Assembly (NCBI GenBank): GCA_035502055.1
Contig: DATJVB010000036.1
Location: 1-59,801 of the forward strand
Direction of reading: 5' to 3'
DNA: 59,801 nt
Source of the DNA: Thermoplasmata archaeon
Lineage (GTDB): Archaea; Thermoplasmatota; Thermoplasmata; Lutacidiplasmatales; UBA184
In this document: piece by piece, positions 1 through 59,801 of the stretch
Position numbering within the stretch: the stretch's first letter is position 1
Layout of the letters: each line of letters begins with the position of its first letter
The notes under the pieces: model-generated
Database searches by the model: none
What the model was told of the DNA's origin: nothing
What the model saw: only the letters and a program-made list of their open reading frames with translations
Program-made: the position numbers and the translations under genes

Positions 1-390
1 GATCAGCGTCGCGACCGTCGTGTAGGACGACGCTTCGCCGATGTCCACCGCGCCGGAGCAAACCGCGAGGCGGCCCGCCCCGCTTCCGCCCTGGTTAACG
101 GAGATCACGATGTTGCTGTTGTTCTGCTGGAACTCCTTCGCGGCCTCCTGGGTGAACGGATAGACCGAGGTGCTGCCCCCGATCGTCACCGTGTACTGCG
201 CCGTCGGCGTGCCGATTCCGCCCGTGACCTGACCCTGCCACGCGACCAGCCAGAGATAGAGGGCCGCGGCCGCGGCGACCGCCACGAGGATCAAGATCAA
301 CGTGGCGACCACCGGCGACACCGCACGACCCTCACGGATCTGCTGGGCGCGTCGGCGCCGAAGCTTCGTTCGCATGTTCGTCGCTCTCAT
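1..390 (-). CDS. pstS: PstS-family phosphate-binding protein with an archaeal class III (type IV pilin-like) signal peptide; the C-terminus runs off the window
   Basis: Not in the ORF track because it is open at the window edge. Hand translation of the minus strand from ATG at 390 (alternative ATG at 375) gives MRATNMRTKLRRRRAQQIREGRAVSPVVATLILILVAVAAAAALYLWLVAWQGQ...TIGGSTSVYPFTQEAAKEF...VNQGGSGAGRLAVCSGAVDIGEASS. RAVSPVVATLILILVAV fits the archaeal pilin N-terminal consensus. GSTSVYP and GGSGAG..G.VDIG.AS are PstS/PBP_like_2 hallmarks. A purine-rich GGAAGGAAG lies just upstream. Confidence 0.7.
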   Translation of the reverse strand, partial: MRATNMRTKLRRRRAQQIREGRAVSPVVATLILILVAVAAAAALYLWLVAWQGQVTGGIGTPTAQYTVTIGGSTSVYPFTQEAAKEFQQNNSNIVISVNQGGSGAGRLAVCSGAVDIGEASSYTTVATLI

Positions 391-526
391 TTCTTCCTTC
401 CCTTCCCAACCGGTGTGGTTGTTTTCCCGCGGGGTTGGGGCCCCTTTGTCGGGCCCCGCGCCGCGGCCGAGCCATCCTGCGGGGGCGGCATATCCGTCGC
501 CGAAATAGAACCCGTAGCGCGCGCGA

Positions 527-2419
527 TTGCCGGGGAGGCGCGGTCCGCCAACGGTTGGGAGACGGGGCCCCCCGAGCCGCACCGAGATTACGAAATCTCC
601 GGGCGCGCCGCTTAACCGGGCCGGCCTTTCTCTCCGCCCGATGAACCAGGCTCCGGGGGCCGCGCCGGCGGTCCCGGGGCTCCGAGATCCCGAGCGACAG
701 CGGGACCTCCCGCGACGGCCCCCACCGGACGCGAAGCCCAAGGACCGCGCGACGCTCCGGCGGGAGTCGTCGGCGCTAGACTCCCGCTTCGTGCACCGGA
801 TGGAGGTCCCGGAGAAGGTCCTCGTCCAGGCCGAGCTCGCGTACATGCGCAACCAGCTCGACCGCGACCGCCGCACCGTCGACGTGACCTACCCGGTGAA
901 CCCCCCGTACGCGTTCGTCCACGTCGCGTTCGACGTGAAGAAGGCCGAATTCTCCTACACGGTGCTCGAGCCGTCGCTCAAGGAGGGAGAGCCGGAGAAG
1001 GTCCGCACCATCCGGGAGAAGATGGAGGCGATGATGTCCCAGGAGGAGATCCCGGTCACCGAGGGACTCAACCTCGACCACTCGCCGGAGCTCCAGGAAT
1101 ACCTCCGGAGCCGGTTCCTCTCGGTCCTGGACCTCTACGACATCGACGTCCCGGCGAAGCGTCGGCCGGTCCTCCTGTACTACCTGCTCCGGGAGTTCAT
1201 CGGCCTCGGGCGGACCGACCCGGTCCTCCGGGACCCGTTCCTCGAGGACGTGAGCTGCCTCGGCCCGGGCGTCCCGCTGTACGTCTTCCACCGGGTGTTC
1301 GGCTCGATGCGGACGAACGTCGAGTATGGCGGCGAGCTGGAGCTCAACAAGTACATCCTGCGCCTCGCCCAGATCTCCGGCAAGCACATCTCCATCTACC
1401 AGCCGATCCTGGACGCGACGCTCCGGGATGGGAGCCGGATCAACCTCACGCTCGGGACCGAGGTCACCCGCAAGGGCTCCACGTTCAGCGTGCGGAAGTT
1501 CTCCCAGGATCCCGTCTCCCCGATCGACCTGCTCCGGTTCGGGTCGGTCTCCTCCGCCCAGATGGCGTACTTTTGGACCCTCGTCGAGGCGCACCGGTCC
1601 ATCCTGATCTCGGGGGGGACGGCGAGCGGGAAGACGACGCTCCTCAACGCCATCTGCATGTTCGTCCGCCCGGAGGACAAGATCGTCTCGATCGAGGACA
1701 CCCCCGAGATCCACATCGACCACCAGAACTGGATCCAGTCGATCGCCCGGTCGGGCTACGGGATGCCCAGCGGGCTGACGGGCGCCTCCGGGATCTCCGG
1801 CATCAGCCACGGGACGATGCGGACCGCGGGGAGCGTCACGCTCTTCGATCTCCTGGTGGCGGCGCTCCGGCAGCGGCCGGAGTACGTCATCGTGGGGGAG
1901 GTGCGCGGCACCGAGGCGTTCACCCTCTTCCAGGCGATCTCCGTGGGCCACGCGTCGATGTCGACGATCCACGCCGGGACGATCGGGGAGCTCCTGCATC
2001 GGGTGGAGAACGAGCCGATGAACATCCCGAGGGTCCTCTTCCAGGCGCTCGACATGGTCGCCTTCCCGGCCCAGGTCGCGGTCCGGGACCAGCGGGTGCG
2101 CCGGGTCATGGGGATGACCGAGATCCTCGAGGTCGACGCCGGGACGAACGAGCTCCTGACGAACGACGTGTTCCGCTGGCAGCCCGGGCCGGACTCCTTC
2201 ACGTACCTGGGCCGCAGCTTCGTCCTGGAGAAGATCTCCACCACCTCGGGCCGGAGCCTGGACGAGCTGACCGAGGAGATGCGGCGCAAGGCCCGCTACC
2301 TCGAGATGATGAGCCACCTCGGGGTCACGTACTACAAGGACGTCGCCCAGACGATCGCCGCCTACTACGTGGACGCGGCCGCGGCGACCCGGCAGCTCGA
2401 GCGGCGGATCGCCCGGTAG
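527..2419 (+). CDS. Type IV filament assembly ATPase (archaeal FlaI/PilB/TadA family)
   Basis: 630-aa ORF with Walker A GGTASGKTTLLNA and the VGEVRGTEA and GHASMSTIHA motifs of secretion ATPases. It has an archaeal-type N-domain (YPVNPPYAFVHV..YTVLEPSL). The real start may be the internal ATG at 638 (MNQAPG). Confidence 0.9.
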   Translation: MPGRRGPPTVGRRGPPSRTEITKSPGAPLNRAGLSLRPMNQAPGAAPAVPGLRDPERQRDLPRRPPPDAKPKDRATLRRESSALDSRFVHRMEVPEKVLVQAELAYMRNQLDRDRRTVDVTYPVNPPYAFVHVAFDVKKAEFSYTVLEPSLKEGEPEKVRTIREKMEAMMSQEEIPVTEGLNLDHSPELQEYLRSRFLSVLDLYDIDVPAKRRPVLLYYLLREFIGLGRTDPVLRDPFLEDVSCLGPGVPLYVFHRVFGSMRTNVEYGGELELNKYILRLAQISGKHISIYQPILDATLRDGSRINLTLGTEVTRKGSTFSVRKFSQDPVSPIDLLRFGSVSSAQMAYFWTLVEAHRSILISGGTASGKTTLLNAICMFVRPEDKIVSIEDTPEIHIDHQNWIQSIARSGYGMPSGLTGASGISGISHGTMRTAGSVTLFDLLVAALRQRPEYVIVGEVRGTEAFTLFQAISVGHASMSTIHAGTIGELLHRVENEPMNIPRVLFQALDMVAFPAQVAVRDQRVRRVMGMTEILEVDAGTNELLTNDVFRWQPGPDSFTYLGRSFVLEKISTTSGRSLDELTEEMRRKARYLEMMSHLGVTYYKDVAQTIAAYYVDAAAATRQLERRIAR

Positions 2420-2420
2420 G

Positions 2421-3386
2421 GTGGGGGCGATGTGGCGAAGGCGTCGCGCCTTGGGCGAGTGGCACCCGACGGCGGAGGCCGGCCGGGAAGTCCCGTCGGC
2501 CCCGCGGCCGACGCTCCTGGTCCGGTACCGGACCTTCTGCTACCGCGTGCTCGGGCGCTACCTCGATGCGTCCGAGGGCCAGGACGTTCTCGCCGAACGG
2601 CTCCGCCAGGCGGGGGTCAACGTCACCCCGGGGATGCACCGGGCGGTCATCACGATCACGACCCTCGTCGGAGTCGCCGCCGCCGCCGTCCTGGGCGTGG
2701 TCCTCTTCGACCTCGCCCTGGGGATCCCGAATTGGTACCTCTACGCGCTCGTCCTGGTCGGGTTGACGGCCGCGTCGACGGTCGCGTCGTTCGCCTTCCT
2801 GATCAGCAGCCGCATCTCGAATCGGCGGGGGCAGCTGGAGCGGGAGCTCCCGTTCACCTTGAGCGAGCTATCGGTGCTGGCGAGCACGGGCACCCCCCCG
2901 ATCCAGCTGGTCCGCCGGATGGCCCATCGAGACCACGACCCGGCGATGACGCAGGAGTTCCAGAAGATCGTCTATAAGGCCGACATCCAAGGGAAGGACC
3001 TCATCACCGCCCTCGCGGAGACCGCGAAGGAGTCCCCCTCGAACTCGCTCCGGGAGTCGCTGTGGGACCTCGCGAACATCATCCACCAGGGCGGAAACCT
3101 CGACGAGTACCTCCGGACGAAGTCCGAGGACGTGCTGAAGCTCAAGCGACTCGGGCAGCGCGAGTTCATCGAGCAGCTGACGACGTACCTCGACATGTAC
3201 GTGAGCCTCGTCCTGATCGGGGTCCTGATGATCGCGGTCGGGGCCTACCTCATCAACGCCTTCGGGAGCACCGCCGCGGGCCTCGACGCGAACGAGCTCC
3301 TCTTGCTGCTCGCGTACGGGATCGTCCCGCTCGCGGTCGTCATGACCACGGTCCTCATCTCTGTCGCGTACGCGCGCGCCGAGTGA
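2421..3386 (+). CDS. Type IV filament platform protein, FlaJ/TadB-like, with a single T2SSF domain
   Basis: 321 aa, starting 1 nt after the ATPase stop. TM helices flank a cytoplasmic T2SSF-type helical domain (ELPFTLSELSVLASTGTPPIQLV...LWDLANIIHQGGNLDEYL). Confidence 0.75.
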   Translation: MGAMWRRRRALGEWHPTAEAGREVPSAPRPTLLVRYRTFCYRVLGRYLDASEGQDVLAERLRQAGVNVTPGMHRAVITITTLVGVAAAAVLGVVLFDLALGIPNWYLYALVLVGLTAASTVASFAFLISSRISNRRGQLERELPFTLSELSVLASTGTPPIQLVRRMAHRDHDPAMTQEFQKIVYKADIQGKDLITALAETAKESPSNSLRESLWDLANIIHQGGNLDEYLRTKSEDVLKLKRLGQREFIEQLTTYLDMYVSLVLIGVLMIAVGAYLINAFGSTAAGLDANELLLLLAYGIVPLAVVMTTVLISVAYARAE

Positions 3387-3388
3387 CC

Positions 3389-4840
3389 ATGCGGGCGGGC
3401 GGGGCGGTCGGACTCGCGCTCGCGCTGCTCCTGCTCGGGGGGGGACTCGCGAGCCCCTTCGTCGTGCCCGCGCGCGCGGTCCACCCGGCCGACGCGGGGA
3501 GCCCGATCACCATCGAGCTCACGAATCCGTCCCCGGGCTCGACCATTCGCACCGCGACGCCCACGATCTCCGCCTCGTTCTCGGACAGCGACGGGACGAT
3601 CGATGTGAACTCGGTCATCATGCTGGTCGACGGGCGGAACGTCACCGGCCTCGAGGAGGTCACGATCACCCCGACCGGGATCACCTACGCCGTGCCGATC
3701 ATCCTCAGCTTCCGGAACGGCGACCACATGGTCAACGTGACGGCCGCCGACGACTCCGGGCACGAAGCGAAGGCGTCGTGGACGTTCACCGTCAACACCG
3801 CCGCCCCGCCCCCGAGCGAGCTCTCCGGCTTCAGCCTCGAGACCCTCGTCCTCGAGATCGCGATCGGGGGAGCGATCGTCGCGGCCGGCGTCGGGGGGTA
3901 CGTCCTCTACCTCCGCCGGACGAGGAATTTCACGTTCCGGAAGTACTTCGCGACCCACCCGGTCAAGAAGGAGTACGTGACGCTCTACGTTCCGGCCGCC
4001 CTCGCCTTCGTCGTCGTCGTGCTCGGCCTCCTCTGGGTGACGACGACGCCGGGCCTTCCGTTGTTCGCGCCCGAGTACGTCGTCATGGCCGGCCTCTTCG
4101 TCGCACTGACCGCGTACGCCATCGACGCGCGGCGCGAAAAGCAGCGGATACGCACCTACGAGCGCGCGTTCGCCCAGTTCCTGTTCGAGATGGCCGACGC
4201 GATGCGGGGCGGGATCGACCCGGCCAAGGCCGTCGTCGAGCTGTCCAAGAGCAGCGCGAACATCCTTCGGAAGCCGCTCCGGATCGCCGCCGACGGGATC
4301 CTCCTGGGGAGGCCGTTCGACGAGGTGCTCCGGGACATGGTCGCTCCGATGAAGAGCCCTCTCGTCTCGCGGTACGCCCAGCTGATCACCGAGGCGTCGT
4401 CGATCGGGGGCGAGACGTCGGCGGTCGTGTACCGGGCCGCGAAGGACCTCGACGATTTCCTCAAGATCGACGTCGAGCGCGTGAAGCAGCTGATGATGCC
4501 CGTCGCGATCCTGTACGTCGCGTTTGGCGTGCTCGCCGCGGTCCTGTTCGCGCTGCTCTACATCGCCCCCACGCTCGGCTCGATCAACGTGTCGTTCTTC
4601 GGCACCAATCCGCTCGCGACGCCGGGGGTGGGGAACTCGGGCGCTTCCGGCGCGACGGTCCCGAAGCTCGACCCCACCATCCTGAAGCAGCGGTTCTTCG
4701 ATCTCCTGCTGATCGTCTCGCTGGGCACCGGGGCGATCATCGGGGCGTTCACGGAGGGGAAGGCCCGCTACGGTCTTCTCCACTCCCTCGCTCTCATGCT
4801 CGGGACCGCCGTTGCGTTCGCCATCATCTTCCCTGGGTAG
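3389..4840 (+). CDS. Second platform protein (FlaJ/TadC-like T2SSF domain) fused to an N-terminal signal peptide and an extracellular Ig-like domain
   Basis: ATG at 3389 lies in frame inside track ORF 3062..4840 and 2 nt after the upstream stop. It has a signal peptide (MRAGGAVGLALALLLLGGGLASPFVVPARA) and a beta-rich module (PITIELTNPSPGSTIRTATPTISASFSDSDG..WTFTVNT). TM helices and a T2SSF domain follow (FAQFLFEMADAMRGGIDPAKAVVELSK..ITEASSIGGETS). Confidence 0.75.
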   Translation: MRAGGAVGLALALLLLGGGLASPFVVPARAVHPADAGSPITIELTNPSPGSTIRTATPTISASFSDSDGTIDVNSVIMLVDGRNVTGLEEVTITPTGITYAVPIILSFRNGDHMVNVTAADDSGHEAKASWTFTVNTAAPPPSELSGFSLETLVLEIAIGGAIVAAGVGGYVLYLRRTRNFTFRKYFATHPVKKEYVTLYVPAALAFVVVVLGLLWVTTTPGLPLFAPEYVVMAGLFVALTAYAIDARREKQRIRTYERAFAQFLFEMADAMRGGIDPAKAVVELSKSSANILRKPLRIAADGILLGRPFDEVLRDMVAPMKSPLVSRYAQLITEASSIGGETSAVVYRAAKDLDDFLKIDVERVKQLMMPVAILYVAFGVLAAVLFALLYIAPTLGSINVSFFGTNPLATPGVGNSGASGATVPKLDPTILKQRFFDLLLIVSLGTGAIIGAFTEGKARYGLLHSLALMLGTAVAFAIIFPG

Positions 4841-4976
4841 ACGCTCGACGGCCGCCCGGAACCCAAACCGGGCCGGGCGCGGAGGCGTCGACCGGCCGGC
4901 TCGAACGACCGACGACTGGGTGCGGCCCGCTCGCCCACTCGGGGTTCGTGCGATCCGCCGTCCGGCGCCGGGGCGG

Positions 4977-5801
4977 CTAAGTGTAGACGAGCGGCGCGCT
5001 CACGCCGAGGAGGCCATCGCTGTTCGTCACGGTGAGAACGATCGAATCCCCGGAGTGGAGGCCCCCAGGGACCTCGGCGAGCTCGCCGGAATACATCGTG
5101 GTGGTTCCGCCGGACGTAACGGCCCAGCTCCACGAGACGATCGTCGCATTGCCCGACTGGAACGAGTGGCTTCCGTCCAGCACGGGGATGATCGTCAGCC
5201 CGCCTCCGGAGGAGCCGGTCTCGAGCTGGGTCACGATCGGTATCGCCGTCGGGGGGATGAACACCTTCGTGAAGTCGTTGTCGTAGTACGTGAAGGCGTC
5301 GAGCTGGACGTAGTCGGAGTCGTGCAGCACGAACCCCGGCGTGTAGGGCGAATAGTCCGCATCCGCGACGTTGAGGTCGACCCCGATGGTGATCTGGTCC
5401 CGGGCCCCGATATCGAGCTGCTCCCCGGATCCCACGACCCAGCTCTGGACCAGCCCGGTCGTGAGGTTGAGCCCGGTCGCGTTGTACCGCTCGAGCTCCT
5501 GGTGGTTGACGCTGATCGACGTGACATAGGAGGTGTCCAGCGATAGGCTCGCGAGGGTGAAGTCGAACTCGACGTAGTGGGACCCGTCCAACGACAGGGT
5601 CGGTTGCGCGTGGAGGACCACGAGCGACTCGAGGCTCCGCTCCTGGGTGACCTGCTGCTCCGCCTGCAGCTGCTTCTGGTACGACGCCGCGAACGCGGCG
5701 AACGCCGTCGCCGCCGAGACCACGATGAGCACCAGCATCAGGGCCCCGACGATCTCGGAGAGCCCCCACCGGTTGGGCCGGACGGCTCGCACCCGGCGCA
5801 T
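4977..5801 (-). CDS. Pilin-like protein with a class III signal peptide
   Basis: 274 aa. The N-terminus MRRVRAVRPNRWGLSEIVGALMLVLIVVSAATAFAAF has a basic stretch, then G, then LSEIVG and a hydrophobic helix, which is the archaeal prepilin pattern. The rest is beta-rich with NxT/S sequons and a PKD-like C-terminal module. Confidence 0.65.
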   Translation of the reverse strand: MRRVRAVRPNRWGLSEIVGALMLVLIVVSAATAFAAFAASYQKQLQAEQQVTQERSLESLVVLHAQPTLSLDGSHYVEFDFTLASLSLDTSYVTSISVNHQELERYNATGLNLTTGLVQSWVVGSGEQLDIGARDQITIGVDLNVADADYSPYTPGFVLHDSDYVQLDAFTYYDNDFTKVFIPPTAIPIVTQLETGSSGGGLTIIPVLDGSHSFQSGNATIVSWSWAVTSGGTTTMYSGELAEVPGGLHSGDSIVLTVTNSDGLLGVSAPLVYT

Positions 5802-5881
5802 CGCGCGCCGACGGGGCCGCGCACGGTTAGCCTAACCCCACGGAATCTCGGTAGCGGTACGATGTCCCCCGGACTCACCCC

Positions 5882-6547
5882 GTGGCACCATTAAACCGAA
5901 CTCTCTTCTGCCATGCCGTGGGACTTCCTGTCGAGGTGCCGGGTCTAGACACCATCATTCCCGAATTCGAGGAGGGTCGGCTCATTGTCGTGGAGAGCGG
6001 GGCCGACCCGGCCAAGAGCTATTTCGTGCGGCGCATCGCGCTCACGGCGCACCGGGAAGGGTGGCCCGTCACGTTCGTCACGAGCCGCGACCGGCGCGAG
6101 CTCGAGATGCAGCTCGCCGCCGAGGCCGGGGAGCATCCGTGGAACGAGGCGGAGATGACGATCGTGGAGCAGGACTCCGTCCGGGAGCTCGAGGGGCTCG
6201 GCGGCCTCGGGGGGCTCCTCGCGGTCGACTCGTTCTCCTTCCTCACCCTCGACACCGGGGGGCCCGCGGTCGCCCACCTGCTCCGCAACCTCCGCTCGGT
6301 GGGCCGGGACCAGCGGACGACGATCGTCCTCGCCACCGACCGGGGCATGTTCGATCCCCGGACGGCGGCGATCGTCTCCCATCTCGCCGACGGCGTGCTC
6401 GAATTCCACGCGAAGGAGGGGCCCGAGGGGCTTCTTAGGTTCATGCGCGTCCCCAAGTGGTTCGACGGGCGCATCATGGACCGCAACATCCACTACGAGT
6501 TCGACGGGAAGCGGATCGCCGTCGACCTGCGCCGTCGGGTGCTGTAG
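5882..6547 (+). CDS. RecA/KaiC-fold protein, FlaH-like, with a degenerate Walker A
   Basis: 221 aa, GTG start (alternative in-frame GTGs downstream). GLDTIIPEFEEGRLIVVESGADPAKSYFVRRIAL is the KaiC/FlaH P-loop region but reads GADPAKS. LLAVDSFSFL is Walker B-like. Confidence 0.6.
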   Translation: MAPLNRTLFCHAVGLPVEVPGLDTIIPEFEEGRLIVVESGADPAKSYFVRRIALTAHREGWPVTFVTSRDRRELEMQLAAEAGEHPWNEAEMTIVEQDSVRELEGLGGLGGLLAVDSFSFLTLDTGGPAVAHLLRNLRSVGRDQRTTIVLATDRGMFDPRTAAIVSHLADGVLEFHAKEGPEGLLRFMRVPKWFDGRIMDRNIHYEFDGKRIAVDLRRRVL

Positions 6548-6556
6548 GGAGCGGCG

Positions 6557-7600
6557 ATGGCGAAGGTCTCGTACGACCGGTACGGTCTCACCGCGAATCC
6601 GTTCCGGGACCTCGCGAGCGAGAGCCTCGAGGACGTGGAGATCTTCCACGTGCGTCTCCAGGTCGATGACGTGCTCCGGGGGGTCAAGGAGGAGGTCCTC
6701 GAGAAGGAGAACCGCGCCGTCATCGCGATCACGGGACCGTTGGGATCCGGGAAGACGCAGCGGCTCCGTCTCGCCGAGGCGGAGGGGAAGGAACGGGGCG
6801 CGTTCACGGCCCTCGTCGACGTGCCCGCTCGGTCGAAGCTCGCGGTGAAGGCGATCGCCGACGCCCTCTCCAAGGCGTCGAACGTCGGGGGATTCTCCGC
6901 CGCGCTCGGGGGACCGGCGTGGCTCCGGGAGCTCCACGGCGTCGCCGCGGGGAAGTCCGCGGAATGGGACGCCGGGCGGGCCGGGAAGGCGATCGCCCAG
7001 GCGCTCAACGAGCACGCTCCGGCGTTCCTCCTGCTCAACGACCTCCACAACCTCTCTCCCGCGGCCGAGGTCCAGCCGATCGCCCGGGTCCTCCAGGCCG
7101 TCGCCGACGCGATCCGACCGGGCGTCCTCGTGATGTTCGCCTGCTATCCGTCGTTCTTCGCCGCCCTCACGCAGGCGTACCCGGCCCTCGGCTCCCGGAT
7201 CAACCGGACCCTCGAGCTGCCGGTGATCTCCGACGACGAGGCCGGCCTCCTGCTCGCGAAGAAGCTCCTCGCGAAGCGGCTCGTCGAGGAGATGGACCCA
7301 CTCTATCCGTTCGACCGGGAGGCGGTCGAGGCGATGAACCAGGCCGCCGGCGGGAATCCCCGCCGGCTCCTCGAGACGGCCGACCGGGTCATGGAGGCCG
7401 CGGTCGCCCAGCGGGTGTACCGGATCGACGGGCCGTTCGCCCGCGCGACGCTCGAGAGCCTCGCTCCGCCGGCCCCGGCGGTCCGGCCGGTCGTTCCGAC
7501 GGCCCCCGGGAGCGGGGGGCCGGGGGCCGCCCGGGCGCCCCCGCCCGTCGCCGTCGTGGCGGCGGCCCCGCTCCGACCGGTGGTGCCGAAGGACCCGTAG
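6557..7600 (+). CDS. AAA+ ATPase, ExeA/GspA-like (ORC/Cdc6-related P-loop NTPase)
   Basis: 347 aa. The N-terminal YGLTANPF matches the ExeA-type FGL..PF motif. Walker A is GPLGSGKT, Walker B is FLLLNDLH, and GGNPRRLL is the sensor region. The C-terminal tail is Pro/Ala-rich. Confidence 0.65.
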   Translation: MAKVSYDRYGLTANPFRDLASESLEDVEIFHVRLQVDDVLRGVKEEVLEKENRAVIAITGPLGSGKTQRLRLAEAEGKERGAFTALVDVPARSKLAVKAIADALSKASNVGGFSAALGGPAWLRELHGVAAGKSAEWDAGRAGKAIAQALNEHAPAFLLLNDLHNLSPAAEVQPIARVLQAVADAIRPGVLVMFACYPSFFAALTQAYPALGSRINRTLELPVISDDEAGLLLAKKLLAKRLVEEMDPLYPFDREAVEAMNQAAGGNPRRLLETADRVMEAAVAQRVYRIDGPFARATLESLAPPAPAVRPVVPTAPGSGGPGAARAPPPVAVVAAAPLRPVVPKDP

Positions 7601-7619
7601 ACCGGATCGCCGGCGCCCG

Positions 7620-8648
7620 CTACGACGCCTTCCCGGCCGCCGGCTCCTCTTGGACCGCCACGTCGATCGCCTGCTCGGCGATGTCGGAGGCGTACCCGGC
7701 CGTCCGGGCGAGGCTGTCGACCACCGTCCCGAGGGCGAGGAGCTCCTCGCCTTTCTTCGTGGCGACCCGGTGCGAGAGCTGGTCGATGAGGCGCTGGTGG
7801 ACGACGCGGGCGTCGATCGACTCGTTCGCCGAGTCGATGTCCCGCGTGATGAAGGCGAGGAACGCCTTGTCGAGGATCGCCACGGCCGAGGCGTTCGCCT
7901 CGGCGAGATCCTTCGCGAGCTTCGGATCGAGGGTCGACTTGCCGCCCACGACCGTGGGGTAGGTCCGGGCGATGCGCTCGGCGTGGTCGCCGATCCGCTC
8001 GAGGAGCTTCGCGACCAGCCGGTGGTGGTCGATGCCGTTCGCGAGCGCCCGGCTCGCCCCGTCGGAGGGGCGCGTGTGGGCCGCGTGGAACTGCTTCGCG
8101 ACCATCCAGTAGAGGCGATCGACGTCCTGGTCGCGCTGGGAGACGTCCTGGGCGAGCGAGGCGACCCCCGTGGTCAGCGCCCCGATGGAGTCGTCGAGCA
8201 TCGCGTGGACGATGAGGTGCATCCTCCGGAGGCACTTCTCGGAGCTCAGGTCGGAGGCGTCCGACAGGTCCTGGATGAGGATCCCGTGCCGGCTCTCCTC
8301 GATCACCTCGGGGCCGATGACGAGACGGCAGAACTCCCGGGCCACCCGGCGGACGAACGGCCCCCGATCGGGCGGGAACCGGATCTCGATGAGGCCGTAT
8401 CCCGAGATGTACGCCCCGATCAGCTTCCGGAGCAGGTGGTCGCGGGCCTCCTCGCCCTTCTCCTCGAAGACCTTCCGACGAACGGACGGCTTCGCCTCCA
8501 TCCGGTGGCGCACCGACACCGATCCGTCGCTCTCGGTCTCGAGGAACAGCGTGTCCCCCGGCTTGAGACCCGCTGCCTGGACCCACCGCTTCGGCAGCGA
8601 GACGACGTAGGTCGATCCCCCGGCAAGTTGCAGTTTGCGGCCCTCCAT
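7620..8648 (-). CDS. phoU: Phosphate uptake regulator, PhoU family, with an N-terminal AbrB/SpoVT DNA-binding domain
   Basis: 342 aa. LAGGSTYVVSLPKRWVQAAGLKPGDTLFLE is an AbrB swapped hairpin. It is followed by PhoU-type helical repeats (DVDRLYWMVAKQF, ERIGDHAERIAR, ARTAGYASDIAEQA). Confidence 0.85.
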   Translation of the reverse strand: MEGRKLQLAGGSTYVVSLPKRWVQAAGLKPGDTLFLETESDGSVSVRHRMEAKPSVRRKVFEEKGEEARDHLLRKLIGAYISGYGLIEIRFPPDRGPFVRRVAREFCRLVIGPEVIEESRHGILIQDLSDASDLSSEKCLRRMHLIVHAMLDDSIGALTTGVASLAQDVSQRDQDVDRLYWMVAKQFHAAHTRPSDGASRALANGIDHHRLVAKLLERIGDHAERIARTYPTVVGGKSTLDPKLAKDLAEANASAVAILDKAFLAFITRDIDSANESIDARVVHQRLIDQLSHRVATKKGEELLALGTVVDSLARTAGYASDIAEQAIDVAVQEEPAAGKAS

Positions 8649-8681
8649 GGACGTTCTCTCCGGAGGGCCCCAGAAGCTTCC

Positions 8682-8692
8682 GGATTAAAAGG
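8682..8692 (-). promoter_or_regulatory. A/T box (CCTTTTAATCC on the minus strand), candidate TATA element for phoU
   Basis: This is the only A/T-rich stretch in the region, about 35-45 nt upstream of the ATG at 8648. Position was checked against the stop of track ORF 7650..8696. Confidence 0.35.
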
Positions 8693-8697
8693 ATAAT

Positions 8698-9693
8698 CTA
8701 TTGAGATTCCGTAGGTGCGTGGGCAGGGCGGGAGACGTCCTCGGAGGTGGTGGCCGCCGTCCCCCCCGGGGGTCGGCGGCGACCCGCGCGCCGGTAGGCC
8801 GCCACGGCCCCGAGGGCCGCGAGCGAGGCGACCGCGATCAGCGAGAGATACAGCACCGGTCCCTGGAACCAGGATCCGCCGGACGACGATGCGGCCGGAC
8901 TCCCGGTGACCGTGAGGTTCGTCGAGGCGTACGTGAAGGAACCGAACCCGTCGGTAACCTGCACGCGGACGATGAACGCGCCGGGCGCCTGAGGGACGCA
9001 GGTGAGGTCGGTCTGGTTGAAGCCCGCGCAGCCCGGCGGGAGGTCGAAGAAGAAGTACGAGAGCGAGAACGTCGGTGTCGAGCTCTGGGATTCGGCGACG
9101 ACGTGGAGGACCGTCGGGTGGTCCTCGGCGACGGTGGCCGGCTCGGCGACGAACTCCGTGATGAGGGGGGGCGAGCCCCGGCCGGTCGTCACGGTGAGGT
9201 TCGCCGAGGCGGTGGCGACCTCCCCGACCGCGTCCGTCACCTGGACGTCGACGACGTAGGTGCCGGTGGACGACGGGCTGCAGGGAAACGCGGACTTGTT
9301 CTCGCTGGAGCATCCGAACGGGAGGTTCCGGTAGGCGAACGTGATCGGAGGGGTCCCGCCGGTGATGTTCACCGTGACGTTCGTCGCGGAGGCGACCACG
9401 ACGGTCGCCGGCGAGATCGTGAACGAGCGGATCGCGAGCGCCGAGGAGTCGGCCGGGCGCAGGTTCATCCGCGAGTCCGCCGCGGGGGACCTTCCGAGCG
9501 CCGTTCCGTCGGGACTCGCGGCCGGCGACTTCCCCGCGCCATGAAGCGGGCCGGCCGGCGCCGGCCGGGCGGCGGTCGCCGCGAGGGACGAGGCGACGAG
9601 GAGGATCACGAGGAGGAATGCCGTGGGGGGAAGCAGCCGCTCGGGAAGCGAACGGTGCTCGCGCCCACGCGTCCTTCCCCGACCCTGCGGCAT
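8698..9693 (-). CDS. Surface protein with two Ig-like repeats and a C-terminal TM anchor
   Basis: This is track ORF 8698..9813. The likely start is ATG at 9693 (MPQGRG..), ahead of the signal/TM segment LLPPTAFLLVILLVASSLAATA. Two repeats have the form GG.PP..F.Y..LP.GC....C.P...G.Y.V.VQVTD..G....A.NLTV. There are many NxT/S sequons. The C-terminal TM is followed by an Arg-rich tail. Confidence 0.7.
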   Translation of the reverse strand: MPQGRGRTRGREHRSLPERLLPPTAFLLVILLVASSLAATAARPAPAGPLHGAGKSPAASPDGTALGRSPAADSRMNLRPADSSALAIRSFTISPATVVVASATNVTVNITGGTPPITFAYRNLPFGCSSENKSAFPCSPSSTGTYVVDVQVTDAVGEVATASANLTVTTGRGSPPLITEFVAEPATVAEDHPTVLHVVAESQSSTPTFSLSYFFFDLPPGCAGFNQTDLTCVPQAPGAFIVRVQVTDGFGSFTYASTNLTVTGSPAASSSGGSWFQGPVLYLSLIAVASLAALGAVAAYRRAGRRRPPGGTAATTSEDVSRPAHAPTESQ

Positions 9694-10097
9694 TCGCGGA
9701 GCGGGTGCCCTTCCCCGGATCGGGTCGCGGGTCCGGGTGTCGGGCCCCGGCCGGGCGAACGCCGTCCACGTCCTTGCGAACGGTGCGACCTTTCCCGCCG
9801 CTCTCGGGGACATCCGGGGGTTGGTGAGCCTCCCGGCGTGCGCAGACGGTCGCCTCGGCTTCTAGACGCGCCCCATATTCTCCGTAGCCGTCCGGGGCGG
9901 ACCGGACCCCGGGAGGGGCCTTCGGCGGGCGGAGGTCGGGGAGGACTGCGGTCGGATCGCGCCGGCCCACCCCGCACCCCCCGCCGGATGCTCCGGTCCT
10001 CCGATGCGGGCGATGCCCTCGTAGTTCCCCATAGACTCCGGGCCGAAGCTACATGCCGCTCCCGACGGGTGGCCCGGGGTCGGCGGTGCCCTAGGCG

Positions 10098-10970
10098 GTG
10101 GTTCGCGTGGGTTCTCTCCCCCTGGCGGTCCGTTTCGTGCTCGTCGGGGCGGCGGTGGTGGCGGTCGCGTTGGGGCTCGCGGGACTCGCCCCGCTGCCCG
10201 TCTCCGCGCCGTCGCCTTCCGTGTCCGCTCCGTCGACGTGGGAGAGCCCGAGCGCGGCTCCGCCCCGGGCGGGTCCCCCTCTCGATCCCCCGCCAGCGGC
10301 CGCCGCCGGTGACGGTCCCCGCGGAGTGACGAGCGACGTCGCGTCCCCCGTCTCGGTCTCGGCCACGCCGTCGAGCACCGAGCAGCTGCTCCCGGTGGCG
10401 TTCGCCGCGCACATCTCCGCCTCCGGTCCGTTCGTCTACGTCTGGGACTTCGGCGATGGGACGACGAGCGCCGACGCCGCTCCGGCGCACTCGTACATCG
10501 CGCCGGGGACGTTCACCACCGTCCTCCACGTGATCGGACCGAACGACACGATCGTCGGAAACGCCACGGTCTCGGTGGTCGTCGCGCCCATCCTGATCGC
10601 CGTGGGGCCCAACCTGCCGCTGGAAGGCAGCGTGGGCCAGACGTTCCACTTCTCGATCGACGTGTACCAAGGGGTGCCTCCGTACACCTTCTTCTGGGAG
10701 TTCGGGGACCTCAACACGAGCCACGTGCAGAACGCCACCCATGCCTACCGGCTACCGGGCTCGTACACGGCGACCGTGTGGGTCAACGATAGCGTGGGCG
10801 GCCAGAACATCCAGACCGTCTCCGTCGTCATTCCTCGGTCCACGCCTTCGGGATCGGGAGGCAGCCCGAGCGGAGGCTCGATCCCGTACGCGTGGATCGG
10901 CGCCGGGGTCGCCATCGTGGCGTTGGTCACCGGGGCCGGCCTGTGGCTCACCCGAGAACCCAAGCCCTAG
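10098..10970 (+). CDS. PKD-domain surface protein with a C-terminal TM anchor
   Basis: 290 aa with a signal peptide. Two PKD signatures are present (YVWDFGDGTTSADAAPAHSYIAPGTFTTVLHV and FFWEFGDLNTSHVQNATHAYRLPGSYTATVWVND). The C-terminal TM is WIGAGVAIVALVTGAGLWL. Confidence 0.8.
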   Translation: MVRVGSLPLAVRFVLVGAAVVAVALGLAGLAPLPVSAPSPSVSAPSTWESPSAAPPRAGPPLDPPPAAAAGDGPRGVTSDVASPVSVSATPSSTEQLLPVAFAAHISASGPFVYVWDFGDGTTSADAAPAHSYIAPGTFTTVLHVIGPNDTIVGNATVSVVVAPILIAVGPNLPLEGSVGQTFHFSIDVYQGVPPYTFFWEFGDLNTSHVQNATHAYRLPGSYTATVWVNDSVGGQNIQTVSVVIPRSTPSGSGGSPSGGSIPYAWIGAGVAIVALVTGAGLWLTREPKP

Positions 10971-11418
10971 CGACGGACCTTTCCGGTCGATCCGCCGGCA
11001 CCCCCGCTCCCCGCCGGCAGGGCCCCCCCGCGCCCCGGGGCGCCTCGGAGCTACTTCCGAGGTCCCGAGTCGGACTCCCGGGACCCCGGGTAAGCGAGAT
11101 AGAGGCGGGGGTGGGAGAAGGCGCGGTTGGCCCCACCCGGAGGGGTCGCCCGGTCGTTGGGTCTATCTCCCCCCGAAGCGTCGACCCAACGTTCCTGCCC
11201 GATATCGCGCAGGTCCGAGCGTGATCCTCTGGTTCTCCGCGCCCCCGAACGGTCGATGCCGGGCGACAGTATCTAGGTCGCCCTCGTACTCTCTGGTGAC
11301 CTATGGACGACTCCGCACTATCGGATGGGGACCGGGCGTCCCGCCCGCCCGAGGGTCCATCCTCCTCGGGAGCGGTCCCGTTCCTTCGATCGACGACCGC
11401 GGGTAGGCCGGCGGGTCC

Positions 11419-12087
11419 ATGACCACCGTCCGGACCGTGGCCGCCCACGAGGTCGTCCGGGCGACGTACCCCCGGCCCGAGGTGACGGAGCGGGACGAGC
11501 TGGGCATGGCCGTCGGGAAGGCGATCGACCACGCGCTCTCCCGCTACGCGAACGATGCCTCGCGCGGCCTGCGCCCGACGGCGGCGTCGACGCGGAGGAT
11601 CGCGGCCGAGGCGCTCGACGAGGAGCTGCGCGATATCGACCTCCGCCCGCCCGCCGCGGAACTCGACCGGATCCAGGCCCAGATCGGAGCCGTGATCGCC
11701 GCGTTCCGGAAGAGCCCCCTCTACGGGCTGCGGCGCCCCCAGAGCCGGCTCGTCCTGATCGGCGCCGAGGCGGGCGTGTACGCCCAGCCCGACTACTGGG
11801 ACGGCCGCTCGCGCTTCTTCGAGATGAAGAGCTACCGGGCGGTTCCCGCGCCGCCGGACGTCCGGCTGCAGCTGAGCCTGTTCCAACTCGCGTTCCCCGG
11901 CTTCGAGGCGCACCTCGTCTGCCTCAACCGGCACGCCGTCCCGGTAGAGGTGCTCGACGAGCGGATACCGCCGTTGTCGGAGGAGGAGGGCCGCGCCGTG
12001 TTGGACCGGGCCCGCGCGGTCGCGCTCGACGCGGGGGTCGAGAAGGTCCTCGAGTACGTCTCCAACCCGATCGTGCGGTACGCCTGA
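11419..12087 (+). CDS. Hypothetical protein, possible PD-(D/E)xK nuclease fold
   Basis: 222 aa with good GC3 coding signal. QPDYWDGRSRFFEMKSY fits PD..(D/E)xK. I recognise no other domain. Confidence 0.45.
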   Translation: MTTVRTVAAHEVVRATYPRPEVTERDELGMAVGKAIDHALSRYANDASRGLRPTAASTRRIAAEALDEELRDIDLRPPAAELDRIQAQIGAVIAAFRKSPLYGLRRPQSRLVLIGAEAGVYAQPDYWDGRSRFFEMKSYRAVPAPPDVRLQLSLFQLAFPGFEAHLVCLNRHAVPVEVLDERIPPLSEEEGRAVLDRARAVALDAGVEKVLEYVSNPIVRYA

Positions 12088-12108
12088 GCCGGGGGGCCCT
12101 CCCGGGGG

Positions 12109-13293
12109 TCAGTAGGCGAGGTGTGGCGCGGCGCTGATCGTGGCGAACGGGAACCCGCCGGTAAAGTACCCTCCCGGGACCGCGTTCTGCCAGTATCCGA
12201 TCATGTCCGCCGGATCGAGCTGGGAGAACACGTGGGAGGCGTGCGGCTCGAACACGAACCGGAACCGGAAGTCGTTGGGCGCCTGCTGGTGGAGGGTCTC
12301 CATCGTCGACGAGCACGTCGGCGGCTCGCCGAGCGACAGCGCCACGTTGCACGTCGCGTTCACGAACGTGTTGTTGATGTTGAGCCAGAACGGCCAGATC
12401 GAGACGTTGTCCGGCGCCCGGAAGTCGATCCCGCCCGCGGTCACGTAGATCGGCACGTGCCGGAACACCGTCGGGTCGAAGCGGAGGGGGCTCATCGCCT
12501 CGTAGACCGGCACGAGGGCGAGGGAGCTCGCGTTGCCGGTCCCCGGAAGGACGCCGCAGAACAGCTGCGCCTTCGCCGAGAGCGACGTCGCCGCCCACGA
12601 GACGTTCGGTCCCAGCGCGAGCCGGTACGCGACGTCCTCGAACAGGTCCGTGACGGGCGCGATGATCCCGATTCCGCTGAAGATCGGGTGCGCGGCGGCG
12701 AACGAGAGCGTCCCCTCGGTCCCCATGCTCATCCCGAAGAGATAGAGCCGCGAGATGTGGCGGAGCGACCGCTCGTGCTGGATCGCATCGAGCACGTCCT
12801 GCTGCTGCGGACCGCCGCACGGGCTGTTGATGTACCACCCGGAGCCCGACCGGCTGTTGAGCGCGATGAGGATGAACCCCTGGGCGGAGGCGGTGTTGAC
12901 GAGTCCCCGTACGGTGGTCCCGACCGGACTGGTCGCGTTGAGGTAGGACACGATGTCCGTGTCGAGCCCGCCCGGGATCCACGTCCCGTTCGTGTTCTCC
13001 TGGCCGTGAAGGTAGATGATCAGCGGGTACGTCCGGGACGCGTTGTACCCCGCCGGGAGCCACTCGTAGTAGGAGAGGTTCCAGCCGTCGACGCTGCTCG
13101 CGTAGGCGATCTTCGGCGGAAGCGCCGAGGCGCCGGGGGCCGGGGTCCCCCGCGCGGACGGAGGGCCCGACGGGAGGGCGCCGACGGCGGGAAGGACGAG
13201 GAGGAGAAGGATCGGCCCGAGGGCGTACAGGCCGTGCCGGGCGCGGGGACCGACGCGGGGGCCGGCGCGACGAGGGCGGTCCATGGAGCGCAT
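12109..13293 (-). CDS. Secreted alpha/beta hydrolase (esterase/depolymerase-like)
   Basis: 394 aa with a signal peptide (LGPILLLLVLPAVGALP). It has IIYLHGQ, a GMSMGT nucleophile elbow (GxSxG), and NxT/S sequons. Confidence 0.7.
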   Translation of the reverse strand: MRSMDRPRRAGPRVGPRARHGLYALGPILLLLVLPAVGALPSGPPSARGTPAPGASALPPKIAYASSVDGWNLSYYEWLPAGYNASRTYPLIIYLHGQENTNGTWIPGGLDTDIVSYLNATSPVGTTVRGLVNTASAQGFILIALNSRSGSGWYINSPCGGPQQQDVLDAIQHERSLRHISRLYLFGMSMGTEGTLSFAAAHPIFSGIGIIAPVTDLFEDVAYRLALGPNVSWAATSLSAKAQLFCGVLPGTGNASSLALVPVYEAMSPLRFDPTVFRHVPIYVTAGGIDFRAPDNVSIWPFWLNINNTFVNATCNVALSLGEPPTCSSTMETLHQQAPNDFRFRFVFEPHASHVFSQLDPADMIGYWQNAVPGGYFTGGFPFATISAAPHLAY

Positions 13294-13498
13294 GCGTCCT
13301 CCCCGGAAGGACGAACGGCCGGAGCCGTCGGACGGTTAACCTCTCCCTCCCCGGCTCGCGGTTCGGCTCATCGGCGCGGCTCCGCGGAGATGTCTCGGCC
13401 GGCCGGGGACGCCTCCGGACGGTTGGGGCGGGACTGGGGTGGGGCAGGGGCGACGTTCGGGCCCGGCTTGGCCCCGACTCGGGTCGGCCGCTGACGTA

Positions 13499-13509
13499 GC
13501 GATATACCC
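13499..13509 (+). promoter_or_regulatory. TATA-like box (GCGATATACCC) about 30 nt upstream of the ATG at 13534
   Basis: An isolated A/T box in a GC-rich divergent intergenic region. The spacing fits a leaderless archaeal transcript. Confidence 0.4.
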
Positions 13510-13533
13510 CGACCGGCGGGTCGGCGGACCGCC

Positions 13534-14694
13534 ATGAAGGCACCACGAGGCATCTGGCTCTTGACGACCGGCCTATTGATCGGACTGATGGTCCCGGCCC
13601 TCGCGCAGGGCGCGTCGGTCGCGCCGACCGCGACCACGACCCTCGCCGGAACCGGGACGACCCCGGCCGCGAGCGCGGTGTTCACGATGACGAACAACGC
13701 GAGCGGCAACTCGGTGATCGCCTACACCGTCGGGAGCACCGGGGCGCTCTCGGCCGCCGGCACGTTCCGGACGCACGGGCTCGGCACGGGCGCGAGCCTC
13801 GCCGATCAGGGCGCGCTCGCGCTCACCGCGGATTACCGGTGGCTCCTCGTCGTCGACGGCGGCAGCAACCAGATCTCCGTCTTCCACGTGAACCCGGCGA
13901 GCCGCTACGCGCCTATCCTCTCGTTCTCGGGCCGCGTTTCGTCCGGCGGCGTGATGCCGGTCAGCCTCGCGGTCCACGGCGCCTGGGTGTACGTCCTCAA
14001 CGCGGGCAACGCGACGGTCGCCGGGAACATCGCGGGATTCCGCCTCACGGCCGCGGGTCTCGTGACGCTCCCCGGGTCCCACGAGCCGCTCAGCTCGAGC
14101 GCGCCGACGGGTCCGGCCCAGGTGTCGTTCAATCCGGCCGGCACCGTCCTCGTCGTGGCCGAGAAGGCGACGAGCCTCCTCGACAGCTACACGGTCGACT
14201 CGCACGGCATCGCGTCGGCGCCCTGGACGACGAACTCGAGCGGCAGCACCCCGTACGGGTTCGCCTTCGCCCCGTCCGGTACCCTCGTCGTGAGCGAGGC
14301 GGGCCCGGGCGCCCTCTCCTCCTACTCGGTGAGCGGGACCGGCACCATCTCGGTGATCTCCCCGACGGTCCTCGACAACCAGTCGGCCCCGTGCTGGGTC
14401 GTCCTCGCGGGCGGCGGCCGGTGGGCGTACACCACCAACGCGCACAGCGATTCGATCTCGACCTACACCCTCGCCCGGAACGGCACCCTCGTCCTCCAGG
14501 CGTCGGTGGGGGCGACGACCGGCAGCGCCCCGACGGACATGGCCGTCACGACCTCGACCGGTCGGTACGTCCTCGTCTACGACGCGGGCGCGGGACAGAT
14601 CGACGAGTTCGCCGTCGGCGCCGGTGGCACGCTCACCGCCACCACGAGCGTCTACGGCCTCCCGCTCACCTCGGAGGGCCTCGTCGCGTTCTGA
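13534..14694 (+). CDS. Secreted beta-propeller protein, lactonase (7-bladed) family-like
   Basis: 386 aa with a signal peptide (MKAPRGIWLLTTGLLIGLMVPALAQG). Blade endings recur (NQISVFHV, LLDSYTV, ALSSYSV, DSISTYTL, GQIDEFAV), which is typical of the lactonase-type propeller family. Confidence 0.65.
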   Translation: MKAPRGIWLLTTGLLIGLMVPALAQGASVAPTATTTLAGTGTTPAASAVFTMTNNASGNSVIAYTVGSTGALSAAGTFRTHGLGTGASLADQGALALTADYRWLLVVDGGSNQISVFHVNPASRYAPILSFSGRVSSGGVMPVSLAVHGAWVYVLNAGNATVAGNIAGFRLTAAGLVTLPGSHEPLSSSAPTGPAQVSFNPAGTVLVVAEKATSLLDSYTVDSHGIASAPWTTNSSGSTPYGFAFAPSGTLVVSEAGPGALSSYSVSGTGTISVISPTVLDNQSAPCWVVLAGGGRWAYTTNAHSDSISTYTLARNGTLVLQASVGATTGSAPTDMAVTTSTGRYVLVYDAGAGQIDEFAVGAGGTLTATTSVYGLPLTSEGLVAF

Positions 14695-14754
14695 GGGAGC
14701 CCAACCCAACTCCGGGGGGCGACCCTCATTAGGGCCGTCCCCCTCGCCCAACTG

Positions 14755-15126
14755 GTGCCGATGAACCCCGCGTTCCGGTCCCTCCTGTGGTACCTCCTCG
14801 TCGGTACCCGCGGCGGGCCGAACCGGTGCCGCATCGTCGAACTCCTTCACCGGTCTCCCGCGAACGCGCACCAGGTCGCGAGCGCCCTCGAGCTCGACTA
14901 CCGAACGGTGCGCCACCACCTCCGGCTCCTGGAGCAGAACCAGGTCGTCACGCGGTCGGTCCCGGGCGCGTACGCCCCCCCGTACGAGCTCTCCCCGTAT
15001 CTCGCGGAGCAGTTCGAGGCGGTGGCCGAACTGATCCACCCCCCCGCGCCGGCGCCGGAGCGGCGCCGGCGGAGCCCCGCTCCGGCGCCTGGATGGGGGA
15101 CCCGGTCCGCCATCGGGGGTCCGTGA
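14755..15126 (+). CDS. ArsR-family winged-helix transcriptional regulator
   Basis: 123 aa. GGPNRCRIVELLHRSPANAHQVASALELDYRTVRHHLRLLEQNQVV is a classic ArsR/SmtB wHTH. An alternative ATG lies at 14761. Confidence 0.8.
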   Translation: MPMNPAFRSLLWYLLVGTRGGPNRCRIVELLHRSPANAHQVASALELDYRTVRHHLRLLEQNQVVTRSVPGAYAPPYELSPYLAEQFEAVAELIHPPAPAPERRRRSPAPAPGWGTRSAIGGP

Positions 15127-15410
15127 CCAGCCTCCTCATGGAGGCGAGCATCGTCGTCGGCGTGGCGAGCATCCTGCTCGCCGGCGGCCTGTTCGTCCTC
15201 TACCGGCGCCTCTACGCGGAGAACCGGAGCCGGTTCGGCCTCGCCCTGCTCGTCTTCGCGGGGGCGTTCGTCGCCCAGAGCGCCCTCACCGTCTATTCGT
15301 TCCTCTCCGCGATGCCGATCATCCCGGAGGCGTTCGTGCCGTTCCTGTTCGGCATCGGGCTGTGCGAGGCGACGGGCCTCGCCGCGATGGTCTGGACCGC
15401 CTCGCGGTGA
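15123..15410 (+). CDS. Small membrane protein coupled to the ArsR regulator
   Basis: It lies in frame within track ORF 14787..15410. GTG at 15123 overlaps the ArsR stop (GTGA); an alternative ATG lies at 15138. Three hydrophobic helices are present (IVVGVASILLAGGLFVL, LALLVFAGAFVAQSALTV, FLFGIGLCEATGLAAMVW). Confidence 0.55.
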   Translation: MTSLLMEASIVVGVASILLAGGLFVLYRRLYAENRSRFGLALLVFAGAFVAQSALTVYSFLSAMPIIPEAFVPFLFGIGLCEATGLAAMVWTASR

Positions 15411-15503
15411 TCCTCTCCCTCTGCGGACGTCCGATTTCGTCCCCCCCGATCCCCGTCCGGGACACTCGGACAGGGGGCGCTCTGTCAGCGTAGGCGGGCG
15501 TCC

Positions 15504-18500
15504 ATGAGCATCGGCGATCGCCGGACGGGCGGCGCTCCCCTTGCTGACGAGAGACGCGTGCCACACCGTAGCAACCCTAAAAGTGTCGGCCGCCGTGGAG
15601 GTCGCGTGCGGCGGGGGCGCTCCATCTTCTCGCTTGCCCTTCTCGCGGCGGCCGTCGCCGGCACAATCTTGGGATCCGCCGCCCCGTCGTTCGCGCACGG
15701 CGCGGGGATCCCGGCCGCGCCCCACGCGGCGGCCGGATTGATGGCGAGGGCCCGCAACGCCCCGGCGTCGTTCGCGCCCGCCGCCGGGCCGGCGGCTCCG
15801 GCGGACGCGGCGGGCTCGGGTCCGACCGGAGCGGCTCCCGGGGATTGGCCGACGCTCTTCCGAGATGGTAGCCGCACTAGCTTCGATCCCGACGAGAGCG
15901 TCCTCGCTCCGGCGAACGTAAGCGCCCTCCGCCTCCAATGGTCGAGCGACAGCCAGCGTCTCGGCGACCCGTGGTTCGACAGCTTCTTCCTGGGCGCCCC
16001 GATCATTGCGGACGGCCGAGGATACCTCACCACCCAGCTCGGGTACCTGGCGGCGTTCGACGCCGCGACAGGGGCCCCGATCTGGAATTTCTCGCTCTAC
16101 CACACCGGCGCCAAGAGCCACGGGATTGGACCGGACTGGCTCGTGTACGCGGGTTCCGCCGGCGTGCCGACGTACTGGAACGGGACGGTCTACGTCTCAG
16201 GCCCGACGCCGGGCCTGTTCGCCATCAACGCTTCGACCGGATCGGTCCTCTGGTGGCTCGACCTCGGCAACCTCACCGGGGCGACCACCCCCTGGGGGTT
16301 GTACGCCGCGAGCTGGTCCAGCCCGCTCGTCTTCGATGGGTCGATCTTCGTCGGGCTCACGAACCAGAGCGGGTCGGGGAAGCTCGTCCGGGGGGCGGTG
16401 GTCCAGATCGATCTCGCGACCCATGCGATCGAGCACGTCTTCTGGACGACCCCCGCCGGGACGGTCGGCGCGGGCGTCTGGGCCCCGCTCACCGCCGATG
16501 CCGCGGACGCGGCGGTGTGGGCGACGACCGGACCGTCGACGAACGGCTCCGTCGGCCTCCCCGGCTCTATCCTGGAGTTGAGCGCGTCCAACGTCTCCAC
16601 CCTCCTCGCGTCGGTCGCGGCGTCGACCTCCTCGGTCGGTTTCACGCGCAACGACGGGGTCGTCCTGACCCAATCGTCGACGGGCGTTCCGATGGTCGTC
16701 GCCGGCGATGCGGACGGCCACGTCGCCGCGTTCGATCGGAGCGCCCTCCGGGGCGACTCGCCTCCGGCCCCCGCGTGGACGCTCAACCTCTCCGCCGTCG
16801 AGACGAGCTCGCCCTCCTACGACGGCTCGACCCTCTGCATCGGCACCGCCGACGGCACCCTGTACGGCGACGGAGCCGGGAACCTGCGGTGCGTCGACCC
16901 GTCGACCGGGGCCGCCCGGTGGTTCGTCAACGGGTCGTCCGGGTGGTCCGGCTCGGCGATCGCGAACGGGCTCGTGTTCGGACCGAATCCCGCCGCCTTC
17001 CTCGAGGGGAACGGGACGAAGGCGGCGGACCTCTCCTGGACCACGGGAGGCACGGCCGAGTGGGACGGCGGGTTCTCGCCCGTGGTCGCGCAGGGGTTCG
17101 TCTACAGCGTCGCCGGTAACTGGGTGTCGGCGTACGACCTGCCGCTCATCGCGGGGAACGTCACCGTGAAGCAGATCCCAGATCCGGAGAGCGAGTACAG
17201 CTTCTCGACCTCGGCGACCGGCGGCGCCCCGACGTACACGTTTTGGTGGGACTTCGGCGACGGGACCACGGCCGTCGGCCCCACGGTCTCCCACGCCTAC
17301 TCCGCCGCGGGAGAGTACAACGTGACCCTGCAGGTGGAGGACGCCGCGGGGACCAGCGTCACCCAACTGCTCACCGTCCACGCCGACGTGCCCCTCGTCG
17401 GGTCCGGGCTCCTCCAGCCCGACCCGGTCCAGATCGGGGAGCCGGCCTGGATCAACCTCTCGGCGTCGGGGCCCGCGGGTCCGTACGCGATCACCTGGCT
17501 CGACCTGCCGCCGGACCTCAATCCCGACGTCCCGAGCCCGACCTCGATGTTCTTCGCGCCGACGATCGAGGGGCAGTACGACATCGTGGCGGAGGTCGCG
17601 GCTCCGTCGGGAGAGGTGACCGACATCGACTTCCCGACGCTCTGGGTCGACGGGCCGGGGTCGGTCGGCGTGGTCGCCACCCCGGCCGTCGGGACCATTC
17701 CGCTCGCGGTGGCGTTCCACGCCGATAGCTCCCTCGCGGGCTTCAACGCCTCCTACGCCTGGACGTTCGGGGACGGCGCGTCGTCGGCCCTTCCGGCCCC
17801 GACCCACACGTTCGTCGACGTGGGCCGGTACTTCGTCCACCTCGTGGTGACGTATCCCGGGGGGACGAGCGCCGACGCCGAGACGGCGATCACGACAGCG
17901 CGCCCGTTCTCGCTGTCGGCTCCCCCGTTCGTGGACGTCGACGTCGGCCTCGGGTCGACCGTGTCGGTCGACGCGGCCGGGGGCCTCGGGCCGTACACGA
18001 CCGTCTGGACCGGACTCCCGCCGGGATGCCCCGCGGCCGACGCGACCCAGATCGTGTGCCACGCGACGGTCCCCGGCGCGTACCGGGTGCAGGTCAAGGT
18101 GACCGACCCGGCCGCCGGGGCCCACGCGGTCGCCTTCTGGCTCCAGGTCCACGGGGCGCTCGCGGCGGCCCCCGCGGTCGTCGCGCGATCGATCGGAGCC
18201 TGCGGACCGACCGGCGCGACGGAGGAGTTCGAGCTCGAGGCGTCGATCTCGGGCGGCTGGGGACCGTACGGTATCGAGTGGATCGGGCCCGACGGCCGGA
18301 CGTCGGACGCGCCGGTCACCTTCTGGAACGTCTCCGCGCACGCGTCGGCCACCGTCGGCGCGACGACCATCGACCTCTTGGGCGACATCGCGAGCGGATC
18401 GATCACCCTCACCGGTTCCACGGGGAGCTGCGTCGCCGGTGCGGCGGAGGTCCCCTCGTCCTCCGCCGTGACCCCGCTCGACCTCCTCGGCGCGGGGGCG

Positions 18501-18566
18501 GCCCTGGCCGCGGCCGCCGCGCTCGCCGGGACGGTCTGGTGGACCTTCCGCCGGCCCCGCGGGTGA
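15504..18566 (+). CDS. Large surface protein: PQQ-like/BamB-type beta-propeller, PKD and Ig-like repeats, and a C-terminal TM anchor
   Basis: 1020 aa. A signal segment (IFSLALLAAAVAGTILGSAAPSFA) is followed by propeller repeats (GYLAAFDAATGAPIWNF, FAINASTGSVLWW, LRCVDPSTGAARWF). PKD signatures are present (WWDFGDGTTAVGPTVSHAYSAAGEYNVTLQVED and WTFGDGASSALPAPTHTFVDVGRYFVHLVV). Ig-like repeats with G.GPY...W.GLPPGC follow, then a terminal TM and RRPRG. The start is uncertain (internal GTGs). Confidence 0.8.
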   Translation: MSIGDRRTGGAPLADERRVPHRSNPKSVGRRGGRVRRGRSIFSLALLAAAVAGTILGSAAPSFAHGAGIPAAPHAAAGLMARARNAPASFAPAAGPAAPADAAGSGPTGAAPGDWPTLFRDGSRTSFDPDESVLAPANVSALRLQWSSDSQRLGDPWFDSFFLGAPIIADGRGYLTTQLGYLAAFDAATGAPIWNFSLYHTGAKSHGIGPDWLVYAGSAGVPTYWNGTVYVSGPTPGLFAINASTGSVLWWLDLGNLTGATTPWGLYAASWSSPLVFDGSIFVGLTNQSGSGKLVRGAVVQIDLATHAIEHVFWTTPAGTVGAGVWAPLTADAADAAVWATTGPSTNGSVGLPGSILELSASNVSTLLASVAASTSSVGFTRNDGVVLTQSSTGVPMVVAGDADGHVAAFDRSALRGDSPPAPAWTLNLSAVETSSPSYDGSTLCIGTADGTLYGDGAGNLRCVDPSTGAARWFVNGSSGWSGSAIANGLVFGPNPAAFLEGNGTKAADLSWTTGGTAEWDGGFSPVVAQGFVYSVAGNWVSAYDLPLIAGNVTVKQIPDPESEYSFSTSATGGAPTYTFWWDFGDGTTAVGPTVSHAYSAAGEYNVTLQVEDAAGTSVTQLLTVHADVPLVGSGLLQPDPVQIGEPAWINLSASGPAGPYAITWLDLPPDLNPDVPSPTSMFFAPTIEGQYDIVAEVAAPSGEVTDIDFPTLWVDGPGSVGVVATPAVGTIPLAVAFHADSSLAGFNASYAWTFGDGASSALPAPTHTFVDVGRYFVHLVVTYPGGTSADAETAITTARPFSLSAPPFVDVDVGLGSTVSVDAAGGLGPYTTVWTGLPPGCPAADATQIVCHATVPGAYRVQVKVTDPAAGAHAVAFWLQVHGALAAAPAVVARSIGACGPTGATEEFELEASISGGWGPYGIEWIGPDGRTSDAPVTFWNVSAHASATVGATTIDLLGDIASGSITLTGSTGSCVAGAAEVPSSSAVTPLDLLGAGAALAAAAALAGTVWWTFRRPRG

Positions 18567-18596
18567 CGACGCCGGCCCCCCCGGGCCGCGGCCGTC

Positions 18597-19088
18597 CTAC
18601 TGGGGTCGCCGCTGCCGCTCGATGACGAGCTTCCCGTGGAGGTTCGTCGCGACCTCGAGGTGCGTCGGTCCGACCTCGAGGATGACGACCTCGCCCGGCG
18701 CGAGCTTGTGCTGGATCGCCGCGGCGGCGACGGGCGGGCGGACGGTCTCGGCGACGGCGACCACCGAGGCCTTCGCGATCCTCGGCAGCCTCCTCGCGGC
18801 GCGCGCCTTCGAGAGGGCGGCGGACGCGGTACCCTTCGCGACCCCGGCGAGCCAGTAGACCCGCTCGCGGCCCTGCCGGCGGACGCTCAGCACTCTGCGC
18901 TTCACGAGGGTGCGCAGCGCCTGGTAGACCGAGTGCGGGGGGACCTTGGAGCCGGCGAGGTCGTCGACCTTCGCCTGGATCGTGGAGGTCGGCACCGGGC
19001 CGGTAGGTTTCAGCGACGCGAACGCGTTCTCGATCAGCTTGCGGGCGCCGTGCCGGGTCCGCGCGGTCGCCTTGGGGGGTTTCGCCAT
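18597..19088 (-). CDS. Winged-helix DNA-binding protein (hypothetical)
   Basis: This is track ORF 18597..19127; the likely start is ATG at 19088 (MAKPPK). The wHTH-like segment is STIQAKVDDLAGSKVPPHSVYQALRTLVKRRVLSVRRQGRERVYWL. An A/T box (GATTTAG on the minus strand) lies about 30 nt upstream. Confidence 0.5.
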   Translation of the reverse strand: MAKPPKATARTRHGARKLIENAFASLKPTGPVPTSTIQAKVDDLAGSKVPPHSVYQALRTLVKRRVLSVRRQGRERVYWLAGVAKGTASAALSKARAARRLPRIAKASVVAVAETVRPPVAAAAIQHKLAPGEVVILEVGPTHLEVATNLHGKLVIERQRRPQ

Positions 19089-19272
19089 CGGCGGACCGAC
19101 CCGAAGGAAGGCTAAATCAGTTCGCATCCCGGAGCCCGGTGGAAAGTGTAACTGTTCGCACCGACCGTTATAGGTCCGGAGCGGGAATTCTCCCTATTCC
19201 ATGACGCCGGGCCCGCGGGACCGGGGGGTCCGGACCCCCGGCGGGGCCCCGCCTCCGGCCCGGACCGGCCGG

Positions 19273-19575
19273 TCACGGGGAGGAGGGTGGGCCCGCCGGG
19301 ATCTGGTGGCCCCAGATCGGGAACACCGACCACCGGTGGCAGAGCGGGCAGGCCATGTATCGGGACCTGCCCAGCCGGATCGCGGAGAACGCGGCCCCGG
19401 GGACGAAATCGAGGTCGAACGTTCTGCCACATTTGGGACAGGTGAGCCTCGCCCGGGAGACGATCCCCGGGGTACCCAGCCGTCGGTTCCGGGAGTAGAC
19501 CCAGGCGTAGTACGCGACGGGGAACGCGACGAGGGCCACCGCGACGGCGATCCCGACGACGCCGGCGAGGCTCAT
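19273..19575 (-). CDS. Small membrane protein with a CPxC..CPxC zinc ribbon
   Basis: ATG at 19575 lies in frame in track ORF 19273..19875. The sequence MSLAGVVGIAVAVALVAFPVAYYAWVY is a TM helix, followed by CPKCGRTF...ACPLCHRW. The start overlaps the upstream stop (ATGA). Confidence 0.6.
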   Translation of the reverse strand: MSLAGVVGIAVAVALVAFPVAYYAWVYSRNRRLGTPGIVSRARLTCPKCGRTFDLDFVPGAAFSAIRLGRSRYMACPLCHRWSVFPIWGHQIPAGPPSSP

Positions 19576-19994
19576 CGGTCCACCTTCCTCCGGGGAAGTC
19601 GGGGAGGTCGACCGCGCGCGACGGACCGCCGGAAGAGCGCCTCGACCCGGCGGACGAGCACCGCCACCGGTTCCGCGACGAGTGGGATCTCGGGATCCGA
19701 TCCGGCCGAGGGTCGCACCCGCTCGTCGACGCGGGCGGCGTCGGTGTAGAGCGCCCAGTCCGCGGCGGCGGCGGCCGTCTTCCGTCGGATCCCCCACATG
19801 AGCTTCCGACGATAGACGGGGTTCGGGAACGCCCGTCGGAGCGCCCGTTGGGAGGGATCCCCCGCGCGATCGCACTCGACGACGAGCCCGAGGAAGGTGC
19901 GCTCCCGCCGGCTGAACACGCCGAGACCCCGAACGCCCACCGTCCGGGTGCGTATAACGTTACTGAAATCCGTAACGAACCCCGGCGGCCGCAC
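19572..19994 (-). CDS. Hypothetical protein, possibly a small HTH protein; start uncertain
   Basis: 140-aa track ORF with good GC3 bias. A TTATAC box on the minus strand around 19950 suggests the real start is an internal GTG (19940 or 19919; VFSRRERTFLGLVVE..). It is translationally coupled to the zinc-ribbon gene. Confidence 0.4.
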   Translation of the reverse strand: MRPPGFVTDFSNVIRTRTVGVRGLGVFSRRERTFLGLVVECDRAGDPSQRALRRAFPNPVYRRKLMWGIRRKTAAAAADWALYTDAARVDERVRPSAGSDPEIPLVAEPVAVLVRRVEALFRRSVARGRPPRLPRRKVDR

Positions 19995-20045
19995 CCCGTT
20001 CGGGGCGATCGGTTCCGACCGCCGGGCCGTCCCGTCGCCCCTGCC

Positions 20046-20366
20046 TCATACCGGTGCGCTCGCGTCTCGCGACCCGGGGATCGGCGTCGCGATCAGGACC
20101 CCGATCGCGAGGCCGACCAGGCCGACGAGCCCGCCGACCGTGACGAAGGCGGCGAGCGAGATCGGGAGGTCGCTCGCGATCCGCGCCGCCATCGCGTGGA
20201 GCGGAGCGAGCGCGGCGGGCTCGAAGACGGCGAGCAGTGCCAGACCGACCGCCCCCAGAACCAGGAGGACCGCGGCGAGGACGAGGAAGAAGCGCGCGAG
20301 GAGCCCGACGATCAGCCCCGCCAGGAAGAGGACGCCGTAGATGATGAGCCACGCCGGTACGACCAT
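20046..20366 (-). CDS. Small integral membrane protein
   Basis: ATG at 20366 lies in frame in track ORF 20046..21596. The sequence MVVPAWLIIYGVLFLAGLIVGLLARFFLVLAAVLLVLGAVGLALLAVF.. contains 3-4 TM helices. GGAGGGAGG lies upstream. Confidence 0.55.
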   Translation of the reverse strand: MVVPAWLIIYGVLFLAGLIVGLLARFFLVLAAVLLVLGAVGLALLAVFEPAALAPLHAMAARIASDLPISLAAFVTVGGLVGLVGLAIGVLIATPIPGSRDASAPV

Positions 20367-20476
20367 GGTCGCCTCCCTCCGCTCTCCGTGGTGGTGGAAG
20401 GGCCGGGATGCGGGGTAAGCCCTTGTCCAACCGGGCCCGGGAACAACGGGACCACCGCCCCGCGCGCCCGGGCGGA

Positions 20477-21592
20477 TCAGGTGGTCCGCGGTGGATGCTC
20501 GGCGTAGAACCGGGCGACGGCCCGGAACGACTCCTTCGGCTCCCAGGGCATCCCCGGGTACGTCGGCCCGCGTCGCCCGTCCATCGCGGTCTTCACGAGG
20601 CTGTAGCGCGGGAGGTCGGGATCGAAGGAGAGCTCGGGTAGCCTCCGGCGGTGCTCCGGGTCCAGGGCAACCCCCGGCTCGACGAAGGTGAAGACGAACG
20701 CCGCGTCGACCCCCAGCTCCTCGTTGACGCGGAGGAGGTCCGCGACCTCCCGCGCCTGCGCCTCCTGGTCGTAGACGTACTCGCCGGTGAGCCGGGGTGG
20801 GAACGTCGAGAAGTCCACGACCTGCCAGCCCCGTCCGCCGAGGAGCTCCGCGCCGCGGAACGTGCAGCAGCCGAACTCGAGGTTCGCGACCGGCTTTCCG
20901 AACGCGAGGTACCGCCGCACGGAGTCGGGGTACTGGGCGTAGGACCGCCCGTCCCGGTAGAGGTCGGCGCCGACGAAGTCGAACGGCGTCCAGTCGACGG
21001 CCTCGAACGGCAGCGATGCGTAAGTGAGCGGGCCGCCGAACGTCTCCCGGACGATCCGGCTCGCCGCGCCCAAGAATTCGTTGAGCGGCGCGTTGTGGGC
21101 GCCGCTCCGCACCCGGTCCCGTAACTCCGGGTGGGCCAGCCGCTCGAGGACGTTCGCTCCCGGAAGGAACCCCGCCGAGAAGAGGGTGACCTCGCTGCCG
21201 ACGCTCATCACGAGCCGGTCCCCGTGCTGCCGGCGCAGCCGCCCCGCCCGCTCCGCCGCCCGGCCCAGGTACTGGAGGGTCTCTTCCGGCGCCCGGTCCC
21301 ACATCTCGGGGGAGAACCACACCTCGAGGCCCTCTTCCAGGGCGAACTCCGACGCGCGCGCGAGGCGGTCGAGGTCGAACGCTTGGATGCGGACCGCGTT
21401 GCAGTGGAGGTCCCGGTGGATGATCTCGAGCTCGCCCCGGACGACGGCCGGGTCGAAATCGGGCCGCCAGTTCTGGCCGAGCATTTCGCGGCCGACGTCG
21501 AAGCAGACCCCGTTCCTCTGCACGGGGGACGCGAGCCCCGGGCCCCCAAAAAGAGCCGGGCCCGCTCCGGCGCCCGGCGGGGCGGGCGGCAC
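20477..21592 (-). CDS. TIM-barrel glycoside-hydrolase-like protein (GH5-like clan)
   Basis: 371 aa. A (beta/alpha)8-like alternation carries candidate catalytic acids in VGSEV and NLEFGCC, and a DLHCNAVRIQ strand. The assignment is by pattern only. Confidence 0.5.
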   Translation of the reverse strand: MPPAPPGAGAGPALFGGPGLASPVQRNGVCFDVGREMLGQNWRPDFDPAVVRGELEIIHRDLHCNAVRIQAFDLDRLARASEFALEEGLEVWFSPEMWDRAPEETLQYLGRAAERAGRLRRQHGDRLVMSVGSEVTLFSAGFLPGANVLERLAHPELRDRVRSGAHNAPLNEFLGAASRIVRETFGGPLTYASLPFEAVDWTPFDFVGADLYRDGRSYAQYPDSVRRYLAFGKPVANLEFGCCTFRGAELLGGRGWQVVDFSTFPPRLTGEYVYDQEAQAREVADLLRVNEELGVDAAFVFTFVEPGVALDPEHRRRLPELSFDPDLPRYSLVKTAMDGRRGPTYPGMPWEPKESFRAVARFYAEHPPRTT

Positions 21593-21644
21593 GCATGAGG
21601 GGGGCCGCGCGTCGCGCTCGGGGTGACCTTATCGTGGGCCCGGG

Positions 21645-22850
21645 ATGGGAACGCCCAGGATGTCCCGCCGCTGGGCGATGGCCGGGATCATGGTCGTCGC
21701 GCTCGTCGTGCTGCCGACGGTTCTAGGGGGACCGATCCACTCCGCGTCGGCGGCGCCGAGCGACGAATTCCGCGCGTGGTGGAACGTGTCGCACGGACCG
21801 GCCCCGCCGGCGGCCGCGGGCAACATGATGGCGTACGACGGCGCGGTCGACCGGTTCGTCTACTTCGGCGGCTGGAACGGAAGCGTCCCGCTGAACGGGA
21901 CGTGGCTCCTCGACCCGGCGAACGGCTCCTGGAGCCCGCGCCATCCCGCGATCGCGCCGCTCGCGCGGGCCGATGCGGCGATGGTCTACGATCCCGTCGA
22001 CGACCTCGTGTACCTCTTCGGAGGCTGGGCCCAGTACGCGAACGGCACGATCTACCGGCTCAACGACACCTGGTCGTACTCCGTCGGCCTCGACGCGTGG
22101 ACCGAGCTGCCCAACGGCGAGGCGCCATCGCCGCGTTCCGACTCTGGGATCACCTTCGATCCGACGGGCGGTGTGGTCCTCTTGTTCGGGGGCTTCTCGG
22201 GAACCGTCTACCTCGGCGGCACCTGGTCGTACGACCCGGACCGGCACGTCTGGTCCCAACTCACCGTGGCGGGTCCCTCGCCGGGGAACCGGGCCGACGG
22301 GCGGCTCAGCTTCGATCCCGCCCTCGGCGCGAGCCTCCTGTTCGCCGGGAACGACTTCTCGGGTCCCAACCTCACCTTCCACCACCTCAACGATACGTGG
22401 CGGTTCAACTACACCGACCGGACCTGGTCGCGCGTCGCGACCGCGAGCTCCCCGCCGGCGCGGGACTACGCCATCCAGGGCGTCGATCCCCGGTCGGGAT
22501 GGCTCATCGTCTTCTCCGGGTACGGCAACCGGACGATCCTCAACGACCTCTGGGCGTTCGCCCCCGGGAACGCAACGTGGTGGCCGATCGCGCTGCCGTC
22601 CCCGCCGCCCCCCCGGTACGCCGGCACCGGCGGCTTCGAGGACGCGGGCGAGCGGTTCGTCGCGTTTGGCGGAGCGGGGAACACGGGGCTGCTCAACGAC
22701 ACCTGGACGCTCAACGGGACGCCGGCGCCTACGACCGGGGGCACGGCGACCGGGTCGCTCCTCGTCCTCGTGGCGATCGGACCAACCGTCGGGGCGATCG
22801 CGGTCGTGGCGGCGGTCGGTCTCCGGCAGCGAGGACGGAGACGCGACTGA
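21645..22850 (+). CDS. Kelch-repeat beta-propeller surface protein with a C-terminal TM anchor
   Basis: 401 aa with a signal peptide. The repeated units are MAYDGAVDRFVYFGGWNG, MVYDPVDDLVYLFGGW, ITFDPTGGVVLLFGGF, LSFDPALGASLLFAGN and FEDAGERFVAFGGAG, each followed by NDTW. The terminal TM is followed by RQRGRRRD. Confidence 0.8.
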   Translation: MGTPRMSRRWAMAGIMVVALVVLPTVLGGPIHSASAAPSDEFRAWWNVSHGPAPPAAAGNMMAYDGAVDRFVYFGGWNGSVPLNGTWLLDPANGSWSPRHPAIAPLARADAAMVYDPVDDLVYLFGGWAQYANGTIYRLNDTWSYSVGLDAWTELPNGEAPSPRSDSGITFDPTGGVVLLFGGFSGTVYLGGTWSYDPDRHVWSQLTVAGPSPGNRADGRLSFDPALGASLLFAGNDFSGPNLTFHHLNDTWRFNYTDRTWSRVATASSPPARDYAIQGVDPRSGWLIVFSGYGNRTILNDLWAFAPGNATWWPIALPSPPPPRYAGTGGFEDAGERFVAFGGAGNTGLLNDTWTLNGTPAPTTGGTATGSLLVLVAIGPTVGAIAVVAAVGLRQRGRRRD

Positions 22851-24108
22851 CCGTCGGCACGGCCGGCCCCGACGCCGGAGGCGGATCCGCCGGCGCGCGC
22901 CCGGTCTGGGGGGAGGAGAGCCCGGAGGCGAACAGCGGGGTGAGGTTCCCCGCCTCCGCGACGCGGGCGTTGAGGGCGGGAAGTCCCCAGTCCTCGTCGA
23001 TGAAGCGGAGGATCGACGTGTGGTCCAGCACCGACGAGTCGACCCCGCCGCCGCGGGTGAACGGCGAGACGATGAGGAGCGGCACGCGAAGCCCGTACCC
23101 GAGGGCATCGATCGCGGGCGGCGCGACGCTGTCGTAGTAGCCGCCCCCCTCGTCCCACGTGAGGAAGATCGCGGTCGACGGCCAATCGGGGTTCGCCTCG
23201 ATCGTCGCCAGGACGGAGAGCGTCCAGTCCTGGCCCACGGTCACGTTCTCCGGCGGATGCTCGCTCACGGTCGGCGACGCCTCGGGATCGATGTACGTGA
23301 CGTTCGCAAGCGGACTCTGCGCGAGCTCGGAGAGGAGGTCCGTGTCGGGCGCGACGTTCGCGACCTCGCTCGGCGACTGTCGGAGCGGGGCGACGTCGAG
23401 CACGATCGGCGTCTCGTTCCCCTCGGCGTCGTAGTAGTACCGCCAGCTGAGCCCGGCGTTCGACAGCTGGTCGAAGATCGTGGGGAGGTCGACCCCGGCG
23501 GCCGGCATCGCGTCGGAGTCGAGCCCGGCCGAGCTCCCGGCGATCGCGTAGAGCCGGTTCGGGACCGTCGGCCCGAGGACCGACGCGAAGTAGTGGTCGC
23601 AGAGGACGTACGTCCCCGCGAGCGCCCAGTATCCCGGGATCTGGGTCGCGTTGTAGTACCCCATCGGGGTCGCTTCGAGCGACCGGTTGTACGCCGCCAT
23701 CTGCTCGACGAACCCGTCCATCGCACCGCCGTCGACATCGGCGATTTCGCTCGGCCGGTCGTGCGGCAGGTCCGGCGTGCTCGTGCCGTTGATCCAGTAG
23801 GGCCCGACGGACGCCCCGCTCCCGTCCGGGAGGCGGACATCCGCCGGGAGCCCGAGGACGCCGGGGAACGTGCCGAAGTAGTTGTCGAAGCCATGGTTCT
23901 CCATCATGATCTCGACGACGTGGCGGACCGGGGTCCGCGCCGCCGGCGGGGGCCCGGGCTCCGCGGCCCGGGGGAACCACTCCGGCAGGGTGGCGAACAG
24001 GAGGAGCCCGACCGCGAGGACCCCTCCGAGGAGCACGATCCGCCGCGTCCGGCTCGCTCCCCGCCGGTCAAGGGACCGATCGGATGCCCCAGCCCCGCCG
24101 AGCGTCAC
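22729..24108 (-). CDS. Phosphoesterase-family protein (phospholipase C / acid phosphatase AcpA type), membrane-anchored or secreted
   Basis: 459 aa with an N-terminal TM. It has VVEIMMENHGFDNYFGTFPG, GPTVPNRLY, and LTWDEGGGYYDSV..GYGLRVPLLIVSPF..DHTSILRFIE-like motifs of the PF04185-type phosphoesterases. Confidence 0.85.
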   Translation of the reverse strand: MTLGGAGASDRSLDRRGASRTRRIVLLGGVLAVGLLLFATLPEWFPRAAEPGPPPAARTPVRHVVEIMMENHGFDNYFGTFPGVLGLPADVRLPDGSGASVGPYWINGTSTPDLPHDRPSEIADVDGGAMDGFVEQMAAYNRSLEATPMGYYNATQIPGYWALAGTYVLCDHYFASVLGPTVPNRLYAIAGSSAGLDSDAMPAAGVDLPTIFDQLSNAGLSWRYYYDAEGNETPIVLDVAPLRQSPSEVANVAPDTDLLSELAQSPLANVTYIDPEASPTVSEHPPENVTVGQDWTLSVLATIEANPDWPSTAIFLTWDEGGGYYDSVAPPAIDALGYGLRVPLLIVSPFTRGGGVDSSVLDHTSILRFIDEDWGLPALNARVAEAGNLTPLFASGLSSPQTGRAPADPPPASGPAVPTVSRVSVLAAGDRPPPRPRSPRRLVRSPRGRGATRSPCPRS

Positions 24109-24130
24109 GGCCGCGTACGCCCGATCGGGG

Positions 24131-24358
24131 TCACGGGCCCGCGGGGTACGAGGTCCGGATGAGCTCGAGCGCGCCGGGGGCGGAGTAGCCGGCTCGCGCG
24201 ACGATCCGGTCGGCGGTCCGGATCTTCTTGACGCCGAAGAATCGCCGCGTGACGAACAGCAGGTAGGAGTACCGCTTCATCGTGAACGCCACGATCGCCC
24301 CCTGCGGCTCGATGAGCACCTTCACGGTGTGGTGCTCGGAGATCCAGCGGCGCGCCAC
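24131..24358 (-). CDS. Small ORF resembling the C-terminal third of a GNAT acetyltransferase (possible remnant)
   Basis: 75-aa track ORF. In frame just upstream of its GTG the sequence reads PYFRRRGLATAVARRW, which is GNAT motif A-like (R-x-x-G-x-A). This is followed by VKVLIEPQGAIVAFTMKRYSY. The frame further upstream is junk that overlaps the methyltransferase 3' end. Confidence 0.3.
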   Translation of the reverse strand: MARRWISEHHTVKVLIEPQGAIVAFTMKRYSYLLFVTRRFFGVKKIRTADRIVARAGYSAPGALELIRTSYPAGP

Positions 24359-24380
24359 GGCCGTCGCCAGCCCGCGCCGC

Positions 24381-25577
24381 CTAAAATACGGCCCGGTCGC
24401 CGACGGTCTCCGCGTCCGCCCTCCGGAACGTGAGGGCGAGGTGCTCGGCCGACGCCTCCGCGAGCCACCGGTGCGAGTCGAGCCGACGGTCGAGCGCGGC
24501 GAGCCGGGCGAGCCCGGCCGGTCCGAAGATCCTCTCGAGCCGCGCGGAGGGGAACGGGGGGACGAGGATCGAGATCGCCTCGCCGGTCGACCTCCGGAAC
24601 CAGGGGGCGAGCGTTCGGGCGAGCCGCCGCGGCGAGAGGGGCCGGGTCGGGAGCCCGCCGACGGCGATCGACCGACCGGCGATCAGGCGGGCCCGGTCCC
24701 GTGCGGCGGGCCGGTCGGCCGCGGCGAGGAGGAACGCGAGCGGGGCGAACGAGAGCCGGTTCGAGAACCCCGCGACGAACGGGGCCCCGGGAACGAGGCG
24801 CCGCGCGAGCGGCTCCGCCCCATCCGCGACCCGGGGATCGAGGTTCAGCGCCCCGAACATCGAGTACGCCCCGTCGAACCGGGCATCGGGGTTCTCGACG
24901 GGGAGCGCCCCGAGTCGACCGAAGGTCCCAAGGTGCGTCGTGAGCCGGCCCGCGACGCCCGCGGCGTCCGCCGCCCGGCGGAGCTCGCCGAGCATCCGCT
25001 CCGAGGGATCGATGGCGGTCACCTCGTGGCCCGCGAGCAGCATCGGGACGGTTTGCGCGCCGGAGCCGGGGCCGAACTCGAGGAGACGGGCGGGGGTCGG
25101 GAACGTCCTCCGAAGGATATCTAGGGCCCGCGCCCGGAGGTACCGCTGGAACGGCTCGCGCGCGATGCGCGCGCCGTAAGTCGGGGCGAGCGCGTCGAAC
25201 GCGACACGCGCAGCCTCCTCGGCAGACCCCCCGGATTCGTCCGGGACGGCCAGCCGGACCGCGAGGATCCGCGTGCCGTCCCCGAAGTGACGGGCCCACG
25301 CCACCTCGCCGACCTGCCGTCGGGCGTCGGCGAGGAGCTCGGTCCTCTCGTCCGGGTCGACGGGGGCCCGCAGTTGCGCCCGCCGCCAGACTCCGTCGGG
25401 AAGGCGGAAGGCGACGTCGCCTCGCCGCTCGGCCGCCATCGCCCACCGGGGCGTCCGGGGCTGGACGAGGAGGTAGAGATCCGTCGGGGTCCTGAGTCCC
25501 CGCACCGGCAGCTCCTCCCCGTCGGCTCCCTCCACCTCGACAAGGAGGAGGATCGCCGGGGCGCGTCCGTCCGGCAC
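24381..25577 (-). CDS. Class I SAM-dependent methyltransferase with an about 130-aa N-terminal domain of unknown function
   Basis: GTG at 25577 lies in frame in track ORF 24381..26030, with AGGGGG 7 nt upstream. Motif I is LLEFGPGSGAQT. It also has EVTAIDPSERML and FDGAYSMFGALN. The track ORF N-terminus overlaps the divergent gene and is discounted. Confidence 0.8.
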   Translation of the reverse strand: MPDGRAPAILLLVEVEGADGEELPVRGLRTPTDLYLLVQPRTPRWAMAAERRGDVAFRLPDGVWRRAQLRAPVDPDERTELLADARRQVGEVAWARHFGDGTRILAVRLAVPDESGGSAEEAARVAFDALAPTYGARIAREPFQRYLRARALDILRRTFPTPARLLEFGPGSGAQTVPMLLAGHEVTAIDPSERMLGELRRAADAAGVAGRLTTHLGTFGRLGALPVENPDARFDGAYSMFGALNLDPRVADGAEPLARRLVPGAPFVAGFSNRLSFAPLAFLLAAADRPAARDRARLIAGRSIAVGGLPTRPLSPRRLARTLAPWFRRSTGEAISILVPPFPSARLERIFGPAGLARLAALDRRLDSHRWLAEASAEHLALTFRRADAETVGDRAVF

Positions 25578-25677
25578 CGACGACCCCCTTAACGGCGTAG
25601 GACCGGGCGGGATGAAGGCTCGCCGAGAGCCGTGCGGGGGTATTTTGACCCCGCCGCCGTCGGTCCCTCCGCGAACG

Positions 25678-26685
25678 ATGGCGTCGGACGCGGGGGCCAC
25701 GGTCCCGATCGGGACGGAGATCCCGGCGCAGACGTGGATCGCGACGTGCCTCGAGCTCGCCGCCGAGCACGAGACCGGCGTCCCGATCGACGAGCTCGCG
25801 TCGCTCCTGCCCCCCGAGGGTCGCATGTCGGAGACCGAGCTCGCCCGCTGGCTCGCCGGCCGCCCGGAGCTCGCCGAGCTGCGCGGCGGATGGGCGTTCG
25901 CTCCCGGTCGGGCCGGCGCGGAGTTCCTCGAGCGGCGGGAGCGGGCGGAGGGATTCGTCCGCGCGGCGCGCGAGCTCGTCGAAGGGCCGCTCCGCGGGAC
26001 GCTGCCGTGGCTCCGGTGCGTCGGGATCACCGGGTCGACCGCGTACGGGTCGGCCGACGCAGCGGACGACCTCGACTTCCTGATCGTCGCGCGCGACGGC
26101 TACCTCTGGCTCGCCGTCCTGCGGATCTACCTCGCGGTCCGCCGTCCGGCCCGGAACGGCGGGGGCGCGCCGAGGCCGCGTTTGTGCTTCAACTACGTCC
26201 GCGACGATGCGACCGTCCGCGCGGAGTTCGCCGCCGCGCGGGACCGGCTGTTCGCGCGGGAGGCGCTCACCGCCCGGATCCTCGAGGGCGACGCGTACTA
26301 CGCGGATCTCCTCGCGTCGGCGAGCTGGATCGGGGACCATCTCCCCGTCGTGTACGCCCGTCGCCGAAGGGGCCCGGGTCCGAGCGCCCCGACCCCCCCG
26401 CGGGCGCCGTGGCTCGTCCGCGCCGCGAACGCGGCCGCGTTCTTCGCCATCGCGACGTACCTCCAGGTCGTGGGGCTCCGCCGGAACGCGCGGCTCCGGC
26501 GCGACGGACGGCCCGAGGCGGTGTTCCGGACCTCGACGGCGCTCGGCGGGCTCTCGTTCGACTCGATCAGGTTTGAGACGATCCGCGCTCGCTACCGGTC
26601 GGCCACGCCGCCACCGTCTCCACCCGTCGCCACCGGACGTGGCTCCGACGCGGTGGGAGCTCGTCCCATAGCGCGAGGGCGATAG
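25678..26685 (+). CDS. Nucleotidyltransferase-fold protein (Pol-beta-like minimal NTase motif), function unknown
   Basis: This is track ORF 25612..26685; the likely start is ATG at 25678 (MASDAG). GITGSTAYGSADAADDLDFLIV matches G[ST]..G..x(n)D.D of the NTase fold. The C-terminus is low complexity. Confidence 0.5.
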   Translation: MASDAGATVPIGTEIPAQTWIATCLELAAEHETGVPIDELASLLPPEGRMSETELARWLAGRPELAELRGGWAFAPGRAGAEFLERRERAEGFVRAARELVEGPLRGTLPWLRCVGITGSTAYGSADAADDLDFLIVARDGYLWLAVLRIYLAVRRPARNGGGAPRPRLCFNYVRDDATVRAEFAAARDRLFAREALTARILEGDAYYADLLASASWIGDHLPVVYARRRRGPGPSAPTPPRAPWLVRAANAAAFFAIATYLQVVGLRRNARLRRDGRPEAVFRTSTALGGLSFDSIRFETIRARYRSATPPPSPPVATGRGSDAVGARPIARGR

Positions 26686-27544
26686 CGGCGGCCTCGAGGC
26701 TCACGAGGACGGGGAGGGCGCCCCACCGGCCGGAGTCGGCGGCGCACCGCCCCACGAGCCGCGCCGCGCGCGCCGGCGCGCGCAGGGCGACGCTCACGAG
26801 CGTCGTCGGGACCCGGCCCATCACGCGCGCCTGCCGGGCGTGGCCCGCGTAGATCCGCCGCCGCTGGGCGAGGTAGTCGCCGACGGTCGTGGGGACCCGG
26901 ATCCGGACCCGGGCCGCCGGGGCGTACGCGAGGCGGCCGTCGGCCTCCCCGAGGATCGCCCCCAGGTACGCCCCGTCGTTGATCGTCCCCTCGGCGAACC
27001 GGCACGGGACCGGCAGGCTCACGAGGAGGAGCTCGTCCGATAGGTGGTTGCCTTCCCCGTGGGAGAGGGTCTCCGCGTGGAGGGCGTCGTGGATCCTCCA
27101 GAGGAGGCCGATCGCCCCGGCGACGGCGCCGGTCCCGTGGTCGGGGGGCGGCACCGGCTGGCCCATGATCGCGAACGGCGCGGGCAGCCCCCGGGCGACC
27201 GCGAGGAGGGCGGCGATGGCGCCCGGCTCGGCGACCGCGTCCCCGTTCACGAGGACGAGGAGATCCCCGAGCGCCGAATCGAAGATGGTGTTGAGCGCGT
27301 CGGCCTTCCCCCGCCGGTCCCGCTGCTCGACGATTGCCACGCGCGGGTCGCCGTTCGCCGCCTCGCGGGCGCGCTCGACGGTGCGGTCGGTGCATCCGCT
27401 CGCGACGACCCAGATCGTGCGCCAGACGGCCCGGTCGCCGAGATCCTGCTCCAGGAGGGCGCGCAGCGCCGGCCCGACGGTCTCCTCCTCGTTGTGGGCG
27501 ACGATGCCCCCGACGAGAGCGATCGGCGGGTCGGGACCGGTCAA
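26567..27544 (-). CDS. Glycosyltransferase family 2
   Basis: 325 aa. VGGIVAHNEEETVGPALRALLEQ, VVASGCTDRT, and LVLVNGDAV (DxD-like) give the typical GT-A N-terminal layout. Confidence 0.85.
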   Translation of the reverse strand: MTGPDPPIALVGGIVAHNEEETVGPALRALLEQDLGDRAVWRTIWVVASGCTDRTVERAREAANGDPRVAIVEQRDRRGKADALNTIFDSALGDLLVLVNGDAVAEPGAIAALLAVARGLPAPFAIMGQPVPPPDHGTGAVAGAIGLLWRIHDALHAETLSHGEGNHLSDELLLVSLPVPCRFAEGTINDGAYLGAILGEADGRLAYAPAARVRIRVPTTVGDYLAQRRRIYAGHARQARVMGRVPTTLVSVALRAPARAARLVGRCAADSGRWGALPVLVSLEAAAIALALWDELPPRRSHVRWRRVETVAAWPTGSERGSSQT

Positions 27545-27623
27545 CGCCTCTTCCCGCCGTCTGAGCGGGGTGGTGTAACTTAAGACCCCACGTCAAGACC
27601 CACGCCGTGGGGACACGTCCGCC

Positions 27624-29003
27624 ATGAACGCCCGCCCCGCGGAGCCGACGGCCGGCCCCGGGGGTCCGCCGGCGCGGAGGCCGTTCGGCGGCCTCCCCGC
27701 CGCGGCGTGGCGGGCCGTCGTTCTCGGTCTCCTCATCCGCGAGGGGTTCTCCTTCTGGACCGGACATCCGTACGACTTCGAGGTCTGGATCCGGACCGGC
27801 CACGCCGTCGCGGCCGGAACAAACCCGTACGCGTTCTGGCCGTCGATCCCGGGCGTCTCGATTTCGTACATCGGGGTTCCGCTTCCGTCGGCCGCGTACC
27901 TTCCGTTCTGGCCCCTCGTCACCGGCGGTCTCTACCGGCTCTGGGAGGCGGTCGGCGGCGGCAACCGGTTCGTCCTGTACTTCCTCCTCAAGCAGCCGCC
28001 GATCCTCGGCGACACGGCCACCGCGCTCCTCCTCTATCGGGCGGTCGTCGCGTGGCGGGGCGACGCCGCGACCGCGTTGCGGGCCGTCCGCGGCTGGTCG
28101 TTCTTCCCGTACGCGATCCTGATCGGGGCGGTGTGGGGCCAGTTCGACTCGCTCGTCGTCGCGTCGATCGTCGCCGGGCTGCTCGCCCGCCGCTCGTGGG
28201 GCCGCGTCGCCTCGCACGGGTGGGGGATCTTCGTGAAGTGGGTGACCGCGATCTTCCTGCCGCTGGAAGCGTTCGCCGCCCGCGGCCTGCGTCGCGCGGA
28301 GTTCCTCCTCGGCCTCGCGATCCCCGCCGTCGCGACGGTCGCCGTGTTCGTCGTCTTCGGCTGGGGGTTCACCAACGTCGTCGCCGCCTCGACGTCGCAG
28401 AGCCGCGGCGGGGGCGGGGGGATGAACTGGGTCGGCGTCCTCACCTCGCCGCCGATCAACCCGTTCCTCGCGGCCCATCCGGCCGTCGGCTTCGCCCTTA
28501 GCTACCTCTGGGTCCCGGCGGTCCTCCTCGCGGGGTGGCTCGGGGCCCGGTGGATGGCGACGGGGCGTCCCGAGGCGGTGCTCCGGGCGATGATCCTCGT
28601 GACGCTCGCGTTCCTCCTGTTCCGCTGGGGCCTCTACGAGCAGTACATGCTCTACCTGTTCGTGCTCCTGTGGCTCGATATCCTCCTGTTCCATCCGGAC
28701 CGGGGGAGCCTGTGGCGCTGGACGAACGCCGTCGCGTGGGCGTACCTCCTCATCAACAACGACCTCGCCATCCGCTTCCTCTCCCCCCTGAGCCCGTCGG
28801 TCACTGCGTTCACGGACACGCTCGACGCGAGCCCGGCGTACGGGACCGTCCGAGTCTACGCCGGGATCGCGGTCGCGATCCTGATGACCGTCCTCCTGGC
28901 CCGTCTCGTCCTCGTCTACCTCCGGGACGAGCGGTCCGCCGACCCGTGGTGGCGGTTCGGCCGGCCCCGTCCTCCGACGACCCTCGCGACGGCCCCGGGG
29001 TGA
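27624..29003 (+). CDS. Polytopic membrane protein, GT-C-like glycosyltransferase (DUF2029/mannosyltransferase-like)
   Basis: 459 aa with at least 10 predicted TM helices and an early loop with acidic residues (HPYDFEVW). It sits in a GT cluster. There is no AglB WWDYG motif. Confidence 0.55.
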   Translation: MNARPAEPTAGPGGPPARRPFGGLPAAAWRAVVLGLLIREGFSFWTGHPYDFEVWIRTGHAVAAGTNPYAFWPSIPGVSISYIGVPLPSAAYLPFWPLVTGGLYRLWEAVGGGNRFVLYFLLKQPPILGDTATALLLYRAVVAWRGDAATALRAVRGWSFFPYAILIGAVWGQFDSLVVASIVAGLLARRSWGRVASHGWGIFVKWVTAIFLPLEAFAARGLRRAEFLLGLAIPAVATVAVFVVFGWGFTNVVAASTSQSRGGGGGMNWVGVLTSPPINPFLAAHPAVGFALSYLWVPAVLLAGWLGARWMATGRPEAVLRAMILVTLAFLLFRWGLYEQYMLYLFVLLWLDILLFHPDRGSLWRWTNAVAWAYLLINNDLAIRFLSPLSPSVTAFTDTLDASPAYGTVRVYAGIAVAILMTVLLARLVLVYLRDERSADPWWRFGRPRPPTTLATAPG

Positions 29004-29028
29004 GCGGGGTCCCCCGGGGGTTCCGGCG

Positions 29029-30174
29029 ATGCGTGTCCTCGAGCTGTCGCAGCGGTACCCCCCTGCCCTCGGCGGGGTCGAGGCGACGCTCGAGGAGCTC
29101 GCCCTCGGGCTCCGTCGGGCCGGCGTCGACGTGGGCGTCGTCACGACGGACGTCGAGCGGGACCGCCCGTTCACGCGCCGGACGTTCGACGACTCCCGCT
29201 CCCCCGTCCCGATCACGCGGGTCCGGGCGCACCGGCTCGCGCCGCTCCCGCTCGGGCTCGGCATCGTGGCGCCGGGGATGCTGTTCGCCGCCGCCGAGGC
29301 GGAGGCGGACCTCGTGCACGCCCACGCCTTCGGCTACGCCCCCACCTGGATCGGCGCCCTCCTCCGGCGCGCCCGCCGCCGACCGTTCGTCGTCACCCCC
29401 CACGCCGACCCTGGGCGAGGGCTCGCGTTCTCCCGGCTGTACCACCGGATGGTCGCCGGGTGGACCCTCGGTCCCGCCGACCGGGTCATCGTGCAGAGCG
29501 GGATCGAACGGGCCTTCCTCCTCGGTCTCGGGGTCCCGGAGGATCGGCTCGTCCGGATCCCGACGGGGATCTCGCTCGCGCCGTTCGCAGGAATGCCCGG
29601 CTCGGCCGGCGACGATCGCCTCCGTCTCCTCACGGTGGGGCGGCTCGACGTCGTGCAGAAGGGGCTCGCGACGCTCGTCGAGGCCCTGGCCCAGCTGCCG
29701 GCGAGCGTCCGCTGGGAGGCCCGGCTCCTCGGCGACGATTGGGGCGGCGCCGCGGTCCTGCGGGACCTCGCGGGCCGGCGCGGCGTCGGCGACCGCATCC
29801 GCATCGAGGGCCCCGCGACCCGGGCCGAGATCCTGGCGGCGTACCGGGACGCGGACGTGTTCGTCCTTCCTTCCCGGTTCGAATCGTTCCCGCGGTCCGT
29901 GCTGGAGGCGATGGCGGCGGGTCTCCCGATCGTCGCGACGCGGGTCGGCGGCGTCCCCGAGATCGTCGCCGAGGGGTCGAACGCGCTCCTCGTCCCGCCG
30001 GACGACCCCGGGGCGCTCGCTCGCGGCATGGCCGAGATCGCGTCGGACGCGGGCCGTCGCCGGGCGTTCGGGCGGGTCAGCCGGAGCCGCGCGTCCGAGT
30101 ACTCCTGGGAGAACCTCATCCCGAGGTACGTCGCCCTGTTCCAGGAACTCCTCGCCCGCGATCGGTCCCGGTGA
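29029..30174 (+). CDS. Glycosyltransferase family 4 (GT-B)
   Basis: 381 aa. MRVLELSQRYPPALGGVEATLEEL is the N-terminal Gly-rich loop. The sequence SRFESFPRSVLEAMAAGLPIVATRVGGVPEIV contains the E-x7-E motif. Confidence 0.9.
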   Translation: MRVLELSQRYPPALGGVEATLEELALGLRRAGVDVGVVTTDVERDRPFTRRTFDDSRSPVPITRVRAHRLAPLPLGLGIVAPGMLFAAAEAEADLVHAHAFGYAPTWIGALLRRARRRPFVVTPHADPGRGLAFSRLYHRMVAGWTLGPADRVIVQSGIERAFLLGLGVPEDRLVRIPTGISLAPFAGMPGSAGDDRLRLLTVGRLDVVQKGLATLVEALAQLPASVRWEARLLGDDWGGAAVLRDLAGRRGVGDRIRIEGPATRAEILAAYRDADVFVLPSRFESFPRSVLEAMAAGLPIVATRVGGVPEIVAEGSNALLVPPDDPGALARGMAEIASDAGRRRAFGRVSRSRASEYSWENLIPRYVALFQELLARDRSR

Positions 30175-30354
30175 AGCCTGCCGGCCCGACCGTCGAGGGG
30201 ACTGGCCTGTAGCGGCGGTTCGACCGGCGGTCGGAGACCCTCCTCCCCATCCTCGACCGGGGACCGACCGGGATCCCCGGTGGGCCGAACGAGGCCGGGC
30301 GAAGAGGGAGGGATCAGGGGGCGGAGTCCCCGCCGGGGCCCGACCGGCCCGCGG

Positions 30355-31761
30355 CTACGTCGGGGGCTTCTTCTGGGAGGGGAGCGGCGGAGGGACGTAC
30401 GTCCTGCCCGGGCCCGAGGAGGGATCGCCGCCGTGCCCCGCGCCGGTACCCGCGGCCGGCATCGGTCCGGGGATGAGGTTCTCCGGCGAGAAGGCGATCA
30501 GGAGCGCCCCCGCGTCCTCGCCCGTGTCGAACGGCGACGCGTACTCGGCCATCGGACGAGAGGCGTACATCGCGACCGTCATCCCCACGTTCGTCCCGAC
30601 GATGAGGAGGAGCGCGGGGAAGAACAGGATCGCGCTGTTCGGAATCGCGCGCAGGGAGACGATGAGGAGGACCGCCGAGGTGAGGCCCCGACCGTACATC
30701 GCGGCGAGGGGCGTCGCCCACGACTCCGGGAACGTCTTCGCGTCGGCGACCAGCCGGAACGCGCCGTACCGGACGAGGAGGAGCGCCACGACGACGAGCG
30801 CGATCGCCACGCCGGCCGCGAGGGACGGGAAGGCGAGCGTGACGAGGACCCCGATCATGACGAGGAAGAACGTCCGGAGCACGAAGGCGATCTCGACCTC
30901 GACGCGTCGCAGCTCGGCGGAGACCCGGAACGGGCGGGCCCGCCGGAGGAACCGGCGGACGATCACCTCGTTCCCGATCACGACGCCGAAGACGAGCGCC
31001 GCGACGATCCCCGACCCGCCGAGCCCCTGCGCGGCGGCGTACGCGACGAAGAGGAAGCCGAGGGTCGCGAGCGTCGCGAACGGACGGTCCTGCCAGCGGT
31101 ACAGGAACGGCAGCCACGCGAGCCCCGCGATCAGGCCGACCGCGATGCCGACCGGGAACGGGAGGATCAGCGCCGTCGTGACGTCGATCGCGAGGGCGCC
31201 GCCGACCGGGGTCACGAGGGCGAGGAGCGTCGTGACCATCACGATCGCGATGGCGTCCTCGAGGGCGGCGTCGAGCTGGAGGACCCCCCGGATGCCCCCC
31301 GGAAAGCCGAACCGCGCGGCGAGGGGGATGACGACCGCGCCGGACGTGCACCCGAGGGCCGCGCCGAACAGGATCGACAGGATCGGATGGCCCGGGAACA
31401 GCACGAGGGCGCCGACGAGGGAGAGGACGGCCGTGCTCGCGAAGTAGCAGAGCGCGGAGGAGAGGATCGCCGACCGGGCGAGCGGCCGGAGGAGGAAGAG
31501 ATCGAGGTCGATGCCGGCGTCGAAGAGGATGAGGACGAGCGCGGCCGTCCCGAGGACGGGAGCGAGCAGGAGGAGGTCGGACTCGGGGAGGAGCCCGAGG
31601 ACCGGTCCGGCGAGGATGCCGAGGGCGATGAGCCAGAGGACATCGGGGATCCGGAACCGGTTCGCGAGCCAGTCCGCCCCGAACCCGACGAGCAGGGTGA
31701 CGCCGAGGAGAAGGAGGAGGATCGAGGTGCTCCCGAGGGTGAAGAGCGTCACGGGCCCCAT
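30355..31761 (-). CDS. Cation:proton antiporter (Na+/H+ exchanger, CPA1/NhaP-like)
   Basis: 468 aa with about 12 TM helices. It has the N-terminal FRIPDVLWLIALGILAGP and an LFDAGIDLD motif, plus a soluble C-terminal tail. Confidence 0.85.
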   Translation of the reverse strand: MGPVTLFTLGSTSILLLLLGVTLLVGFGADWLANRFRIPDVLWLIALGILAGPVLGLLPESDLLLLAPVLGTAALVLILFDAGIDLDLFLLRPLARSAILSSALCYFASTAVLSLVGALVLFPGHPILSILFGAALGCTSGAVVIPLAARFGFPGGIRGVLQLDAALEDAIAIVMVTTLLALVTPVGGALAIDVTTALILPFPVGIAVGLIAGLAWLPFLYRWQDRPFATLATLGFLFVAYAAAQGLGGSGIVAALVFGVVIGNEVIVRRFLRRARPFRVSAELRRVEVEIAFVLRTFFLVMIGVLVTLAFPSLAAGVAIALVVVALLLVRYGAFRLVADAKTFPESWATPLAAMYGRGLTSAVLLIVSLRAIPNSAILFFPALLLIVGTNVGMTVAMYASRPMAEYASPFDTGEDAGALLIAFSPENLIPGPMPAAGTGAGHGGDPSSGPGRTYVPPPLPSQKKPPT

Positions 31762-32021
31762 CCCGCGCCGACCGCAAGGTCGCCCATGTCAGGCCCCCGT
31801 TCGCGCGATGGCCCTCCGGGGAGCCGTGTGGGGAGATAAACCGGTGGCCGCTCGAGACGATCCGGCCGGCGGCGTCACGGGTCGCGGGGGTTAGGCTCTA
31901 TCCCTCGCGCCGGGGCGTCCCGCCGGGGTCCCTTTCCCGGCGGGCCCGGGCCATCGCGAAGCGACCCTCCACGGTACCCGGCGAGCGGCGAGGGGCGGCG
32001 GCGACGGGCGTTGGACGTGCG

Positions 32022-32028
32022 TATATAT
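32022..32028 (+). promoter_or_regulatory. TATATAT box upstream of the processive GT2 gene
   Basis: An isolated perfect A/T heptamer about 105 nt upstream of the ATG at 32133. That ATG has a GGGGAGG Shine-Dalgarno-like element 5 nt upstream, implying a leadered mRNA. Confidence 0.35.
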
Positions 32029-32132
32029 GGGGTCTCGCCGCGTCGCGCCGGCACCGGCGGGCCGGGTTCGGGCCTCCCGAACGTCCGGGCGACTTCGACC
32101 GGGCCGCCGTCGGTCAGCAAGAGGGGAGGCGC

Positions 32133-34379
32133 ATGCTCGACGGACCGTGGGCCAGCTGGGTCGCGTGGCTCACCGTCTCGGTCGCGCTCACCTGGCTCGT
32201 GGCGGGGATCGTCCTCCTCGTCGTCGGATGGCTCTCGCTCCCGCGCCGGAAGGATCCGAACGCTCCGGCGGCCGGGTCCCGGGGCGGGGGGCGGGGCGTC
32301 CGGATCGCCGGCGGGATCGTCGCGGCCGTCGGCGCGGTGGCGGCCGCTTCGTACCTGCTGGCCCACGGGGCGCCGTGGGAATCCCAGCTTCTCGGGCTGC
32401 CGGTCGTCTCCGTCGGCGGAACCCTCCTCGGGGACCTGTGGGCGGGGTTCGGGTGGCTCGGGGCGGGACTCGCGACCTCCCCGTCCTGGCTTCCCCGGAT
32501 CGTCGGCCAGTTCTTCGCCGCCGTCGACGCGCGCGTCTCCTGGCTCGGCGGCGAGCTTCGCGGCGCGGTCGGGTGGATCACCGCCCGGGCCGACCCGGTC
32601 GTCGCCCCGGCATCGAACGCCGCGTGGGCGGGGATGCTCGGCCTCTTCTGGGGGACGTACGGGACCCTCAACCTGTTCGCCCTCGCGACCGCCGTCGCCG
32701 TCGGCGCGTTCGCCGGATGGATGAGCGGCTCGTCGCGGTGGAAGTTCTCCGGGATCGTCACGTACCTCGGCCTCGATCTGCTCGCCCTCGGCCTCATAGC
32801 ACTCTCGCTCCTCGTGGTCGAGACGTCCCGGAGTCTCTGGGTGGACGCGCTCGGCCTCTGGCTCGTCGGCGTCGAGCTGTTCGGCTTCCTCCTGTTCCTC
32901 GCGTACCAGTTCTACACCCTCGAGTACATCGCCGGCCAGGGACCGCGCCCGGACGCGGTCCCGGCGCCGATCGACGACCGGTGGACGCCGTTCGTCCTGG
33001 TCCAGGTGGCGTCGTTCAACGAGCCCGTCGAGATCGTCGCGCGCTGCCTCGCCTCGGTCGCGCGCCTCGATTACCCGCGCGACCGGTTCGCAGTCCAGCT
33101 CCTCGACGATTCGACGGACCGCGGGACCGTCGCCGAGCTCGAGGCGCTCTGTCAACGACTGGGGGTCGCGTTCCTCCACCGGACCCATCGGCGCGGCTTC
33201 AAGGGCGGGGCCCTCAACGACGGTCTCGCAGCGTTCCCCGGCCGCCCCGACCTCATCGCGATCGTCGACTCTGACTACGTCGTGACCCCGGCGTTCCTTC
33301 GCACCGCGGTCCCGCCGTTCCGCGCGCCGGCCGTCGGGTTCGTCCAGACCCCCCAGGCGTACCGGAACGCGCAGCGGAGCGCGTTCGCCCGCTGGTACGC
33401 GCTGGCGGACGCGTACTTCTACCGCGTCGTCCAGCCGGTGCGCGCGCGCGTCCAATCCCTCATCTTCTGCGGGACGATGGGACTCGTGCGACGGTCGGCC
33501 CTCCGGAGCGCCGGCGGATGGTCGGAGACGTGCGTCACGGAGGACGCGGAGCTCTCGCTCCGGCTGCTCGCCCTTGGTTGGAAGGGGGTCTACCTGCCCA
33601 CGACCGTCGGGTGGGGGCTCGCGCCGGATCTCATGAGCGCGGTCCGGTCCCAGCACCGCCGGTGGGCGTTCGGCGGGCTCCAGATGCTCCGCTCCGGCCG
33701 GACCGACCTGCGCCGGGCGCGCCTCACGCTCCGCCAGCGGATCGACTTCCGCATGGGGGGCCTCTTCTGGGTCGACGGCCTCTTCCTCCTCGGGGTGACG
33801 AGCGCCCTCGCGGCGCTCATGCTCGCGACGTGGTTCGGCGTCACCCTGCGGCTGAGCTCGATCGGGGCCCTCACGCTCCTCGCGCTCGCCCCGTTCCTCC
33901 TCATGCTCGACGGGATCGTGAAGCTCCGCGTCGCGCTCCGCACCACCACGCGCGTCTCGTATCGGGACGTCTTCGGAGTGATGGCGTTCTGGTACGCGAT
34001 CAAGCTCAACGACCTCCGCGCCGCCCTCCGGGGCTGGGCCGGCGCGCGCCTTCCGTTCGTGCGCACCCCGAAGACGTCCGGCCCGCGGCCCAGCCGGGCG
34101 AGCGCGCTCCGGGCGGCCGCGGCCGGCTCGCCGCTCGAGACGGTCCTCGCTTCCGCGATGACCGGCCTCACCGTCGCGACGGCTTACCGCTGGGGCCTCT
34201 TCGACGGCCGGTGGCCCTCGTTCGCGGGCGGCATCCTGCTCGGGTGGGGGGCCTACTACGCGGCCGCGTACTACTCGGCCCTCGGATTCGACTACTTCTC
34301 CCGCCGGACGACGCCCGCGGCGCCGCCTGCGCGCGCCCGAGCTCCGACAGGTCCCACGCCGGGCGCCGTGGGATCGTGA
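32133..34379 (+). CDS. Membrane-embedded processive family-2 glycosyltransferase (cellulose/chitin-synthase-like)
   Basis: 748 aa. An N-terminal multi-TM region precedes a GT-A core with LLDDSTD, IVDSDYV, VQTPQAY, TEDAELSLRL and the Q-x-x-R-W motif (QHRRW). Further TM helices follow. Confidence 0.85.
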   Translation: MLDGPWASWVAWLTVSVALTWLVAGIVLLVVGWLSLPRRKDPNAPAAGSRGGGRGVRIAGGIVAAVGAVAAASYLLAHGAPWESQLLGLPVVSVGGTLLGDLWAGFGWLGAGLATSPSWLPRIVGQFFAAVDARVSWLGGELRGAVGWITARADPVVAPASNAAWAGMLGLFWGTYGTLNLFALATAVAVGAFAGWMSGSSRWKFSGIVTYLGLDLLALGLIALSLLVVETSRSLWVDALGLWLVGVELFGFLLFLAYQFYTLEYIAGQGPRPDAVPAPIDDRWTPFVLVQVASFNEPVEIVARCLASVARLDYPRDRFAVQLLDDSTDRGTVAELEALCQRLGVAFLHRTHRRGFKGGALNDGLAAFPGRPDLIAIVDSDYVVTPAFLRTAVPPFRAPAVGFVQTPQAYRNAQRSAFARWYALADAYFYRVVQPVRARVQSLIFCGTMGLVRRSALRSAGGWSETCVTEDAELSLRLLALGWKGVYLPTTVGWGLAPDLMSAVRSQHRRWAFGGLQMLRSGRTDLRRARLTLRQRIDFRMGGLFWVDGLFLLGVTSALAALMLATWFGVTLRLSSIGALTLLALAPFLLMLDGIVKLRVALRTTTRVSYRDVFGVMAFWYAIKLNDLRAALRGWAGARLPFVRTPKTSGPRPSRASALRAAAAGSPLETVLASAMTGLTVATAYRWGLFDGRWPSFAGGILLGWGAYYAAAYYSALGFDYFSRRTTPAAPPARARAPTGPTPGAVGS

Positions 34380-34430
34380 TCCCGTGCGGCGGTCGATGCC
34401 CGCTTCCCCCCGGCCACCGCGAGAGTGTGC

Positions 34431-34754
34431 TCACCGCCGGATCGGCGCGGAGGGGTCCGGATTCCCACCTCGGCCGACGGGACTTACCCATAGGCTGAGT
34501 TCGTCCCGGCTCCACAATCTCCCCGGCGGTCGGAACGCCCAACTCTCGAGGATCTGAATGAGGCCCTCGCGCTCACCCACTTGATCGATGTCACCGGAAA
34601 CGTACCAACCGCTCGTCTAGACCTCGATGGCCGAACCCCCAACAATCAGGATCGGCCGACCAAGCTCAGTTCCGAGAATCGCGCCAAACCACAGGGTCCT
34701 TTCTGCGCTGTTCCGTGCCTTACGGAGCGCAGACTCAAGATCGAGCGCGTTCAC
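34431..34754 (-). pseudogene. Possible remnant of a nucleotidyltransferase (AbiEii/MNT-like) toxin gene with an in-frame TAG
   Basis: Hand translation gives VNALDLESALRKARNSAERTLWFGAILGTELGRPILIVGGSAIEV*TSGWYVSGDIDQVGEREGLIQILESW.. The GG.A..x(n)..DID pattern resembles the NTase motif. It lies directly 3' of a wHTH gene (20-nt overlap). It is truncated at about 107 codons. Confidence 0.25.
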
Positions 34755-35226
34755 CGGACTTCCGGACCGAGGTCGGAGCACCGGCCCTCGCCAGCACCTG
34801 ATCCTTGCGTCGGCGGCGCCGGAGATCGGCCGCCGTGCGCCTCCGCCCTGGCTCGAACCTCGACAGGTCAATCGGATCGTCCGCGTTCCGGCGGATCGCG
34901 GCCACTGCCCGAAGCTCGCGGCCGCGCGCGCTCGAGACGAGGTCCTCGGACCACGTTACCCGCATGCGCGCTCGGAAGAACCTTCGCAGGTCGGCCTCCC
35001 GCAGTTGCCAGACCGTCGAGCCGTCCCTCCGGGTCGTCTTTGTGACCACGTCGCCCCTGAGAAGCCGCTTCAGTTCCCGGTACACGTTGGGGGGCCTCAT
35101 CTCCACAATCTTGGCGACTCGGTACGCGGTCAGCGGCGAGCTGGAATTGGCCAGGGCGGCGAGTGTGCGGACTCGATCCTCCGAGCCGAAGAGCGCGGCC
35201 AGGCCAGCGTCCACGGGCGTCGGCAT
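34735..35226 (-). CDS. Winged-helix (ArsR/MarR-like) DNA-binding protein, possible antitoxin/regulator
   Basis: ATG at 35226 lies in frame in track ORF 34735..35343. The sequence is MPTPVDAGLAALFGSEDRVRTLAALANSSSPLTAYRVAKIVEMRPPNVYRELKRLLRGDVV. An A/T-rich stretch lies immediately upstream. Confidence 0.6.
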   Translation of the reverse strand: MPTPVDAGLAALFGSEDRVRTLAALANSSSPLTAYRVAKIVEMRPPNVYRELKRLLRGDVVTKTTRRDGSTVWQLREADLRRFFRARMRVTWSEDLVSSARGRELRAVAAIRRNADDPIDLSRFEPGRRRTAADLRRRRRKDQVLARAGAPTSVRKSGERARS

Positions 35227-35354
35227 GTTCCGATAATAGTCAAATCGGCTAATAATGCTGTCTGGCCCGCTCGGACTCCGTCTCCCCCGGCCTCCTAGGC
35301 GCCACCGATGGGCCCGAGTGCTCGGGCCGGCCCGCCGCCCCACAAACGAATGAT

Positions 35355-35369
35355 TGCTCCCGGCAGGGA
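35355..35369 (-). repeat. Degenerate copy of the tRNA-Glu 3' end core (TGCTCCCGGCAGGGA on the plus strand)
   Basis: 13 of 15 identity (or one indel) to the core at 37806. Position verified against the codons of track ORF 35308..35577. Confidence 0.6.
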
Positions 35370-35573
35370 CTTCAGGAAGTTCGAATCCGATCGCGCTGCT
35401 GCGCCAGGCAGGGCGCGGTCCGGTAAGGTGAACAGGTACCCTCTCACGGTCGATCCACGCTTGATCGGAGTCGACCTGCTCTCCGCGGAGGGTGAATGCG
35501 ACATCCGGCGGGAGCCTTCGTCGGGGCAGTCGCCCGATTCAATGATAAATACCATGATAACCATTAGCAGGCG

Positions 35574-35804
35574 GTGAGCGCCAATCCGATGACCAGCATT
35601 CCGGTCCACGCGGACGTTCTCCGTCGTCTGCAGGATCGAAAGACCGGGGGCAAGACCTGGGACGAGTTCCTCCTCGATCTTGTCGAAGACTACGATCCGC
35701 CCGAATGGATCGATGAGATGGAACGGCGGAGGCGGAGTGGTCGGGACATTTCAGGGGCAGCCATCGAGCGGCTGCATTCGGAGTTGAAGCGGCAGGGCCG
35801 ATAG
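35574..35804 (+). CDS. Putative antitoxin of the adjacent RelE-like toxin
   Basis: 76 aa, ending 3 nt before the toxin start. It is a paralog of 37413..37628: compare SIPVHADVLRRLQDRKTGGKTWDEFLLDLVEDYDPPEWIDEMERR with TIQVRSSTRRLLETYRIGGKTYDDVVLDLMEENPPESFFREIERR. Confidence 0.6.
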   Translation: MSANPMTSIPVHADVLRRLQDRKTGGKTWDEFLLDLVEDYDPPEWIDEMERRRRSGRDISGAAIERLHSELKRQGR

Positions 35805-35807
35805 GCT

Positions 35808-36110
35808 GTGCCCGCCCGGTACCTCTTCCGCGGGAAGGCCAGGGACGAGTTCGTGGAACTCCCGGTGAAGGTCCGGGAAGAGTTCCTGTACGCGATACAC
35901 GGCCTGCTCTTCCAGCCGTTCCGGCCCGGCCCGGGCTACCGGGTGAAGGAGCTCCGCGAGGCGGCAGGGCTCTGGCGGCTCCGGCTAAGCGCGTACCCGG
36001 GCGTCCGGGCCTACTACAGCGTGGACGGGGACGTCCTCCGAGTGTACGGCTTCGGCCCCCGACGCGAGTTCTACGACAAGCTACGTGAGAAGGATCGACT
36101 GCAGCGATAG
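35808..36110 (+). CDS. relE: RelE/ParE-superfamily toxin (archaeal RelE-like)
   Basis: 100 aa. LREAAGLWRLRLSAYPGVRAYYSVDGDVLRVYGFGPRREFY matches the RelE core pattern (W/YR.R.G.YR..Y.V....v.v....pR...Y). Confidence 0.8.
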   Translation: MPARYLFRGKARDEFVELPVKVREEFLYAIHGLLFQPFRPGPGYRVKELREAAGLWRLRLSAYPGVRAYYSVDGDVLRVYGFGPRREFYDKLREKDRLQR

Positions 36111-36151
36111 ACCGGAGGAGACTGCGACCGGGCAGGCCCTGGGCTTCTCGT

Positions 36152-36189
36152 GAGAGTCCTCCAGCCGAGCTACCTGCTCCCGGCGGGAA
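36152..36189 (-). repeat. Cassette-boundary repeat: GAGAGTCCTCC box plus the TGCTCCCGGCGGGAA core (copy 2)
   Basis: The core at 36175..36189 is identical to the tRNA 3' end. The 11-nt box at 36152..36162 is identical to the one at 37028..37038. Positions verified with track ORF 36150..36473. Confidence 0.75.
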
Positions 36190-36311
36190 GCACACCCATT
36201 CGAGTCGGAAGCGAACCCATCGACTCCCGCGACGGCGGGCGGGGACTCTCCGGACGATCGCGGGTGGCGCGCCGAGAGGGTGCGAGCGCCGGGCGGCCCT
36301 TCCGGCCCAAC

Positions 36312-36728
36312 TCAGGATCGACCCGCCTTCCTCATCCGGTACGTGCGAATCGGAACGCCGTGTCCGATGTCCATCAGCAGCCGGTCGCCCGTGGCCAACG
36401 CCTCCGATCGTGCCAGGGCCATTCCCGCGAGCTGCGCGTCCACGGTTCCCAGCGCCCGTCCCGCCCGACGTAGGGTCGACTGAAGGGCACCTGCCGAGCG
36501 GGCGTCGGCCGCATCGAACTCCACGGCTTCGTAGGAGGTCTCGAGCAGCTCGAGCTGCTGGCGGTCGCGCGTTCGACCCCCGGCCCGGGAGGTGCCCACC
36601 CAGAGCTCAAAGAGCACGGGGGCGGGCAGTCGAAGCCGATCGCCCTCCGCGTCGATCGCCGCGGCCAGAGCCACGGCCTCGGGCTGGCCCTCCATCAGAT
36701 CGATGAGGAAGCTCGCGTCGAGCAGCAT
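36312..36728 (-). CDS. vapC: PIN-domain toxin VapC
   Basis: 138 aa. MLLDASFLIDLMEG (first acidic residue), PAPVLFELWVG and LATGDRLL are typical PIN/VapC motifs. Confidence 0.85.
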   Translation of the reverse strand: MLLDASFLIDLMEGQPEAVALAAAIDAEGDRLRLPAPVLFELWVGTSRAGGRTRDRQQLELLETSYEAVEFDAADARSAGALQSTLRRAGRALGTVDAQLAGMALARSEALATGDRLLMDIGHGVPIRTYRMRKAGRS

Positions 36729-36729
36729 C

Positions 36730-36942
36730 CTACCGGTCCAGACGTCGGCGCTCCGCTCGATCCTCTGCGACGGCGGCCCTCAGCGCGGCGGCGGCTTCAT
36801 GGCTCAAGACGCCGGCGAAATCCGAAAGTGGCTTCCGACGGGTCAGTCGGAGGACGACTTCGGAGAAGCTTTCGGCCTCTCCCTTCTGGGCCCGAAGTCG
36901 ACGATAGGCCTCGTCGGTTACGGTGATGGTCCGTACCGCCAT
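36730..36942 (-). CDS. vapB: VapB-type antitoxin (archaeal VapB/DUF217-like)
   Basis: 70 aa, ending 1 nt before the vapC start. MAVRTITVTDEAYRRLRAQKGEAESFSEVVLRL matches the archaeal VapB antitoxin pattern (KTI.V.DE.Y.RL...K...ESFS.VI.RL). Confidence 0.8.
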   Translation of the reverse strand: MAVRTITVTDEAYRRLRAQKGEAESFSEVVLRLTRRKPLSDFAGVLSHEAAAALRAAVAEDRAERRRLDR

Positions 36943-37027
36943 GTGTGTTTAAACGTAAACAGGGTATTTGAGCCCACCGAAGCCCCGATCGTAGGAGATG
37001 GACTCCCCGGATCTGGATGGTCATCGG

Positions 37028-37065
37028 GAGAGTCCTCCGGCGTGGGTTCATGCTCCCGGCGGGAA
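37028..37065 (-). repeat. Cassette-boundary repeat: GAGAGTCCTCC box plus the TGCTCCCGGCGGGAA core (copy 3)
   Basis: CATGCTCCCGGCGGGA at 37049..37064 is a 16-nt perfect match to 37804..37819. Positions verified with track ORF 36998..37249. Confidence 0.8.
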
Positions 37066-37132
37066 CCATCCCAAAGATGGTTCAAATCCGGGCTACCGGC
37101 GTATCTGGCTCGGTCCCGGAAAGGGGGGCCCC

Positions 37133-37411
37133 CTAGAACCCCTTCAGCTCGTGGTAGGCGCTCGCCCGGTGGCGGAAGGCGACGATCCGGATCAGGTCCC
37201 CATCCACGCGGTAGAAAGCTCGCCACCGGCCCACGGCCAGGCGCCATAGCCCGGATCGCCCCACCACGGGCCGAAGGTTCAGCTCCGGGTCCCATCCCGT
37301 CGGGTTGCGGACCAGGAGGTCGAACGCACGCCCGAAGGCCAGCTGCCCCCGGCGCGGAAGCCGGGCCAGCTCCCCGTCCGCCCCGCGCTTGAAGCGCAGG
37401 GAGTACGCCAT
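37133..37411 (-). CDS. relE: RelE/ParE-superfamily toxin (archaeal RelE-like)
   Basis: 92 aa. GRSGLWRLAVGRWRAFYRVDGDLIRIVAFRHRASAY is the RelE core pattern. Confidence 0.8.
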   Translation of the reverse strand: MAYSLRFKRGADGELARLPRRGQLAFGRAFDLLVRNPTGWDPELNLRPVVGRSGLWRLAVGRWRAFYRVDGDLIRIVAFRHRASAYHELKGF

Positions 37412-37412
37412 C

Positions 37413-37628
37413 CTACAGCTTCAGGCGCTTGCGCACCCGCTCCCAGGGGACGTCCGGTTCTTCGCGCAGCCTGCGTTCGATCTCCCGGAAGAACGACTCC
37501 GGAGGGTTTTCCTCCATGAGATCGAGCACGACATCGTCGTACGTCTTTCCCCCGATTCGGTAGGTCTCCAGGAGCCGGCGGGTCGAGGAACGCACCTGGA
37601 TGGTGGTGGGCGGGTCGGCCGCAGCCAT
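37413..37628 (-). CDS. Putative antitoxin of the adjacent RelE-like toxin
   Basis: 71 aa, ending 1 nt before the toxin start. It is a paralog of 35574..35804. A CTTAAG A/T box lies about 26 nt upstream. Confidence 0.65.
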   Translation of the reverse strand: MAAADPPTTIQVRSSTRRLLETYRIGGKTYDDVVLDLMEENPPESFFREIERRLREEPDVPWERVRKRLKL

Positions 37629-37805
37629 GAGCGTTCTATGGCCGCTATGGACTTAAGCCTGCCTCTGTCGGTGGGAGCTGCCGGCCCTTCGCCGTCCTGC
37701 CCCCGGACCGCCTTGGCCCCGGTCCAACGTGGGGCCCGGGAATCGAGGGCGAATCGGTTCATGATCGGCCCTCGCGGTCCGCACTCCGCCTGGGAAGGGT
37801 GGCCA

Positions 37806-37880
37806 TGCTCCCGGCGGGATTCGAACCCGCGTTGTCGGGTCGAAGGCCCGATATCCTTGACCGGACTAGACTACGGGAGC
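37806..37880 (-). tRNA. tRNA-Glu (anticodon UUC), 75 nt, no encoded CCA
   Basis: Hand-folded cloverleaf. Acceptor GCUCCCG pairs with CGGGAGC. The D arm is GUCU-AGUCCGGUCAA-GGAU. The anticodon arm is UCGGG-CCUUCGA-CCCGA. The T arm is GCGGG-UUCGAAU-CCCGC, with discriminator A. The sequence was cross-checked against the codons of track ORF 37799..38083. The anticodon loop has C, not U, at position 33. Confidence 0.8.
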
Positions 37881-38158
37881 GCCTCCGGTCCGGAGCCCCC
37901 CGGCCCATGAGGCTTTCTAGGGACCGCGGGAACGGGGCGGCGCGGGTCGAACGAAGACGGCGCCGGCGCTCGATCGGCCGGAGACGATGTCGGTCGTCCG
38001 CGGCGCCGACCGGGGATCGTTTCTCTACCGGACACCCCGTGTGCCTCGGAAACCTACGGTTTATACGGGGGGCCCGCGCATAACCTGCCGTGCGTGGCGC
38101 TGTCGCGCCGCACGACCCCCCCGGCGCGTCCCCCCGCGCGTCCCGCCTGCTTCGCCGG

Positions 38159-38446
38159 ATGGGCACGGCGGCGGCAACGTTCGTCCTGGTCGACCTTCTC
38201 GCGGGGTTCGTGGCGTTCTCGCTGATCGTCCTCGGCACGCTCTGGTACTTCGCCTACTCCTGGACCGTCCTCGCCGGGGAAGCGGCGTCGGCGGGCGGGG
38301 CGTTCGGCACGGCGGCGCAGCTGGCGGACGCGACGGGCCTCCTGTTCGTCCTCCCGATGGCCATCGCCCTCGTCCTGTACCTCGCCCGGTCGGCCTTCCA
38401 GCTCCCGAAGCGCCTCTGGCGGGCCGGGATGGGCACGCCGGGCTAG
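38159..38446 (+). CDS. Small membrane protein
   Basis: This is track ORF 38090..38446; the likely start is ATG at 38159 (MGTAAATFVLVDLLAGFVAFSLIVLGTLWYF). It has 2-3 TM helices. Confidence 0.5.
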   Translation: MGTAAATFVLVDLLAGFVAFSLIVLGTLWYFAYSWTVLAGEAASAGGAFGTAAQLADATGLLFVLPMAIALVLYLARSAFQLPKRLWRAGMGTPG

Positions 38447-38481
38447 GCGATCCTCCGCCCGGCCCGACGACGTCCCGCGCG

Positions 38482-39786
38482 CTAGCCGACGCGCTCCCAC
38501 CGCTCGAGCTTCTGCACGCTCGAGAGCGTCGATCCGCGCCGGATCTCCTCCCGGACGCGGTTCTCGTGCTCCAGCACGTCGAGCGCCCGGTTCGCCACCT
38601 CGCTCGCCCGCTCCCTCGGCACCACCACGAGCCCGCTCGCGTCGCCGACGATCCAGTCCCCGGGGCGGACCTTCTGCCCCCCGACGACGACCTCGACGCC
38701 GATCTCCCCGTGGCCCTTCGGCTCGCCGGCGTTCGGCGAGACGTGCCGGCTGAAGACGGGGAACCCGAGGGCGAGGATCGCGTCGAGGTCGCGGGCCGCC
38801 CCGTCGATCACGACGGCGGCGAGGCCCCGACCGTGGGCGCTCCACGACGCGAGCTCCCCCCAGACCGCCGTCGTGCCGCCGCCCGCGTCGATGACGAGGA
38901 CGTCGCCCGCGTTCGCCCGGTCGATCGCCTCGACCGGCTTCGCCCAGTCGCCGTCGCGGGTGACGACGGTGACGGCCGGCCCGGCGAACCGGACCGTCGC
39001 GTCGGGGAACCTCGGCAGGAGGCCGTGGAGCGCCCCCTGCCGCTGGAGGGCGTCGGAGAGGTTCGGCGTGGAGACCTTGAGGAGCGCCTCGCGGATCCGG
39101 TCCGGACCGTACCGGTGGAACTCGGTCGTCGGGACCGCCTCGCGCGTCTCGATCGCGGTGCGGAGCGCGCGCGTCGCGGCGGCGATGTCGGGGCTCTTCG
39201 TGATCGCGCCGCCGACGATCAGGATCTGGGCCCCGGCCGCGACGGCCGGGGCGACGGTCTCGCTCGTGAGGCCGCCGGCGACCGCGACCGGTACCGGCGA
39301 CGCGTCGGCGAGCGCCTTGAGCTCGGCGAACGGCGTCCGAGCCTGCATCTGCATGTCGATGCCGATGTGCAGGCAGACGGCGGCCGCCCCGAGCGTCGCG
39401 ACCCGTCGGGCCCGGGCCGGGGGGTCGGGGACGTTGAGGAGGTCGACCACGACCTCGGCGCCGTACTTCTCCCCCCCGCGGACCGCCTCGGCGATCGTGT
39501 CGTCATCGGCCGCGCCGAGGACCGTCACCATGTCCGCGCCGGCCTTCGCCGCGATCTCGACCTCGAAGGCGCCGGTGTCCATCACCTTCATGTCGGCGAC
39601 GATCCGGCGACCCGGGCACGCCTTCTTGAGCTCGCGGACCGCGTCGAGCCCCTCGCTCTTGATGAGCGGCGTCCCGGCCTCGACCCAGTCGACGCCCCCG
39701 GCGACCGCCTCCCGGGCGGCGGCGAGCGCCCGGGAGAGGTTCTCGAAGTCGAGGGCGACCTGGAGGACCGGCCGGTCGAGCCGCAT
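38482..39786 (-). CDS. Bifunctional 3-hexulose-6-phosphate synthase (OMP-decarboxylase fold) fused to an RraA-like domain
   Basis: 434 aa. The N-terminal half (LQVALDFENL..WVEAGTPLIKSEG..ADMKVMDTG..AVAGGL..IVGGAITKS) is HPS/KGPDC-like. The C-terminal half (NLSDALQRQGALHG..GDVLVID..AVWGELAS..GLAAVVIDGAARD) is RraA/HMG-aldolase-like. Confidence 0.85.
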   Translation of the reverse strand: MRLDRPVLQVALDFENLSRALAAAREAVAGGVDWVEAGTPLIKSEGLDAVRELKKACPGRRIVADMKVMDTGAFEVEIAAKAGADMVTVLGAADDDTIAEAVRGGEKYGAEVVVDLLNVPDPPARARRVATLGAAAVCLHIGIDMQMQARTPFAELKALADASPVPVAVAGGLTSETVAPAVAAGAQILIVGGAITKSPDIAAATRALRTAIETREAVPTTEFHRYGPDRIREALLKVSTPNLSDALQRQGALHGLLPRFPDATVRFAGPAVTVVTRDGDWAKPVEAIDRANAGDVLVIDAGGGTTAVWGELASWSAHGRGLAAVVIDGAARDLDAILALGFPVFSRHVSPNAGEPKGHGEIGVEVVVGGQKVRPGDWIVGDASGLVVVPRERASEVANRALDVLEHENRVREEIRRGSTLSSVQKLERWERVG

Positions 39787-39807
39787 CCGGCGAACGAACG
39801 GGGGCGA

Positions 39808-39816
39808 GTATTAACC
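39808..39816. promoter_or_regulatory. A/T box (GTATTAACC) in a 56-nt divergent intergenic region; candidate bidirectional TATA element
   Basis: It lies about 30 nt from the ATG at 39843 (plus strand) and about 25 nt from the ATG at 39786 (minus strand). It is the only A/T-rich element between the two starts. Confidence 0.4.
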
Positions 39817-39842
39817 GTCCATGGCCTCGAGGGAAGGGCGGG

Positions 39843-40679
39843 ATGCCGCGGCGCCGGGGCACCATCCGGGTCATCGAGGGCGACGCCCGCCGGCTCGACG
39901 GCCTCGGGGAGGGATCGGTCCATCTCGTCGTCACCTCGCCCCCGTACCCGATGATCCCCGTCTGGGACGCGCTGTTCGCGTCGTGGGGGGCCCGGGGGTT
40001 CGAGGCGATGCACGCCGCCCTCGACGCGGCGTGGGCGGAGGCGGCCCGGGTCCTCGTCCCCGGCGGGCTCCTCGCGATCAACGTGGGCGACGCGCTGCGC
40101 CGGGTCGACGGCGAGTTCCGGCTCTGGCCGAACCAGGCCCGCGTCACCGCGGCGGCGACCCGGCTCGGACTGTCGCCGCTCCCGTACGTCCTGTGGCAGA
40201 AGCCGACGAACCGGCCGAACGCCTACCTCGGATCGGGGTTCCTCCCGCCGAACGCGTACGTCACCCTCGACTGCGAGTACGTCCTCCTCTTCCGGAAGGG
40301 GCCGCCCCGGCGGTACCCTCCCCACGACCCGGACCGGACCGCGAGCCGCTACTCGCGGGCGGACCGGGACGTCTGGTTCAGCCAGGTCTGGACCGGCGTG
40401 ACGGGGGCCCGGCAGGGCCCCGACGGGAACCGGACGAGCGCCTTCCCGGCCGAGCTCCCGCGCCGGCTCGTCCGGATGTTCTCGGTCGTCGGCGAGACGG
40501 TCCTGGACCCGTTCGCCGGCACCGGCACCACCCTGTTCGCCGCGGCCGAAGAGGGCCGGGAGGCGATCGGGGTCGAGCTCGACCCGGTCCGCGCCGAGGC
40601 GCTCAGCCGGCGGGCGGCGGCGTGGAACCGTTTGGCGGCCGCTCGCGCCCCGCGAGCTCCTCGTCGACGGCGCGCTTGA
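39843..40679 (+). CDS. DNA methyltransferase, beta-class N4-cytosine/N6-adenine type
   Basis: 278 aa. Motif IV TSPPY precedes motif I DPFAGTGTT, which is the beta-class order. The FPAELP region is also present. The SPPY form is more typical of N4-cytosine enzymes. Confidence 0.85.
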   Translation: MPRRRGTIRVIEGDARRLDGLGEGSVHLVVTSPPYPMIPVWDALFASWGARGFEAMHAALDAAWAEAARVLVPGGLLAINVGDALRRVDGEFRLWPNQARVTAAATRLGLSPLPYVLWQKPTNRPNAYLGSGFLPPNAYVTLDCEYVLLFRKGPPRRYPPHDPDRTASRYSRADRDVWFSQVWTGVTGARQGPDGNRTSAFPAELPRRLVRMFSVVGETVLDPFAGTGTTLFAAAEEGREAIGVELDPVRAEALSRRAAAWNRLAAARAPRAPRRRRA

Positions 40680-41148
40680 GATAGCCGAGGGCGTGGTCGC
40701 TCAGCCGGTCCATGTGCAGTAAGAGGTAGTGGAGGTACACCCGCTCGGGCCGGCGCGACGGGCCCGGCGGATGGCTCCGCACCCCCGGTCCGCCCGCCGT
40801 CCGCTCCGCCCCCGCTTCCAGCGTCGTCGGGTCGTGCTGGTGCTCCGGTCCGTGGAAGGCGCGTCCGGTGCCCCGCGTGAGCGGCGGGTACACCCGGTCG
40901 ACCGGATCGAGGGCCGCCGCTGGGTCCGCCGCGGCGCCCGCGGGTCCCATGCGCCCCGGGTTCGGACCCTTCGCCGAGACCGGCGGGAGGTGGCCGAGCT
41001 TGTGGGCGAGGTACGGGTGGACGGGCCGCGACGGGTCCTGGAAGTCGGTGATCGGCCGGCCGGCGACGCGCTCGACGATCGTGGTGAGGCTCCAGCTCTC
41101 CCGCCGGCGCGCCGGACCGTCGGCCGTCGACGAGTCCGCCCCCGCCAC
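40603..41148 (-). CDS. Hypothetical protein, last gene of the VirB4 operon
   Basis: GTG at 41148 lies in frame in track ORF 40603..42708, with strong GC3 bias. The sequence is VAGADSS..SWSLTTIVERVAGRPITDFQDPSRPVHPYLAHKLGHLPP...RVYLHYLLLHMDRLSDHALGYLKRAVDEEL. I recognise no domain. The opposite-strand ORF is Arg-rich junk. Confidence 0.4.
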   Translation of the reverse strand: MAGADSSTADGPARRRESWSLTTIVERVAGRPITDFQDPSRPVHPYLAHKLGHLPPVSAKGPNPGRMGPAGAAADPAAALDPVDRVYPPLTRGTGRAFHGPEHQHDPTTLEAGAERTAGGPGVRSHPPGPSRRPERVYLHYLLLHMDRLSDHALGYLKRAVDEELAGRERPPNGSTPPPAG

Positions 41149-41170
41149 GGGCGACCCTCGGCCGCGCCTC

Positions 41171-41177
41171 TGATAAA
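41171..41177 (-). promoter_or_regulatory. TTTATCA box 26 nt upstream of the GTG at 41148
   Basis: An isolated A/T heptamer in the 53-nt gap after the VirB4-like stop. The same TTTATC hexamer occurs upstream of the antiporter gene at 31835..31840. Confidence 0.3.
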
Positions 41178-41201
41178 CGTGCCGTTCGACGGGCACGCGC
41201 G

Positions 41202-42857
41202 CTACGCGGGCCCCGTCGGACGGACGAGGGTCCCCTCGAGCAGCTCGACCTCGGGGGTCGACGCGACGAACGCGAGCGGCAGGTGCGCCGGGCCGACGCG
41301 CAGGAGGCCCTCCGAGTAGCCGACGTCCCGGGCGACCCGGGCCCGCGGAACCCACTCCGCCTCGGCGTCGGTGAGCCGGAAGATCGCCCGGGCCGCGTCC
41401 GAGACGTGCGGGAGGCGCAGGAGGGTGACGTCGCCCAGGTTCCTGAGGAGCGCGCGACCCGGGTCGGTCGTCGCGAAGTCGTCCGGGTCCTGGCTCGCGA
41501 GGACGAGCCCGCCCGCGAAGTGCCGGACGTGGCGCACGAGCCGGTCGAGGAGCGAGAGCGCGGCCGGGTCCCGGGCCAAGAGGTGCGCCTCGTCGACGAG
41601 GACGAGCTTGGGACCGGGCCGGCGGGCGAGCCGGCCCGCGACGGCGTCGAGCAGGAAGGCGAGATGGTACGGCCGGTGCCCGTCGGCGACGTGGCGGAGA
41701 TCGATCGCGACGGGCCCCTCGGACCACCGGACGGTCGTCGGACCGTTGAGCCCGCGGAGCGATCCCGAGACCACGAGCTCGAGGAGGCCGGGGAGCGCGC
41801 CCGGACGGGCGTCGCGCGCGACGCGGTCCTGTAGGTCCGCGAACGTCGGCTCCGCGAGCTCCGCGTACGCCCGGGCGAGCGCCCGGTCGAGGGCGCCCAT
41901 CTCCTCGTCGTTCAGCGACGGGAACAGCGTCCGCAGCTCGAGCGCGGCGCGCGCCGCCTTCTCGGTCCGGTCCCCGAGCGTCGTCGCCGGGTCGAGCGGG
42001 TTGAGCCGGCCCCCGTCGGGGCTCCCGAGGGCGACCACGTCGCCGCCGATCGCGCGCACGAACGGCCCGAACTCGCCGAGCGGGTCGAGGACGACGAGGT
42101 CGAGGTCCGGGTATCGCCAGCGGCTCCGGAGCATCGTCACGGCGGCGAGGAACGACTTCCCCGACCCGGTCGCCCCGAAGATCGCCGACGAGTGGCTCGC
42201 CCGCGCGAACCGGTTGAGGAAGACGGGGGCGGCGTCGTCGAGCGACAGCCCGACGAGGATCCCGCCGGGCTCGGCGACCGCCTCCTCGATGAACGGGAAG
42301 AACGCGGCGACGCCGTCGGTGTGGAGGGTGTGCCAGAACCCCGCCGGCCGGTCCTCCGGGCCCGCGAGCGCCGGGCCGGCGAGGGCGGGGGTCGTCTCGA
42401 ACCGGGGCGGCCGGACGCCGAACCCGAGAGCCGCCGCCCGGCGGGCGACCGTCGACCGGAGCCGCTCCGCCGCCGCGCGCGTCGCGGCGCGCGCCGTGAG
42501 GACCCAGCCGACTCGGTAGAGCCCCTGCTCCCGCGCGGCGACCCGGTCCCCGAGCGCCGTGGCGCTCGCCCGTTCGACCTCGAGGGCGCTCGTCGATCCG
42601 GGGCCGCCGTCGTCCGGCGCGGCGAGCTCGACCGACGCGACCGAGCGGGCCCGTCCGAGCAGCTCGAGCGCCTGCGGACGCGCGATCGGATGCAGGTGCA
42701 TCCGCCACTCGGCCCGGGAGCCGCTCGGCAGGATCCGGCCGACGACCCCGAACGGCACCTCGCTCGGCAGCGAGGAGAGGAGGATCGGCGCCTCGATCCC
42801 CGAGGGGTCCGTCCGGGTGGTCGCGCCCTCGCGTCCCGGGCCGCGTCGCGCGCTCAT
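41202..42857 (-). CDS. VirB4/TrbE/CedB-like conjugation-type ATPase
   Basis: ATG at 42857 lies in frame in track ORF 41202..43199 (MSARRGPG..). Walker A is IFGATGSGKSFLAAV and Walker B is KLVLVDEAHLL. The VLASQDP region is present. The about 230-aa N-terminal domain is of the VirB4 type (FWHTLHTDGVAAFFPFIEE..GILVGLS). The start overlaps the upstream stop (ATGA). Confidence 0.8.
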   Translation of the reverse strand: MSARRGPGREGATTRTDPSGIEAPILLSSLPSEVPFGVVGRILPSGSRAEWRMHLHPIARPQALELLGRARSVASVELAAPDDGGPGSTSALEVERASATALGDRVAAREQGLYRVGWVLTARAATRAAAERLRSTVARRAAALGFGVRPPRFETTPALAGPALAGPEDRPAGFWHTLHTDGVAAFFPFIEEAVAEPGGILVGLSLDDAAPVFLNRFARASHSSAIFGATGSGKSFLAAVTMLRSRWRYPDLDLVVLDPLGEFGPFVRAIGGDVVALGSPDGGRLNPLDPATTLGDRTEKAARAALELRTLFPSLNDEEMGALDRALARAYAELAEPTFADLQDRVARDARPGALPGLLELVVSGSLRGLNGPTTVRWSEGPVAIDLRHVADGHRPYHLAFLLDAVAGRLARRPGPKLVLVDEAHLLARDPAALSLLDRLVRHVRHFAGGLVLASQDPDDFATTDPGRALLRNLGDVTLLRLPHVSDAARAIFRLTDAEAEWVPRARVARDVGYSEGLLRVGPAHLPLAFVASTPEVELLEGTLVRPTGPA

Positions 42858-43189
42858 ACGGCCGTCCGGCCGCGGACCCATCCGGCGATCGGGAGCCCCC
42901 CCAGGCCGAGGATCGGTCCGCCGAGGTGGAGCGCGCCGACGGCCGGCACGGCGAGCGCGACCCAGCCGAGGCCGTAGGCGGCGACGCCCACGGCGGTCCA
43001 TCGGGGGTCCCGCGGGAGCGCTCCGCGGTCCCGGGCGAGCCGCAGGACGATCGTCGCCCCCAGGAGCGCGGCGAGCGCCTCGGCGAGCCCGAGGAAGTAC
43101 GGGACCGCCGCGGCGACGAGCCCGCTCGCGAGCGCCGCGACGGCGATCGTTCCCGGACCGACGGGGCGGTCCCCTCCGCCGTCCGTCAT
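42854..43189 (-). CDS. Small polytopic membrane protein (3-4 TM), unknown; possible VirB3/CedA2-like role
   Basis: ATG at 43189 lies in frame in track ORF 42854..43939. The sequence is MTDGGGDRPVGPGTIAVAALASGLVAAAVPYFLGLAEALAALLGATIVLRL..AVGVAAYGLGWVALAVPAVGALHLGGPILGLGGLPIAGW. There are ATGA overlaps at both ends. Confidence 0.55.
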   Translation of the reverse strand: MTDGGGDRPVGPGTIAVAALASGLVAAAVPYFLGLAEALAALLGATIVLRLARDRGALPRDPRWTAVGVAAYGLGWVALAVPAVGALHLGGPILGLGGLPIAGWVRGRTAV

Positions 43190-43959
43190 GCGCGGCCACC
43201 CGACGGAAAGCCGGCCCGCTCGACGGCGGTCCGAAGGACGGGCCCCGCGAGCCGCGTCGCCGGCACGCCGAGCGTGGCGAGGCGTTCCTCGATCCCCCGC
43301 GCCCGGGACTCGAGCGGGTCGTCCGGCCCCCCCGACGGGCCCGACCAGATCGCGATCTCGATCCGCCGGCGCCGCCGCCGCTGGCAGAGGAGCCGGACGA
43401 GGGCGTCGTACCCCGCGCGTGCGGCCCGCTCGCCCTCCGAGACGGCCGGCCCGGCCGGCAGCCGGAACGCCCGGTCCGACCACGGCTCGCTCGTCACCCG
43501 TACGAAGATCGGCCCGTCGAGGCTCCGCAGGAGCTCGACGTACCCGTCGAACAGCGCCCGGGCATCGGGCGGCGGCAGGTAGGCGACGGGGATCCCGCCC
43601 GCGGCGATGACCACGAGGCGGTGGCCGTCCGGAAGACGGACGACGCGCTCGAGCGGCCGCGCCGGACCCCGCGCGCGGGGGCCCGGGCTCCGGCGTCGCC
43701 GGCGCACCTCGTACGCGACGCGGTCGAGGAGCCGTTCGTCGAGGGTCCGCCCGTCCGATTCGCGCGTCGTGAGGAGGAATCCGCCTCCGAGGAACGGCAG
43801 CCACGCGATCGGACCGACGGCGAGCGCGGCGAGGAGGCCCGCAGTTGCGACGGCGGCGAACCGGAGCGCCGCCCCGGCCGTCGGGAACGGACCGAACCGG
43901 GGTCGCCGCCCGACGGGCGCGGGCAGCGGGATCGCCCACGGACCCGGCGCTTCGCTCAC
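43186..43959 (-). CDS. Membrane-anchored protein (N-terminal TM hairpin plus about 180-aa cytoplasmic domain), unknown
   Basis: GTG at 43959 lies in frame in track ORF 43186..44649 and overlaps the VirB6-like stop (GTGA). The TM hairpin is ALRFAAVATAGLLAALAVGPIAWLPFLGGGFLL. The soluble part is ..VVIAAGGIPVAYLPPPDARALFDGYVELLRSLDGPIFVRVTSEPW... Confidence 0.55.
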   Translation of the reverse strand: MSEAPGPWAIPLPAPVGRRPRFGPFPTAGAALRFAAVATAGLLAALAVGPIAWLPFLGGGFLLTTRESDGRTLDERLLDRVAYEVRRRRRSPGPRARGPARPLERVVRLPDGHRLVVIAAGGIPVAYLPPPDARALFDGYVELLRSLDGPIFVRVTSEPWSDRAFRLPAGPAVSEGERAARAGYDALVRLLCQRRRRRRIEIAIWSGPSGGPDDPLESRARGIEERLATLGVPATRLAGPVLRTAVERAGFPSGGRA

Positions 43960-45083
43960 GGAGCCCCCGAGGGAGGCGGGCTGCTCCGGCCGAACCGCGG
44001 CATCGGCGCCGCCCGACGCTCGATCCGACGGCCGAGATGGCGGACCAGGTGGACCGCGCCCCGGCCGACGATCTCCGCGCCGACGAGGGGGATCGTCGCC
44101 GGGAAGCCGGCCCGCCCGCCGACCTCGCCGAGCCGGCCGGCGACGCGCGCGGCCGTCGAACCGGCGCCTCCGATGCGGGCGCCGGACCGGAGAAGACCGC
44201 CCGTCGCGGAGGACCCGGCGGCGAGTCCGCGCTGGATGCCGCCCACGAGCGCCGAGTGCGCCGACGGGTAGCCGACCCCGGTGAGGTGGCTCCCGGCGAG
44301 CGAGACGAGCGACGGGGCGCCGAGGGCGATGGTGAGGAAGCCGAGCAGCAGGAGGACGCTCGGCGCCCCGACGGCGAGCTTGAGGGGCACGACGATGACG
44401 CACGGGAGGAACGCCGCCTCCACGAGCCAGAGCCAGGCCCGCCGGGCGATCGGGGCGAACGTCGGGATCGGATAGAGGAGGGTGAACGCCGGCAGGAGGA
44501 CGAGGAGGACCGCGAGCAGGGCGTCCCGGAGCGCGACGGCGGCGGCGAGGAGGAGGACGACGGAGAAAAGGGCGAACGAGACGACGAACGCGAGGACCCC
44601 GTTGTCCCACGAGAAGCCGACGCCGCCGACCCCCGCGAGATCGACCCACTGCTGCCAGGCGACGCCGTCGAGCCCCTGGACCGTCGCGTACGTCGCGCCG
44701 GCGATCGATAGGATCCCGCCGGCGACGGGGACGGCGAGGTTCGCGAGGACGATCGAGACGACCAGCTTCGGGAGCGCGGCCTCGAACTGGACCGCCCGGG
44801 GACCGAAAGTCGACCGGGCGAGGTACAGGAGCGCGACGCCCGCCCCGACCACCACGATCGCGGGGTCGACGAGCCCGACGACGACCAGATCGCTCAGCCG
44901 GGCGGCCTCGGCGAGGAACCCCGACGCCGGTCCGAACGGCGGGAGCGAGGGATAGAGCGACCCGGTGGCGAGCTCGGGGACCAGGAGATGGTCGTACGTC
45001 GGGCCGATCACGGCCGCCAGGAGCGCCGTGAGCGTCGAGAACATCGCGAAGAGGAGCGCCTGGAGGAGGACGGTCGGGTCCAT
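43956..45083 (-). CDS. VirB6/TrbL/CedA-like polytopic membrane protein
   Basis: 375 aa with about 7 TM helices over the first 280 aa, then a Gly/Ala-rich soluble tail. Size, topology and position between the pilin-like and VirB4-like genes fit VirB6/CedA. There is no sequence-level proof. Confidence 0.55.
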   Translation of the reverse strand: MDPTVLLQALLFAMFSTLTALLAAVIGPTYDHLLVPELATGSLYPSLPPFGPASGFLAEAARLSDLVVVGLVDPAIVVVGAGVALLYLARSTFGPRAVQFEAALPKLVVSIVLANLAVPVAGGILSIAGATYATVQGLDGVAWQQWVDLAGVGGVGFSWDNGVLAFVVSFALFSVVLLLAAAVALRDALLAVLLVLLPAFTLLYPIPTFAPIARRAWLWLVEAAFLPCVIVVPLKLAVGAPSVLLLLGFLTIALGAPSLVSLAGSHLTGVGYPSAHSALVGGIQRGLAAGSSATGGLLRSGARIGGAGSTAARVAGRLGEVGGRAGFPATIPLVGAEIVGRGAVHLVRHLGRRIERRAAPMPRFGRSSPPPSGAP

Positions 45084-45093
45084 CGACCGCTCC

Positions 45094-45474
45094 TCAGGTG
45101 CCCGTCAGCACCCAGTGGGCGAGCCCCCAGACGAGGCCCGAGAGCGCGGCGACGAAGAGGAGCGTCCCGACGAGCGCGTCCCGGGCCCGGTCCCGGGCCT
45201 GGATCTTCTTCGTCAGGTCGTGCGAGAACCAGCTGAGGGCGACGCGCGCCCAGGCGATCGCCAGGAGTCCGCTCCCCGCGACGCCCAGCAGGGTCACGAT
45301 CCGGTTCACGGACGCGGTGAAGTTCTCGACCGGCGTCCCCGAGGCGCTCGCGCCGACCCCGGCCGCGTCCGCGGCGCCCGGAGGGCCCGACGGACGCCCC
45401 GGCGACGGGAGACCGGCGGGGACCAGGAGGACGGCGGCGAGGAGGATCGTGCCCGCCACGCCGGCCGGCCTCAT
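45094..45474 (-). CDS. VirB2/TrbC-like pilin candidate (CedA1/TedC-like)
   Basis: ATG at 45474 lies in frame in track ORF 45094..46317 and overlaps the upstream stop (ATGA). The protein is 126 aa. A signal peptide (MRPAGVAGTILLAAVLLVPAGL) is followed by two hydrophobic helices (IVTLLGVAGSGLLAIAWARVALSWF and ALVGTLLFVAALSGLVWGLAHWVL). A basic loop (SHDLTKKIQARDRARD) separates them. Confidence 0.55.
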   Translation of the reverse strand: MRPAGVAGTILLAAVLLVPAGLPSPGRPSGPPGAADAAGVGASASGTPVENFTASVNRIVTLLGVAGSGLLAIAWARVALSWFSHDLTKKIQARDRARDALVGTLLFVAALSGLVWGLAHWVLTGT

Positions 45475-47078
45475 GCGGCCTCCGGGGGGCGGGCGGCCGC
45501 CTCCCTTGGGGTCGGGACGATCGCGAGCTTCTCCGACTCCCCGGAGCCGACGACCCGGATCCGGCCGCGCGCGAGGCCGGTCTCGATCGCGCGCTGGGCG
45601 GAGTCGACGTCGACGCCGGCCTCCTGCGCGAGGTACTCGAGGTCCTCCCGTCCCACGGGCCCGTCCTCGGCGAGGATCCGCTCGACCGTCGACTCCGGGC
45701 CGGGAGGCGGCATCGACAGGGCCGGCGGCCCGGGGCGTCGGGGGAGGAACCGGACCGCGACCGCGCCGGCACCGGCCCCGATCGCGAACGCGGCGACCGC
45801 CCACACCATCGCGTCGTCGCCGGCAGGCGCCCCGCCGCCGCCCGTCGGCGAGGGGACGGATCGGGCGGGCAGCTCGATCGTGGAGGCGGCGGACGCGGAC
45901 CGGCCCGCGGCGTCGGTGGCGACGACCGTCGCGGTGAGGTAGCCTCCCGCGTCGGGATTGGCCGTCCAGTCGACGGCGCCGGGCCCGGAACGGTTCCCGT
46001 GCGTCGCCTCCCCGTCGGACAGGGCGATCGCGTAGGCGTACGGCGCGAACCCTCCCGACAGGACGACGGAGACCGAGACGCTCCCGTTCGCCGCGGCGGG
46101 GAGCGTGTCGAACGCGAGCCCGACGCCGACGGCCGGGACGACCTCGACCGAGACGTTCGCCGACCGCTCGACGCCGATCGCGTCGGCGACGGTCGCGACG
46201 AGCGTGAAGTTCCCCGCGGTCGGGAACGTCCCCGCCCAGGCGATCGGGCCGGGCCCGGCTTCGGTGCCGTTGGGCGGTGTCGTCGCCTCGACCGGGCCGT
46301 CGACGCCGAACGACCACCGGATCGGCGGCGCCCCGCCGACGGCGAGGAGGTCGAGCGCGACCGGCGCGGCGACCTCGGTCTCGACCGCTGCTTCAGGGGC
46401 GATGAGGTCGAGCGCGGCGCCGACGGTCGCGACGTCCGCGGTCGCGCTGGCCGCGCCGCCGACCGAGTCGGTCACCGTCGCCGCGACCCACAACGGCCCG
46501 GACCCGTTCGCGGCGACGGGTTCCGTGAGCGACCCCGCCTTCGGCACGCTCGCGGTCCCGCCGTCGTCGCCGCCGGAGACGGTCCAGGTTAGCGAGTACG
46601 GCGCGACCCCGCCCGTGATCGCGAACGTCGCGGGGACCGGAACGCCGACGTCCGTCGCGTCGTCCCCCGCGGCGATGGAGAGCGCGGGAGACGGGACCGT
46701 CGTCACCGTGCAGTTCGCCGTCGCGTAGTCGGAGGCGCCGTCGCCGGCGGCGAGGGAGATCGTCACGGAGGCGTTCGGGGAGAGCGTGACCGTCCAGTTG
46801 GCCGACCGGCCGACGCCGAGCCCGTCGCCCGTCCACAGGTAGGTGAACGGCGGCAGCCCGCCGATCGGATCGGCCGACAGGACGAACGGAACGAACGGGT
46901 CGGCCGACGGTCCGGGTCCCGCGATCGTGACCGCGAACCCGTCGGCGGGACGGACCGCCGTCCGGACCGAGGCGGATCCGGGGCCGGAGTCGAGCGGCGT
47001 CGCTGCGACCGCGGGCGACGCCGCGACCAGGCCGGCGGCGAGCAGAAGAGCGACCGTCGCCGCGCACGGACCCCGCAT
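45471..47078 (-). CDS. Surface protein with 4-5 Ig-like repeats, a single TM, and a cytoplasmic wHTH-like C-terminal domain
   Basis: ATG at 47078 lies in frame in track ORF 45471..47795, with GGGAGGG 5 nt upstream. The signal peptide is MRGPCAATVALLLAAGLVAASPAVA. Repeats carry GG.PP(Y/F).Y.W motifs. The TM is MVWAVAAFAIGAGAGAVAV. The tail is STVERILAEDGPVGREDLEYLAQEAGVDVDSAQRAIETGLARGRIRVV. Confidence 0.7.
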   Translation of the reverse strand: MRGPCAATVALLLAAGLVAASPAVAATPLDSGPGSASVRTAVRPADGFAVTIAGPGPSADPFVPFVLSADPIGGLPPFTYLWTGDGLGVGRSANWTVTLSPNASVTISLAAGDGASDYATANCTVTTVPSPALSIAAGDDATDVGVPVPATFAITGGVAPYSLTWTVSGGDDGGTASVPKAGSLTEPVAANGSGPLWVAATVTDSVGGAASATADVATVGAALDLIAPEAAVETEVAAPVALDLLAVGGAPPIRWSFGVDGPVEATTPPNGTEAGPGPIAWAGTFPTAGNFTLVATVADAIGVERSANVSVEVVPAVGVGLAFDTLPAAANGSVSVSVVLSGGFAPYAYAIALSDGEATHGNRSGPGAVDWTANPDAGGYLTATVVATDAAGRSASAASTIELPARSVPSPTGGGGAPAGDDAMVWAVAAFAIGAGAGAVAVRFLPRRPGPPALSMPPPGPESTVERILAEDGPVGREDLEYLAQEAGVDVDSAQRAIETGLARGRIRVVGSGESEKLAIVPTPREAAARPPEAA

Positions 47079-47152
47079 GACGACCCTCCCGGTCGCCCGA
47101 CCGTCCGGGCGTATTTCGGGGCCGGCGGAGGTACGAACGCTGGAACCTGGGC

Positions 47153-47809
47153 CTACGCGTCGAGGCGCATGGCGAGGTGCTCCCGGGAGAGCGGCGCGAG
47201 GTCGACGGTTCCGCGGACGACGTGCCCGGCGGCGGTGAGGATCCGGCGCGCCTCGTCGAGCACCGCCGCGGCGGGGCGGGCCTGCGTCACCGAGCGGACC
47301 TTGAGCATGAGGAGGCCGCGGCCGCGAGCGGCGAGGCACGCGCGGGAGTTCTCGACGAAGATGCTCGCCTGGGTCCGCTGCGCCACGTCCTGGTACAGGA
47401 GTTCCGCCCGCCCCACGTCCGCCGCGTACCGCTCGGGCAGCTGCGCGTCGGCGAGGATCGGCCGGAGGTTCGGCCGGTCCTGGGCGAGGGCGAGGAGCGG
47501 CGCGAACGCGAGAGGGCTCTTCTCGACGACGACGATCCGGGCGTCGGGGAGGATGTCCGACAGGTGGCTCACCGTCGTCCCGTGGCCGCCGCCGAGGTAG
47601 AGGACCGTTCCGACGTCCTCGAAGAGGGCGTGCGGCCGGGCCCGCAGGAGGTACGCGGCGAGCTTCGAGCGGAACGGGTCCCACCGGCGGTACTCGACCC
47701 CGTCCTCGGTGTGGACGTCCTCGCCGTAGACCCGCCGCCCGGGGGTGAGGTTCCGCGTGTACAGGTCCCGCCCGCGCCGGTAGACCTCCTTCCACCCGGA
47801 CGGCTGCAT
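47153..47809 (-). CDS. flpA: Fibrillarin-like rRNA/tRNA 2'-O-methyltransferase
   Basis: 218 aa. It has RNLTPGRRVYGE, WDPFRSKLAA, YLGGGHGTTVSHLSD (SAM motif I) and YQDVAQ, giving full-length similarity to archaeal fibrillarin. Confidence 0.9.
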   Translation of the reverse strand: MQPSGWKEVYRRGRDLYTRNLTPGRRVYGEDVHTEDGVEYRRWDPFRSKLAAYLLRARPHALFEDVGTVLYLGGGHGTTVSHLSDILPDARIVVVEKSPLAFAPLLALAQDRPNLRPILADAQLPERYAADVGRAELLYQDVAQRTQASIFVENSRACLAARGRGLLMLKVRSVTQARPAAAVLDEARRILTAAGHVVRGTVDLAPLSREHLAMRLDA

Positions 47810-47817
47810 CTTCCCTC

Positions 47818-48288
47818 CTACCGGGCCCCCACCGACGCGAGGAGCTCGACCTCGACCGGGGCGCCCAGCGGAAGCGACGCGACCCCGACGGTCGCGCGCG
47901 CCGGTCGGACGTCGGGCCCGAACAGCTCGGCGAGGAGCTCCGTCGCCCCGTTCGCGACCTCGTGGGTCCGGTCGAACCCGGGCGACGCGGCGACGAAGAC
48001 GCCGACCCGGACGATCCGGCGGACCCGGTCGACGTCCCCGAGGGCGGCGCCGAGGGCGCTCAGCCCTTGGAGGGTCGCGTCGCGGGCGACGGTCCGGGCC
48101 GTCGACAGGTCCACCTCCCGGTCGACGGTCCCCGCGGGGTCGGCGCGACCGGCGCGCGTGACGATCTGGCCCGAGACCCAGGCGAGCGTTCCCTCGACGA
48201 CGACCGACGCATAGGTTCCGACCGGCGCGGGCGGGGGCGGGAGGCGGAGCCCGATCCTCTCGAGCCGGGCGCCGACGCCGTCGTCCAC
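47818..48288 (-). CDS. RidA/YjgF-family protein
   Basis: 156 aa. YASVVVEGTLAWVSGQI, the VGVFVAASPGF region and ARATVGVASLPLGAPVEVE are RidA-family hallmarks. Confidence 0.8.
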   Translation of the reverse strand: MDDGVGARLERIGLRLPPPPAPVGTYASVVVEGTLAWVSGQIVTRAGRADPAGTVDREVDLSTARTVARDATLQGLSALGAALGDVDRVRRIVRVGVFVAASPGFDRTHEVANGATELLAELFGPDVRPARATVGVASLPLGAPVEVELLASVGAR

Positions 48289-48380
48289 GACCGGTCCCGA
48301 ACCGGGGAAGGGAGAAAACGGTACGGGACGGTTCCGCTCCGCCGGAAGCCTATTTCCGCCGCCGGGCGTCCCCCCGGAGG

Positions 48381-48851
48381 ATGAGCGGGTTCCTGCGCCG
48401 GCTTAGGCGTCGCCCGGCCAAGGAGGAGCCGGAGGCGGAGGAGGAGCCCGAGGAGGTCCCCGAGCCGCCGGCGTTCGTCCCGTTCCCCGAGGACCGGCGG
48501 GCGCCGCCCGAGGAGCCCGAGTACCCTCCCCCCCTCGAGGTGGAATCGCCCCCCGAGGCGAACCCCCCCGCGACCTCCGAGGCCGCCCCCGCGGCCGATC
48601 TCGCTCCCGAGCCGCTCCCCGACGCGCCGACGGCCGAGCCCCCGCCGACGGCCCCGTCCCGTCCCGAGGCGCCCCCGCCGGTCGCCGCGGCCGAACCGCC
48701 GCCGCTCGGGCCGCCGCCGTTGCCGCCCACCGACCTCGACTCCGTCCGCGCGGCGACGCCGGCCCGGTCCGGGTCGACGCGGTGCTTCATCTGCGGCACC
48801 GAGCTCGTGGGGACGTACTGTCCCACGTGCCGGATGGCGTGGAACGAGTAG
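48381..48851 (+). CDS. Pro/Glu/Ala-rich disordered protein ending in a CxxC..CxxC zinc ribbon
   Basis: 156 aa with a basic N-terminus (MSGFLRRLRRRPAK). About 110 aa of P/E/A low complexity follow, then CFICGTELVGTYCPTCRMAWNE. Confidence 0.5.
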   Translation: MSGFLRRLRRRPAKEEPEAEEEPEEVPEPPAFVPFPEDRRAPPEEPEYPPPLEVESPPEANPPATSEAAPAADLAPEPLPDAPTAEPPPTAPSRPEAPPPVAAAEPPPLGPPPLPPTDLDSVRAATPARSGSTRCFICGTELVGTYCPTCRMAWNE

Positions 48852-48911
48852 CGCCGCCGCGCCGCGCGACCCGGCAGGTTATACCCCTCCTCCCCTCCCA
48901 ACGTCCCCTCC

Positions 48912-50561
48912 ATGAGCGGTCCCCCCCGCCCTCCCCCGGACCCGCTCGCGCCGGTCGAGAGCGCGATCGTCGACCACCTGTTCGTGCTCCAGCCCGGCTA
49001 TGCGGTGTTCCTCGGCCTCCACCGGTACGACGGGCTCCTCCCCGATCTCACCCGGGAGGGGACGGACCGATGGGTCGGCCGGGCGCGGGAGCTCCTCAAG
49101 GAGCTCGCGGCCGTCCCCCTCGACGGGCTGCCGCCGGGGCGCCGCCTCGACGCGCAGCTCCTCGGCCTCCTCCTCGAGAGCCCGCTGTTCGACCTCGTCG
49201 ACGCCCGCGAGCTCGAGCGGAACCCCATGTCGTACGCGGGAGCGCTGTCGCTCACGGCGTACATCGCCCGGGAGTACGCCCCGCTCCCCCAGCGCGTCGA
49301 CGCGATCGTCCGCCTCCTCGACGCCGCGCCCGGGTTCCTCGCCGCCGGCAGGGCCCGCCTCGACGAGCGGATCCCGGAGCCGTTCCTCACGCTCACCCAG
49401 TCGATCGCGAGCGGCCTCCCGGCGCACTTCGCCGAGACGGAGGCGATCGCCCGCGCCGGGTCCGCCGCCCTCGGCGATCGGGTCGCCGCGGCCCGCGGGC
49501 CGGCGGAGGCGGCGGTCGCCGACTTCCTATCGGCCCTCGAGCGGGAGTACTTTCCGCGACGGATCCCCGACTTCGCGCTCGGCGCGGAGAAGTTCCAGCG
49601 GCTCCTCTGGGTCCGCGAGGGGCTCACGACGCCGTTCGACCAGATCGAGGAGGCCGGGTGGGCCGACCTGCGCCGGAACCAGGCCCGGCTCGACGCCCTC
49701 GCCGCCGGCGCGTCGCCCCCGGGGACCGTCGACGATCTCCTCGAGTCGCTGTACCGGAAGCACCGGCCCGCGTCCGCGCTCGTCCCGTTCGCGCAGGGAT
49801 GCGTCGAGGAGGCGCGCACGTTCGTCGTCGAGCACGCCCTCGCGACGATCCCCGAGCCCGACCTCTGCCGCGTCGAGGAGACCCCCGTCTACGGCCGGGC
49901 CCTCTCGACGGCGAGCATGAACCCCCCCGGTCCGTTCGACACGTCGACGGACGAGGGGATCTACTACGTGACGCCGGTCGACCCCGCGTGGCCCGCGCCG
50001 CGCCAGGAGGAGTGGCTCCGGTCGCTCAACGACGCGATGCTGCGGAACATCACGGTCCACGAGGTCTACCCGGGCCACTACCTGCAGTTCCTCCACTTCC
50101 GGCGCCAGCGCAACGCGTCGCTCGCCCGGAAGGTGTTCTTCTCCGCGTCGTTCGTCGAGGGGTGGGCGCACTACTGCGAGCAGCTCGCGATCGAGGCCGG
50201 GTTCGGGCGCGGCGGGCCCGAGGCGGAGGCGGCGCAGCTCCACGACGCCCTCCTCCGCAACTGCCGGCTCCTCGCGGCGATCGCGCTCCACGCCCGCGGC
50301 GGCTCGGTGGAGGCCGCGACGGAGCTGTTCATGCGCGAGGCGCACATGGAGCGCCTCCCCGCGGAGCGCGAGGCGATCCGCGGGACGTTCAACCCGGAGT
50401 ACTTCTGCTACACCTTGGGGAAGCTCGCGATCCTCGACGCGCGCGCGGGCCTCCTCGCGAGCCGGTACGCGGGCTCCCTGCGCCGGTTCCACGACACGCT
50501 GCTCGGCTTCGGCGCTCCGCCGGTCGGCGTCCTGCCGGCCCTCCTCGCGTCGGCGGCGTAG
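48912..50561 (+). CDS. DUF885-family protein (putative metallopeptidase-like)
   Basis: 549 aa. The HEVYPGHYLQF (HExxPGH) motif and the EGWAHYCEQL motif are typical of DUF885. Confidence 0.8.
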   Translation: MSGPPRPPPDPLAPVESAIVDHLFVLQPGYAVFLGLHRYDGLLPDLTREGTDRWVGRARELLKELAAVPLDGLPPGRRLDAQLLGLLLESPLFDLVDARELERNPMSYAGALSLTAYIAREYAPLPQRVDAIVRLLDAAPGFLAAGRARLDERIPEPFLTLTQSIASGLPAHFAETEAIARAGSAALGDRVAAARGPAEAAVADFLSALEREYFPRRIPDFALGAEKFQRLLWVREGLTTPFDQIEEAGWADLRRNQARLDALAAGASPPGTVDDLLESLYRKHRPASALVPFAQGCVEEARTFVVEHALATIPEPDLCRVEETPVYGRALSTASMNPPGPFDTSTDEGIYYVTPVDPAWPAPRQEEWLRSLNDAMLRNITVHEVYPGHYLQFLHFRRQRNASLARKVFFSASFVEGWAHYCEQLAIEAGFGRGGPEAEAAQLHDALLRNCRLLAAIALHARGGSVEAATELFMREAHMERLPAEREAIRGTFNPEYFCYTLGKLAILDARAGLLASRYAGSLRRFHDTLLGFGAPPVGVLPALLASAA

Positions 50562-50570
50562 GGCGCGCCC

Positions 50571-51347
50571 CTACGCGGTGATCCGCTGCGGGGCGGTCTC
50601 CACCGACCGGACGACGATCGCCGCGGCGGCGACGAACGCGACCGCGACGCCCACGAGCCCGGCGACGGCCGCCGGCAGGGAGACGACCGTCGGGAAGGCG
50701 TGGAGCGGCCCCGACGCGGTCAACCGGGCGCCGACGCTGAGGAGATAGTACAGCACCGTCACCCGCGGGAACGATCCCGGCAGGAGGAGGACGAGCTCCT
50801 CCCAGAGGAAGCCAAAGAGGAGCCCCAGGACGAGGGCGCTCGGGCTCAGGAGGCCGAGGAGGAGGTAGATCGCGCCGTACGCCGCGGCGGCGAGGACGGT
50901 GATCGCGGCGATCGCGACCGGGTCGGCGATCGGCGGCGCGGTCCCGCCGCCGAGTGCGGCGACGCCGAGGGGGAGGAGCGCCGCCGGCGCGAGGATCGCG
51001 AGAGCGGCCGCGAGGGCGCCCGCGTACTTGCCGACGGCGACGCCGGCCCGGTCAATCGAGCGCGTCGTGAGGTACGTGAGCGTGTCGAGCTCGATCTCGG
51101 AGCGGAACGCGGAGGCGAAGACGACGAGCAGGACGAGGACGTCGATCACCCGCAGGGTGAGCGACAGGAAGAGGCCCTCCGCCGTCGCCGTCGTCGCGGC
51201 GTCGCCCGGGTCCGCGAGCGCGATGGCGGCGACGATCCCCGTCGGGGCGAGCGCGAGGACGACGAGGGCGACCCCCCGAAGGCCGGTGAGGCTCGCACGG
51301 AACGCGAGCCGGGCGACGACCGGGATCCGGCCGAGCGTCCCATTCAT
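50571..51347 (-). CDS. ABC-2-type transporter permease
   Basis: ATG at 51347 lies in frame in track ORF 50571..52403, with an ATGA overlap to the upstream ATPase stop. The protein is 258 aa with about 6 TM helices. Confidence 0.65.
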   Translation of the reverse strand: MNGTLGRIPVVARLAFRASLTGLRGVALVVLALAPTGIVAAIALADPGDAATTATAEGLFLSLTLRVIDVLVLLVVFASAFRSEIELDTLTYLTTRSIDRAGVAVGKYAGALAAALAILAPAALLPLGVAALGGGTAPPIADPVAIAAITVLAAAAYGAIYLLLGLLSPSALVLGLLFGFLWEELVLLLPGSFPRVTVLYYLLSVGARLTASGPLHAFPTVVSLPAAVAGLVGVAVAFVAAAAIVVRSVETAPQRITA

Positions 51348-52273
51348 CCCCGGCCCTCCGTCAGGTACCGGAAGACCGCGTCCAGGTTGTCGTCCACGCT
51401 CCGCATCGCCGTCACGCGGATCCCCTCCGCGACTACGACGCCGGGGAGGTCCCGGTAGAATGTCTCCGGGGCCCGGGACCGGACGGTGAGGCGGCCGTCG
51501 GCGGGGAACTCGACGGCCACGACGTGGTCCCAGCCCGAGAGGACGCGCGCCAAGCCCCGGGGGTCGGGCGTCGCGAGGTCGATCGTGTGCGGCCGGGCGT
51601 CGAGGAGGTCCCGGATCCGGTGGAAGTCCCCCTGCGCGAGCGCGCGGCCGTTCGAGATCATGACGATCGACTCGGTGAGCCGCTCCACCTCGTACAGCAC
51701 GTGGCTGCTGACGAGGAGGTGGCGGCCGTCGCGGGCGAGCCGCTCGAACAGGTCGATGAGGTGCGCCCGGCCGACCGGGTCGACGCCGTTGAGCGGCTCG
51801 TCGAGCAGGAGGAGCTCCGGGTCGTGGGCGATCGCCTGGGCGAGCTTCACCCGCTGGCGCATCCCGCGGCTGTAGACCCGGATCCGGCGGTGTGCGGCGT
51901 CGGCGAGCCCCACCGTCTCGATCGCGGCGCCCGCCCGGCCGCGCGCCTCCGCGCGGCCGAAGCCGTCGACGCGCAGGAGCCCCGTCACGAACTCGAGCCC
52001 CGTCATCCAGTCGTAGAGGGCGAAATGCTCCGGGCAGTAGCCGACCCGCCGGCGGAACTCGCCCTGCGCCCCGGCGGGGTGGCCCAACAGCTCGAGGCGG
52101 CCCCGGTCGAGGTGGAGCTGGCCCACGAGGAGCCGGAACAGCGTCGACTTCCCGGCGCCGTTCGGGCCGATGAGGCCCGTCGTGCCGGGGCCGACCGTCG
52201 CGGTGAACCCGTTGAGGCCCAGCACCTCCCCGTAGCTCTTCGTCGCGTCGACCGCCTCCAGGACGGCCGTCAT
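51344..52273 (-). CDS. ABC transporter ATP-binding protein
   Basis: ATG at 52273 lies in frame in track ORF 51344..52984. Walker A is GPNGAGKST, the signature is YSRGMRQR, and Walker B is LLLLDEP. It has a C-terminal accessory domain. Confidence 0.9.
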   Translation of the reverse strand: MTAVLEAVDATKSYGEVLGLNGFTATVGPGTTGLIGPNGAGKSTLFRLLVGQLHLDRGRLELLGHPAGAQGEFRRRVGYCPEHFALYDWMTGLEFVTGLLRVDGFGRAEARGRAGAAIETVGLADAAHRRIRVYSRGMRQRVKLAQAIAHDPELLLLDEPLNGVDPVGRAHLIDLFERLARDGRHLLVSSHVLYEVERLTESIVMISNGRALAQGDFHRIRDLLDARPHTIDLATPDPRGLARVLSGWDHVVAVEFPADGRLTVRSRAPETFYRDLPGVVVAEGIRVTAMRSVDDNLDAVFRYLTEGRG

Positions 52274-53097
52274 TCCCCGACGACCTCGACGCGCGTGAGC
52301 CGGAGGAAGGCGACGACGCCGAGGACGACCGACGCGCCCAGCAGCACCGCGAGCGCGCCGAGCGCGGAGATCGGGTCCGCGGCCCCGGTCGAGAACGCCG
52401 CATCGGCGACGGTGAGGAGGTCGGTGATCGGGCTCAGGTAGAGGACCCCGTTCGCGCCCGTCGCGCCCGAGACTGCGAGCGCCGCGAGGTGCGCCGAGAG
52501 CGTCGCCCCGAAGAGCGCCACGCCCGCGAACAGCGCCCGGCTCGTGAGCGTGGAGAGCGCGATCCCGAGCGTCGTGAAGAACCCCGTCGTGAGGAGGCCG
52601 ACGGCGACGAACGCGCCGATCCCCTCGAGGCTCACCGTCGCCGGCAGGAGCCCGAGCCCCGCCGCGATGACGACCCCGACGACCCCGGGACCGATCGACG
52701 GCAGCGCGACCCAGACCGCGACGGCCGCCGTCTTCGCCCCGAGGTAGTCGGTGAGGTGGATCGGACGGCTGAGGTAGAGGGTGATCGACCGGTTCCCAAG
52801 GTCGTCGGCGATCGCGCCGGAGGCGACGGCCGTCGCGACGATCAGGACCAGGTACGGCCAGATCACCGAGGCGTACGGCGCGTGGAGCGTCGAGAGCGAG
52901 ACGGTCCCGAGGAGCGAGGAGAATTCGGCCGTGAGGACGACGATGATCACGACCGCGGCGTAGCTGAAGCCGACGACGGTCCACGTCCCCCAGCCGGCCC
53001 GGGCGCGGAGCTCGTGGAGGAAGAGGCCGAGGACGCGTCCGGAGCGGCCGACGCGGGGGAACGTCCCGCCGGCGTAGCGGGGCGCGCTGATGCTCAT
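52270..53097 (-). CDS. ABC-2-type transporter permease
   Basis: ATG at 53097 lies in frame in track ORF 52270..53421, with ATGA overlaps at both ends. The protein is 275 aa with about 6 TM helices. Confidence 0.65.
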   Translation of the reverse strand: MSISAPRYAGGTFPRVGRSGRVLGLFLHELRARAGWGTWTVVGFSYAAVVIIVVLTAEFSSLLGTVSLSTLHAPYASVIWPYLVLIVATAVASGAIADDLGNRSITLYLSRPIHLTDYLGAKTAAVAVWVALPSIGPGVVGVVIAAGLGLLPATVSLEGIGAFVAVGLLTTGFFTTLGIALSTLTSRALFAGVALFGATLSAHLAALAVSGATGANGVLYLSPITDLLTVADAAFSTGAADPISALGALAVLLGASVVLGVVAFLRLTRVEVVGE

Positions 53098-54026
53098 GGG
53101 GTCTCCGGATGCGCGGCCGCCTCGACGCGGGCGAGGAACAATTCCTCGACGGAGGCGACCGCCCGGTCGAGGTACCGGACCTGCGTGCCGGTCTCCCGGG
53201 CCGCCTCGAAGATCGTCCGGTCCCCCTCGGGCGGGAGGACGAGCCGAAGCTCGTCGCGCCGGCGGCGCGCGGCGAGGCCCCGGGCCGAGAGCGCCGCCTC
53301 GAACGCCGCGCCGTCGCCCTTGATCCGGACCACCGTCTCGCCGCCGTGCTCGGCGAGGAGCGGGCCGAGCGGGCCCGAGGCGAGGAGGCGTCCCGCGTTC
53401 AGGAGGACGATCTGGTCGCACAGCCCCTCGATGTCCGGGAGGAGGTGCGTCGAGAGGAGGAAGCTGCGCCCGGGGATCGCCGAGAGGGTCCTAAGGAGAC
53501 CCAGCATCTCGGCCCGCCCCGACGGGTCGAGCCCCGCCGTCGGCTCGTCGAGGAGGCAGAGCGGCGGGTCGTGCACGATCGCCTGCGCGAGCTTGATCCG
53601 CTGCCGCATCCCGACGGAGTACTCCTGGATCCGGCGGTACCGCTCCTCGTGGAGCCCCACGAACTGGATCACGTCGTGGGCCCGGCTGAGGGCGACCTCC
53701 CGGGGAAGGCCGCTCAACCGGCCCATGAACGCGACGAAGCCGATCCCCGTCATCGACGGGATGAGGCAGTCGTGCTCCGGCATGTAGCCGACGCGTTCCC
53801 GGATCGCGAGCGGGTCCGCGAGCGTGTCCCGGCCGAAGACCCGGAGCCTCCCGGCCGACGGCGGGAGGAGCCCGAGCAGGAGGCGCAGCAGGGTCGTCTT
53901 GCCGGCCCCGTTCGGTCCCACGAGGCCGATCGTTCCCGGCCGCAACCGGGCCGAGACGCCGGTGAGGGCGGGATGGACCCCGAACGACTTCGACACCTCG
54001 TCGATCTCGACGAGCGCGGACTCCAC
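53094..54026 (-). CDS. ABC transporter ATP-binding protein
   Basis: GTG at 54026 lies in frame in track ORF 53094..54449. Walker A is GPNGAGKTT, the signature is YSVGMRQR, and Walker B is LCLLDEP. It is a paralog of 51344..52273. Confidence 0.9.
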   Translation of the reverse strand: MESALVEIDEVSKSFGVHPALTGVSARLRPGTIGLVGPNGAGKTTLLRLLLGLLPPSAGRLRVFGRDTLADPLAIRERVGYMPEHDCLIPSMTGIGFVAFMGRLSGLPREVALSRAHDVIQFVGLHEERYRRIQEYSVGMRQRIKLAQAIVHDPPLCLLDEPTAGLDPSGRAEMLGLLRTLSAIPGRSFLLSTHLLPDIEGLCDQIVLLNAGRLLASGPLGPLLAEHGGETVVRIKGDGAAFEAALSARGLAARRRRDELRLVLPPEGDRTIFEAARETGTQVRYLDRAVASVEELFLARVEAAAHPETP

Positions 54027-54237
54027 GGCCCCGGACCCACGTCGGGGATGTAAGCGTTCGGCCGGGCCCCAAGCGCCCGCGGGCCGGGCCGGCGGACGAG
54101 AGGGCCGCCCGCCGGCCGGGGGCCGGTTTCTCACCCGGACCCCGGCCGCACCGGCGGTGTCCCCCGGAGCTTTGTAGTGCGTCGTCCTGCGGCCCGTCGT
54201 CGGGCGGGGCTGCCCCACCGACGGGCGGCAAGGTACC

Positions 54238-55005
54238 ATGCGGTGGCCACGGGGGTGGGGGGCGCGACGCGGGGCGGGGCGCTGGATCGGATTCGGATCG
54301 GTCCCGATCGTCGGGGTCGTCCTCCTCCTGGCCCTCCCGCCGGCCGGCGCGTTCCATCCTCCGCTGACCCCGTCCTTCACCGCGGGCTGCCAGGGGCAGT
54401 CGACCGGCGCCAAGATCTTCTCCCAGAGCGGGACGACCGGCCGAGGCACCTACACCGCGAGCAACTCCAACGGGGTCTCGGACGGCTCCTCGTACGCCCG
54501 ATCGCCGCGCTCGTCGTCCGCGATCGACGCCGGCGCGTACTACTTCGTCGGACCGTCCTCGTCCGGCTGCTCGTCGCCGTCGACGACGACGGGCGGTCTC
54601 CGCGCGACGTTCATCTGGAACGTCTCCTGGACCCCGTACCTGTCGGTCAACTGCTCCGGCGACCAGTCGGCCGCCATTGCCGAGTACCAGATGTACGCGC
54701 TCGGGAACGTCCACTGGGCCTCCTCGCCGTACTACCTGTTCATCCCGCACGTGCACTCGCACACCTACCAGTACATGGTCGACTGCCACGGCGTGGGCTC
54801 GTCGACGTACTCGCCCGGAACGTTCGGCCCGATCACCCTCAAGTTCAACTCGACGACGTTCACGGAGTCGTCGGGCGTGAGCTACGACTACTACTCGTCG
54901 ATCTGGGGCCAGGACGAGACGCGCGCGACGCCGGGAAGCACCGCGTACTCGAGCATCGCGATCAACGCGACCCTCGAGGAGATCTCCTGCCCGCTCTGCC
55001 CGTAG
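54238..55005 (+). CDS. Secreted Ser/Thr/Tyr-rich protein with 7 Cys, unknown function
   Basis: 255 aa with a signal/TM segment (IVGVVLLLALPPAGA). The mature part has no recognisable domain, several NxS/T sequons, and a C-terminal CPLCP. GC3 bias is good. Confidence 0.55.
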   Translation: MRWPRGWGARRGAGRWIGFGSVPIVGVVLLLALPPAGAFHPPLTPSFTAGCQGQSTGAKIFSQSGTTGRGTYTASNSNGVSDGSSYARSPRSSSAIDAGAYYFVGPSSSGCSSPSTTTGGLRATFIWNVSWTPYLSVNCSGDQSAAIAEYQMYALGNVHWASSPYYLFIPHVHSHTYQYMVDCHGVGSSTYSPGTFGPITLKFNSTTFTESSGVSYDYYSSIWGQDETRATPGSTAYSSIAINATLEEISCPLCP

Positions 55006-55051
55006 GGCGCCCGCGGGACGGATTCGCGCCGGAGGGGCCGGGTCCCCTCCC

Positions 55052-55819
55052 CTATTCCATCGACACGTCGGACCGCAGGTAGGCGCGCGTCGCGAGGACG
55101 AGGAGGACGACGGTCTCGACGGCGAGGAGGAGGAAGCCGAGGGCGTCGCTCGCCTGGAACCCGCCCGCGTACCCGTGCCGGACGGCGTCGGCGATGTACG
55201 TGAGCGGGTTCGCGACGAACATGGCCTTGAGGCCGATCGGGAGACCGCTCGAGAGCGGGTAGAAGACGGTGCTCGCGAAGTTGACGACGAAGATGAGGAG
55301 GATCTGGAGGCTGTTGTAGGCGTTGTTCGACTTCACCAGCGCGGCGAGCAGCAGCATGAGCCCGCCGAACAATACCGACCCCAGGGCGATCGCCCCGAGC
55401 ATCGACGCGACGCCGACGGTCGTGAGCGTCGTCGTCCCCAGGAGCCCCACCGCGAGCGCGAGCATGAGGACCGCGCCGCCGAGCCCGAACAGCGCCGACG
55501 TGACGATAATCCCGAGGAGGTACTCGACGCGCGAGAACGGCCCCACGAGGAGCTGGGCGAGCATCCCCCACCGGCGGTCGGCCCACAGGATGGATCCCGC
55601 GACGGTGCCGGCCATCACGGACTGGAACGCCATGATGCCCGGCGCGAGGAAGGCGAGGTACCCGGTCCCGGAACCGCCGGACGACGCGAGGGAGGAGAAC
55701 CCGTAGCCGAAGAAGATGAGGTACATCGCCGGGAGCCCGAGCAGGATGATGAGCGTCGCCGGGTCGGCGTTGACCCGGACGTTCCGGTAGACGAGCCTAG
55801 CGAGCGTCGGCGCCGCCAC
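55052..55819 (-). CDS. ABC-2-type transporter permease
   Basis: 255 aa with 6 TM helices and a typical ABC-2 N-terminus (YRNVRVNADPATLIILLGLPAMYLIFFG). Confidence 0.8.
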   Translation of the reverse strand: MAAPTLARLVYRNVRVNADPATLIILLGLPAMYLIFFGYGFSSLASSGGSGTGYLAFLAPGIMAFQSVMAGTVAGSILWADRRWGMLAQLLVGPFSRVEYLLGIIVTSALFGLGGAVLMLALAVGLLGTTTLTTVGVASMLGAIALGSVLFGGLMLLLAALVKSNNAYNSLQILLIFVVNFASTVFYPLSSGLPIGLKAMFVANPLTYIADAVRHGYAGGFQASDALGFLLLAVETVVLLVLATRAYLRSDVSME

Positions 55820-56852
55820 GTTCCTCCGCCTCCGGTCCCACCGTCTGGAGGAAGACGTCCTCCAGGGTCTTCTCGCGCACCGTGAGCCATTCGAGCGACG
55901 TCCCGGTGGTCCGCGCGACGTCGAGGATCGCGTCGAGGCCCGCCTTCGCGCCGTCCGTGAGGACCGTCGCCGACGTCCCCCGGACGGTCACCGTCGCGGC
56001 GTCGCCGAGCGCCGGCCCGAGGGCGCGGAAGAACGCTTCCGCGTGGTCCGCGTCGGCCGTGACGTCGATCGTCTTCTTCCCCGAGTACCGGCGCTTGAGC
56101 GCGGCCACCGAGTCCTCGACGACGATCCGGCCCGCCTCGATGACGGCGACCCGGTCGCACAGGTAGTCCGCCTCCTCGAGGTTGTGCGTCGTGAAGACGA
56201 CGGTGAGCCCGCGCCGGACCTCGTCGCGGATCGAGTCGAGGAGCGTCCGGCGCATCAGCACGTCGAGGCCGACCGTCGGCTCGTCGAGGAAGAGGAGGTC
56301 CATGTCGTGCATGAACTCCCGCGCGACCTGGACGCGCCGCTTCTGCCCGCCGGAGAGGTCGAACGACCGGCGGGCGCGCAGGTCGGTAAGCCCGAACTTC
56401 CGGAGGAGCGCCTCGCGGCGCCGGACCCGCTCGTCCCGCGGAACGCCCCACAGGATCCCGTAGATGTCGAGGTTCCCCTGGACGGAGCTAAAGTCGAACG
56501 ACTCGCCCTGCTGGACGACGCCGATCCGCTCGCGGATCCGGCGCCCGTCGTGCCGGGGGTCGAGGCCGAGGATGGAGAGCCGGCCGCCGGTCGGCGCGAT
56601 GAGCGTCGTCATCGCCTTGATGAGCGTCGATTTCCCCGCGCCGTTCCGGCCGAGGAGGCCGTACACCTCCCCCCGTCGGACCGAGAAGCTCACGCCGTCG
56701 AGGGCGCGGGTCCGTCCGTCGTAGGAATGGACGATCCGGTCGGCGACGATCGGGTCCTCGGAACGGAGTCCCGCCAACGGGGCCGGGGACCCGGCGGCGT
56801 CGTGACCGGCGGCCATGGGGGCGGCGAGCGAGGACGCAGGGAAGAAGGTCAC
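55797..56852 (-). CDS. ABC transporter ATP-binding protein (DrrA/CcmA-like)
   Basis: 351 aa. Walker A is GRNGAGKST, the signature is LSGGQKRR, and Walker B is LLFLDEP. It overlaps the permease start by 23 nt. An alternative start lies at 56816. Confidence 0.9.
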   Translation of the reverse strand: MTFFPASSLAAPMAAGHDAAGSPAPLAGLRSEDPIVADRIVHSYDGRTRALDGVSFSVRRGEVYGLLGRNGAGKSTLIKAMTTLIAPTGGRLSILGLDPRHDGRRIRERIGVVQQGESFDFSSVQGNLDIYGILWGVPRDERVRRREALLRKFGLTDLRARRSFDLSGGQKRRVQVAREFMHDMDLLFLDEPTVGLDVLMRRTLLDSIRDEVRRGLTVVFTTHNLEEADYLCDRVAVIEAGRIVVEDSVAALKRRYSGKKTIDVTADADHAEAFFRALGPALGDAATVTVRGTSATVLTDGAKAGLDAILDVARTTGTSLEWLTVREKTLEDVFLQTVGPEAEERGGADAR

Positions 56853-56865
56853 GCACCCGGCGTGC

Positions 56866-57852
56866 TCACCCGGGCGGAGTCCCTTCGGGCGGCGACCAAG
56901 CGCCCACGCGCGAGAGCACGGTGAGCGCGGTGAGCGTGATCATCTTGCTCGGCGCCCCGGCGGTCTCGAGGGCGAGGGGCGTCGGCCGGTCCTTCGGATG
57001 CGCCGCGAACCACCGGGCCATCCCCGCGTCGACGTCGGGGTGGACCGCATCGAGGTTCCACCGGCCGTCCGGTCGGCGCCGGTCCGCCAGGAGCCCGAGG
57101 GCGAAGCCAAGCCGCGGATCGTCCCCGCGGCCCAGGGCGGTGAGGATGTCGAGCCCGACCAGCACGTCGTAGTAGTAGTGGACCGGGTAGTGGAAGCGGT
57201 ACCACGGCGGATACTCCGCTCCCTGACGGTGCAGCTCCCGCTCGAGGAAGAACTCCGTTCCGCGGTCGACGCAGTCGGTCATCGCGCGAGTCCACCGGGA
57301 CCGGGGATACGCGGCGAAGGCGCTCAGTCCCTCCCAGGAGTCGAGGTTCCGGCCCCGGCCGAAGCACGACCAGCCGCCCTTCGGGTCGGCGGTCTCGACG
57401 AGCCAGTCGAGCGTCGGGCGGATCCGCGGATCGTCGATGTAGCCGAACCGGAGGAGCGCCCGGGCCATGTTCCCGACGAAGCAGTGGTGCCCGTTCCCCT
57501 TCGAGTTGCCGCCGACGCCGCCGCCGCGCAGGACGGCGCGGGCCGTCCAGACGTCGCACGACGCAGCGATCGGCGGGTCCTCCTTCGCGAGGCCGAGATC
57601 GCTCAGGACGAGCATCCTCCAGTTCGTGGACGTGTACTTGGGCCGGTAGAAGTCGTCGCCGCTCCCCCACCAGCCTTCGGGACTCCTCTCGGCGAGGATC
57701 TCCGCCGCCCAGCCGCGACGCGGAATCGCCCGCCGGGCCTCCTCGACGTCGGGGTCTGCGGCCGGACGGCCGAGGAGCTCGCGGAGCGTCCGGTACCGCA
57801 TCGCGGGCTGGCTCGGCTCGAGGAGCCAGTCGAGGACCGGGTCGCGTCGCAT
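56866..57852 (-). CDS. Alpha/alpha-toroid protein with prenyltransferase/squalene-oxidase-like repeats
   Basis: 328 aa with repeated ..P.GGW-type motifs (SPEGWWGS, DPKGGWSCF, RPDGRWNL) at the spacing seen in terpenoid cyclase/prenyltransferase beta-subunit repeats. Confidence 0.55.
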   Translation of the reverse strand: MRRDPVLDWLLEPSQPAMRYRTLRELLGRPAADPDVEEARRAIPRRGWAAEILAERSPEGWWGSGDDFYRPKYTSTNWRMLVLSDLGLAKEDPPIAASCDVWTARAVLRGGGVGGNSKGNGHHCFVGNMARALLRFGYIDDPRIRPTLDWLVETADPKGGWSCFGRGRNLDSWEGLSAFAAYPRSRWTRAMTDCVDRGTEFFLERELHRQGAEYPPWYRFHYPVHYYYDVLVGLDILTALGRGDDPRLGFALGLLADRRRPDGRWNLDAVHPDVDAGMARWFAAHPKDRPTPLALETAGAPSKMITLTALTVLSRVGAWSPPEGTPPG

Positions 57853-58009
57853 CGCCCTCGCTCAGCCGCCGGGCCCGTATCCCTGCGGCGGGAGTGCCCC
57901 GAGAACGTTCCCGCCCACCGGAGGGCCCCTGTTTCGCCACCCCTCCCGGCCCCTTATCTGTGGGCACCCGAAGCCGGGACAGGGCGTCCCGGACGCCCGA
58001 AGGAGCACC

Positions 58010-58393
58010 ATGACCGATCCGAAGCCCGGCGCCGTCGTGCACGTCGAACTGAGCTCGACCGATCTGCCCGCCACCCGGAAGTTCCTCGAGACCGTCTTCG
58101 GGTGGAAGTTCAAGAAGGAGTCGATGAGTACCGACATGGAGTACTGGACGTTCGACGCGGGGTCGGGTCCGGGCGGCGGGCTCACGACCCCGATGGGCGG
58201 GATGCCGCCGGGATCCCTCAACTACGTGCTCGTCGCGTCGGTCGACGCCGCGGTGAAGAAGATCTCGCAGCATGGCGGCAAGATCCTGATGCCGAAGACC
58301 GAGATCCCGAAGGTCGGCTGGTTCGCGATCTACGAGGTGCCGGGCGGGATCGTGCAGGCGGTCTACCAACCTCAGGCGCCGGCGCGTCCGTAG
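58010..58393 (+). CDS. VOC-family (glyoxalase/bleomycin-resistance fold) protein
   Basis: 127 aa. VHVELSSTDLPATRKFLETVFGWKF is followed by a second beta-alpha-beta-beta-beta half (GGKILMPKTEIPKVGWFAIYEVPGGIV). Confidence 0.8.
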   Translation: MTDPKPGAVVHVELSSTDLPATRKFLETVFGWKFKKESMSTDMEYWTFDAGSGPGGGLTTPMGGMPPGSLNYVLVASVDAAVKKISQHGGKILMPKTEIPKVGWFAIYEVPGGIVQAVYQPQAPARP

Positions 58394-58523
58394 GGGGCCG
58401 CCCGAGCGAGCGGCCCCGACGGGGCGGCGGTTCGGCCGGCGCACCGCCGCCCCCCCCGGGGAGGGATCCTCCCCGGGGTCGCGGGTCGTTCCGTCGCTCG
58501 CGCTCTCCGAGGTTCCCGCCCCC

Positions 58524-59303
58524 TCACCCGATCGTGAGCGCCACGAGGCTGCTCGCGAGGGGTCCGCCGAGCTGGCACCAGCCGGTTGCCGTCGTCGTCG
58601 TGTGGACCGCGCCGATCGTCTGGACGACGATCGTGATCGAGACGTACGACGTGAGCAGGTAGGTGGTGCCGCCGGCGAGGACGACGGGCGCCGCGTTGAG
58701 GGCGACCGGCGCCGGGGGATGGGCCAGGGCGTACGAGCCCATCGTGAGCCCCTTCTGGAAGAGGACCACGGTCATCTGGCTGCCGGGCACCACGAGTCCG
58801 GTCGTCTGCTCCACGAGGTAGCTCGTCGCCGCCACCGAGACCGTCACCGCGCCGAGTCCGCCGCCGGGCGCGCCGGAGGTGATCGCGAGCCCCGCCTGGA
58901 AGCCGACGATCCAGGACGCGGCGAGGACCGCGGGACCCGTGGCGCTCGGGGTGTACGCGAGGCCCGACACGCCGACGTGGGCGGTGTACACGACCGAGGC
59001 CGGCCGCGGCGCCACGGTCGTGGTGGTCGCTGTGGCGAGGACGCTCGCGCGAACCGCGCCGGTCATCAACGAGACCGTCGGAGGCACGAGGACCGAGACC
59101 GACGCGCCGTGGGGCGAGACGATCGCGTTGCCGGACTGGACCGCCGTCGCCGTCATGTACGGGGCGGTGAACGCCGTCCCGGCCGCCGCCGCCATCGGGG
59201 CGGCGAGGACGAGGAAGGCGATCAGTCCGAGGCCCAGGGTCGCTCCGACTCCCAGCGGGAGCTTGGCCGTTCGGGATCCGTGTCGCTGCTCTTCTGGCGT
59301 CAT
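58524..59303 (-). CDS. Secreted Ala/Thr/Val-rich beta protein, unknown function
   Basis: This is track ORF 58524..59462; the likely start is ATG at 59303 (MTPEEQRHGSRTAKLPLGVGATLGLGLIAFLVLAAPMAAAAG). I recognise no domain. Confidence 0.5.
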   Translation of the reverse strand: MTPEEQRHGSRTAKLPLGVGATLGLGLIAFLVLAAPMAAAAGTAFTAPYMTATAVQSGNAIVSPHGASVSVLVPPTVSLMTGAVRASVLATATTTTVAPRPASVVYTAHVGVSGLAYTPSATGPAVLAASWIVGFQAGLAITSGAPGGGLGAVTVSVAATSYLVEQTTGLVVPGSQMTVVLFQKGLTMGSYALAHPPAPVALNAAPVVLAGGTTYLLTSYVSITIVVQTIGAVHTTTTATGWCQLGGPLASSLVALTIG

Positions 59304-59665
59304 GTTCTTTCCTTCCGGGCGTTCCCGCGCCCGGATCGGATCGGCGGGCCGGTCCTCCTCCCCCCCGACCGGGGGGAGGGGGGCCGCCTCGCGACTCAAG
59401 GGGGGCCGGGATTCGCCACTGTTCCGCGCAACCCGGCCGGCCCGATGAGAAAGGGGCCGCATGGATGCGGGGGTCTCCCGCGGGGTCGTCGACGGTCCGC
59501 TCGTCGGCGCGGACGGGGCGAGGATCCGGTTCGAGGCGGGACCAGGCCGCTATCCTTCGAGGAAAGCCCTTCCCCGGGTCCGCCGTTGAGGTGCTTGGGC
59601 GAGCGCGACCCGAGCTTCCCCTGCGGACGGGATGGCCTCGGTCCTGGCGGCGACGCTTCGGCCGC

Positions 59666-59801
59666 TCAGGCGTCGACGATCGGTCCGTAGGCGTCGAGGT
59701 TCGGGGTGGGAACCCGGAGGCGGTGCCCGGTCTCGACCACCTCGTCGTAGATGCGCCGGAACTCGCCGACGTACTCGGGCCGGGTCTGGGCCATGCGCCG
59801 G
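59666..59801 (-). CDS. 3' end of an unidentified gene (or a 42-codon ORF from ATG at 59794)
   Basis: Hand translation gives ..RRMAQTRPEYVGEFRRIYDEVVETGHRLRVPTPNLDAYGPIVDA*. The frame is open to the window edge. It is too short to assign. Confidence 0.3.
   Translation of the reverse strand, partial: RRMAQTRPEYVGEFRRIYDEVVETGHRLRVPTPNLDAYGPIVDA

Follow-up and report, generated by a model that had tools for sequence, protein, structure and literature searches.

The window analysed here, a Thermoplasmata MAG contig of 59.8 kb with a GC content of about 70%, opens inside a gene for a PstS-like protein that appears to begin like a pilin and lies beside genes for type IV filament machinery. Why would a phosphate-binding protein carry such an N-terminus, and could its neighbours assemble it at the cell surface? 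Sugar-binding proteins of Sulfolobus depend on pilus-assembly genes to work, with the genes scattered; the structure formed by these binding proteins has never been resolved, and the bindosome problem has been open since 2007. From comparative genomics and structure modelling, we consider it fairly probable that the genes described here specify a type IV filament system that resembles the bindosome and scavenges phosphate.

Gene content of the locus

An earlier sequence-only reading of the window had listed a PstS-like protein whose signal peptide belongs to class III and, divergently transcribed next to it, a FlaI/PilB-type ATPase, two platform proteins, a pilin-like protein, a FlaH-like protein and an AAA+ protein, followed by a PhoU/AbrB regulator. 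All of these genes are present, with some corrections (Table 1). The regulator was borne out by matches to both of its domains, and such AbrB-PhoU fusions are the regulator type of the archaeal pst loci sampled. The FlaH-like assignment fared less well, as the KaiC (E 1.3e-5) and ArlH (E 1e-3) matches are both weak and under cutoff. For the AAA+ protein, the domain match is weak and the Walker A motif GxGKT (GSGKT) is conserved, together with an N-terminal SY[DE]RYGLTxNPFRDLASE and LLLNDLHNL. The second platform protein also has a Sec-type signal and an extracellular Ig-like (Big_7/CopC-like) domain. The second class III-signal protein begins with RWG followed by LSEIVGALMLVLIVV, which is kept among orthologues as R-x-G followed by LSEIVGALMLVLIVV; this protein, whose C-terminal part is variable and beta-rich, may be a minor or a priming pilin. 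A single-sequence AlphaFold model of this protein was uninformative (pLDDT 40), with the helix 14-54 alone confident.

Table 1. Features of the PstS-filament locus in the 59.8-kb window
Feature	Position	Strand	Details
Pilin-type PstS gene, 5' part (residues 1-130)	1..390	-	PBP_like_2, TIGR02537
Class III signal peptide of PstS, basic	residues 1-23		predicted cleavage A23/V24, DNA about 319-324
Invariant hydrophobic helix of PstS	residues 24-53, DNA 232-321	-	VSPVVATLILILVAVAAAAALYLWLVAWQG
PstS N-lobe	from near residue 61		motifs GGSTSVYPF, QGGSGAG, VDIG
Divergent promoter region	391..640		elements conserved in about 35 species
TATA-like element for PstS gene	487-495		ATATCC
Motif B	497-516	-	TACGGGTTCTATTTCG
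Motif A	578-603		repeats of type CGCACGGA-N4-CCGTA-N5-CCGTAG
TTAAG element	608-617		about 28 bp ahead of ATPase ATG
ArlI/FlaI-like secretion ATPase, type IV filament superfamily, 592 aa	641..2419	+	T2SSE E 4e-33
Platform protein 1	2421..3386	+	one T2SSF domain; N-terminal half of ArlJ matched
Platform protein 2	3389..4840	+	one T2SSF domain; C-terminal half of ArlJ matched
Second class III-signal protein, 274 aa	4977..5801	-	Pilin_N weak, E 7e-4
KaiC/ArlH-like (DUF7125-like) protein	5882..6547	+	degenerate P-loop VESGADxAKS[FY]F
P-loop ATPase	6557..7600	+	weak AAA_22 match
AbrB/SpoVT-PhoU fusion	7620..8648	-	PhoU E 7e-21, MazE/AbrB E 1e-9

The PstS-like protein combines a pilin-type N-terminus with a phosphate-binding domain

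The contig end cuts the PstS gene after residue 130. Residues 22-49 match TIGR02537, the NCBIfam archaellin/type IV pilin N-terminal model (arch_flag_Nterm), with 29.9 bits against a cutoff of 20, and the N-terminus of P0062, a full-length relative 82% identical to the window fragment, also passes that cutoff (26.5 bits). PstS residues 24-57 align with residues 1-34 of mature Iho670 (PDB 5kyh, 3j1r), and 20 of the first 25 residues past the predicted cleavage site are identical to it. With residue 1 of mature Iho670 as the reference, cleavage is predicted at R22-A23/V24. The leader fits the class III rule, reading ...IREG-R(-2)-A(-1)/V(+1)SPVVATLILILVAVAAAAALYLWL, and is short and basic ahead of an uninterrupted hydrophobic helix; archaeal SPase III sites require a positive charge at -2 (PMC3387779). 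The N-terminus is thus a class III (prepilin-type) signal rather than a plain anchor, as had been claimed, and judged by its alignment the helix belongs to the type that makes up the cores of archaeal type IV filaments. A GxGD motif scan of the window and the fetched flanks found no prepilin peptidase gene, so the processing of PstS is assumed.

Of the two domain models by which the sequence-only reading could be checked, PBP_like_2 (Pfam) supported it and Pilin_N did not. The window fragment passes the PBP_like_2 cutoff of 27 with 35.2 bits (61.6 bits was also scored), and its N-terminus misses the Pilin_N (PF07790) cutoff of 25.2 with 13.4 bits, matching only the first 23 of the 78 positions of that model. 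The NCBIfam PstS equivalogs TIGR02136 (88.8 against 206.6 bits) and TIGR00975 (44 against 205) are likewise far under their cutoffs. With the Pilin_N and PstS equivalog models below cutoff, both halves of the protein are divergent.

The AlphaFold model of P0062 (pLDDT 91.8) has a 34-residue helix followed by a binding-protein fold, and its best 47 Foldseek matches in the PDB are all phosphate-binding proteins, with a target-normalised TM-score of up to 0.83. In an alignment of 113 sequences, GGSTS, GG[ST]GAG, VD[IV]G and RSDASGT are fully or almost fully conserved; the window fragment itself covers just the three N-lobe ligand motifs. The motifs were judged against the E. coli PstS phosphate-ligand residues T10, S38, D56, R135, D137, S139, G140 and T141, and RSDASGT aligns to R135, D137, S139, G140 and T141 in a weak profile match (E 0.055) that covers the C-lobe motif only. 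By sequence and predicted structure, the domain is PstS-like with a type II periplasmic binding-protein fold. Both findings that would have counted against the sequence-only reading, a plain anchor or Sec signal and a domain unlike PstS, were decided in its favour.

The helix is nearly invariant across a large family

When the 130-residue fragment was used as the query, 13 matches were obtained, all truncated, as if the gene were rare or always broken; a search with a frameshift-corrected full-length sequence refuted this and returned a pilin-type PstS family of at least 304 protein clusters. The fragment result reflects a word-index limit of the search. Across the family, whose carriers are all uncultured MAGs, mean pairwise identity is 0.97 in the helix (30 columns) against 0.55 in the rest of the protein. 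In conventional PstS proteins encoded alongside, it is the globular domain that is better conserved and the anchor region that varies more.

Queried exhaustively with the 50-residue PstS N-terminus, a set of 1.84 billion representatives yielded only 68 matches, and PBP_like_2 was present in 49 of the 55 that were scanned. The same N-terminus was found once in the window, and in 0.84 Mb of flanks it occurs essentially in PstS genes only. A generic lineage-wide pilin leader was rejected, as the N-terminus is almost confined to PBP_like_2 proteins, and this confinement to PstS-like domains suggests co-evolution with one partner machinery. Members of the high-GC family carry a variable cysteine-rich insertion of roughly 100 residues and conserved cysteines, and often have a conventional PstS encoded next door.

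The filament module is conserved and, in several lineages, linked to pst genes

The divergent ATPase and the remaining module adjoin the pilin-type PstS in 35 of the 38 Thermoplasmata loci with enough flank; three family loci (L012, L029, L045) are without adjacent machinery. Five distant Thermoplasmata loci of low GC hold orthologues of every module component, and two Nitrososphaerales loci join the same parts. Two phyla and upwards of 40 independent assemblies show this synteny. The same gene order in 35 of 38 loci and five distant lineages exceeds what chance adjacency would give. The co-occurrence of a pilin-signal PstS with the ATPase/platform set, for which a survey had been suggested, is strongly positive.

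Linkage to pst transporter genes was found in L020, L016, L024, L026, L057, L059, L060, L061 and L054. In four of the five low-GC loci, the pilin-type pstS is followed by a fused pstCA, in three of these four with pstB and phoU, and the fifth ends in a truncated pstCA-like gene; in L057, L059 and L061 the pilin-type PstS is the sole PstS of the operon. These short forms, with PstS at the pstS position directly upstream of pstCA, are probably ancestral. Among the high-GC loci, L020, L016, L024 and L026 encode the pilin-type PstS, then a conventional PstS, then PstC and PstA, with PstB following in L020 only, and five others (L009, L014, L015, L018, L023) have PstB-PhoU at the far side of the module. 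Inspection for pstCAB, suggested for the DNA beyond position 1, found none in the 59.8-kb window or, in the closest relative, within 10 kb either side.

The repeats in the divergent promoter region are a candidate operator. In a scan of the flanks, motifs A and B matched almost exclusively between the PstS and ATPase genes; four stray matches lay elsewhere. Neither motif was present at the pst or phoU promoters, so a link to the Pho regulon is unproven.

Comparison with known systems

The closest precedent is the Sulfolobus/Saccharolobus bindosome, which consists of the BasEF ATPase and membrane protein and the pilin-like proteins BasABC, with GlcS, AraS and TreS as substrates (PMC3387779). 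Both systems pair ABC-transporter binding proteins bearing class III signals with a dedicated type IV filament ATPase/platform and small pilin-like proteins. They differ in substrate, which is phosphate here and sugars in Sulfolobus, and in gene arrangement, as the binding-protein gene lies beside the machinery here, whereas in Sulfolobus it is elsewhere with its transporter. The ATPase is ArlI-like and not a BasE orthologue (182 bits, cutoff 1000), and BasF has no orthologue at the locus (26.8 bits, cutoff 1300). Unlike in the bindosome, the platform is split over two genes, and the module has genes for the KaiC/ArlH-like protein, the P-loop ATPase and AbrB-PhoU as constant members; Thermoplasmata and Nitrososphaerales, rather than Sulfolobales, are its hosts. 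From conserved synteny alone we infer that PstS would depend on the adjacent machinery.

The ATPase, platform halves and KaiC-like protein resemble the archaellum core in that their best matches are ArlI/FlaI, ArlJ and ArlH. However, the scores stay under the cutoffs for ArlI (FlaI, the best NCBIfam match of the ATPase; 391 against 550 bits), ArlJ (56.6 against 550) and ArlH (18.8 against 215), and the locus contains no archaellins, ArlF/G, ArlC/D/E or ArlX. An archaellum was rejected on the lack of archaellins and ArlF/G and on these scores; Lutacidiplasmatales have been reported to be without archaellum genes.

With Iho670, the adhesion filament of Ignicoccus hospitalis, the pilin-type PstS shares a nearly identical mature helix (VSPVIATLLLILIAVAAAVLLYTW in Iho670, VSPVVATLILILVAVAAAAALYLW here), a segment that makes up the core of an archaeal type IV-like filament of known structure (PDB 3j1r, 5kyh). 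Iho670 differs in that its globular part lacks a binding-protein fold and in having no connection to a transporter. The binding-protein fold, the ligand motifs and the linkage of relatives to pstC, pstA, pstB and phoU are shared with PstSCAB-PhoU systems. Whereas canonical PstS carries a Sec or lipoprotein signal, PstS here starts with a pilin-type N-terminus; its high-GC form also has the cysteine-bearing insertion, and a seven-gene filament module is placed within or next to the operon.

Substrate-binding proteins that carry class III signals (SPIII) were predicted across archaea in silico in 2007 (Szabo et al., cited in PMC3387779). A preprint by Sivabalasarma and Albers (bioRxiv 2026) proposes as a general principle that class III binding proteins functionalise type IV filament machineries, and describes such proteins as usually located with ABC transporters, not filament loci; here, unlike in those cases, binding protein, specific machinery, transporter and regulator form one conserved locus. 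The sequence-only reading knew of no description of a phosphate-specific system. The general idea is already published; the main text of the preprint mentions neither phosphate nor PstS. A phosphate bindosome would be a variation on the published bindosome concept, with the Sulfolobus system as its precedent.

A proposed phosphate-scavenging filament and its alternatives

The comparative genomics supports the phosphate bindosome-like reading first suggested from the window, and the conserved arrangement probably serves cell-surface phosphate scavenging. In our model, a PibD/FlaK-type prepilin peptidase encoded elsewhere would cut PstS between A23 and V24, and the adjacent ATPase and platform would pull the helix out of the membrane and build PstS into a short pilus or bindosome-like array on the cell surface, perhaps with the LSEIVG protein as primer. 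The displayed PstS would capture phosphate beyond the membrane and hand it to the Pst permease directly or, in some genomes, via the conventional membrane-anchored PstS encoded next door. Both divergent promoters share CCGTA/TACGG repeats and would probably be co-regulated by phosphate supply, plausibly via AbrB-PhoU. A subunit held within a filament is unable to dock on the permease, which leaves the hand-over step unexplained.

A tentative extension, which we think possible but doubtful, is that PstS is the major filament subunit itself and not a passenger, so that the pilus surface would be a lattice of phosphate-binding domains. It is suggested by an N-terminus of the PilA/Iho670 major-pilin type, the sole such gene in the locus, and by the almost invariant helix. 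If true, this would be a nutrient-harvesting filament, undescribed for any organism in the literature searched.

Alternatively, the helix might do nothing but tether PstS, as lipid anchors do in Gram-positive bacteria, and the machinery might use the LSEIVG protein, or pilins whose genes lie elsewhere, to build an ordinary adhesion pilus without PstS, co-induced with Pst in phosphate starvation and attaching, for example, to mineral or organic phosphorus. The separate pilin-like gene in the locus suits this explanation, plain co-regulation would likewise account for the common promoter region and the linkage to PhoU, and a tethered PstS could dock directly on PstCA; in three operons it is the only PstS. 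Yet a mere anchor would not show such a difference in conservation between the helix and the rest of the protein, and the true anchor of paralogous PstS is poorly conserved; together with the filament-core type of the helix and its near-confinement to PstS-like domains, this makes a pure tether unlikely. We consider it quite unlikely that the PstS module acts as an adhesin or sensor pilin, binding phosphate-bearing surfaces (minerals, teichoic-acid-like polymers, nucleic acids) or signalling phosphate to PhoU without feeding the transporter. Modular pilins of bacteria do bear grafted binding domains, and the cysteine-rich insertion of the high-GC family, the conventional PstS often available next door for transport and the position of the window copy away from pstCAB would agree with such a role. 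The complete set of phosphate-ligand residues is conserved, however, and the short, probably ancestral forms occupy the pstS slot. Accidental adjacency, a wrongly called start or some generic hydrophobic segment, to which the truncated gene and the fragments returned by the first homologue search had lent some colour, is scarcely credible: full-length members are abundant, the N-terminus passes a curated model and the gene order recurs in both phyla, and these comparative data refute it.

Distribution and significance

If the phosphate-scavenging reading is correct, it points to a previously unrecognised route of phosphate acquisition, in which many archaea of soils and sediments keep binding protein, one assembly machine, transporter and regulator together as one conserved module. 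Because the parts form such a module, it offers a compact genetic unit in which to test whether type IV filaments incorporate binding proteins. Among the hosts are MAGs of Lutacidiplasmatales and Nitrososphaerales with names that suggest an origin in studies of soil and acid soil. Such soils are often poor in phosphate, and the system may thus matter for how these abundant uncultured archaea compete for phosphorus.

The phosphate-binding protein has a filament-type class III N-terminus

The window is an entire Thermoplasmata MAG contig of 59,801 bp. Its position 1 lies inside the minus-strand pstS gene, and translation from 390 to 1 yields 130 residues, the rest being cut off by the contig end. 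Gene calls and domain/HMM matches across the locus, in a window of 68–78% GC, agreed with the gene list of the earlier sequence-only reading (Table). Its assignment of a class III N-terminus to the PstS protein was borne out. The fragment scored above the cutoff of NCBIfam TIGR02537, the archaellin/type IV pilin N-terminal domain (29.9 bits against 20), and did not reach that of Pfam Pilin_N. Both the family profile and the window sequence alone matched Iho670, the adhesion filament protein of Ignicoccus hospitalis (PDB 3j1r, 5kyh); residues 1–34 of mature Iho670 align with residues 24–57 of the window PstS, with 20 of 25 identical over the first positions. Because this alignment begins at the start of mature Iho670, cleavage is predicted between A23 and V24, which places R22 at position -2, where a positive charge is a hallmark of archaeal SPase III sites (PMC3387779). 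The closest full-length relative, P0062, is 82% identical to the window fragment, and its AlphaFold model (pLDDT 91.8, pTM 0.83) shows one unbroken helix (26–59) followed by a globular domain. Judged by sequence, the N-terminus of this PstS is a filament-type class III signal.

The PstS-like identity of the binding domain, also claimed earlier, held as well. The window fragment is above the Pfam PBP_like_2 cutoff (35.2 bits against 27), the top 47 Foldseek PDB matches of the P0062 model are phosphate-binding proteins (PstS, PBP and DING proteins) with target-normalised TM-scores up to 0.83, and the ligand motifs GGSTS, GG[ST]GAG, VD[IV]G and RSDASGT are invariant or nearly so among 113 family members. 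In a comparison that is weak taken alone, RSDASGT aligns to E. coli R135, D137, S139, G140 and T141. Scores against the PstS equivalog HMMs were well below the cutoffs, and the protein is therefore a divergent PstS. In high-GC members there is in addition an insertion of about 100 residues with poor conservation, and several cysteines are invariant.

Table. Features of the window locus and candidate islet, and fused PstC-PstA genes of related loci
Locus	Feature	Coordinates	Strand	Remarks
Window	Pilin-type PstS, 5' part	1-390	-	MRATNMRTKLRRRRAQQIREGRA/VSPVVATLILILVAVAAAAALYLWLVAWQGQVTGGIGTPTAQYTVTIGGSTSVYPF...NQGGSGAG...VDIGEASS (slash, predicted cleavage)
Window	TATA-like element	487-495		ATATCAA/ATATGAA, for the PstS gene
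Window	Motif B	497-516		TACGGCTTCTCNTTCGG
Window	Motif A	578-603		repeats of CGCACGGA-N4-CCGTA-N5-CCGTAG type, about one helical turn apart
Window	TTAAG element	608-617		about 28 bp ahead of the ATPase start
Window	T2SSE ATPase	641-2419	+	ArlI/FlaI-like
Window	Platform 1	2421-3386	+	one T2SSF domain, matches one half of ArlJ
Window	Platform 2	3389-4840	+	one T2SSF domain, matches the other half of ArlJ; Sec-type signal and Ig-like domain at start
Window	LSEIVG protein	4977-5801	-	second class III protein
Window	KaiC/ArlH-like protein	5882-6547	+	weak match
Window	P-loop ATPase	6557-7600	+	
Window	AbrB-PhoU fusion	7620-8648	-	
Window	PIN-domain gene	36312-36779		
Window	ParE toxin gene	37133-37420		
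Window	tRNA-Glu(ttc)	37806-37880		
Window	DNA methylase	39666-40679		
Window	HerA/DUF87-like ATPase	41202-43493		
L057	Fused PstC-PstA	11260-14469		
L059	Fused PstC-PstA	11115-14786		
L060	Fused PstC-PstA	11174-14383		
L061	Fused PstC-PstA	11205-14402		

The same assembly module accompanies PstS in distant genomes

The co-occurrence of a pilin-signal PstS with this ATPase/platform set, which had been put forward for survey, was upheld in other genomes. Scanning a single genome for each GTDB species provided 54 loci (loci are given L-numbers here), against which the window proteins were run by tblastn. The same layout was found in 35 of the 38 Thermoplasmata loci having at least 2.5 kb upstream, with one contig counted twice; the exceptions are L012, L029 and L045. 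The divergent ATPase gene lies about 0.35 kb from the PstS gene and is followed by platforms 1 and 2, the LSEIVG protein on the opposite strand, the KaiC-like protein, the P-loop ATPase and AbrB-PhoU. Short low-GC relatives of 330–370 residues, retrieved by the N-terminal search, were accompanied by the module in all five loci examined, where identity to the window proteins is about 60% for the ATPase, 37–51% for the platforms, 31–36% for the KaiC-like protein and 30–45% for the P-loop ATPase. The LSEIVG protein is 28–36% identical in four of these loci and was undetected in L059. Pilin-type PstS also stands ahead of the ATPase in two Nitrososphaerales loci, L051 and L054. L051 has, besides, the platform genes, a conventional PstS and a Pilin_N protein whose N-terminus shows the same GVSEVIG.

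In the P-loop ATPase and its orthologues from all loci the N-terminus, SY[DE]RYGLTGNPFRDLASE, is strongly conserved and precedes GxGKT and LLLNDLHNL; we take the protein to resemble the ExeA/GspA/MshM type of secretion-associated ATPase, a likeness behind which stands a weak TIGR03015 match only. In L051, a protein with a CdvA-like coiled-coil domain (PF18822, E 9e-14; 8006-8755, minus strand) separates the platform genes from the pilin-like gene.

The family is linked to pst genes

A fused PstC-PstA of 1065–1223 residues is encoded directly downstream of pilin-type PstS in four of the five low-GC Thermoplasmata loci (L057, L059, L060, L061). PstB and AbrB-PhoU are close by in L057, L060 and L061, while in L059 AbrB-PhoU is at the far end of the module and no PstB was detected within the 21 kb fetched. 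Pilin-type PstS is the sole PstS of the operon in L057, L059 and L061. The fifth low-GC locus, L062, ends in a cut-off gene weakly similar to PstCA, and pstCA and pstB are upstream in L054.

Three arrangements occur in the high-GC, Lutacidiplasmatales-like family. In L020, L016, L024 and L026, a conventional PstS with an anchor comes after pilin-type PstS, and PstC and PstA come next, with PstB as well in L020 only; in L003, L004 and L048, conventional PstS alone comes after it; and PstB and PhoU lie beyond the filament module, on its far side, in L009, L014, L015, L018 and L023. Gene neighbourhoods point to a clear functional link to Pst for the family as a whole. No pstCAB was found near the window locus or its closest relative L063, which are flanked by PKD and PQQ surface proteins instead. 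The expectation of pstCAB immediately past position 1 probably does not hold for this genome, since the window locus and L063 belong to a subgroup without pstCAB nearby.

The divergent units share conserved promoter elements

Conservation of the intergenic DNA between the PstS and ATPase genes extends to species with proteins of only 50–60% identity (Table). Nearly all motif matches fall in this region, with four stray matches at other places in 0.84 Mb of scanned flanks. This conservation and near-exclusive location support co-regulation of the two divergent units, and we infer that the AbrB-PhoU protein may act at these sites.

A model for surface display of phosphate-binding domains

The full-length query retrieved at least 304 clusters at 90% identity, of 450–520 residues. 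Named matches, of which there are few, are Thermoplasmata MAGs, and source annotations vary between 'flagellin-like protein' and 'phosphate transport substrate-binding protein'. A rival view is that the helix serves merely as an anchor and that the pilus is an adhesion organelle under shared regulation. Against it speaks the conservation of the helix, which is both extreme and specific: among 26 diverse members, mean pairwise identity is 0.97 over its 30 columns versus 0.55 in the rest of the protein. The conventional PstS that some of these genomes encode next door was taken as a control, and there conservation is lower in the N-terminal anchor region than in the globular domain. The helix is therefore constrained far more tightly than an anchor needs. 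Moreover, an exhaustive search of 1.84 billion representative proteins with the 50-residue N-terminus alone gave 68 matches, and PBP_like_2 was present in 49 of the 55 scanned, so this N-terminus is no general export tag of the lineage and belongs to PstS-like proteins. Alternatively, the PstS domain might serve as an adhesin or sensor, a reading opposed by the intact ligand site and by the short forms, which sit in the pstS operon position.

Sequence analysis shows that this is a binding protein of the PstS type whose class III N-terminus is of the filament-core kind, that its association with a single orthologous assembly module, and with Pst and PhoU genes, is fixed, and that conserved promoter elements are shared by both divergent units. 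In the model we favor, a PibD/FlaK-type peptidase encoded elsewhere would cleave pilin-type PstS, the ATPase and split platform would extract and assemble it, perhaps primed by the LSEIVG protein, and the phosphate-binding domains would be displayed at the surface. Phosphate might then be handed to PstCA, directly or via conventional PstS. This hand-over is where the model is weakest.

The Sulfolobus bindosome provides a functional precedent. BasE and BasF scores were far below cutoff in the window locus, so the system is not a Bas orthologue, and its gene layout is the opposite. Neither phosphate, PhoU nor such a locus appears in Makarova et al. 2016, and the description of Lutacidiplasmatales mentions neither pili nor Pst. 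In the text of a preprint by Sivabalasarma and Albers (2026), class III binding proteins are proposed to be widespread and to functionalise type IV filaments, and are said to sit usually with transporters, not filament clusters; the words 'phosphate' and 'PstS' are absent from that text. Full-text searches of literature outside subscription journals for PstS with a class III signal, or for a phosphate-binding protein with a pilin in archaea, returned nothing relevant. The phosphate version of this idea, for which the evidence is all computational, appears unreported in the literature covered.

Other features of the loci and the window

Unusually often, a MAG contig starts or ends within the pilin-type PstS gene: the window (at position 1), L002/L050, L033, L042, L043, L047, L055 and L056 end there, and L010 and L020 start there. 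L056 and L010, from one MAG, look like halves of a single locus broken in the invariant helix. Such breaks in short-read assemblies possibly reflect near-identical coding stretches among co-occurring populations or variable-insert micro-diversity. Two short contigs with pilin-type PstS, L022 (2.7 kb) and L044 (3.0 kb), are binned in Acidimicrobiales and Acidobacteriaceae MAGs, most likely through mis-binning and not bacterial occurrence.

The window also encodes, about 14 kb away from PhoU, a Phosphoesterase-family protein (22729-24276, minus strand; PF04185, E 1.6e-71), likely another phosphorus-acquisition gene; this family includes phospholipase C and acid phosphatase enzymes. GC falls to about 0.68 around 34–38 kb, with few ORFs predicted at 34.4–35.8 kb. 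The PIN-domain, ParE and tRNA-Glu(ttc) genes fall in this stretch, and the DNA methylase and HerA/DUF87-like ATPase genes follow a little further on (Table). The interval 34400-43500 could represent a small islet, integrated or for defence, beside the tRNA. Beside the locus, a run of predicted surface proteins occupies 8698-22850, including PKD-domain proteins, a 1051-residue PQQ/PKD protein, a lactonase-like beta-propeller and a Kelch-repeat protein, and the PKD and PQQ proteins flanking L063 are similar.

Follow-up and report, generated by a model that had tools for sequence, protein, structure and literature searches.

The window analysed here, a 59,801-nt stretch of DNA from a soil archaeon of the Thermoplasmata, contains a single tRNA gene according to ARAGORN, a tRNA-Glu(UUC) on the minus strand without an encoded CCA, at the place where the earlier note had put it. 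Next to this gene lies an array of small gene units separated by copies of the tRNA 3' end and flanked by two chromosomal genes. The features are listed below with the evidence for each.

32133..34379, plus strand: GT2 glycosyltransferase gene, distal chromosomal flank outside the array (Pfam)
34442..35354, minus strand: oldest unit (913 bp), a wHTH gene and a nucleotidyltransferase pseudogene (Pfam and translation)
about 34484-34734, minus strand: nucleotidyltransferase pseudogene (motif in translation)
34735-35343, minus strand: wHTH gene, probable start at 35226 (Pfam)
35355..35369, minus strand: core copy 3, degenerate, the exact core with one inserted base (scan; arm homology to L043 position 3473)
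35370..36174, plus strand: cassette C (805 bp), antitoxin and ParE/RelE-like toxin, inverted relative to the tRNA (paralogy to the cassette A pair)
35574-35804, plus strand: cassette C antitoxin
35808-36110, plus strand: cassette C ParE/RelE-like toxin
36175..36188, minus strand: core copy 2, exact 14-mer (exact-match scan and shuffles)
36189..37050, minus strand: cassette B (862 bp), VapB and VapC (Pfam; alignments with L047, L037, L043 and L089; BLASTN to L209)
36312-36728, minus strand: VapC PIN toxin of cassette B (Pfam PIN, 5e-15)
36730-36942, minus strand: VapB of cassette B (Pfam VapB, 4e-16)
37051..37064, minus strand: core copy 1, exact 14-mer (exact-match scan and shuffles)
37065..37805, minus strand: cassette A (741 bp), RHH-type antitoxin and ParE/RelE toxin (Pfam; homologous cassette in L089)
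37133-37411, minus strand: cassette A ParE/RelE toxin (Pfam ParE_toxin, 1e-8)
37413-37628, minus strand: cassette A antitoxin, RHH-type
37806-37819, minus strand: proximal core copy, the last 14 nt of tRNA-Glu, an attB/attL-like site (sequence)
37806..37880, minus strand: tRNA-Glu(UUC) gene (ARAGORN and sequence)
38482..39786, minus strand: HPS/OMPdecase-RraA fusion gene, proximal chromosomal flank and synteny anchor

The repeated 14-mer is made up of the last T-loop base, the 3' strand of the T stem, the 3' strand of the acceptor stem and the discriminator base. Its exact form, TGCTCCCGGCGGGA in plus-strand spelling, occurs three times in the window (at 37806, 37051 and 36175) in a single orientation; 100 dinucleotide shuffles gave no exact match, and none is expected by chance. 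Counting the adjoining CA (37049-37050), core copy 1 shares 16 identical nt with the tRNA. The copy at 35355 reads TGCTCCCGGC[A]GGGA, that is, the exact core with a 1-nt insertion. A gapless scan scores it at two mismatches, which alone is not significant (5 matches at up to two mismatches vs 3.35 expected), and its adjoining arm has a homolog at the end of a VapBC cassette in L043. The repeats of the tRNA 3' end proposed at 37049, 36175 and 35355 were in this way all recovered. A candidate fifth core at the island edge (34428-34441) has three mismatches and is indistinguishable from chance (40 matches vs 32.5 expected).

Each of the three core-to-core intervals (741-862 bp) holds one type II toxin-antitoxin (TA) pair. 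Pfam matches and paralogy agree with the original assignment of a RelE pair, a VapBC pair and an inverted RelE pair, the ParE/RelE and PIN proteins being predicted toxins. Cassette A has a promoter/operator region, GGCTTAAGTCCATAGCGGCCATAGAA, upstream of its genes and a hairpin arm at its 3' end, GAACCATC-tttgg-GATGGTTC, abutting the next core. Cassette B carries a palindromic operator, GTTTACGTTTAAAC, at 36947-36960, which is invariant in the alignments with L047, L037, L043 and L089; its 5' arm (37024-37050) contains the motif GGAGGACTCTC and its 3' arm (36189-36230) reads GGGTTCGCTTCC...GAATGGGTGTGCT. Protein comparison supports the view that the pair at 35574-36110 in cassette C is an inverted paralog of the cassette A pair (31% identity, E 4e-10; 44%, E 9e-11). 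The ends of cassette C are B-type arms, since 36148-36174 resembles the B 5' arm and 35370-35392 the 3' arm of the L043 VapBC cassette.

Beyond the last core copy, a wHTH gene and an NTase-like remnant had been described, and both are present. Just downstream of the wHTH gene, the stretch ...VGGSAIEV*TSGWYVSGDIDQV is a nucleotidyltransferase-type G-S...D-x-D motif interrupted by a stop codon. The TA, wHTH and NTase-remnant ORFs wholly fill the units of the window. The GC content of the island is below that of its flanks, as had been noticed (0.62-0.70 vs 0.72-0.79, or 62-70% vs 72-79%). The array recurs at 99.5-100% identity in the independent assemblies L001, L166 and L217, and it is therefore not an assembly artefact.

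About 100 related Thermoplasmata (Lutacidiplasmatales-like) loci were available for comparison, with 80 species-level loci anchored on the neighbouring HPS-RraA gene and covered for ±10 kb around each tRNA. The tRNA-Glu site is empty (tRNA copy only) in most of them, and about a tenth carry cassettes bounded by a common 12-nt core, CCGCCGGGAGCA. Seven loci (L028, L037, L043, L047, L050, L060 and L064) have one or two extra cores spaced 780-1789 bp; the background rate for the 12-mer at up to one mismatch is 39 matches per 2.2 Mb. Cassette orders are permuted among relatives:

Window: tRNA / A(ParE) / B(VapBC) / C
L089/L088: tRNA / B / A / D(RHH-RelE) / E(AbrB-PIN)
L093: D / F(RHH-PIN) / B
L043: tRNA / B / F
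L047: tRNA / membrane-protein unit / B

Because relatives carry the same units in different order, the units look like independently movable cassettes. Homology between cassette copies ends exactly at the cores, and the BLASTN alignment of cassette B with L209 runs precisely from core to core (window 37064->36175). In L089, the cassette A homolog occupies another array position and is homologous from promoter to stop codon and over a 15-nt core-adjacent arm, showing that the 3' arm moves together with its cassette. The 5' spacer of cassette A varies between genomes (~150 nt vs 23 nt), so that 5' boundaries are not always clean. The same core also bounds non-TA cassettes, namely a His-phosphatase gene (780 bp), an ADH and MarR pair, and a membrane protein.

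A sister lineage with GC of ~0.6 has tRNA-Glu followed by integrase-less cargo units of 1.1-5.4 kb, including a mer unit (MerA-like and MerB) and a DyP peroxidase, each ending in a conserved ~150-nt element and the same core. A 1117-bp unit is precisely present in L158 and L176 and absent in L200, with flanks 98-100% identical. An Rfam scan of the sister-lineage loci L176, L212 and L155 returned the tRNA as the only match.

It could be argued that such an island needs no dedicated mobility, and that an ancestral TA island was inherited vertically and reshuffled by homologous or microhomology recombination and gene conversion, with conversion from the tRNA preserving the cores. In many species synteny links VapBC with HPS-RraA and tRNA-Glu, VapBC has diverged about as much (66-90% amino-acid identity) as the flanking gene (72-86%), and the ~150-nt direct repeats of the sister lineage could allow RadA-dependent deletions. 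In many genomes VapBC adjoins the tRNA, in L094-L099 with no detectable distal core, and part of the pattern could for this reason be old vertical inheritance. As a full account we consider it improbable. It leaves the core and arms of each new, unrelated cassette unexplained, and every breakpoint falls within 12-14 nt, a short stretch for homologous exchange; in addition, the site is empty in most related genomes.

The ends of the units bear on a different possibility, that they are non-autonomous derivatives of casposons or other transposons and that a transposase targeting the tRNA 3' end, a casposase (Cas1-type) or some other, made the 14-nt repeats as target-site duplications. In Euryarchaeota, casposons duplicate 14-15 bp beside tRNA genes, as is reportedly described in papers by Krupovic, Hickman/Dyda and Beguin. 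They have terminal inverted repeats, encode Cas1 and PolB, and form tandem arrays. Both the length of the direct repeats here (14 nt) and their place at the end of the tRNA gene fit casposon duplications. The array also resembles casposons in its tandem organization and its euryarchaeal hosts, a phylum known for casposons, and the L060 unit has palindromic, TIR-like ends. However, terminal inverted repeats are missing (not above shuffled controls) in 25 of the 26 units, and the ends are asymmetric. A T-arm-like hairpin (GGG-N5-7-CCC, directly before the core at the 3' arm) is kept at 11 of 20 cassette ends, against a mean of 3.4 and a maximum of 9 in 1000 shuffles; one end has a compensated core variant, CGGT/ACCG. 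Asymmetric ends with a 3' arm mimicking the tRNA T arm are expected of attP-derived arms and not of transposon ends. Several core copies moreover conserve only their last 12 nt, the first two being variable, and the ORF listings downstream of the tRNA, judged by ORF size, contain no large ORF of the size of Cas1 or a family-B polymerase. A casposon-like origin therefore seems very improbable.

That the array units lack a recombinase had been claimed from gene content, and neither gene content nor integrase screens revealed one in the window. A screen by motif regex and another by tblastn with one Thermoplasmata-type integrase as query, both of which very divergent SSV-type or non-tyrosine recombinases could escape, detected no integrase within ~9-10 kb of tRNA-Glu at ~80 species loci and no integrase fragment or remnant inside any unit. 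The annotated neighbourhoods of related loci contain no integrase either. No full-size integrase-bearing element sits at tRNA-Glu in ~80 related species loci, and a scan of IMG/VR and of phage and plasmid collections yielded no element with a matching attP. Neither circular junctions nor reads from an empty site were seen. An abundant family of non-XerA tyrosine recombinases was observed among small accessory genes in L103, L240 and L241; by association, it is a candidate enzyme.

The most serious competitor is a history of decay, in which successive plasmids or proviruses with integrases entered tRNA-Glu and were deleted down to a TA operon, leaving the att repeats. Islands in which tandem tRNA integration has left partial-tRNA repeats and decayed remnants are well documented, tycheposons being one example (10.1101/2020.12.28.424599). 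TA modules typically survive, the oldest unit is visibly decaying (NTase pseudogene, degenerate core), and some distal cores are degenerate or lost in relatives. Against this, random deletion would not keep producing, in genome after genome, compact units of 0.6-0.9 kb whose two ends are both intact. The same units with the same arms appear at different array positions, non-TA units share the format though they are not under addiction selection, and neither integrase fragments in the units nor, in ~80 related species, a full-size integrase-bearing element at this tRNA were detected. We therefore regard decay as unlikely, if less so than vertical inheritance or casposon ancestry.

The earlier note saw here the footprint left when site-specific integration is repeated at the 3' end of a tRNA, which the comparative data support, and left the choice between decayed elements and miniature cassettes mobilized in trans. 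We favor the latter, with the in-trans step itself presumed rather than proven. This preference follows from the permuted cassette orders and positions, the homology ending at the core, the core-adjacent arm proper to each cassette, the non-TA cassettes of the same size, the precise presence/absence in the sister lineage, and the lack of an integrase or remnant. It is thus reasonable to read the region as a tRNA-Glu-anchored array of small recombinase-less cassettes built by site-specific recombination at a 12-14-nt core, to which we assign a probability of roughly 60%. The best description is an integron-like or CIME-like array with site-specific recombination supplied in trans by a putative recombinase.

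In the proposed mechanism, a cassette would have at its centre an operon that is complete in itself, promoter/operator included (here a type II TA pair), framed on the 5' side by a short arm and on the 3' side by an arm that often keeps a T-arm-like hairpin right before the core. A circular cassette with one core would recombine with the core of the intact tRNA, the probably preferred proximal site, or with an internal core. Insertion would regenerate the tRNA and leave a second core, and repetition of this event would build the array, while cores recombining with each other would release cassettes or change their order. Because neither the array nor its neighbourhood encodes the enzyme, most likely a tyrosine recombinase, it must act in trans. 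The TA cargo may stabilize the array against loss.

Archaeal integrons of the attC/IntI type were described by Ghaly et al. (2022; PMC9668308). CALINs are clusters of attC sites without an integrase; such arrays can be served in trans. The main text of the archaeal-integron paper contains neither the word-stem "Thermoplasmat" nor "tRNA". As in integrons and CALINs, cassettes of 0.6-1 kb, most of them holding one operon and each with its recombination site at the 3' end, extend in one direction from a fixed insertion point; TA cassettes are common, strains differ in cassette order and content, and arrays can exist with no neighbouring integrase. Unlike integrons, the array lacks attC (RYYYAAC...GTTRRRY pairs; no R''-R' pair 40-150 nt apart on either strand of 34300-37950) and attI, and neither IntI nor any other tyrosine recombinase was found in the window or beside ~80 related arrays and empty sites. 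Its site is a copy of the tRNA 3' end with a T-arm-like hairpin, its anchor is a functional tRNA gene, and its cassettes have their own promoters/operators and lie in either orientation.

Other known systems share part of this architecture. CIMEs, known from ICE/IME families of Firmicutes, are attL/attR-flanked segments at an integration hot spot without integrase or transfer genes; they are thought to be mobilized by the integrase of a related element and accumulate by accretion. Usually they measure kilobases, derive from recognizable ICE/IME deletions and adjoin a related integrase-bearing element. The units here, too, have att-type direct repeats on both sides, occupy an integration site and contain no recombination or transfer genes, but they are below 1 kb, reside in an archaeal host and show no parent element at the site in ~80 species. 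In Acinetobacter, pdif modules are small and recombinase-less, often TA pairs, and are presumably moved by a host-encoded recombinase; they are bounded by 28-bp XerC/XerD sites in alternating orientation on plasmids. The sites in the present array, which also border small recombinase-less and often TA-bearing units, are instead tRNA-derived direct repeats on an archaeal chromosome. Tycheposons of Prochlorococcus form tandem tRNA-linked islands of tyrosine-recombinase elements (10.1101/2020.12.28.424599). The array shares with them integration at the tRNA 3' end, outward displacement of older units by newer arrivals, partial-tRNA copies between units, and the accumulation of degenerate remnants and cargo. 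Each of its units lies between direct repeats of the 3' portion of the tRNA, and the tRNA is regenerated. The units differ in being discrete, reusable cassettes, and none carries the integrase of its own expected of a tRNA-targeting tyrosine-recombinase element.

More tentatively, soil Thermoplasmata may possess an undescribed gene-capture platform, although we hold this to be the less probable side of the question. The tRNA-Glu docking site would be the equivalent of attI and the T-arm/acceptor mimic of the 0.6-5 kb cassettes that of attC, with a dedicated chromosomal recombinase encoded elsewhere inserting, excising and reshuffling them; in one lineage the recombination site would be embedded in the conserved ~150-nt element.

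In practical terms, it matters for annotation that short partial-tRNA repeats can mark discrete cassettes that integrase-based island finders miss. The array is also a natural example of tRNA-mimic recombination sites. The tRNA-Glu 3' core with its T-arm-like arm is a searchable signature and defines substrates for finding the recombinase. If the cassettes are mobilized in trans, this would be a second, mechanistically distinct integron-like mode of gene capture in archaea, after the attC/IntI integrons of 2022. It would operate in an abundant, uncultured order of acid-soil and peat archaea, moving TA modules as well as adaptive cargo, for instance mercury resistance, peroxidases and transporters.

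The only tRNA gene in the window is a tRNA-Glu(UUC) on the minus strand (37806-37880), identified with ARAGORN. Its 3'-terminal 14 nt, TCCCGCCGGGAGCA in tRNA sense, comprise the last T-loop base, the 3' strand of the T stem, the 3' strand of the acceptor stem and the discriminator base. Exact copies of this sequence, here termed the core, lie at 37051-37064 and 36175-36188, both oriented as in the tRNA, and exact matches appeared in 0 of 100 dinucleotide-preserving shuffles. The earlier note's claim of tRNA 3'-end repeats in a single orientation is thus confirmed. It had also listed a copy with one change at 35355-35369. This is indeed the 14-mer with one inserted base, and the short arm beside it, GGATTCGAACTTCCTGAAGT, is homologous to the arm terminating the VapBC cassette of the related locus L043; scored gapless, it has 2 mismatches and is not significant alone. 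A putative fifth core at the island edge (34428, 3 mismatches) was rejected as not distinguishable from chance.

Units of the island, with contents assigned by Pfam and pairwise BLASTP
37065-37805: unit A, RHH-type antitoxin and ParE/RelE toxin (Pfam)
36189-37050: unit B, VapB and PIN (VapC) (Pfam)
35370-36174: unit C, paralog of the A pair, inverted, 31% and 44% identity (Pfam, pairwise BLASTP)
34442-35354: oldest unit, wHTH gene and nucleotidyltransferase pseudogene (GGSA...*...SGDID)

As had been read from the sequence, each interval between cores holds one toxin-antitoxin (TA) pair, the wHTH gene and NTase-like remnant lie past the last core, and the GC content of the island is below that of the flanks (0.62-0.70 vs 0.72-0.79). 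The reported lack of an integrase also stood, as ORF listing, Pfam, motif scan and tblastn found no recombinase among the island ORFs. The identical array is present in three independent assemblies (L001, L166 and L217).

Relatives were gathered through the flanking HPS/OMPdecase-RraA gene (window 38482-39786, minus strand), giving 80 species-representative loci at 72-86% amino-acid identity, 79 of them titled Thermoplasmata archaea, Ca. Lutacidiplasmatales and Lutacidiplasma among them. The tRNA-Glu lies downstream of this gene in most loci, at a spacing of about 60 bp to about 8.5 kb (600 bp in the window). Since spacing and content differ among species (L004-L083), the region 5' of the tRNA is variable too. 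In the window, 37881-38481 includes a 118-aa membrane ORF (38090-38446) without Pfam match, and in one contig a thermopsin gene occupies this interval. Upstream of HPS-RraA, a cluster of an N6_N4 DNA methyltransferase, an ORF of about 180 aa and a DUF87/HerA-like ATPase of 551-666 aa (window 39843-43199) is kept in nearly all relatives (L002-L083).

In most of the 80 loci the tRNA copy is the only core. Seven (L028, L037, L043, L047, L050, L060 and L064) have one or two extra cores 780-1789 bp downstream; the background of the 12-mer at up to 1 mismatch is 39 matches per 2.2 Mb. Some lineages have a canonical intron in tRNA-Glu, and such genes are overlooked by ARAGORN or labeled tRNA-Arg. Intron-bearing tRNA-Glu(UUC) genes of about 100 nt occur in L089 (265-366), L028 (17819-17918) and L043 (2552-2651), where the intron sits 3' of the anticodon loop and leaves the tRNA 3' end unchanged.

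Further arrays were found by protein-led look-ups in peat and soil metagenomes. What stays invariant in all of them is a 12-nt core, CCGCCGGGAGCA, preceded by two variable bases (TC, TT, CC, TA).

Order of units at the compared loci (D, E and F are cassettes of relatives)
Window: tRNA / A (ParE) / B (VapBC) / C / wHTH unit
L089 and L088: tRNA / B / A / D (RHH-RelE) / E (AbrB-PIN, inverted), chromosomal genes after
L093: ... / D / F (RHH-PIN) / B
L043: tRNA / B / F
L047: tRNA / 1.6-kb membrane-protein unit / B
L037 and L092: tRNA / B / core
L094-L099: tRNA / B, the distal core lost

Comparison of these orders shows A and B in both relative positions, and B and F likewise. When cassette copies are aligned, homology runs from the promoter/operator through the genes and resumes in the short arm beside the distal core. 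The operator of cassette A reads GGCTTAAGyCCATAGCsGCCATAGAA. That of cassette B is an invariant palindrome, GTTTACGTTTAAAC, directly upstream of vapB (window 36947-36960) and unchanged in VapBC cassettes of L047, L037, L043, L089 and L103 that are otherwise only 66-90% identical; it is probably the VapB operator/promoter. Cassette B of the metagenome locus L209 aligns with the window by BLASTN from 37064 to 36175, exactly core to core. Cassette C has a B-type arm at each end around different, inverted cargo, a hint that the arms serve as a functional "chassis". Other cassettes with this core carry non-TA genes, namely a 240-aa histidine-phosphatase gene (780-bp unit), an ADH and MarR pair, and membrane proteins.

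Two other explanations were weighed. Vertical inheritance with ordinary recombination accounts for the syntenic VapBC and for deletions but leaves the gain of cores by unrelated cassettes unexplained, and we consider it improbable. Decay of full-size elements down to their addiction modules is somewhat easier to entertain and still unlikely, because the units are uniformly compact, cassettes are reused at new positions, non-TA cassettes exist and integrase remnants are lacking.

A metagenome scan with the pattern ATGGG-N5-7-CCCGCCGGGAGCA returned, beside chance and unrelated tRNA matches, about 17 loci of one sister lineage with GC of about 0.6. Its tRNA-Glu is 87% identical to that of the window, and it has an ADH flank in common with the Thermoplasmata MAG L077. 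Here, the units after tRNA-Glu are 1.1-5.4 kb long with mixed cargo: SDR, EamA, DyP peroxidase, peroxiredoxin and DsbA; a BNR-like protein; or a PEP-utilising enzyme and Lrp. In L206, one unit at tRNA-Glu measures 3.3 kb from core to core (1712-5060 of the re-oriented copy). Its products are a MerA-like pyridine-nucleotide disulphide oxidoreductase, a homolog of the MerB alkylmercury lyase and an HxlR-type regulator; the unit is a mercury-resistance cassette within an archaeal array. No integrase was found in the units of this lineage.

Each unit of the lineage starts with a TATA-like TGCTATTTWTAACACGC and ends with a conserved element of about 150 nt (...CCGGGAACCCGCCGCAAGTACGGCTTCAAAGCCC...TTTCCACTGGCATATCTCTTGATGGGCTTGCCCGGTTTGCTTGCCAATGGGCCGACTTC) continuous into the core, as in L176, L158, L155, L212 and others of the metagenome loci L120-L239; in L176, for example, it precedes cores 1648 and 2765 (re-oriented copy, + strand). 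RNAalifold suggests a tRNA-like acceptor pairing of the core with UUCC..UGGC; the sequences are too alike to show covariation, so the folding speaks neither for nor against a structured RNA or ssDNA. No Rfam family matched this element or the cassette ends. In L212 (core at ~2868) and L228 (~3192), both re-oriented copies, element and core stand 270 nt past a thermosome (chaperonin) gene, and the 2.8 kb upstream contain no tRNA-Glu. This would mean a large unit, or else an element that is also present away from the tRNA.

Order of units (U1-U3) at three loci of this lineage
L200: tRNA / U1 / flank
L158: U1 / U2 / flank
L176: tRNA / U1 / U2 / U3

Among these loci U1 is 97-100% identical, U2 99.9% and the flank 98.2%; the 1117-bp U2 is therefore precisely present or absent at a core in near-identical backgrounds.

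Terminal inverted repeats above shuffled controls were absent from 25 of 26 units. Such asymmetric ends fit att-type sites and argue against transposon or casposon ends. The 14-nt repeat has the length of a casposon target duplication; an origin of the repeats as casposase or transposase target duplications does not pass the inverted-repeat test and is very improbable. The one unit with inverted-repeat-like termini, a 1.6-kb low-GC unit of L060 (11435-13023), has a TTCGAACCAAAGTTGGTTCGAA-like palindrome at both ends and holds two ORFs, of 101 aa and of 190 aa (zinc-ribbon).

T-stem-like pairing is kept in 11 of 20 cassette 3' arms (shuffles: mean 3.4, maximum 9), typically as WTGGG-N5-7-CCCGC with divergent loops, directly before the acceptor-strand part of the core. 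One 3' arm compensates a core variant (CGGT...ACCG), and in many arms another T-loop-like motif, GGGTTCGCNTCC, lies some 20 nt farther upstream. That the cassettes form a dedicated tRNA-mimic platform with its own recombinase is a tentative proposal, with the odds somewhat against it.

Motif scans and tblastn detected no integrase in the window, the 80 species loci or the metagenome loci, and searches of IMG/VR and of phage and plasmid collections turned up no matching attP. IMG/VR scans with the tRNA-Glu 3' half, GGTTCRAATCCCGCCGGGAGCA, and with T-arm-variant sites, TGGGN{5,7}CCCGCCGGGAGCA, retrieved nothing but unrelated tRNAs of phages or giant viruses and chance matches in coding sequence; the island had no BLASTN match in the plasmid and phage collections. 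In L198, a pattern match overlapping an integrase ORF was discarded as due to chance; judged by its motifs, the ORF resembles a phage integrase gene of the bacterial XerC/D type. In L103, a tyrosine recombinase gene (3515-4402) adjoins a distant VapBC homolog. It was set aside, since its surroundings contain no tRNA, core or repeats and none of the tRNA-Glu loci has a homolog. Its family is large and chromosomal in Thermoplasmata (423 matches, several named Thermoplasmata site-specific integrases) and is not XerA (60-77 bits vs an equivalog cutoff of 220). Members in L240 (10001-10870) and L241 (10001-10894) lie among small accessory genes without repeats or tRNA nearby; VapBC, RelE, glyoxalase, DUF1330, GNAT and SnoaL genes surround family members. 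No link to the core was found, and the family is therefore a candidate recombinase only.

We found no prior description of tRNA-Glu arrays of this sort in archaea in the portions of the literature available to our search, papers on dark-matter islands and archaeal integrons included. Functionally, the array is similar to integron cassettes and CALINs; it is not an integron, because tests for IntI, attI and attC were each negative (no attC motifs in the island). It is also functionally similar to cis-mobilizable elements (CIMEs) and has their defining structure, with no parent element seen, and has the logic of tRNA-anchored accretion in common with tycheposon islands. As none carries an integrase, the units are not self-sufficient integrative elements. 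The best-supported model, to which we assign a probability of roughly 0.6, is site-specific insertion and excision of cassettes by a recombinase provided in trans. A cassette with one core and its arms would recombine with the 3' end of tRNA-Glu or with a core inside the array, insertion would regenerate the tRNA so that the array grows in one direction, and recombination between cores would excise or reshuffle cassettes, while TA cargo would stabilize the array.

What the first reader, a model, noticed from the sequence alone, without database searches (positions are those of the whole stretch)
40603..47078. Compositionally native, minimal VirB2/VirB6/VirB4-type operon in an archaeal chromosome: candidate Ced/Ted-like DNA-transfer machine with novel accessory proteins
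Seven same-strand genes run from 47078 down to 40603:
- an Ig-repeat surface protein
- a 126-aa pilin candidate (signal peptide plus two-helix hairpin)
- an approximately 7-TM VirB6-like protein
- a TM-hairpin protein
- a 111-aa polytopic protein
- a VirB4-like ATPase with clear Walker A and B motifs
- a 181-aa unknown protein

Four junctions are 4-nt start/stop overlaps (ATGA or GTGA at 45471-45474, 43956-43959, 43186-43189 and 42854-42857), so the genes look translationally coupled.

I see no relaxase, no VirD4/TraG coupling protein and no integrase. There is no GC drop. The flanks are housekeeping genes (fibrillarin/RidA upstream, HPS-RraA downstream).

Established knowledge: the crenarchaeal Ced system (CedA, CedA1, CedA2, CedB) and the Pyrobaculum Ted system use a VirB2-like pilin, a VirB6-like membrane protein and a VirB4-like ATPase to move DNA between cells.

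A similar set in a high-GC euryarchaeon-like background, with a different accessory complement, would be an undescribed variant.
Basis: partly seen in the sequence, partly recalled or inferred. Interest (0 to 1): 0.9.

Follow-up and report, generated by a model that had tools for sequence, protein, structure and literature searches.

The report
Chromosomal conjugation-like machine in soil archaea
A group of high-GC soil and peat Thermoplasmata archaea carries, at one fixed chromosomal site, a stripped-down relative of the bacterial conjugation machine with no mobile-element genes, so it may be a third archaeal case of conjugation machinery taken over by the host, probably to exchange DNA.

Summary
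Seven same-strand genes lie at 40603-47078, with four 4-nt start/stop overlaps and GC and GC3 like the flanks.

- **g6** is a VirB4-type ATPase (VirB4-like CD1110 model 2.7e-33; solved VirB4 structure 4AG5 2e-31). It is not CedB or HerA.
- **g2** is a VirB2-like pilin by transitive evidence: 16 of 27 distant relatives match Pfam T4SS_pilin, two above threshold.
- **g4** resembles the extended PrgI (VirB3-like) proteins of actinobacterial conjugation clusters.
- **g3** sits where VirB6 sits and has a matching topology, but the homology evidence is weak.
- **g1** is a variable Ig-repeat surface protein with a conserved cytoplasmic winged-helix tail.

In 13 related contigs, from contigs of up to 1.2 Mb, the block always lies between fibrillarin and a DNA methyltransferase followed by HPS-RraA. 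It diverges in step with those neighbours (Mantel r=0.89), so it is inherited vertically and is not an integrative conjugative element (ICE).

No relaxase, coupling protein or integrase was found among the window genes tested. More distant relatives of g2 and g6 do sit in plasmid or ICE contexts that carry them.

I read it as a host-captured, monoderm-type type IV secretion system (T4SS). It resembles Ced/Ted in lifestyle but is not a member of either. DNA transfer is inferred, not shown.

The parts
45471..47078 (-). g1: type I membrane protein. It has a signal peptide, a fast-evolving Ig/PKD-like ectodomain, one membrane-spanning segment (residues 424-442) and a conserved cytoplasmic winged-helix-like tail of about 65 aa. 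Candidate partner-recognition protein or adhesin.
   Evidence: Pfam Big_9, SprB and PKD. Membrane segments. Mean pairwise identity is 26% for the ectodomain and 40% for the membrane segment plus tail. The tail gives consistent sub-threshold winged-helix hits: DUF5817_CT in 8 of 11 orthologues, Rrf2 in 7, GntR in 6, plus MarR, TrmB and HTH_24.
45094..45474 (-). g2: VirB2-like (T4SS_pilin superfamily) prepilin. It has a leader of about 45 aa, a conserved N-x-S/T sequon, and then a two-helix hydrophobic hairpin with a basic loop.
   Evidence: AlphaFold2 predicts helices 48-91 and 97-124 with pLDDT of about 80-90. The mature part is 77% identical across 12 genomes, against 22% for the leader and 68% for fibrillarin. 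A whole-library profile search finds 31 relatives. Of 27 more distant ones, 16 hit PF18895 T4SS_pilin (best 3.4e-8; two reach 28 bits, above the 26.6-bit gathering cut-off) and 3 hit CagC. The window protein itself has no Pfam hit.
43956..45083 (-). g3: polytopic membrane protein (about 6-7 segments plus an Ala/Gly/Arg-rich C-terminal tail). Candidate VirB6-like channel or platform.
   Evidence: Membrane segments. Precomputed PF19590 TrbL_3 (weak) in 14 of 120 homologues, not reproduced by hmmscan. The AlphaFold2 model is all-helical but of low confidence (pLDDT 66). Foldseek lists R388 TrwI/VirB6 twice among 12 hits, at E=4-8, which is not significant. hhalign against the polytopic protein upstream of PrgI in an Embleya plasmid gives P=0.004. 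Gene order matches prgH-prgI-prgJ (recalled from memory, not checked).
43186..43959 (-). g4: extended PrgI/VirB3-like protein. It has an N-terminal membrane hairpin and a cytoplasmic domain of about 170 aa. Proposed membrane dock for the ATPase.
   Evidence: NCBIfam SCO6880_fam in 4 of 12 orthologues (best 5.6e-5) and PrgI in one (0.094). The g4 profile hits the Embleya plasmid 'PrgI family protein' that lies two genes upstream of the VirB4-like gene, collinearly over nearly its full length: hmmsearch E=5.5e-6 in a 26-protein set, hhalign P=0.0015 over 233 columns. There is weak similarity between the C-terminal domain and the N-terminal 173 aa of a full-length bacterial VirB4 (P=0.019).
42854..43189 (-). 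g5: small membrane protein with 3-4 segments, poorly conserved. A lineage-specific accessory of unknown role.
   Evidence: Present at the same position in all orthologous loci but only 34% identical on average. No family hits.
41202..42857 (-). g6: VirB4-type T4SS ATPase, soluble. It lacks the first 200-285 residues of canonical VirB4 proteins.
   Evidence: NCBIfam: VirB4-like CD1110 family 2.7e-33 (matching model positions 286-734 of 752), Mbov_0397 VirB4 1.2e-26, VirB4_CagE 2.2e-19, TraC 3.1e-11. By contrast CedD is 1.9e-5, HerA about 1e-4 and CedB 0.12. The profile against solved structures gives 4AG5 VirB4 at 2.2e-31 and HerA-like proteins at 3e-8 or weaker. Walker A and B motifs are present. 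Plasmid relatives are actinobacterial and haloarchaeal VirB4-like proteins.
40603..41148 (-). g7: conserved soluble protein of unknown fold, with motifs RRRxSWSLxTIVExVAGRPI and PERLYLHYLLLHMDRLSD. Probably has its own promoter.
   Evidence: 58% mean identity across 12 genomes. No hit in Pfam, NCBIfam, PADLOC or the solved-structure sequences.
41172..41177 (-). Candidate TATA-like box (TTTATC) 23 nt upstream of the g7 GTG start. This would fit a leaderless g7 transcript.
   Evidence: It is the only AT-rich patch in the g6-g7 spacer. A matching patch (GTTTATC, or TTTTATA in L013) is present in L003, L004 and L013. Not tested experimentally.
39843..40679 (+). Solitary N6/N4 DNA methyltransferase (SPPY motif before FAGTGTT, beta-class order). 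It is convergent with g7 and overlaps it. It is a conserved neighbour, but a functional link to the block is unproven.
   Evidence: Pfam N6_N4_Mtase 3e-32. PADLOC Type II methyltransferase 1.3e-91. Present in the same position in all 13 related loci, 70% mean identity. No restriction enzyme gene lies next to it.

Best explanation
This is a minimal, monoderm-type type IV secretion system (T4SS) that descends from a conjugation module. It has become a vertically inherited chromosomal operon in a clade of high-GC soil and peat Thermoplasmata.

**Proposed working (steps 1-4 follow from the assignments of the parts; step 5 is inference by analogy)**
1. The g2 prepilin is inserted through Sec, its leader of about 45 aa is removed, and the hairpin waits in the membrane.
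2. The soluble VirB4 ATPase g6 is docked to the membrane by the PrgI/VirB3-like g4, next to the polytopic, VirB6-like g3 and the small g5.
3. g6 pulls pilin out of the membrane to build a VirB2-type tube or short conduit, and it powers passage of the substrate.
4. The variable Ig-repeat surface protein g1 makes or selects cell-cell contacts. Its conserved cytoplasmic winged-helix tail couples this to the machine or to DNA.
5. The block has no coupling protein, relaxase or integrase. The precedents for such systems are the archaeal Ced and Ted systems and ComB of Helicobacter pylori, so the substrate is most likely cellular DNA taken up from, or exchanged with, related cells.

**Sub-confidences**
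- T4SS-derived machine: about 0.9
- Chromosomal and vertically inherited, not an integrative conjugative element (ICE): about 0.9
- Makes a pilus or conduit: about 0.6
- Moves DNA: about 0.45
For: **Identity of the parts**
- g6 is VirB4-type.
- g2 links to T4SS_pilin and CagC through its own distant relatives, and is predicted to form a helical hairpin.
- g4 matches extended PrgI-family proteins.
- The order g3-g4-g5-g6 is collinear with the order polytopic protein, PrgI family, small protein, VirB4-like in an Embleya plasmid. There it is followed by a coupling protein, a replication-relaxation protein and an NlpC/P60 hydrolase, all of which are absent here.

**Host capture**
- Thirteen of 13 related loci with enough flank show the order DUF885, RidA, fibrillarin, g1-g7, methyltransferase, HPS-RraA. 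These loci come from contigs of up to 1.2 Mb.
- g6 divergence tracks divergence of the housekeeping flanks: Mantel r=0.89, with 0 of 5000 permutations as high.
- GC and GC3 are native.
- No integrase, relaxase or coupling protein was found among the window genes scanned.
- There is no matching Rfam feature and only one tRNA, 2.7 kb from the block.

**Purifying selection**
- All seven ORFs are intact in 12 genomes.
- The mature pilin is more conserved than fibrillarin.

**Contrast with mobile relatives**
- A distant pilin relative (L041) lies beside an integrase, a weak relaxase match and a TrwB-type coupling protein (1.5e-36).
- The haloarchaeal and Embleya relatives of g6 are on plasmids.

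**Precedent**
- Ced and Ted are host-captured T4SSs that import DNA without a relaxase or coupling protein (PMC9905601; PMC11868833).
Against: - No experiment or expression data bears on function.
- The VirB6 assignment of g3 is weak.
- The window's g2, g3 and g4 have no significant direct Pfam hit; the links go through orthologues and relatives.
- Foldseek found nothing for the g2 model.
- Patescibacteria carry a comparable chromosomal T4SS with VirB2-like pilins and no relaxase. It is thought to serve epibiotic growth rather than conjugation (PMC12102498), so lacking a relaxase does not imply DNA import.
- I could not search the rest of these genomes for a coupling protein or relaxase encoded elsewhere.
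- The related loci were found by searching for the ATPase, the pilin or g3, so I cannot say how many genomes of the clade lack the block.
Confidence: 0.55

Rival explanations
1. It is the same host-captured T4SS-derived machine, but its job is not DNA transfer. It might build an adhesive or contact pilus, or move proteins or other molecules between cells, as proposed for the chromosomal T4SS of Patescibacteria.
For: Patescibacteria have a chromosomal, relaxase-free T4SS with VirB4, PrgI/VirB3, VirB6 and PF18895/VirB2-like pilins. It is essential for epibiotic growth (PMC12102498; PMC12857230). The pilin family linked to g2 is the same Pfam family used in that study. g1 looks like an adhesin. 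Nothing in the block has been shown to bind or process DNA.
Against: The only archaeal precedents for a chromosomal system of this kind, Ced and Ted, move DNA. These archaea have genomes of about 2 Mb and are not known to be episymbionts (PMC9287336). The winged-helix tail of g1 and the conserved DNA methyltransferase neighbour hint weakly at DNA.
Confidence: 0.3
2. The block is the mating-pair-formation module of an ordinary integrated conjugative element or an integrated plasmid.
For: The closest non-Thermoplasmata relatives of g6, g4 and g2 are on plasmids or in ICE-like contexts. A tRNA-Glu gene and toxin-antitoxin genes lie 3-5 kb away.
Against: The block sits at the same chromosomal position, between fibrillarin and the methyltransferase/HPS-RraA pair, in 13 of 13 related contigs whose housekeeping flanks are only 55-91% identical to one another. 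It co-diverges with those flanks. GC and GC3 are native. No integrase, relaxase or coupling protein was found among the window genes scanned or next to the block in the related loci. Nothing was found in IMG/VR, although that search used only two peptide patterns.
Confidence: 0.03
3. The ATPase is a HerA/FtsK-like or defence-type NTPase that works with the adjacent methyltransferase (for example a MADS-like methylation-associated defence system), and the membrane proteins are unrelated to T4SS.
For: Pfam calls g6 only DUF87/HerA central domain. PADLOC gives mad8 at 9.3e-14 for g6 and mad2 at 8.9e-16 for the methyltransferase. The methyltransferase is a conserved neighbour.
Against: VirB4 models score far higher: 115 bits for CD1110 and 112 bits for 4AG5, against about 50 bits for mad8 and 21-35 bits for HerA. 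The methyltransferase matches a generic Type II methyltransferase far better (1.3e-91). None of g1-g5 or g7 hits any PADLOC model. g2 and g4 link independently to T4SS families.
Confidence: 0.05
4. It is a decaying remnant of an ancient integration that no longer functions.
For: The canonical T4SS parts VirB8, VirB1, VirD4 and a relaxase are missing. g5 and the g1 ectodomain evolve fast.
Against: All seven ORFs are intact, coupled and syntenic in 12 diverged genomes. The ATPase motifs are invariant. The mature pilin is 77% identical, against 68% for fibrillarin. Hundreds of 90%-identity clusters exist for g2, g3 and g6.
Confidence: 0.03

Closest known systems
Ted system of Thermoproteales (TedC pilin, TedA VirB6-like, TedB VirB4-like; PMC9905601)
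   Same: Both are chromosomal ('domesticated') T4SS derivatives in an archaeon. Both have a pilin with a cleavable signal peptide, a polytopic membrane protein and a genuine VirB4-type ATPase. Neither has a relaxase, coupling protein or integrase.
   Different: The phylum differs (Thermoplasmatota, not Thermoproteota). The g2 profile found nothing among solved-structure sequences; I expected TedC to be in that set but did not check. TedA and TedB were not compared. This system also has a PrgI/VirB3-like protein, a surface protein with a winged-helix tail, g5, g7 and a conserved methyltransferase neighbour. The ParA, Rad50 and HerA neighbours seen in some Ted loci are absent.
Ced system of Sulfolobales and Desulfurococcales (CedA, CedA1, CedA2, CedB, CedD, CedE)
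   Same: The concept is the same: a host-owned, T4SS-derived machine with a VirB2-like pilin and a VirB6-like membrane protein that imports cellular DNA. The VirB4 N-terminal domain is shared out between two proteins in Ced (CedB and CedD). This is loosely echoed here, where g4 may carry the part that g6 lacks (weak).
   Different: g6 is not CedB or CedD (10.9 and 23.6 bits, against cut-offs of 700 and 600). There is one ATPase here, not two, and it has no membrane segment. The Ced pilins have no cleaved signal peptide. PMC11868833 states that VirB3 homologues are absent from archaea, whereas g4 is VirB3/PrgI-like.
Chromosomal T4SS of Patescibacteria (PMC12102498)
   Same: The component set is nearly the same: VirB4, PrgI/VirB3, VirB6 and VirB2-like pilins of Pfam PF18895. 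It is chromosomal, has no relaxase, and derives from monoderm (FATA-class) conjugation systems.
   Different: It is bacterial. It often includes TrsD and arrays of pilin genes. It is linked to an epibiotic lifestyle, and its function is thought not to be conjugation.
Monoderm conjugation modules (FATA class): pCF10 PrgH-PrgI-PrgJ, the C. difficile CD1110 family, actinobacterial SCO6880/PrgI-family clusters such as the Embleya plasmid NZ_CP108778, and haloarchaeal plasmid VirB4/VirD4 clusters
   Same: These give the best sequence matches for g6 and g4. The gene order (polytopic protein, PrgI-like, small protein, VirB4) is collinear.
   Different: They are plasmid- or ICE-borne. They carry a coupling protein, a relaxase or replication-relaxation protein and a cell-wall hydrolase, and they move themselves.
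ComB DNA-uptake T4SS of Helicobacter pylori
   Same: It is a T4SS without a coupling protein or relaxase, used for DNA uptake (established knowledge; not tested here).
   Different: It has diderm architecture with VirB7-10 homologues. No specific sequence relationship was tested.

Membership tests
VirB4/TrbE/CagE T4SS ATPases | C-terminal ATPase domain of VirB4 type with Walker A and B motifs, scoring better against VirB4 than against HerA, FtsK or VirD4 | tested here: met
   CD1110 VirB4-like 2.7e-33, VirB4_CagE 2.2e-19, 4AG5 2.2e-31. HerA scores 1e-4 or weaker and VirD4-like 0.25. Motifs confirmed.
VirB4/TrbE/CagE T4SS ATPases | Score above the curated cut-off of a named NCBIfam equivalog (CD1110, Mbov_0397, TraC, TrbE) | tested here: not met
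   115 bits against a cut-off of 325, 92.7 against 590, 41.9 against 567. g6 belongs to the superfamily but to none of these named subfamilies.
VirB4/TrbE/CagE T4SS ATPases | Full-length N-terminal domain (about 250-300 aa) preceding the ATPase domain | tested here: not met
   g6 residues 90-528 match CD1110 model positions 286-734 of 752. The bacterial relative in L020 has 173 extra N-terminal residues. These may correspond to the C-terminal domain of g4, but only at hhalign P=0.019.
VirB2/TrbC/T4SS_pilin conjugative pilins | Small protein with a signal peptide and two hydrophobic helices joined by a short charged loop | tested here: met
   AlphaFold2 hairpin 48-91 and 97-124 with a basic loop. 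Hydropathy. Conservation.
VirB2/TrbC/T4SS_pilin conjugative pilins | Significant match to PF18895, PF04956 or PF16943 | tested here: inconclusive
   The window protein has no hit at E<=1. Two of 12 orthologues hit PF18895 (best 1.2e-3). Sixteen of 27 distant relatives recovered by the g2 profile (E from 7e-15 to 4e-4, whole library) hit PF18895, two of them above the gathering score. Three hit CagC and one hits TrbC at 0.056. Support is therefore transitive.
VirB2/TrbC/T4SS_pilin conjugative pilins | Forms a lipid-associated helical filament with a lumen | not testable with these tools
   This needs multimer modelling or cryo-EM.
VirB6/TrbL | Polytopic membrane protein with 5 or more segments, encoded next to VirB3 and VirB4 | tested here: met
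   About 6-7 segments. Position is directly upstream of g4.
VirB6/TrbL | Detectable sequence or fold homology to TrbL/VirB6 | tested here: inconclusive
   No Pfam or solved-structure hit. Precomputed TrbL_3 (weak) in 14 of 120 homologues, not reproduced. Foldseek matches to TrwI/VirB6 at E=4.3 and 8.2 on a model with pLDDT 66. hhalign P=0.004 against the Embleya upstream polytopic protein.
VirB3/PrgI | N-terminal membrane hairpin protein encoded just upstream of VirB4, with similarity to PrgI or SCO6880 family models | tested here: inconclusive
   SCO6880_fam in 4 of 12 orthologues, best 5.6e-5, which is below the cut-off. PrgI at 0.094 in one. Collinear match to an annotated PrgI family protein (hmmsearch 5.5e-6 in a small set, hhalign P=0.0015). 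The results agree with each other, but all are sub-threshold.
Ced system | CedB and CedD ATPases | tested here: not met
   CedB E=0.12 (10.9 bits against 700). CedD 1.9e-5 (23.6 bits against 600).
Ced system | CedA, CedA1 and CedA2 membrane proteins | tested here: inconclusive
   The g2 profile found nothing among solved-structure sequences. I expected the CedA1 pilus chain to be in that set but did not check. CedA and CedA2 were not available for comparison.
Ted system | Orthology to TedA, TedB or TedC | tested here: inconclusive
   The g2 profile found nothing among solved-structure sequences. I expected TedC to be in that set but did not check. TedA and TedB sequences were not at hand.
Integrative conjugative element or conjugative plasmid | Relaxase, coupling protein and integrase; variable chromosomal location; foreign composition | tested here: not met
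   None of these genes was found among the window genes scanned or next to the block in related loci. The location is fixed in 13 of 13 loci. The block co-diverges with its flanks. GC is native.
MADS or other anti-phage defence systems | Match of several components to one defence system's models | tested here: not met
   Only g6 (mad8, 9e-14) and the methyltransferase (mad2, 9e-16) match, and both match VirB4 and Type II methyltransferase models far better. g1-g5 and g7 have no hits.

The most novel reading that the evidence does not exclude
This would be a third, independent capture of conjugation machinery by archaea, and the first outside the Thermoproteota. It is inherited vertically as a core operon in acid-soil and peat Thermoplasmata, probably Lutacidiplasmatales-like. 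It would mediate species-restricted exchange or import of chromosomal DNA. A fast-evolving Ig-repeat receptor (g1) would set partner specificity, and its cytoplasmic winged-helix tail, a VirB3-like docking protein (g4) and the neighbouring solitary DNA methyltransferase would form parts of a DNA-handling route that needs neither a relaxase nor a coupling protein.
Probability: 0.3. Interest if true: 0.85.

Novelty: new variant of a known kind. Interest (0 to 1): 0.72.

Why it matters
Host-owned conjugation machinery has so far been described only in hyperthermophilic Crenarchaeota (Ced and Ted) and, with an unclear role, in Patescibacteria. [quoted passage not shown]

A vertically inherited, relaxase-free system with VirB2-, VirB3-, possibly VirB6- and VirB4-like parts in abundant mesophilic soil and peat Thermoplasmata would have several consequences:
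- Host capture of conjugation machinery would be recurrent, and not tied to life at high temperature.
- It would offer a mechanism for gene flow in an uncultured but widespread archaeal group.
- It would contradict the published statement that archaea lack VirB3 homologues (PMC11868833).
- It would provide a compact seven-gene set for testing what the minimum requirements are for a pilus-forming T4SS in a cell with a single membrane.

The family is large: hundreds of 90%-identity clusters exist for g2, g3 and g6. Metatranscriptomic and population-genomic tests are therefore possible now.

Tried and rejected
- **Profiles against solved-structure sequences.** g2, g3, g4 and g7 gave nothing usable.
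- **Foldseek, g2 model.** No hits at all; small helical hairpins are poorly handled.
- **Foldseek, g3 model.** Only non-significant hits, on a low-confidence model.
- **Is g2 related to the N-terminus of g3?** Beltran et al. saw this for CedA1/CedA and VirB2/VirB6. There was no signal here.
- **g4 against g6.** Only a faint repeat-like similarity, E=0.11.
- **TrbL_3 check.** Ten g3 homologues that carry a precomputed TrbL_3 flag gave no hit on re-scanning with hmmscan, so I downgraded that evidence.
- **Genome-collection scan.** An alignment query would have been better.
- **IMG/VR.** No relatives found, but only two peptide patterns were used. The scan with the mixed pilin alignment failed.
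- **Block profiles against distant VirB4 loci L019-L036.** Only the ATPase was detected.
- **Embleya 'XF1762 family' protein.** It occupies the position of g5 but is not similar to it.
- **Streptomyces and Haladaptatus plasmid contexts.** These added nothing on VirB6.
- **ICE hypothesis.** Considered and rejected on synteny and co-divergence.
- **MADS-like defence hypothesis.** Considered and rejected on relative scores.

Full report
**Source and setting.** The window is a 59.8-kb contig of a 'Thermoplasmata archaeon' metagenome-assembled genome; the g6 protein is recorded on exactly such a contig. GC is 0.65-0.79. Fibrillarin, an archaeal type IV pilin and a single tRNA-Glu gene confirm an archaeal chromosome. 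The composition (about 72% GC), the peat and soil sample sources, and related contigs of up to 2.2 Mb fit the order Lutacidiplasmatales, described as about 69% GC with genomes of about 2.1 Mb (PMC9287336). I did not test that placement.

**Check of the observation.** The four junctions read ATGA, GTGA, ATGA and ATGA. GC (0.75-0.79) and GC3 (0.91-0.96) match fibrillarin, RidA, DUF885 and HPS-RraA. Two corrections are needed:
- The immediate downstream neighbour is a convergent N6/N4 DNA methyltransferase (39843-40679) that overlaps the end of g7 by 77 nt. HPS-RraA lies beyond it.
- The g6-g7 spacer holds a TATA-like TTTATC 23 nt before the g7 start. A matching patch is present in three orthologous loci, so g7 may be transcribed on its own.

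**g6, the ATPase.** Pfam reports only DUF87 and AAA_10. NCBIfam ranks VirB4 models far above the alternatives:

| Model | E-value |
|---|---|
| VirB4-like CD1110 family | 2.7e-33 |
| Mycoplasma ICE VirB4 (Mbov_0397) | 1.2e-26 |
| VirB4_CagE | 2.2e-19 |
| TraC | 3.1e-11 |
| CedD | 1.9e-5 |
| HerA | about 1e-4 |
| CedB | 0.12 |

A 50-sequence profile hits the solved VirB4 C-terminal domain 4AG5 at 2.2e-31, while HerA-like proteins reach only 3e-8. It is also not CedB. g6 matches model positions 286-734 of 752, so it lacks most of the canonical N-terminal domain.

**g2, the pilin candidate.**
- Across 12 genomes the leader of about 45 residues is hardly conserved (22% identity), but the mature 80 residues are 77% identical. 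That is more than fibrillarin at 68%.
- AlphaFold2 predicts a signal helix, a disordered linker and a hairpin of helices 48-91 and 97-124 with a basic loop.
- The window protein has no Pfam hit, the profile finds nothing among solved-structure sequences, and Foldseek finds nothing.
- An exhaustive profile search of 1.84 billion representatives finds only 31 relatives. They share a specific motif, LWV.VA...FS.DP.KK..AKE....A..GT, and an N-x-S/T sequon just before helix 1.
- Sixteen of the 27 more distant relatives match Pfam PF18895 T4SS_pilin (best 3.4e-8). Two of them, P0380 and P0383, score 28 bits, above the 26.6-bit gathering cut-off. Three match the CagC (VirB2) family and one matches TrbC weakly.
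- PF18895 is one of the two Pfam families used to find VirB2-like pilins in Patescibacteria.

I accept g2 as a VirB2-like pilin on transitive profile evidence. Filament formation has not been tested.

**g4, the hairpin protein.**
- Four of 12 orthologues hit the NCBIfam SCO6880 family (best 5.6e-5) over the hairpin, and one hits PrgI.
- The best plasmid relative of g6 is on an Embleya (Actinomycetota) plasmid. Its gene order is a 753-aa hypothetical protein, a 349-aa 'PrgI family protein', a small protein, the VirB4-like ATPase, a coupling protein, a replication-relaxation protein and an NlpC/P60 hydrolase.
- The g4 profile matches that PrgI family protein collinearly over almost its whole length: hmmsearch E=5.5e-6 in a 26-protein set, and hhalign P=0.0015 over 233 columns.
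- g4 is therefore an extended PrgI/VirB3-like protein.
- Its C-terminal domain resembles, weakly (P=0.019), the 173 N-terminal residues that a full-length bacterial VirB4 has and g6 lacks. This is a lead, not a result. In Ced, CedB and CedD each carry a different part of the VirB4 N-terminal domain.

**g3, the polytopic protein.** It has about 6-7 membrane segments and a soluble Ala/Gly/Arg-rich tail. It sits where VirB6 sits in prgH-prgI-prgJ-type clusters (that comparison is from memory). The direct evidence is weak:
- No Pfam or solved-structure hit.
- A precomputed weak TrbL_3 flag on 14 of 120 homologues, which hmmscan did not reproduce.
- A low-confidence model, pLDDT 66.
- Foldseek lists R388 TrwI/VirB6 twice among its 12 hits, at E=4-8.
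- hhalign P=0.004 against the Embleya protein upstream of PrgI.

I call g3 VirB6-like by position and topology, with homology unproven.

**g1, g5 and g7.**
- g1 has a signal peptide, Ig/PKD-like repeats, one membrane segment and a cytoplasmic tail. The ectodomain is only 26% identical between genomes, while the membrane segment plus tail is 40% identical. The tail repeatedly gives sub-threshold winged-helix matches: DUF5817_CT in 8 of 11 orthologues, Rrf2 in 7 and GntR in 6.
- g5 is a poorly conserved small membrane protein.
- g7 is a well-conserved soluble protein with no match in any library.

**Context and inheritance.**
- Every related locus with enough flank shows DUF885, RidA, fibrillarin, g1-g7, the methyltransferase and HPS-RraA in the same order and orientation. 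These are L003-L006, L008-L013, L015, L017 and L037, from contigs of up to 1.2 Mb.
- Mean pairwise identities:

| Protein | Mean identity |
|---|---|
| HPS-RraA | 83% |
| Methyltransferase | 70% |
| Fibrillarin | 68% |
| g6 | 61% |
| g7 | 58% |
| g3 | 55% |
| g4 | 43% |
| g5 | 34% |
| g1 | 29% |

- Pairwise identities of g6 track those of the housekeeping flanks: Mantel r=0.89, with 0 of 5000 permutations as high.
- A sister clade (L039) keeps the same operon order.
- None of the window genes I scanned is an integrase, relaxase or coupling protein. The lower-GC patch at 35.5-37.7 kb holds three toxin-antitoxin pairs and no integrase-like ORF.

**Where it came from.** Distant relatives are mobile.
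- A pilin relative in a 42%-GC organism (L041) lies beside an integrase, a 2183-aa surface protein, a weak relaxase match and a TrwB-type coupling protein (1.5e-36).
- A 29%-identical VirB4 (L020) lies beside a VirD4-like ATPase and an M23 peptidase.
- Haloarchaeal plasmids carry VirB4-like relatives at 27-33% identity. VirB4/VirD4 clusters on haloarchaeal plasmids are already described (PMC13532300).
- The simplest history is an ancient capture of the pilus-and-channel core of a monoderm-type conjugation module, with loss of the DNA-processing and cell-wall parts.

**Function.** What is shown is the identity of the parts and their vertical inheritance under purifying selection. What is inferred is that the machine builds a VirB2-type conduit and moves DNA. 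The inference rests on the Ced and Ted precedents, on the absence of a coupling protein and relaxase, and on weak hints from the winged-helix tail and the methyltransferase neighbour. The Patescibacteria system shows that the same set of parts can serve another purpose, so I give a non-DNA role about 0.3. A defence role is unlikely: PADLOC matches only g6 (mad8) and the methyltransferase (mad2), and both match VirB4 and Type II methyltransferase models far better.

**Novelty.** Searches of the paper library found Ced and Ted only in Crenarchaeota, plasmid-borne VirB4/VirD4 systems in Thermococcus and haloarchaea, and no description of a chromosomal T4SS in Thermoplasmata. PMC11868833 states that VirB3 and VirB8 homologues are absent from archaea, and g4 argues against the first part of that statement. 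I rate this a new variant of a known kind. It is widespread: hundreds of 90%-identity clusters exist for g2, g3 and g6.

**Limits.**
- The related loci were found by searching for the ATPase, the pilin or g3, so the fraction of the clade that lacks the block is unknown.
- I could not search whole genomes for a coupling protein or relaxase encoded elsewhere.
- I scanned about 28 window genes against Pfam and judged the rest only from their N-terminal sequence.

Noticed in passing
window 1-7600: An archaeal type IV pilus or archaellum-like locus lies about 33 kb from the block. It comprises a partial pilin-like gene (1-312, minus strand), a T2SSE ATPase (791-2419), two T2SSF membrane proteins (2451-3386 and 3383-4840), a Pilin_N protein (4977-5801), a KaiC-like gene (5936-6547) and an AAA ATPase (6557-7600). 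In Sulfolobales, Ups type IV pili are needed for Ced-mediated exchange.
   Followed up: partly
window 34700-37880: A lower-GC patch (0.65-0.69) holds a TrmB/ArsR-like winged-helix gene and three toxin-antitoxin pairs (35574-36110, 36312-36942, 37133-37628). It lies next to tRNA-Glu (37806-37880, minus strand). No integrase-like ORF was seen. A VapBC pair sits in a similar place in L003.
   Followed up: partly
window 39843-40679: A solitary beta-class DNA methyltransferase (SPPY motif, suggesting N4-cytosine) is convergent with g7 and overlaps it by 77 nt. It is conserved at this spot in all 13 related loci, with no restriction enzyme gene nearby.
   Followed up: partly
L041:2214-14058 (GCA_964455305.1, 42% GC): An ICE-like element carries a distant relative of the g2 pilin. 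Its genes are an integrase, a 2183-aa beta-helix/Ig surface protein, a 67-aa protein, the pilin, a 314-aa acidic protein, a 209-aa protein with the relaxase-like motif HYNTDHPHSH, and a TrwB-type coupling protein. The host organism was not identified.
   Followed up: partly
proteins P0379, P0382, P0384-P0388: Long forms (about 260-340 aa) of the pilin family have an N-terminal beta-rich domain, then a Gly/Trp-rich linker (GGGSWWGGGG) and the C-terminal pilin hairpin. These may be pilins fused to a tip or adhesin domain.
   Followed up: no
window 45310-45330 (g2 residues about 49-55) and all relatives in alignment A10: An N-x-S/T sequon lies just before the first pilin helix in the whole family (NFTAS, NATxNLS, NGSQY, NQTYV). 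This fits N-glycosylation of an exposed N-terminus.
   Followed up: no
L043 (Haloarcula sp. CBA1115 plasmid NZ_CP010531, 86679-106415): A haloarchaeal plasmid cluster holds a VirB4-like DUF87 protein (189 bits to the g6 profile). It also has a 153-aa protein with a PrgI-like N-terminal hairpin, and a neighbouring Ig-like protein next to a separate winged-helix protein. This echoes the fused Ig plus winged-helix architecture of g1.
   Followed up: partly
window 48381-48851 (+) overlapping 48350-48913 (-): Between RidA and DUF885 there is a Pro/Glu-rich ORF ending in a CxxC...CxxC zinc-ribbon motif. The coding strand is uncertain, and the region is weakly coding by my codon model.
   Followed up: no
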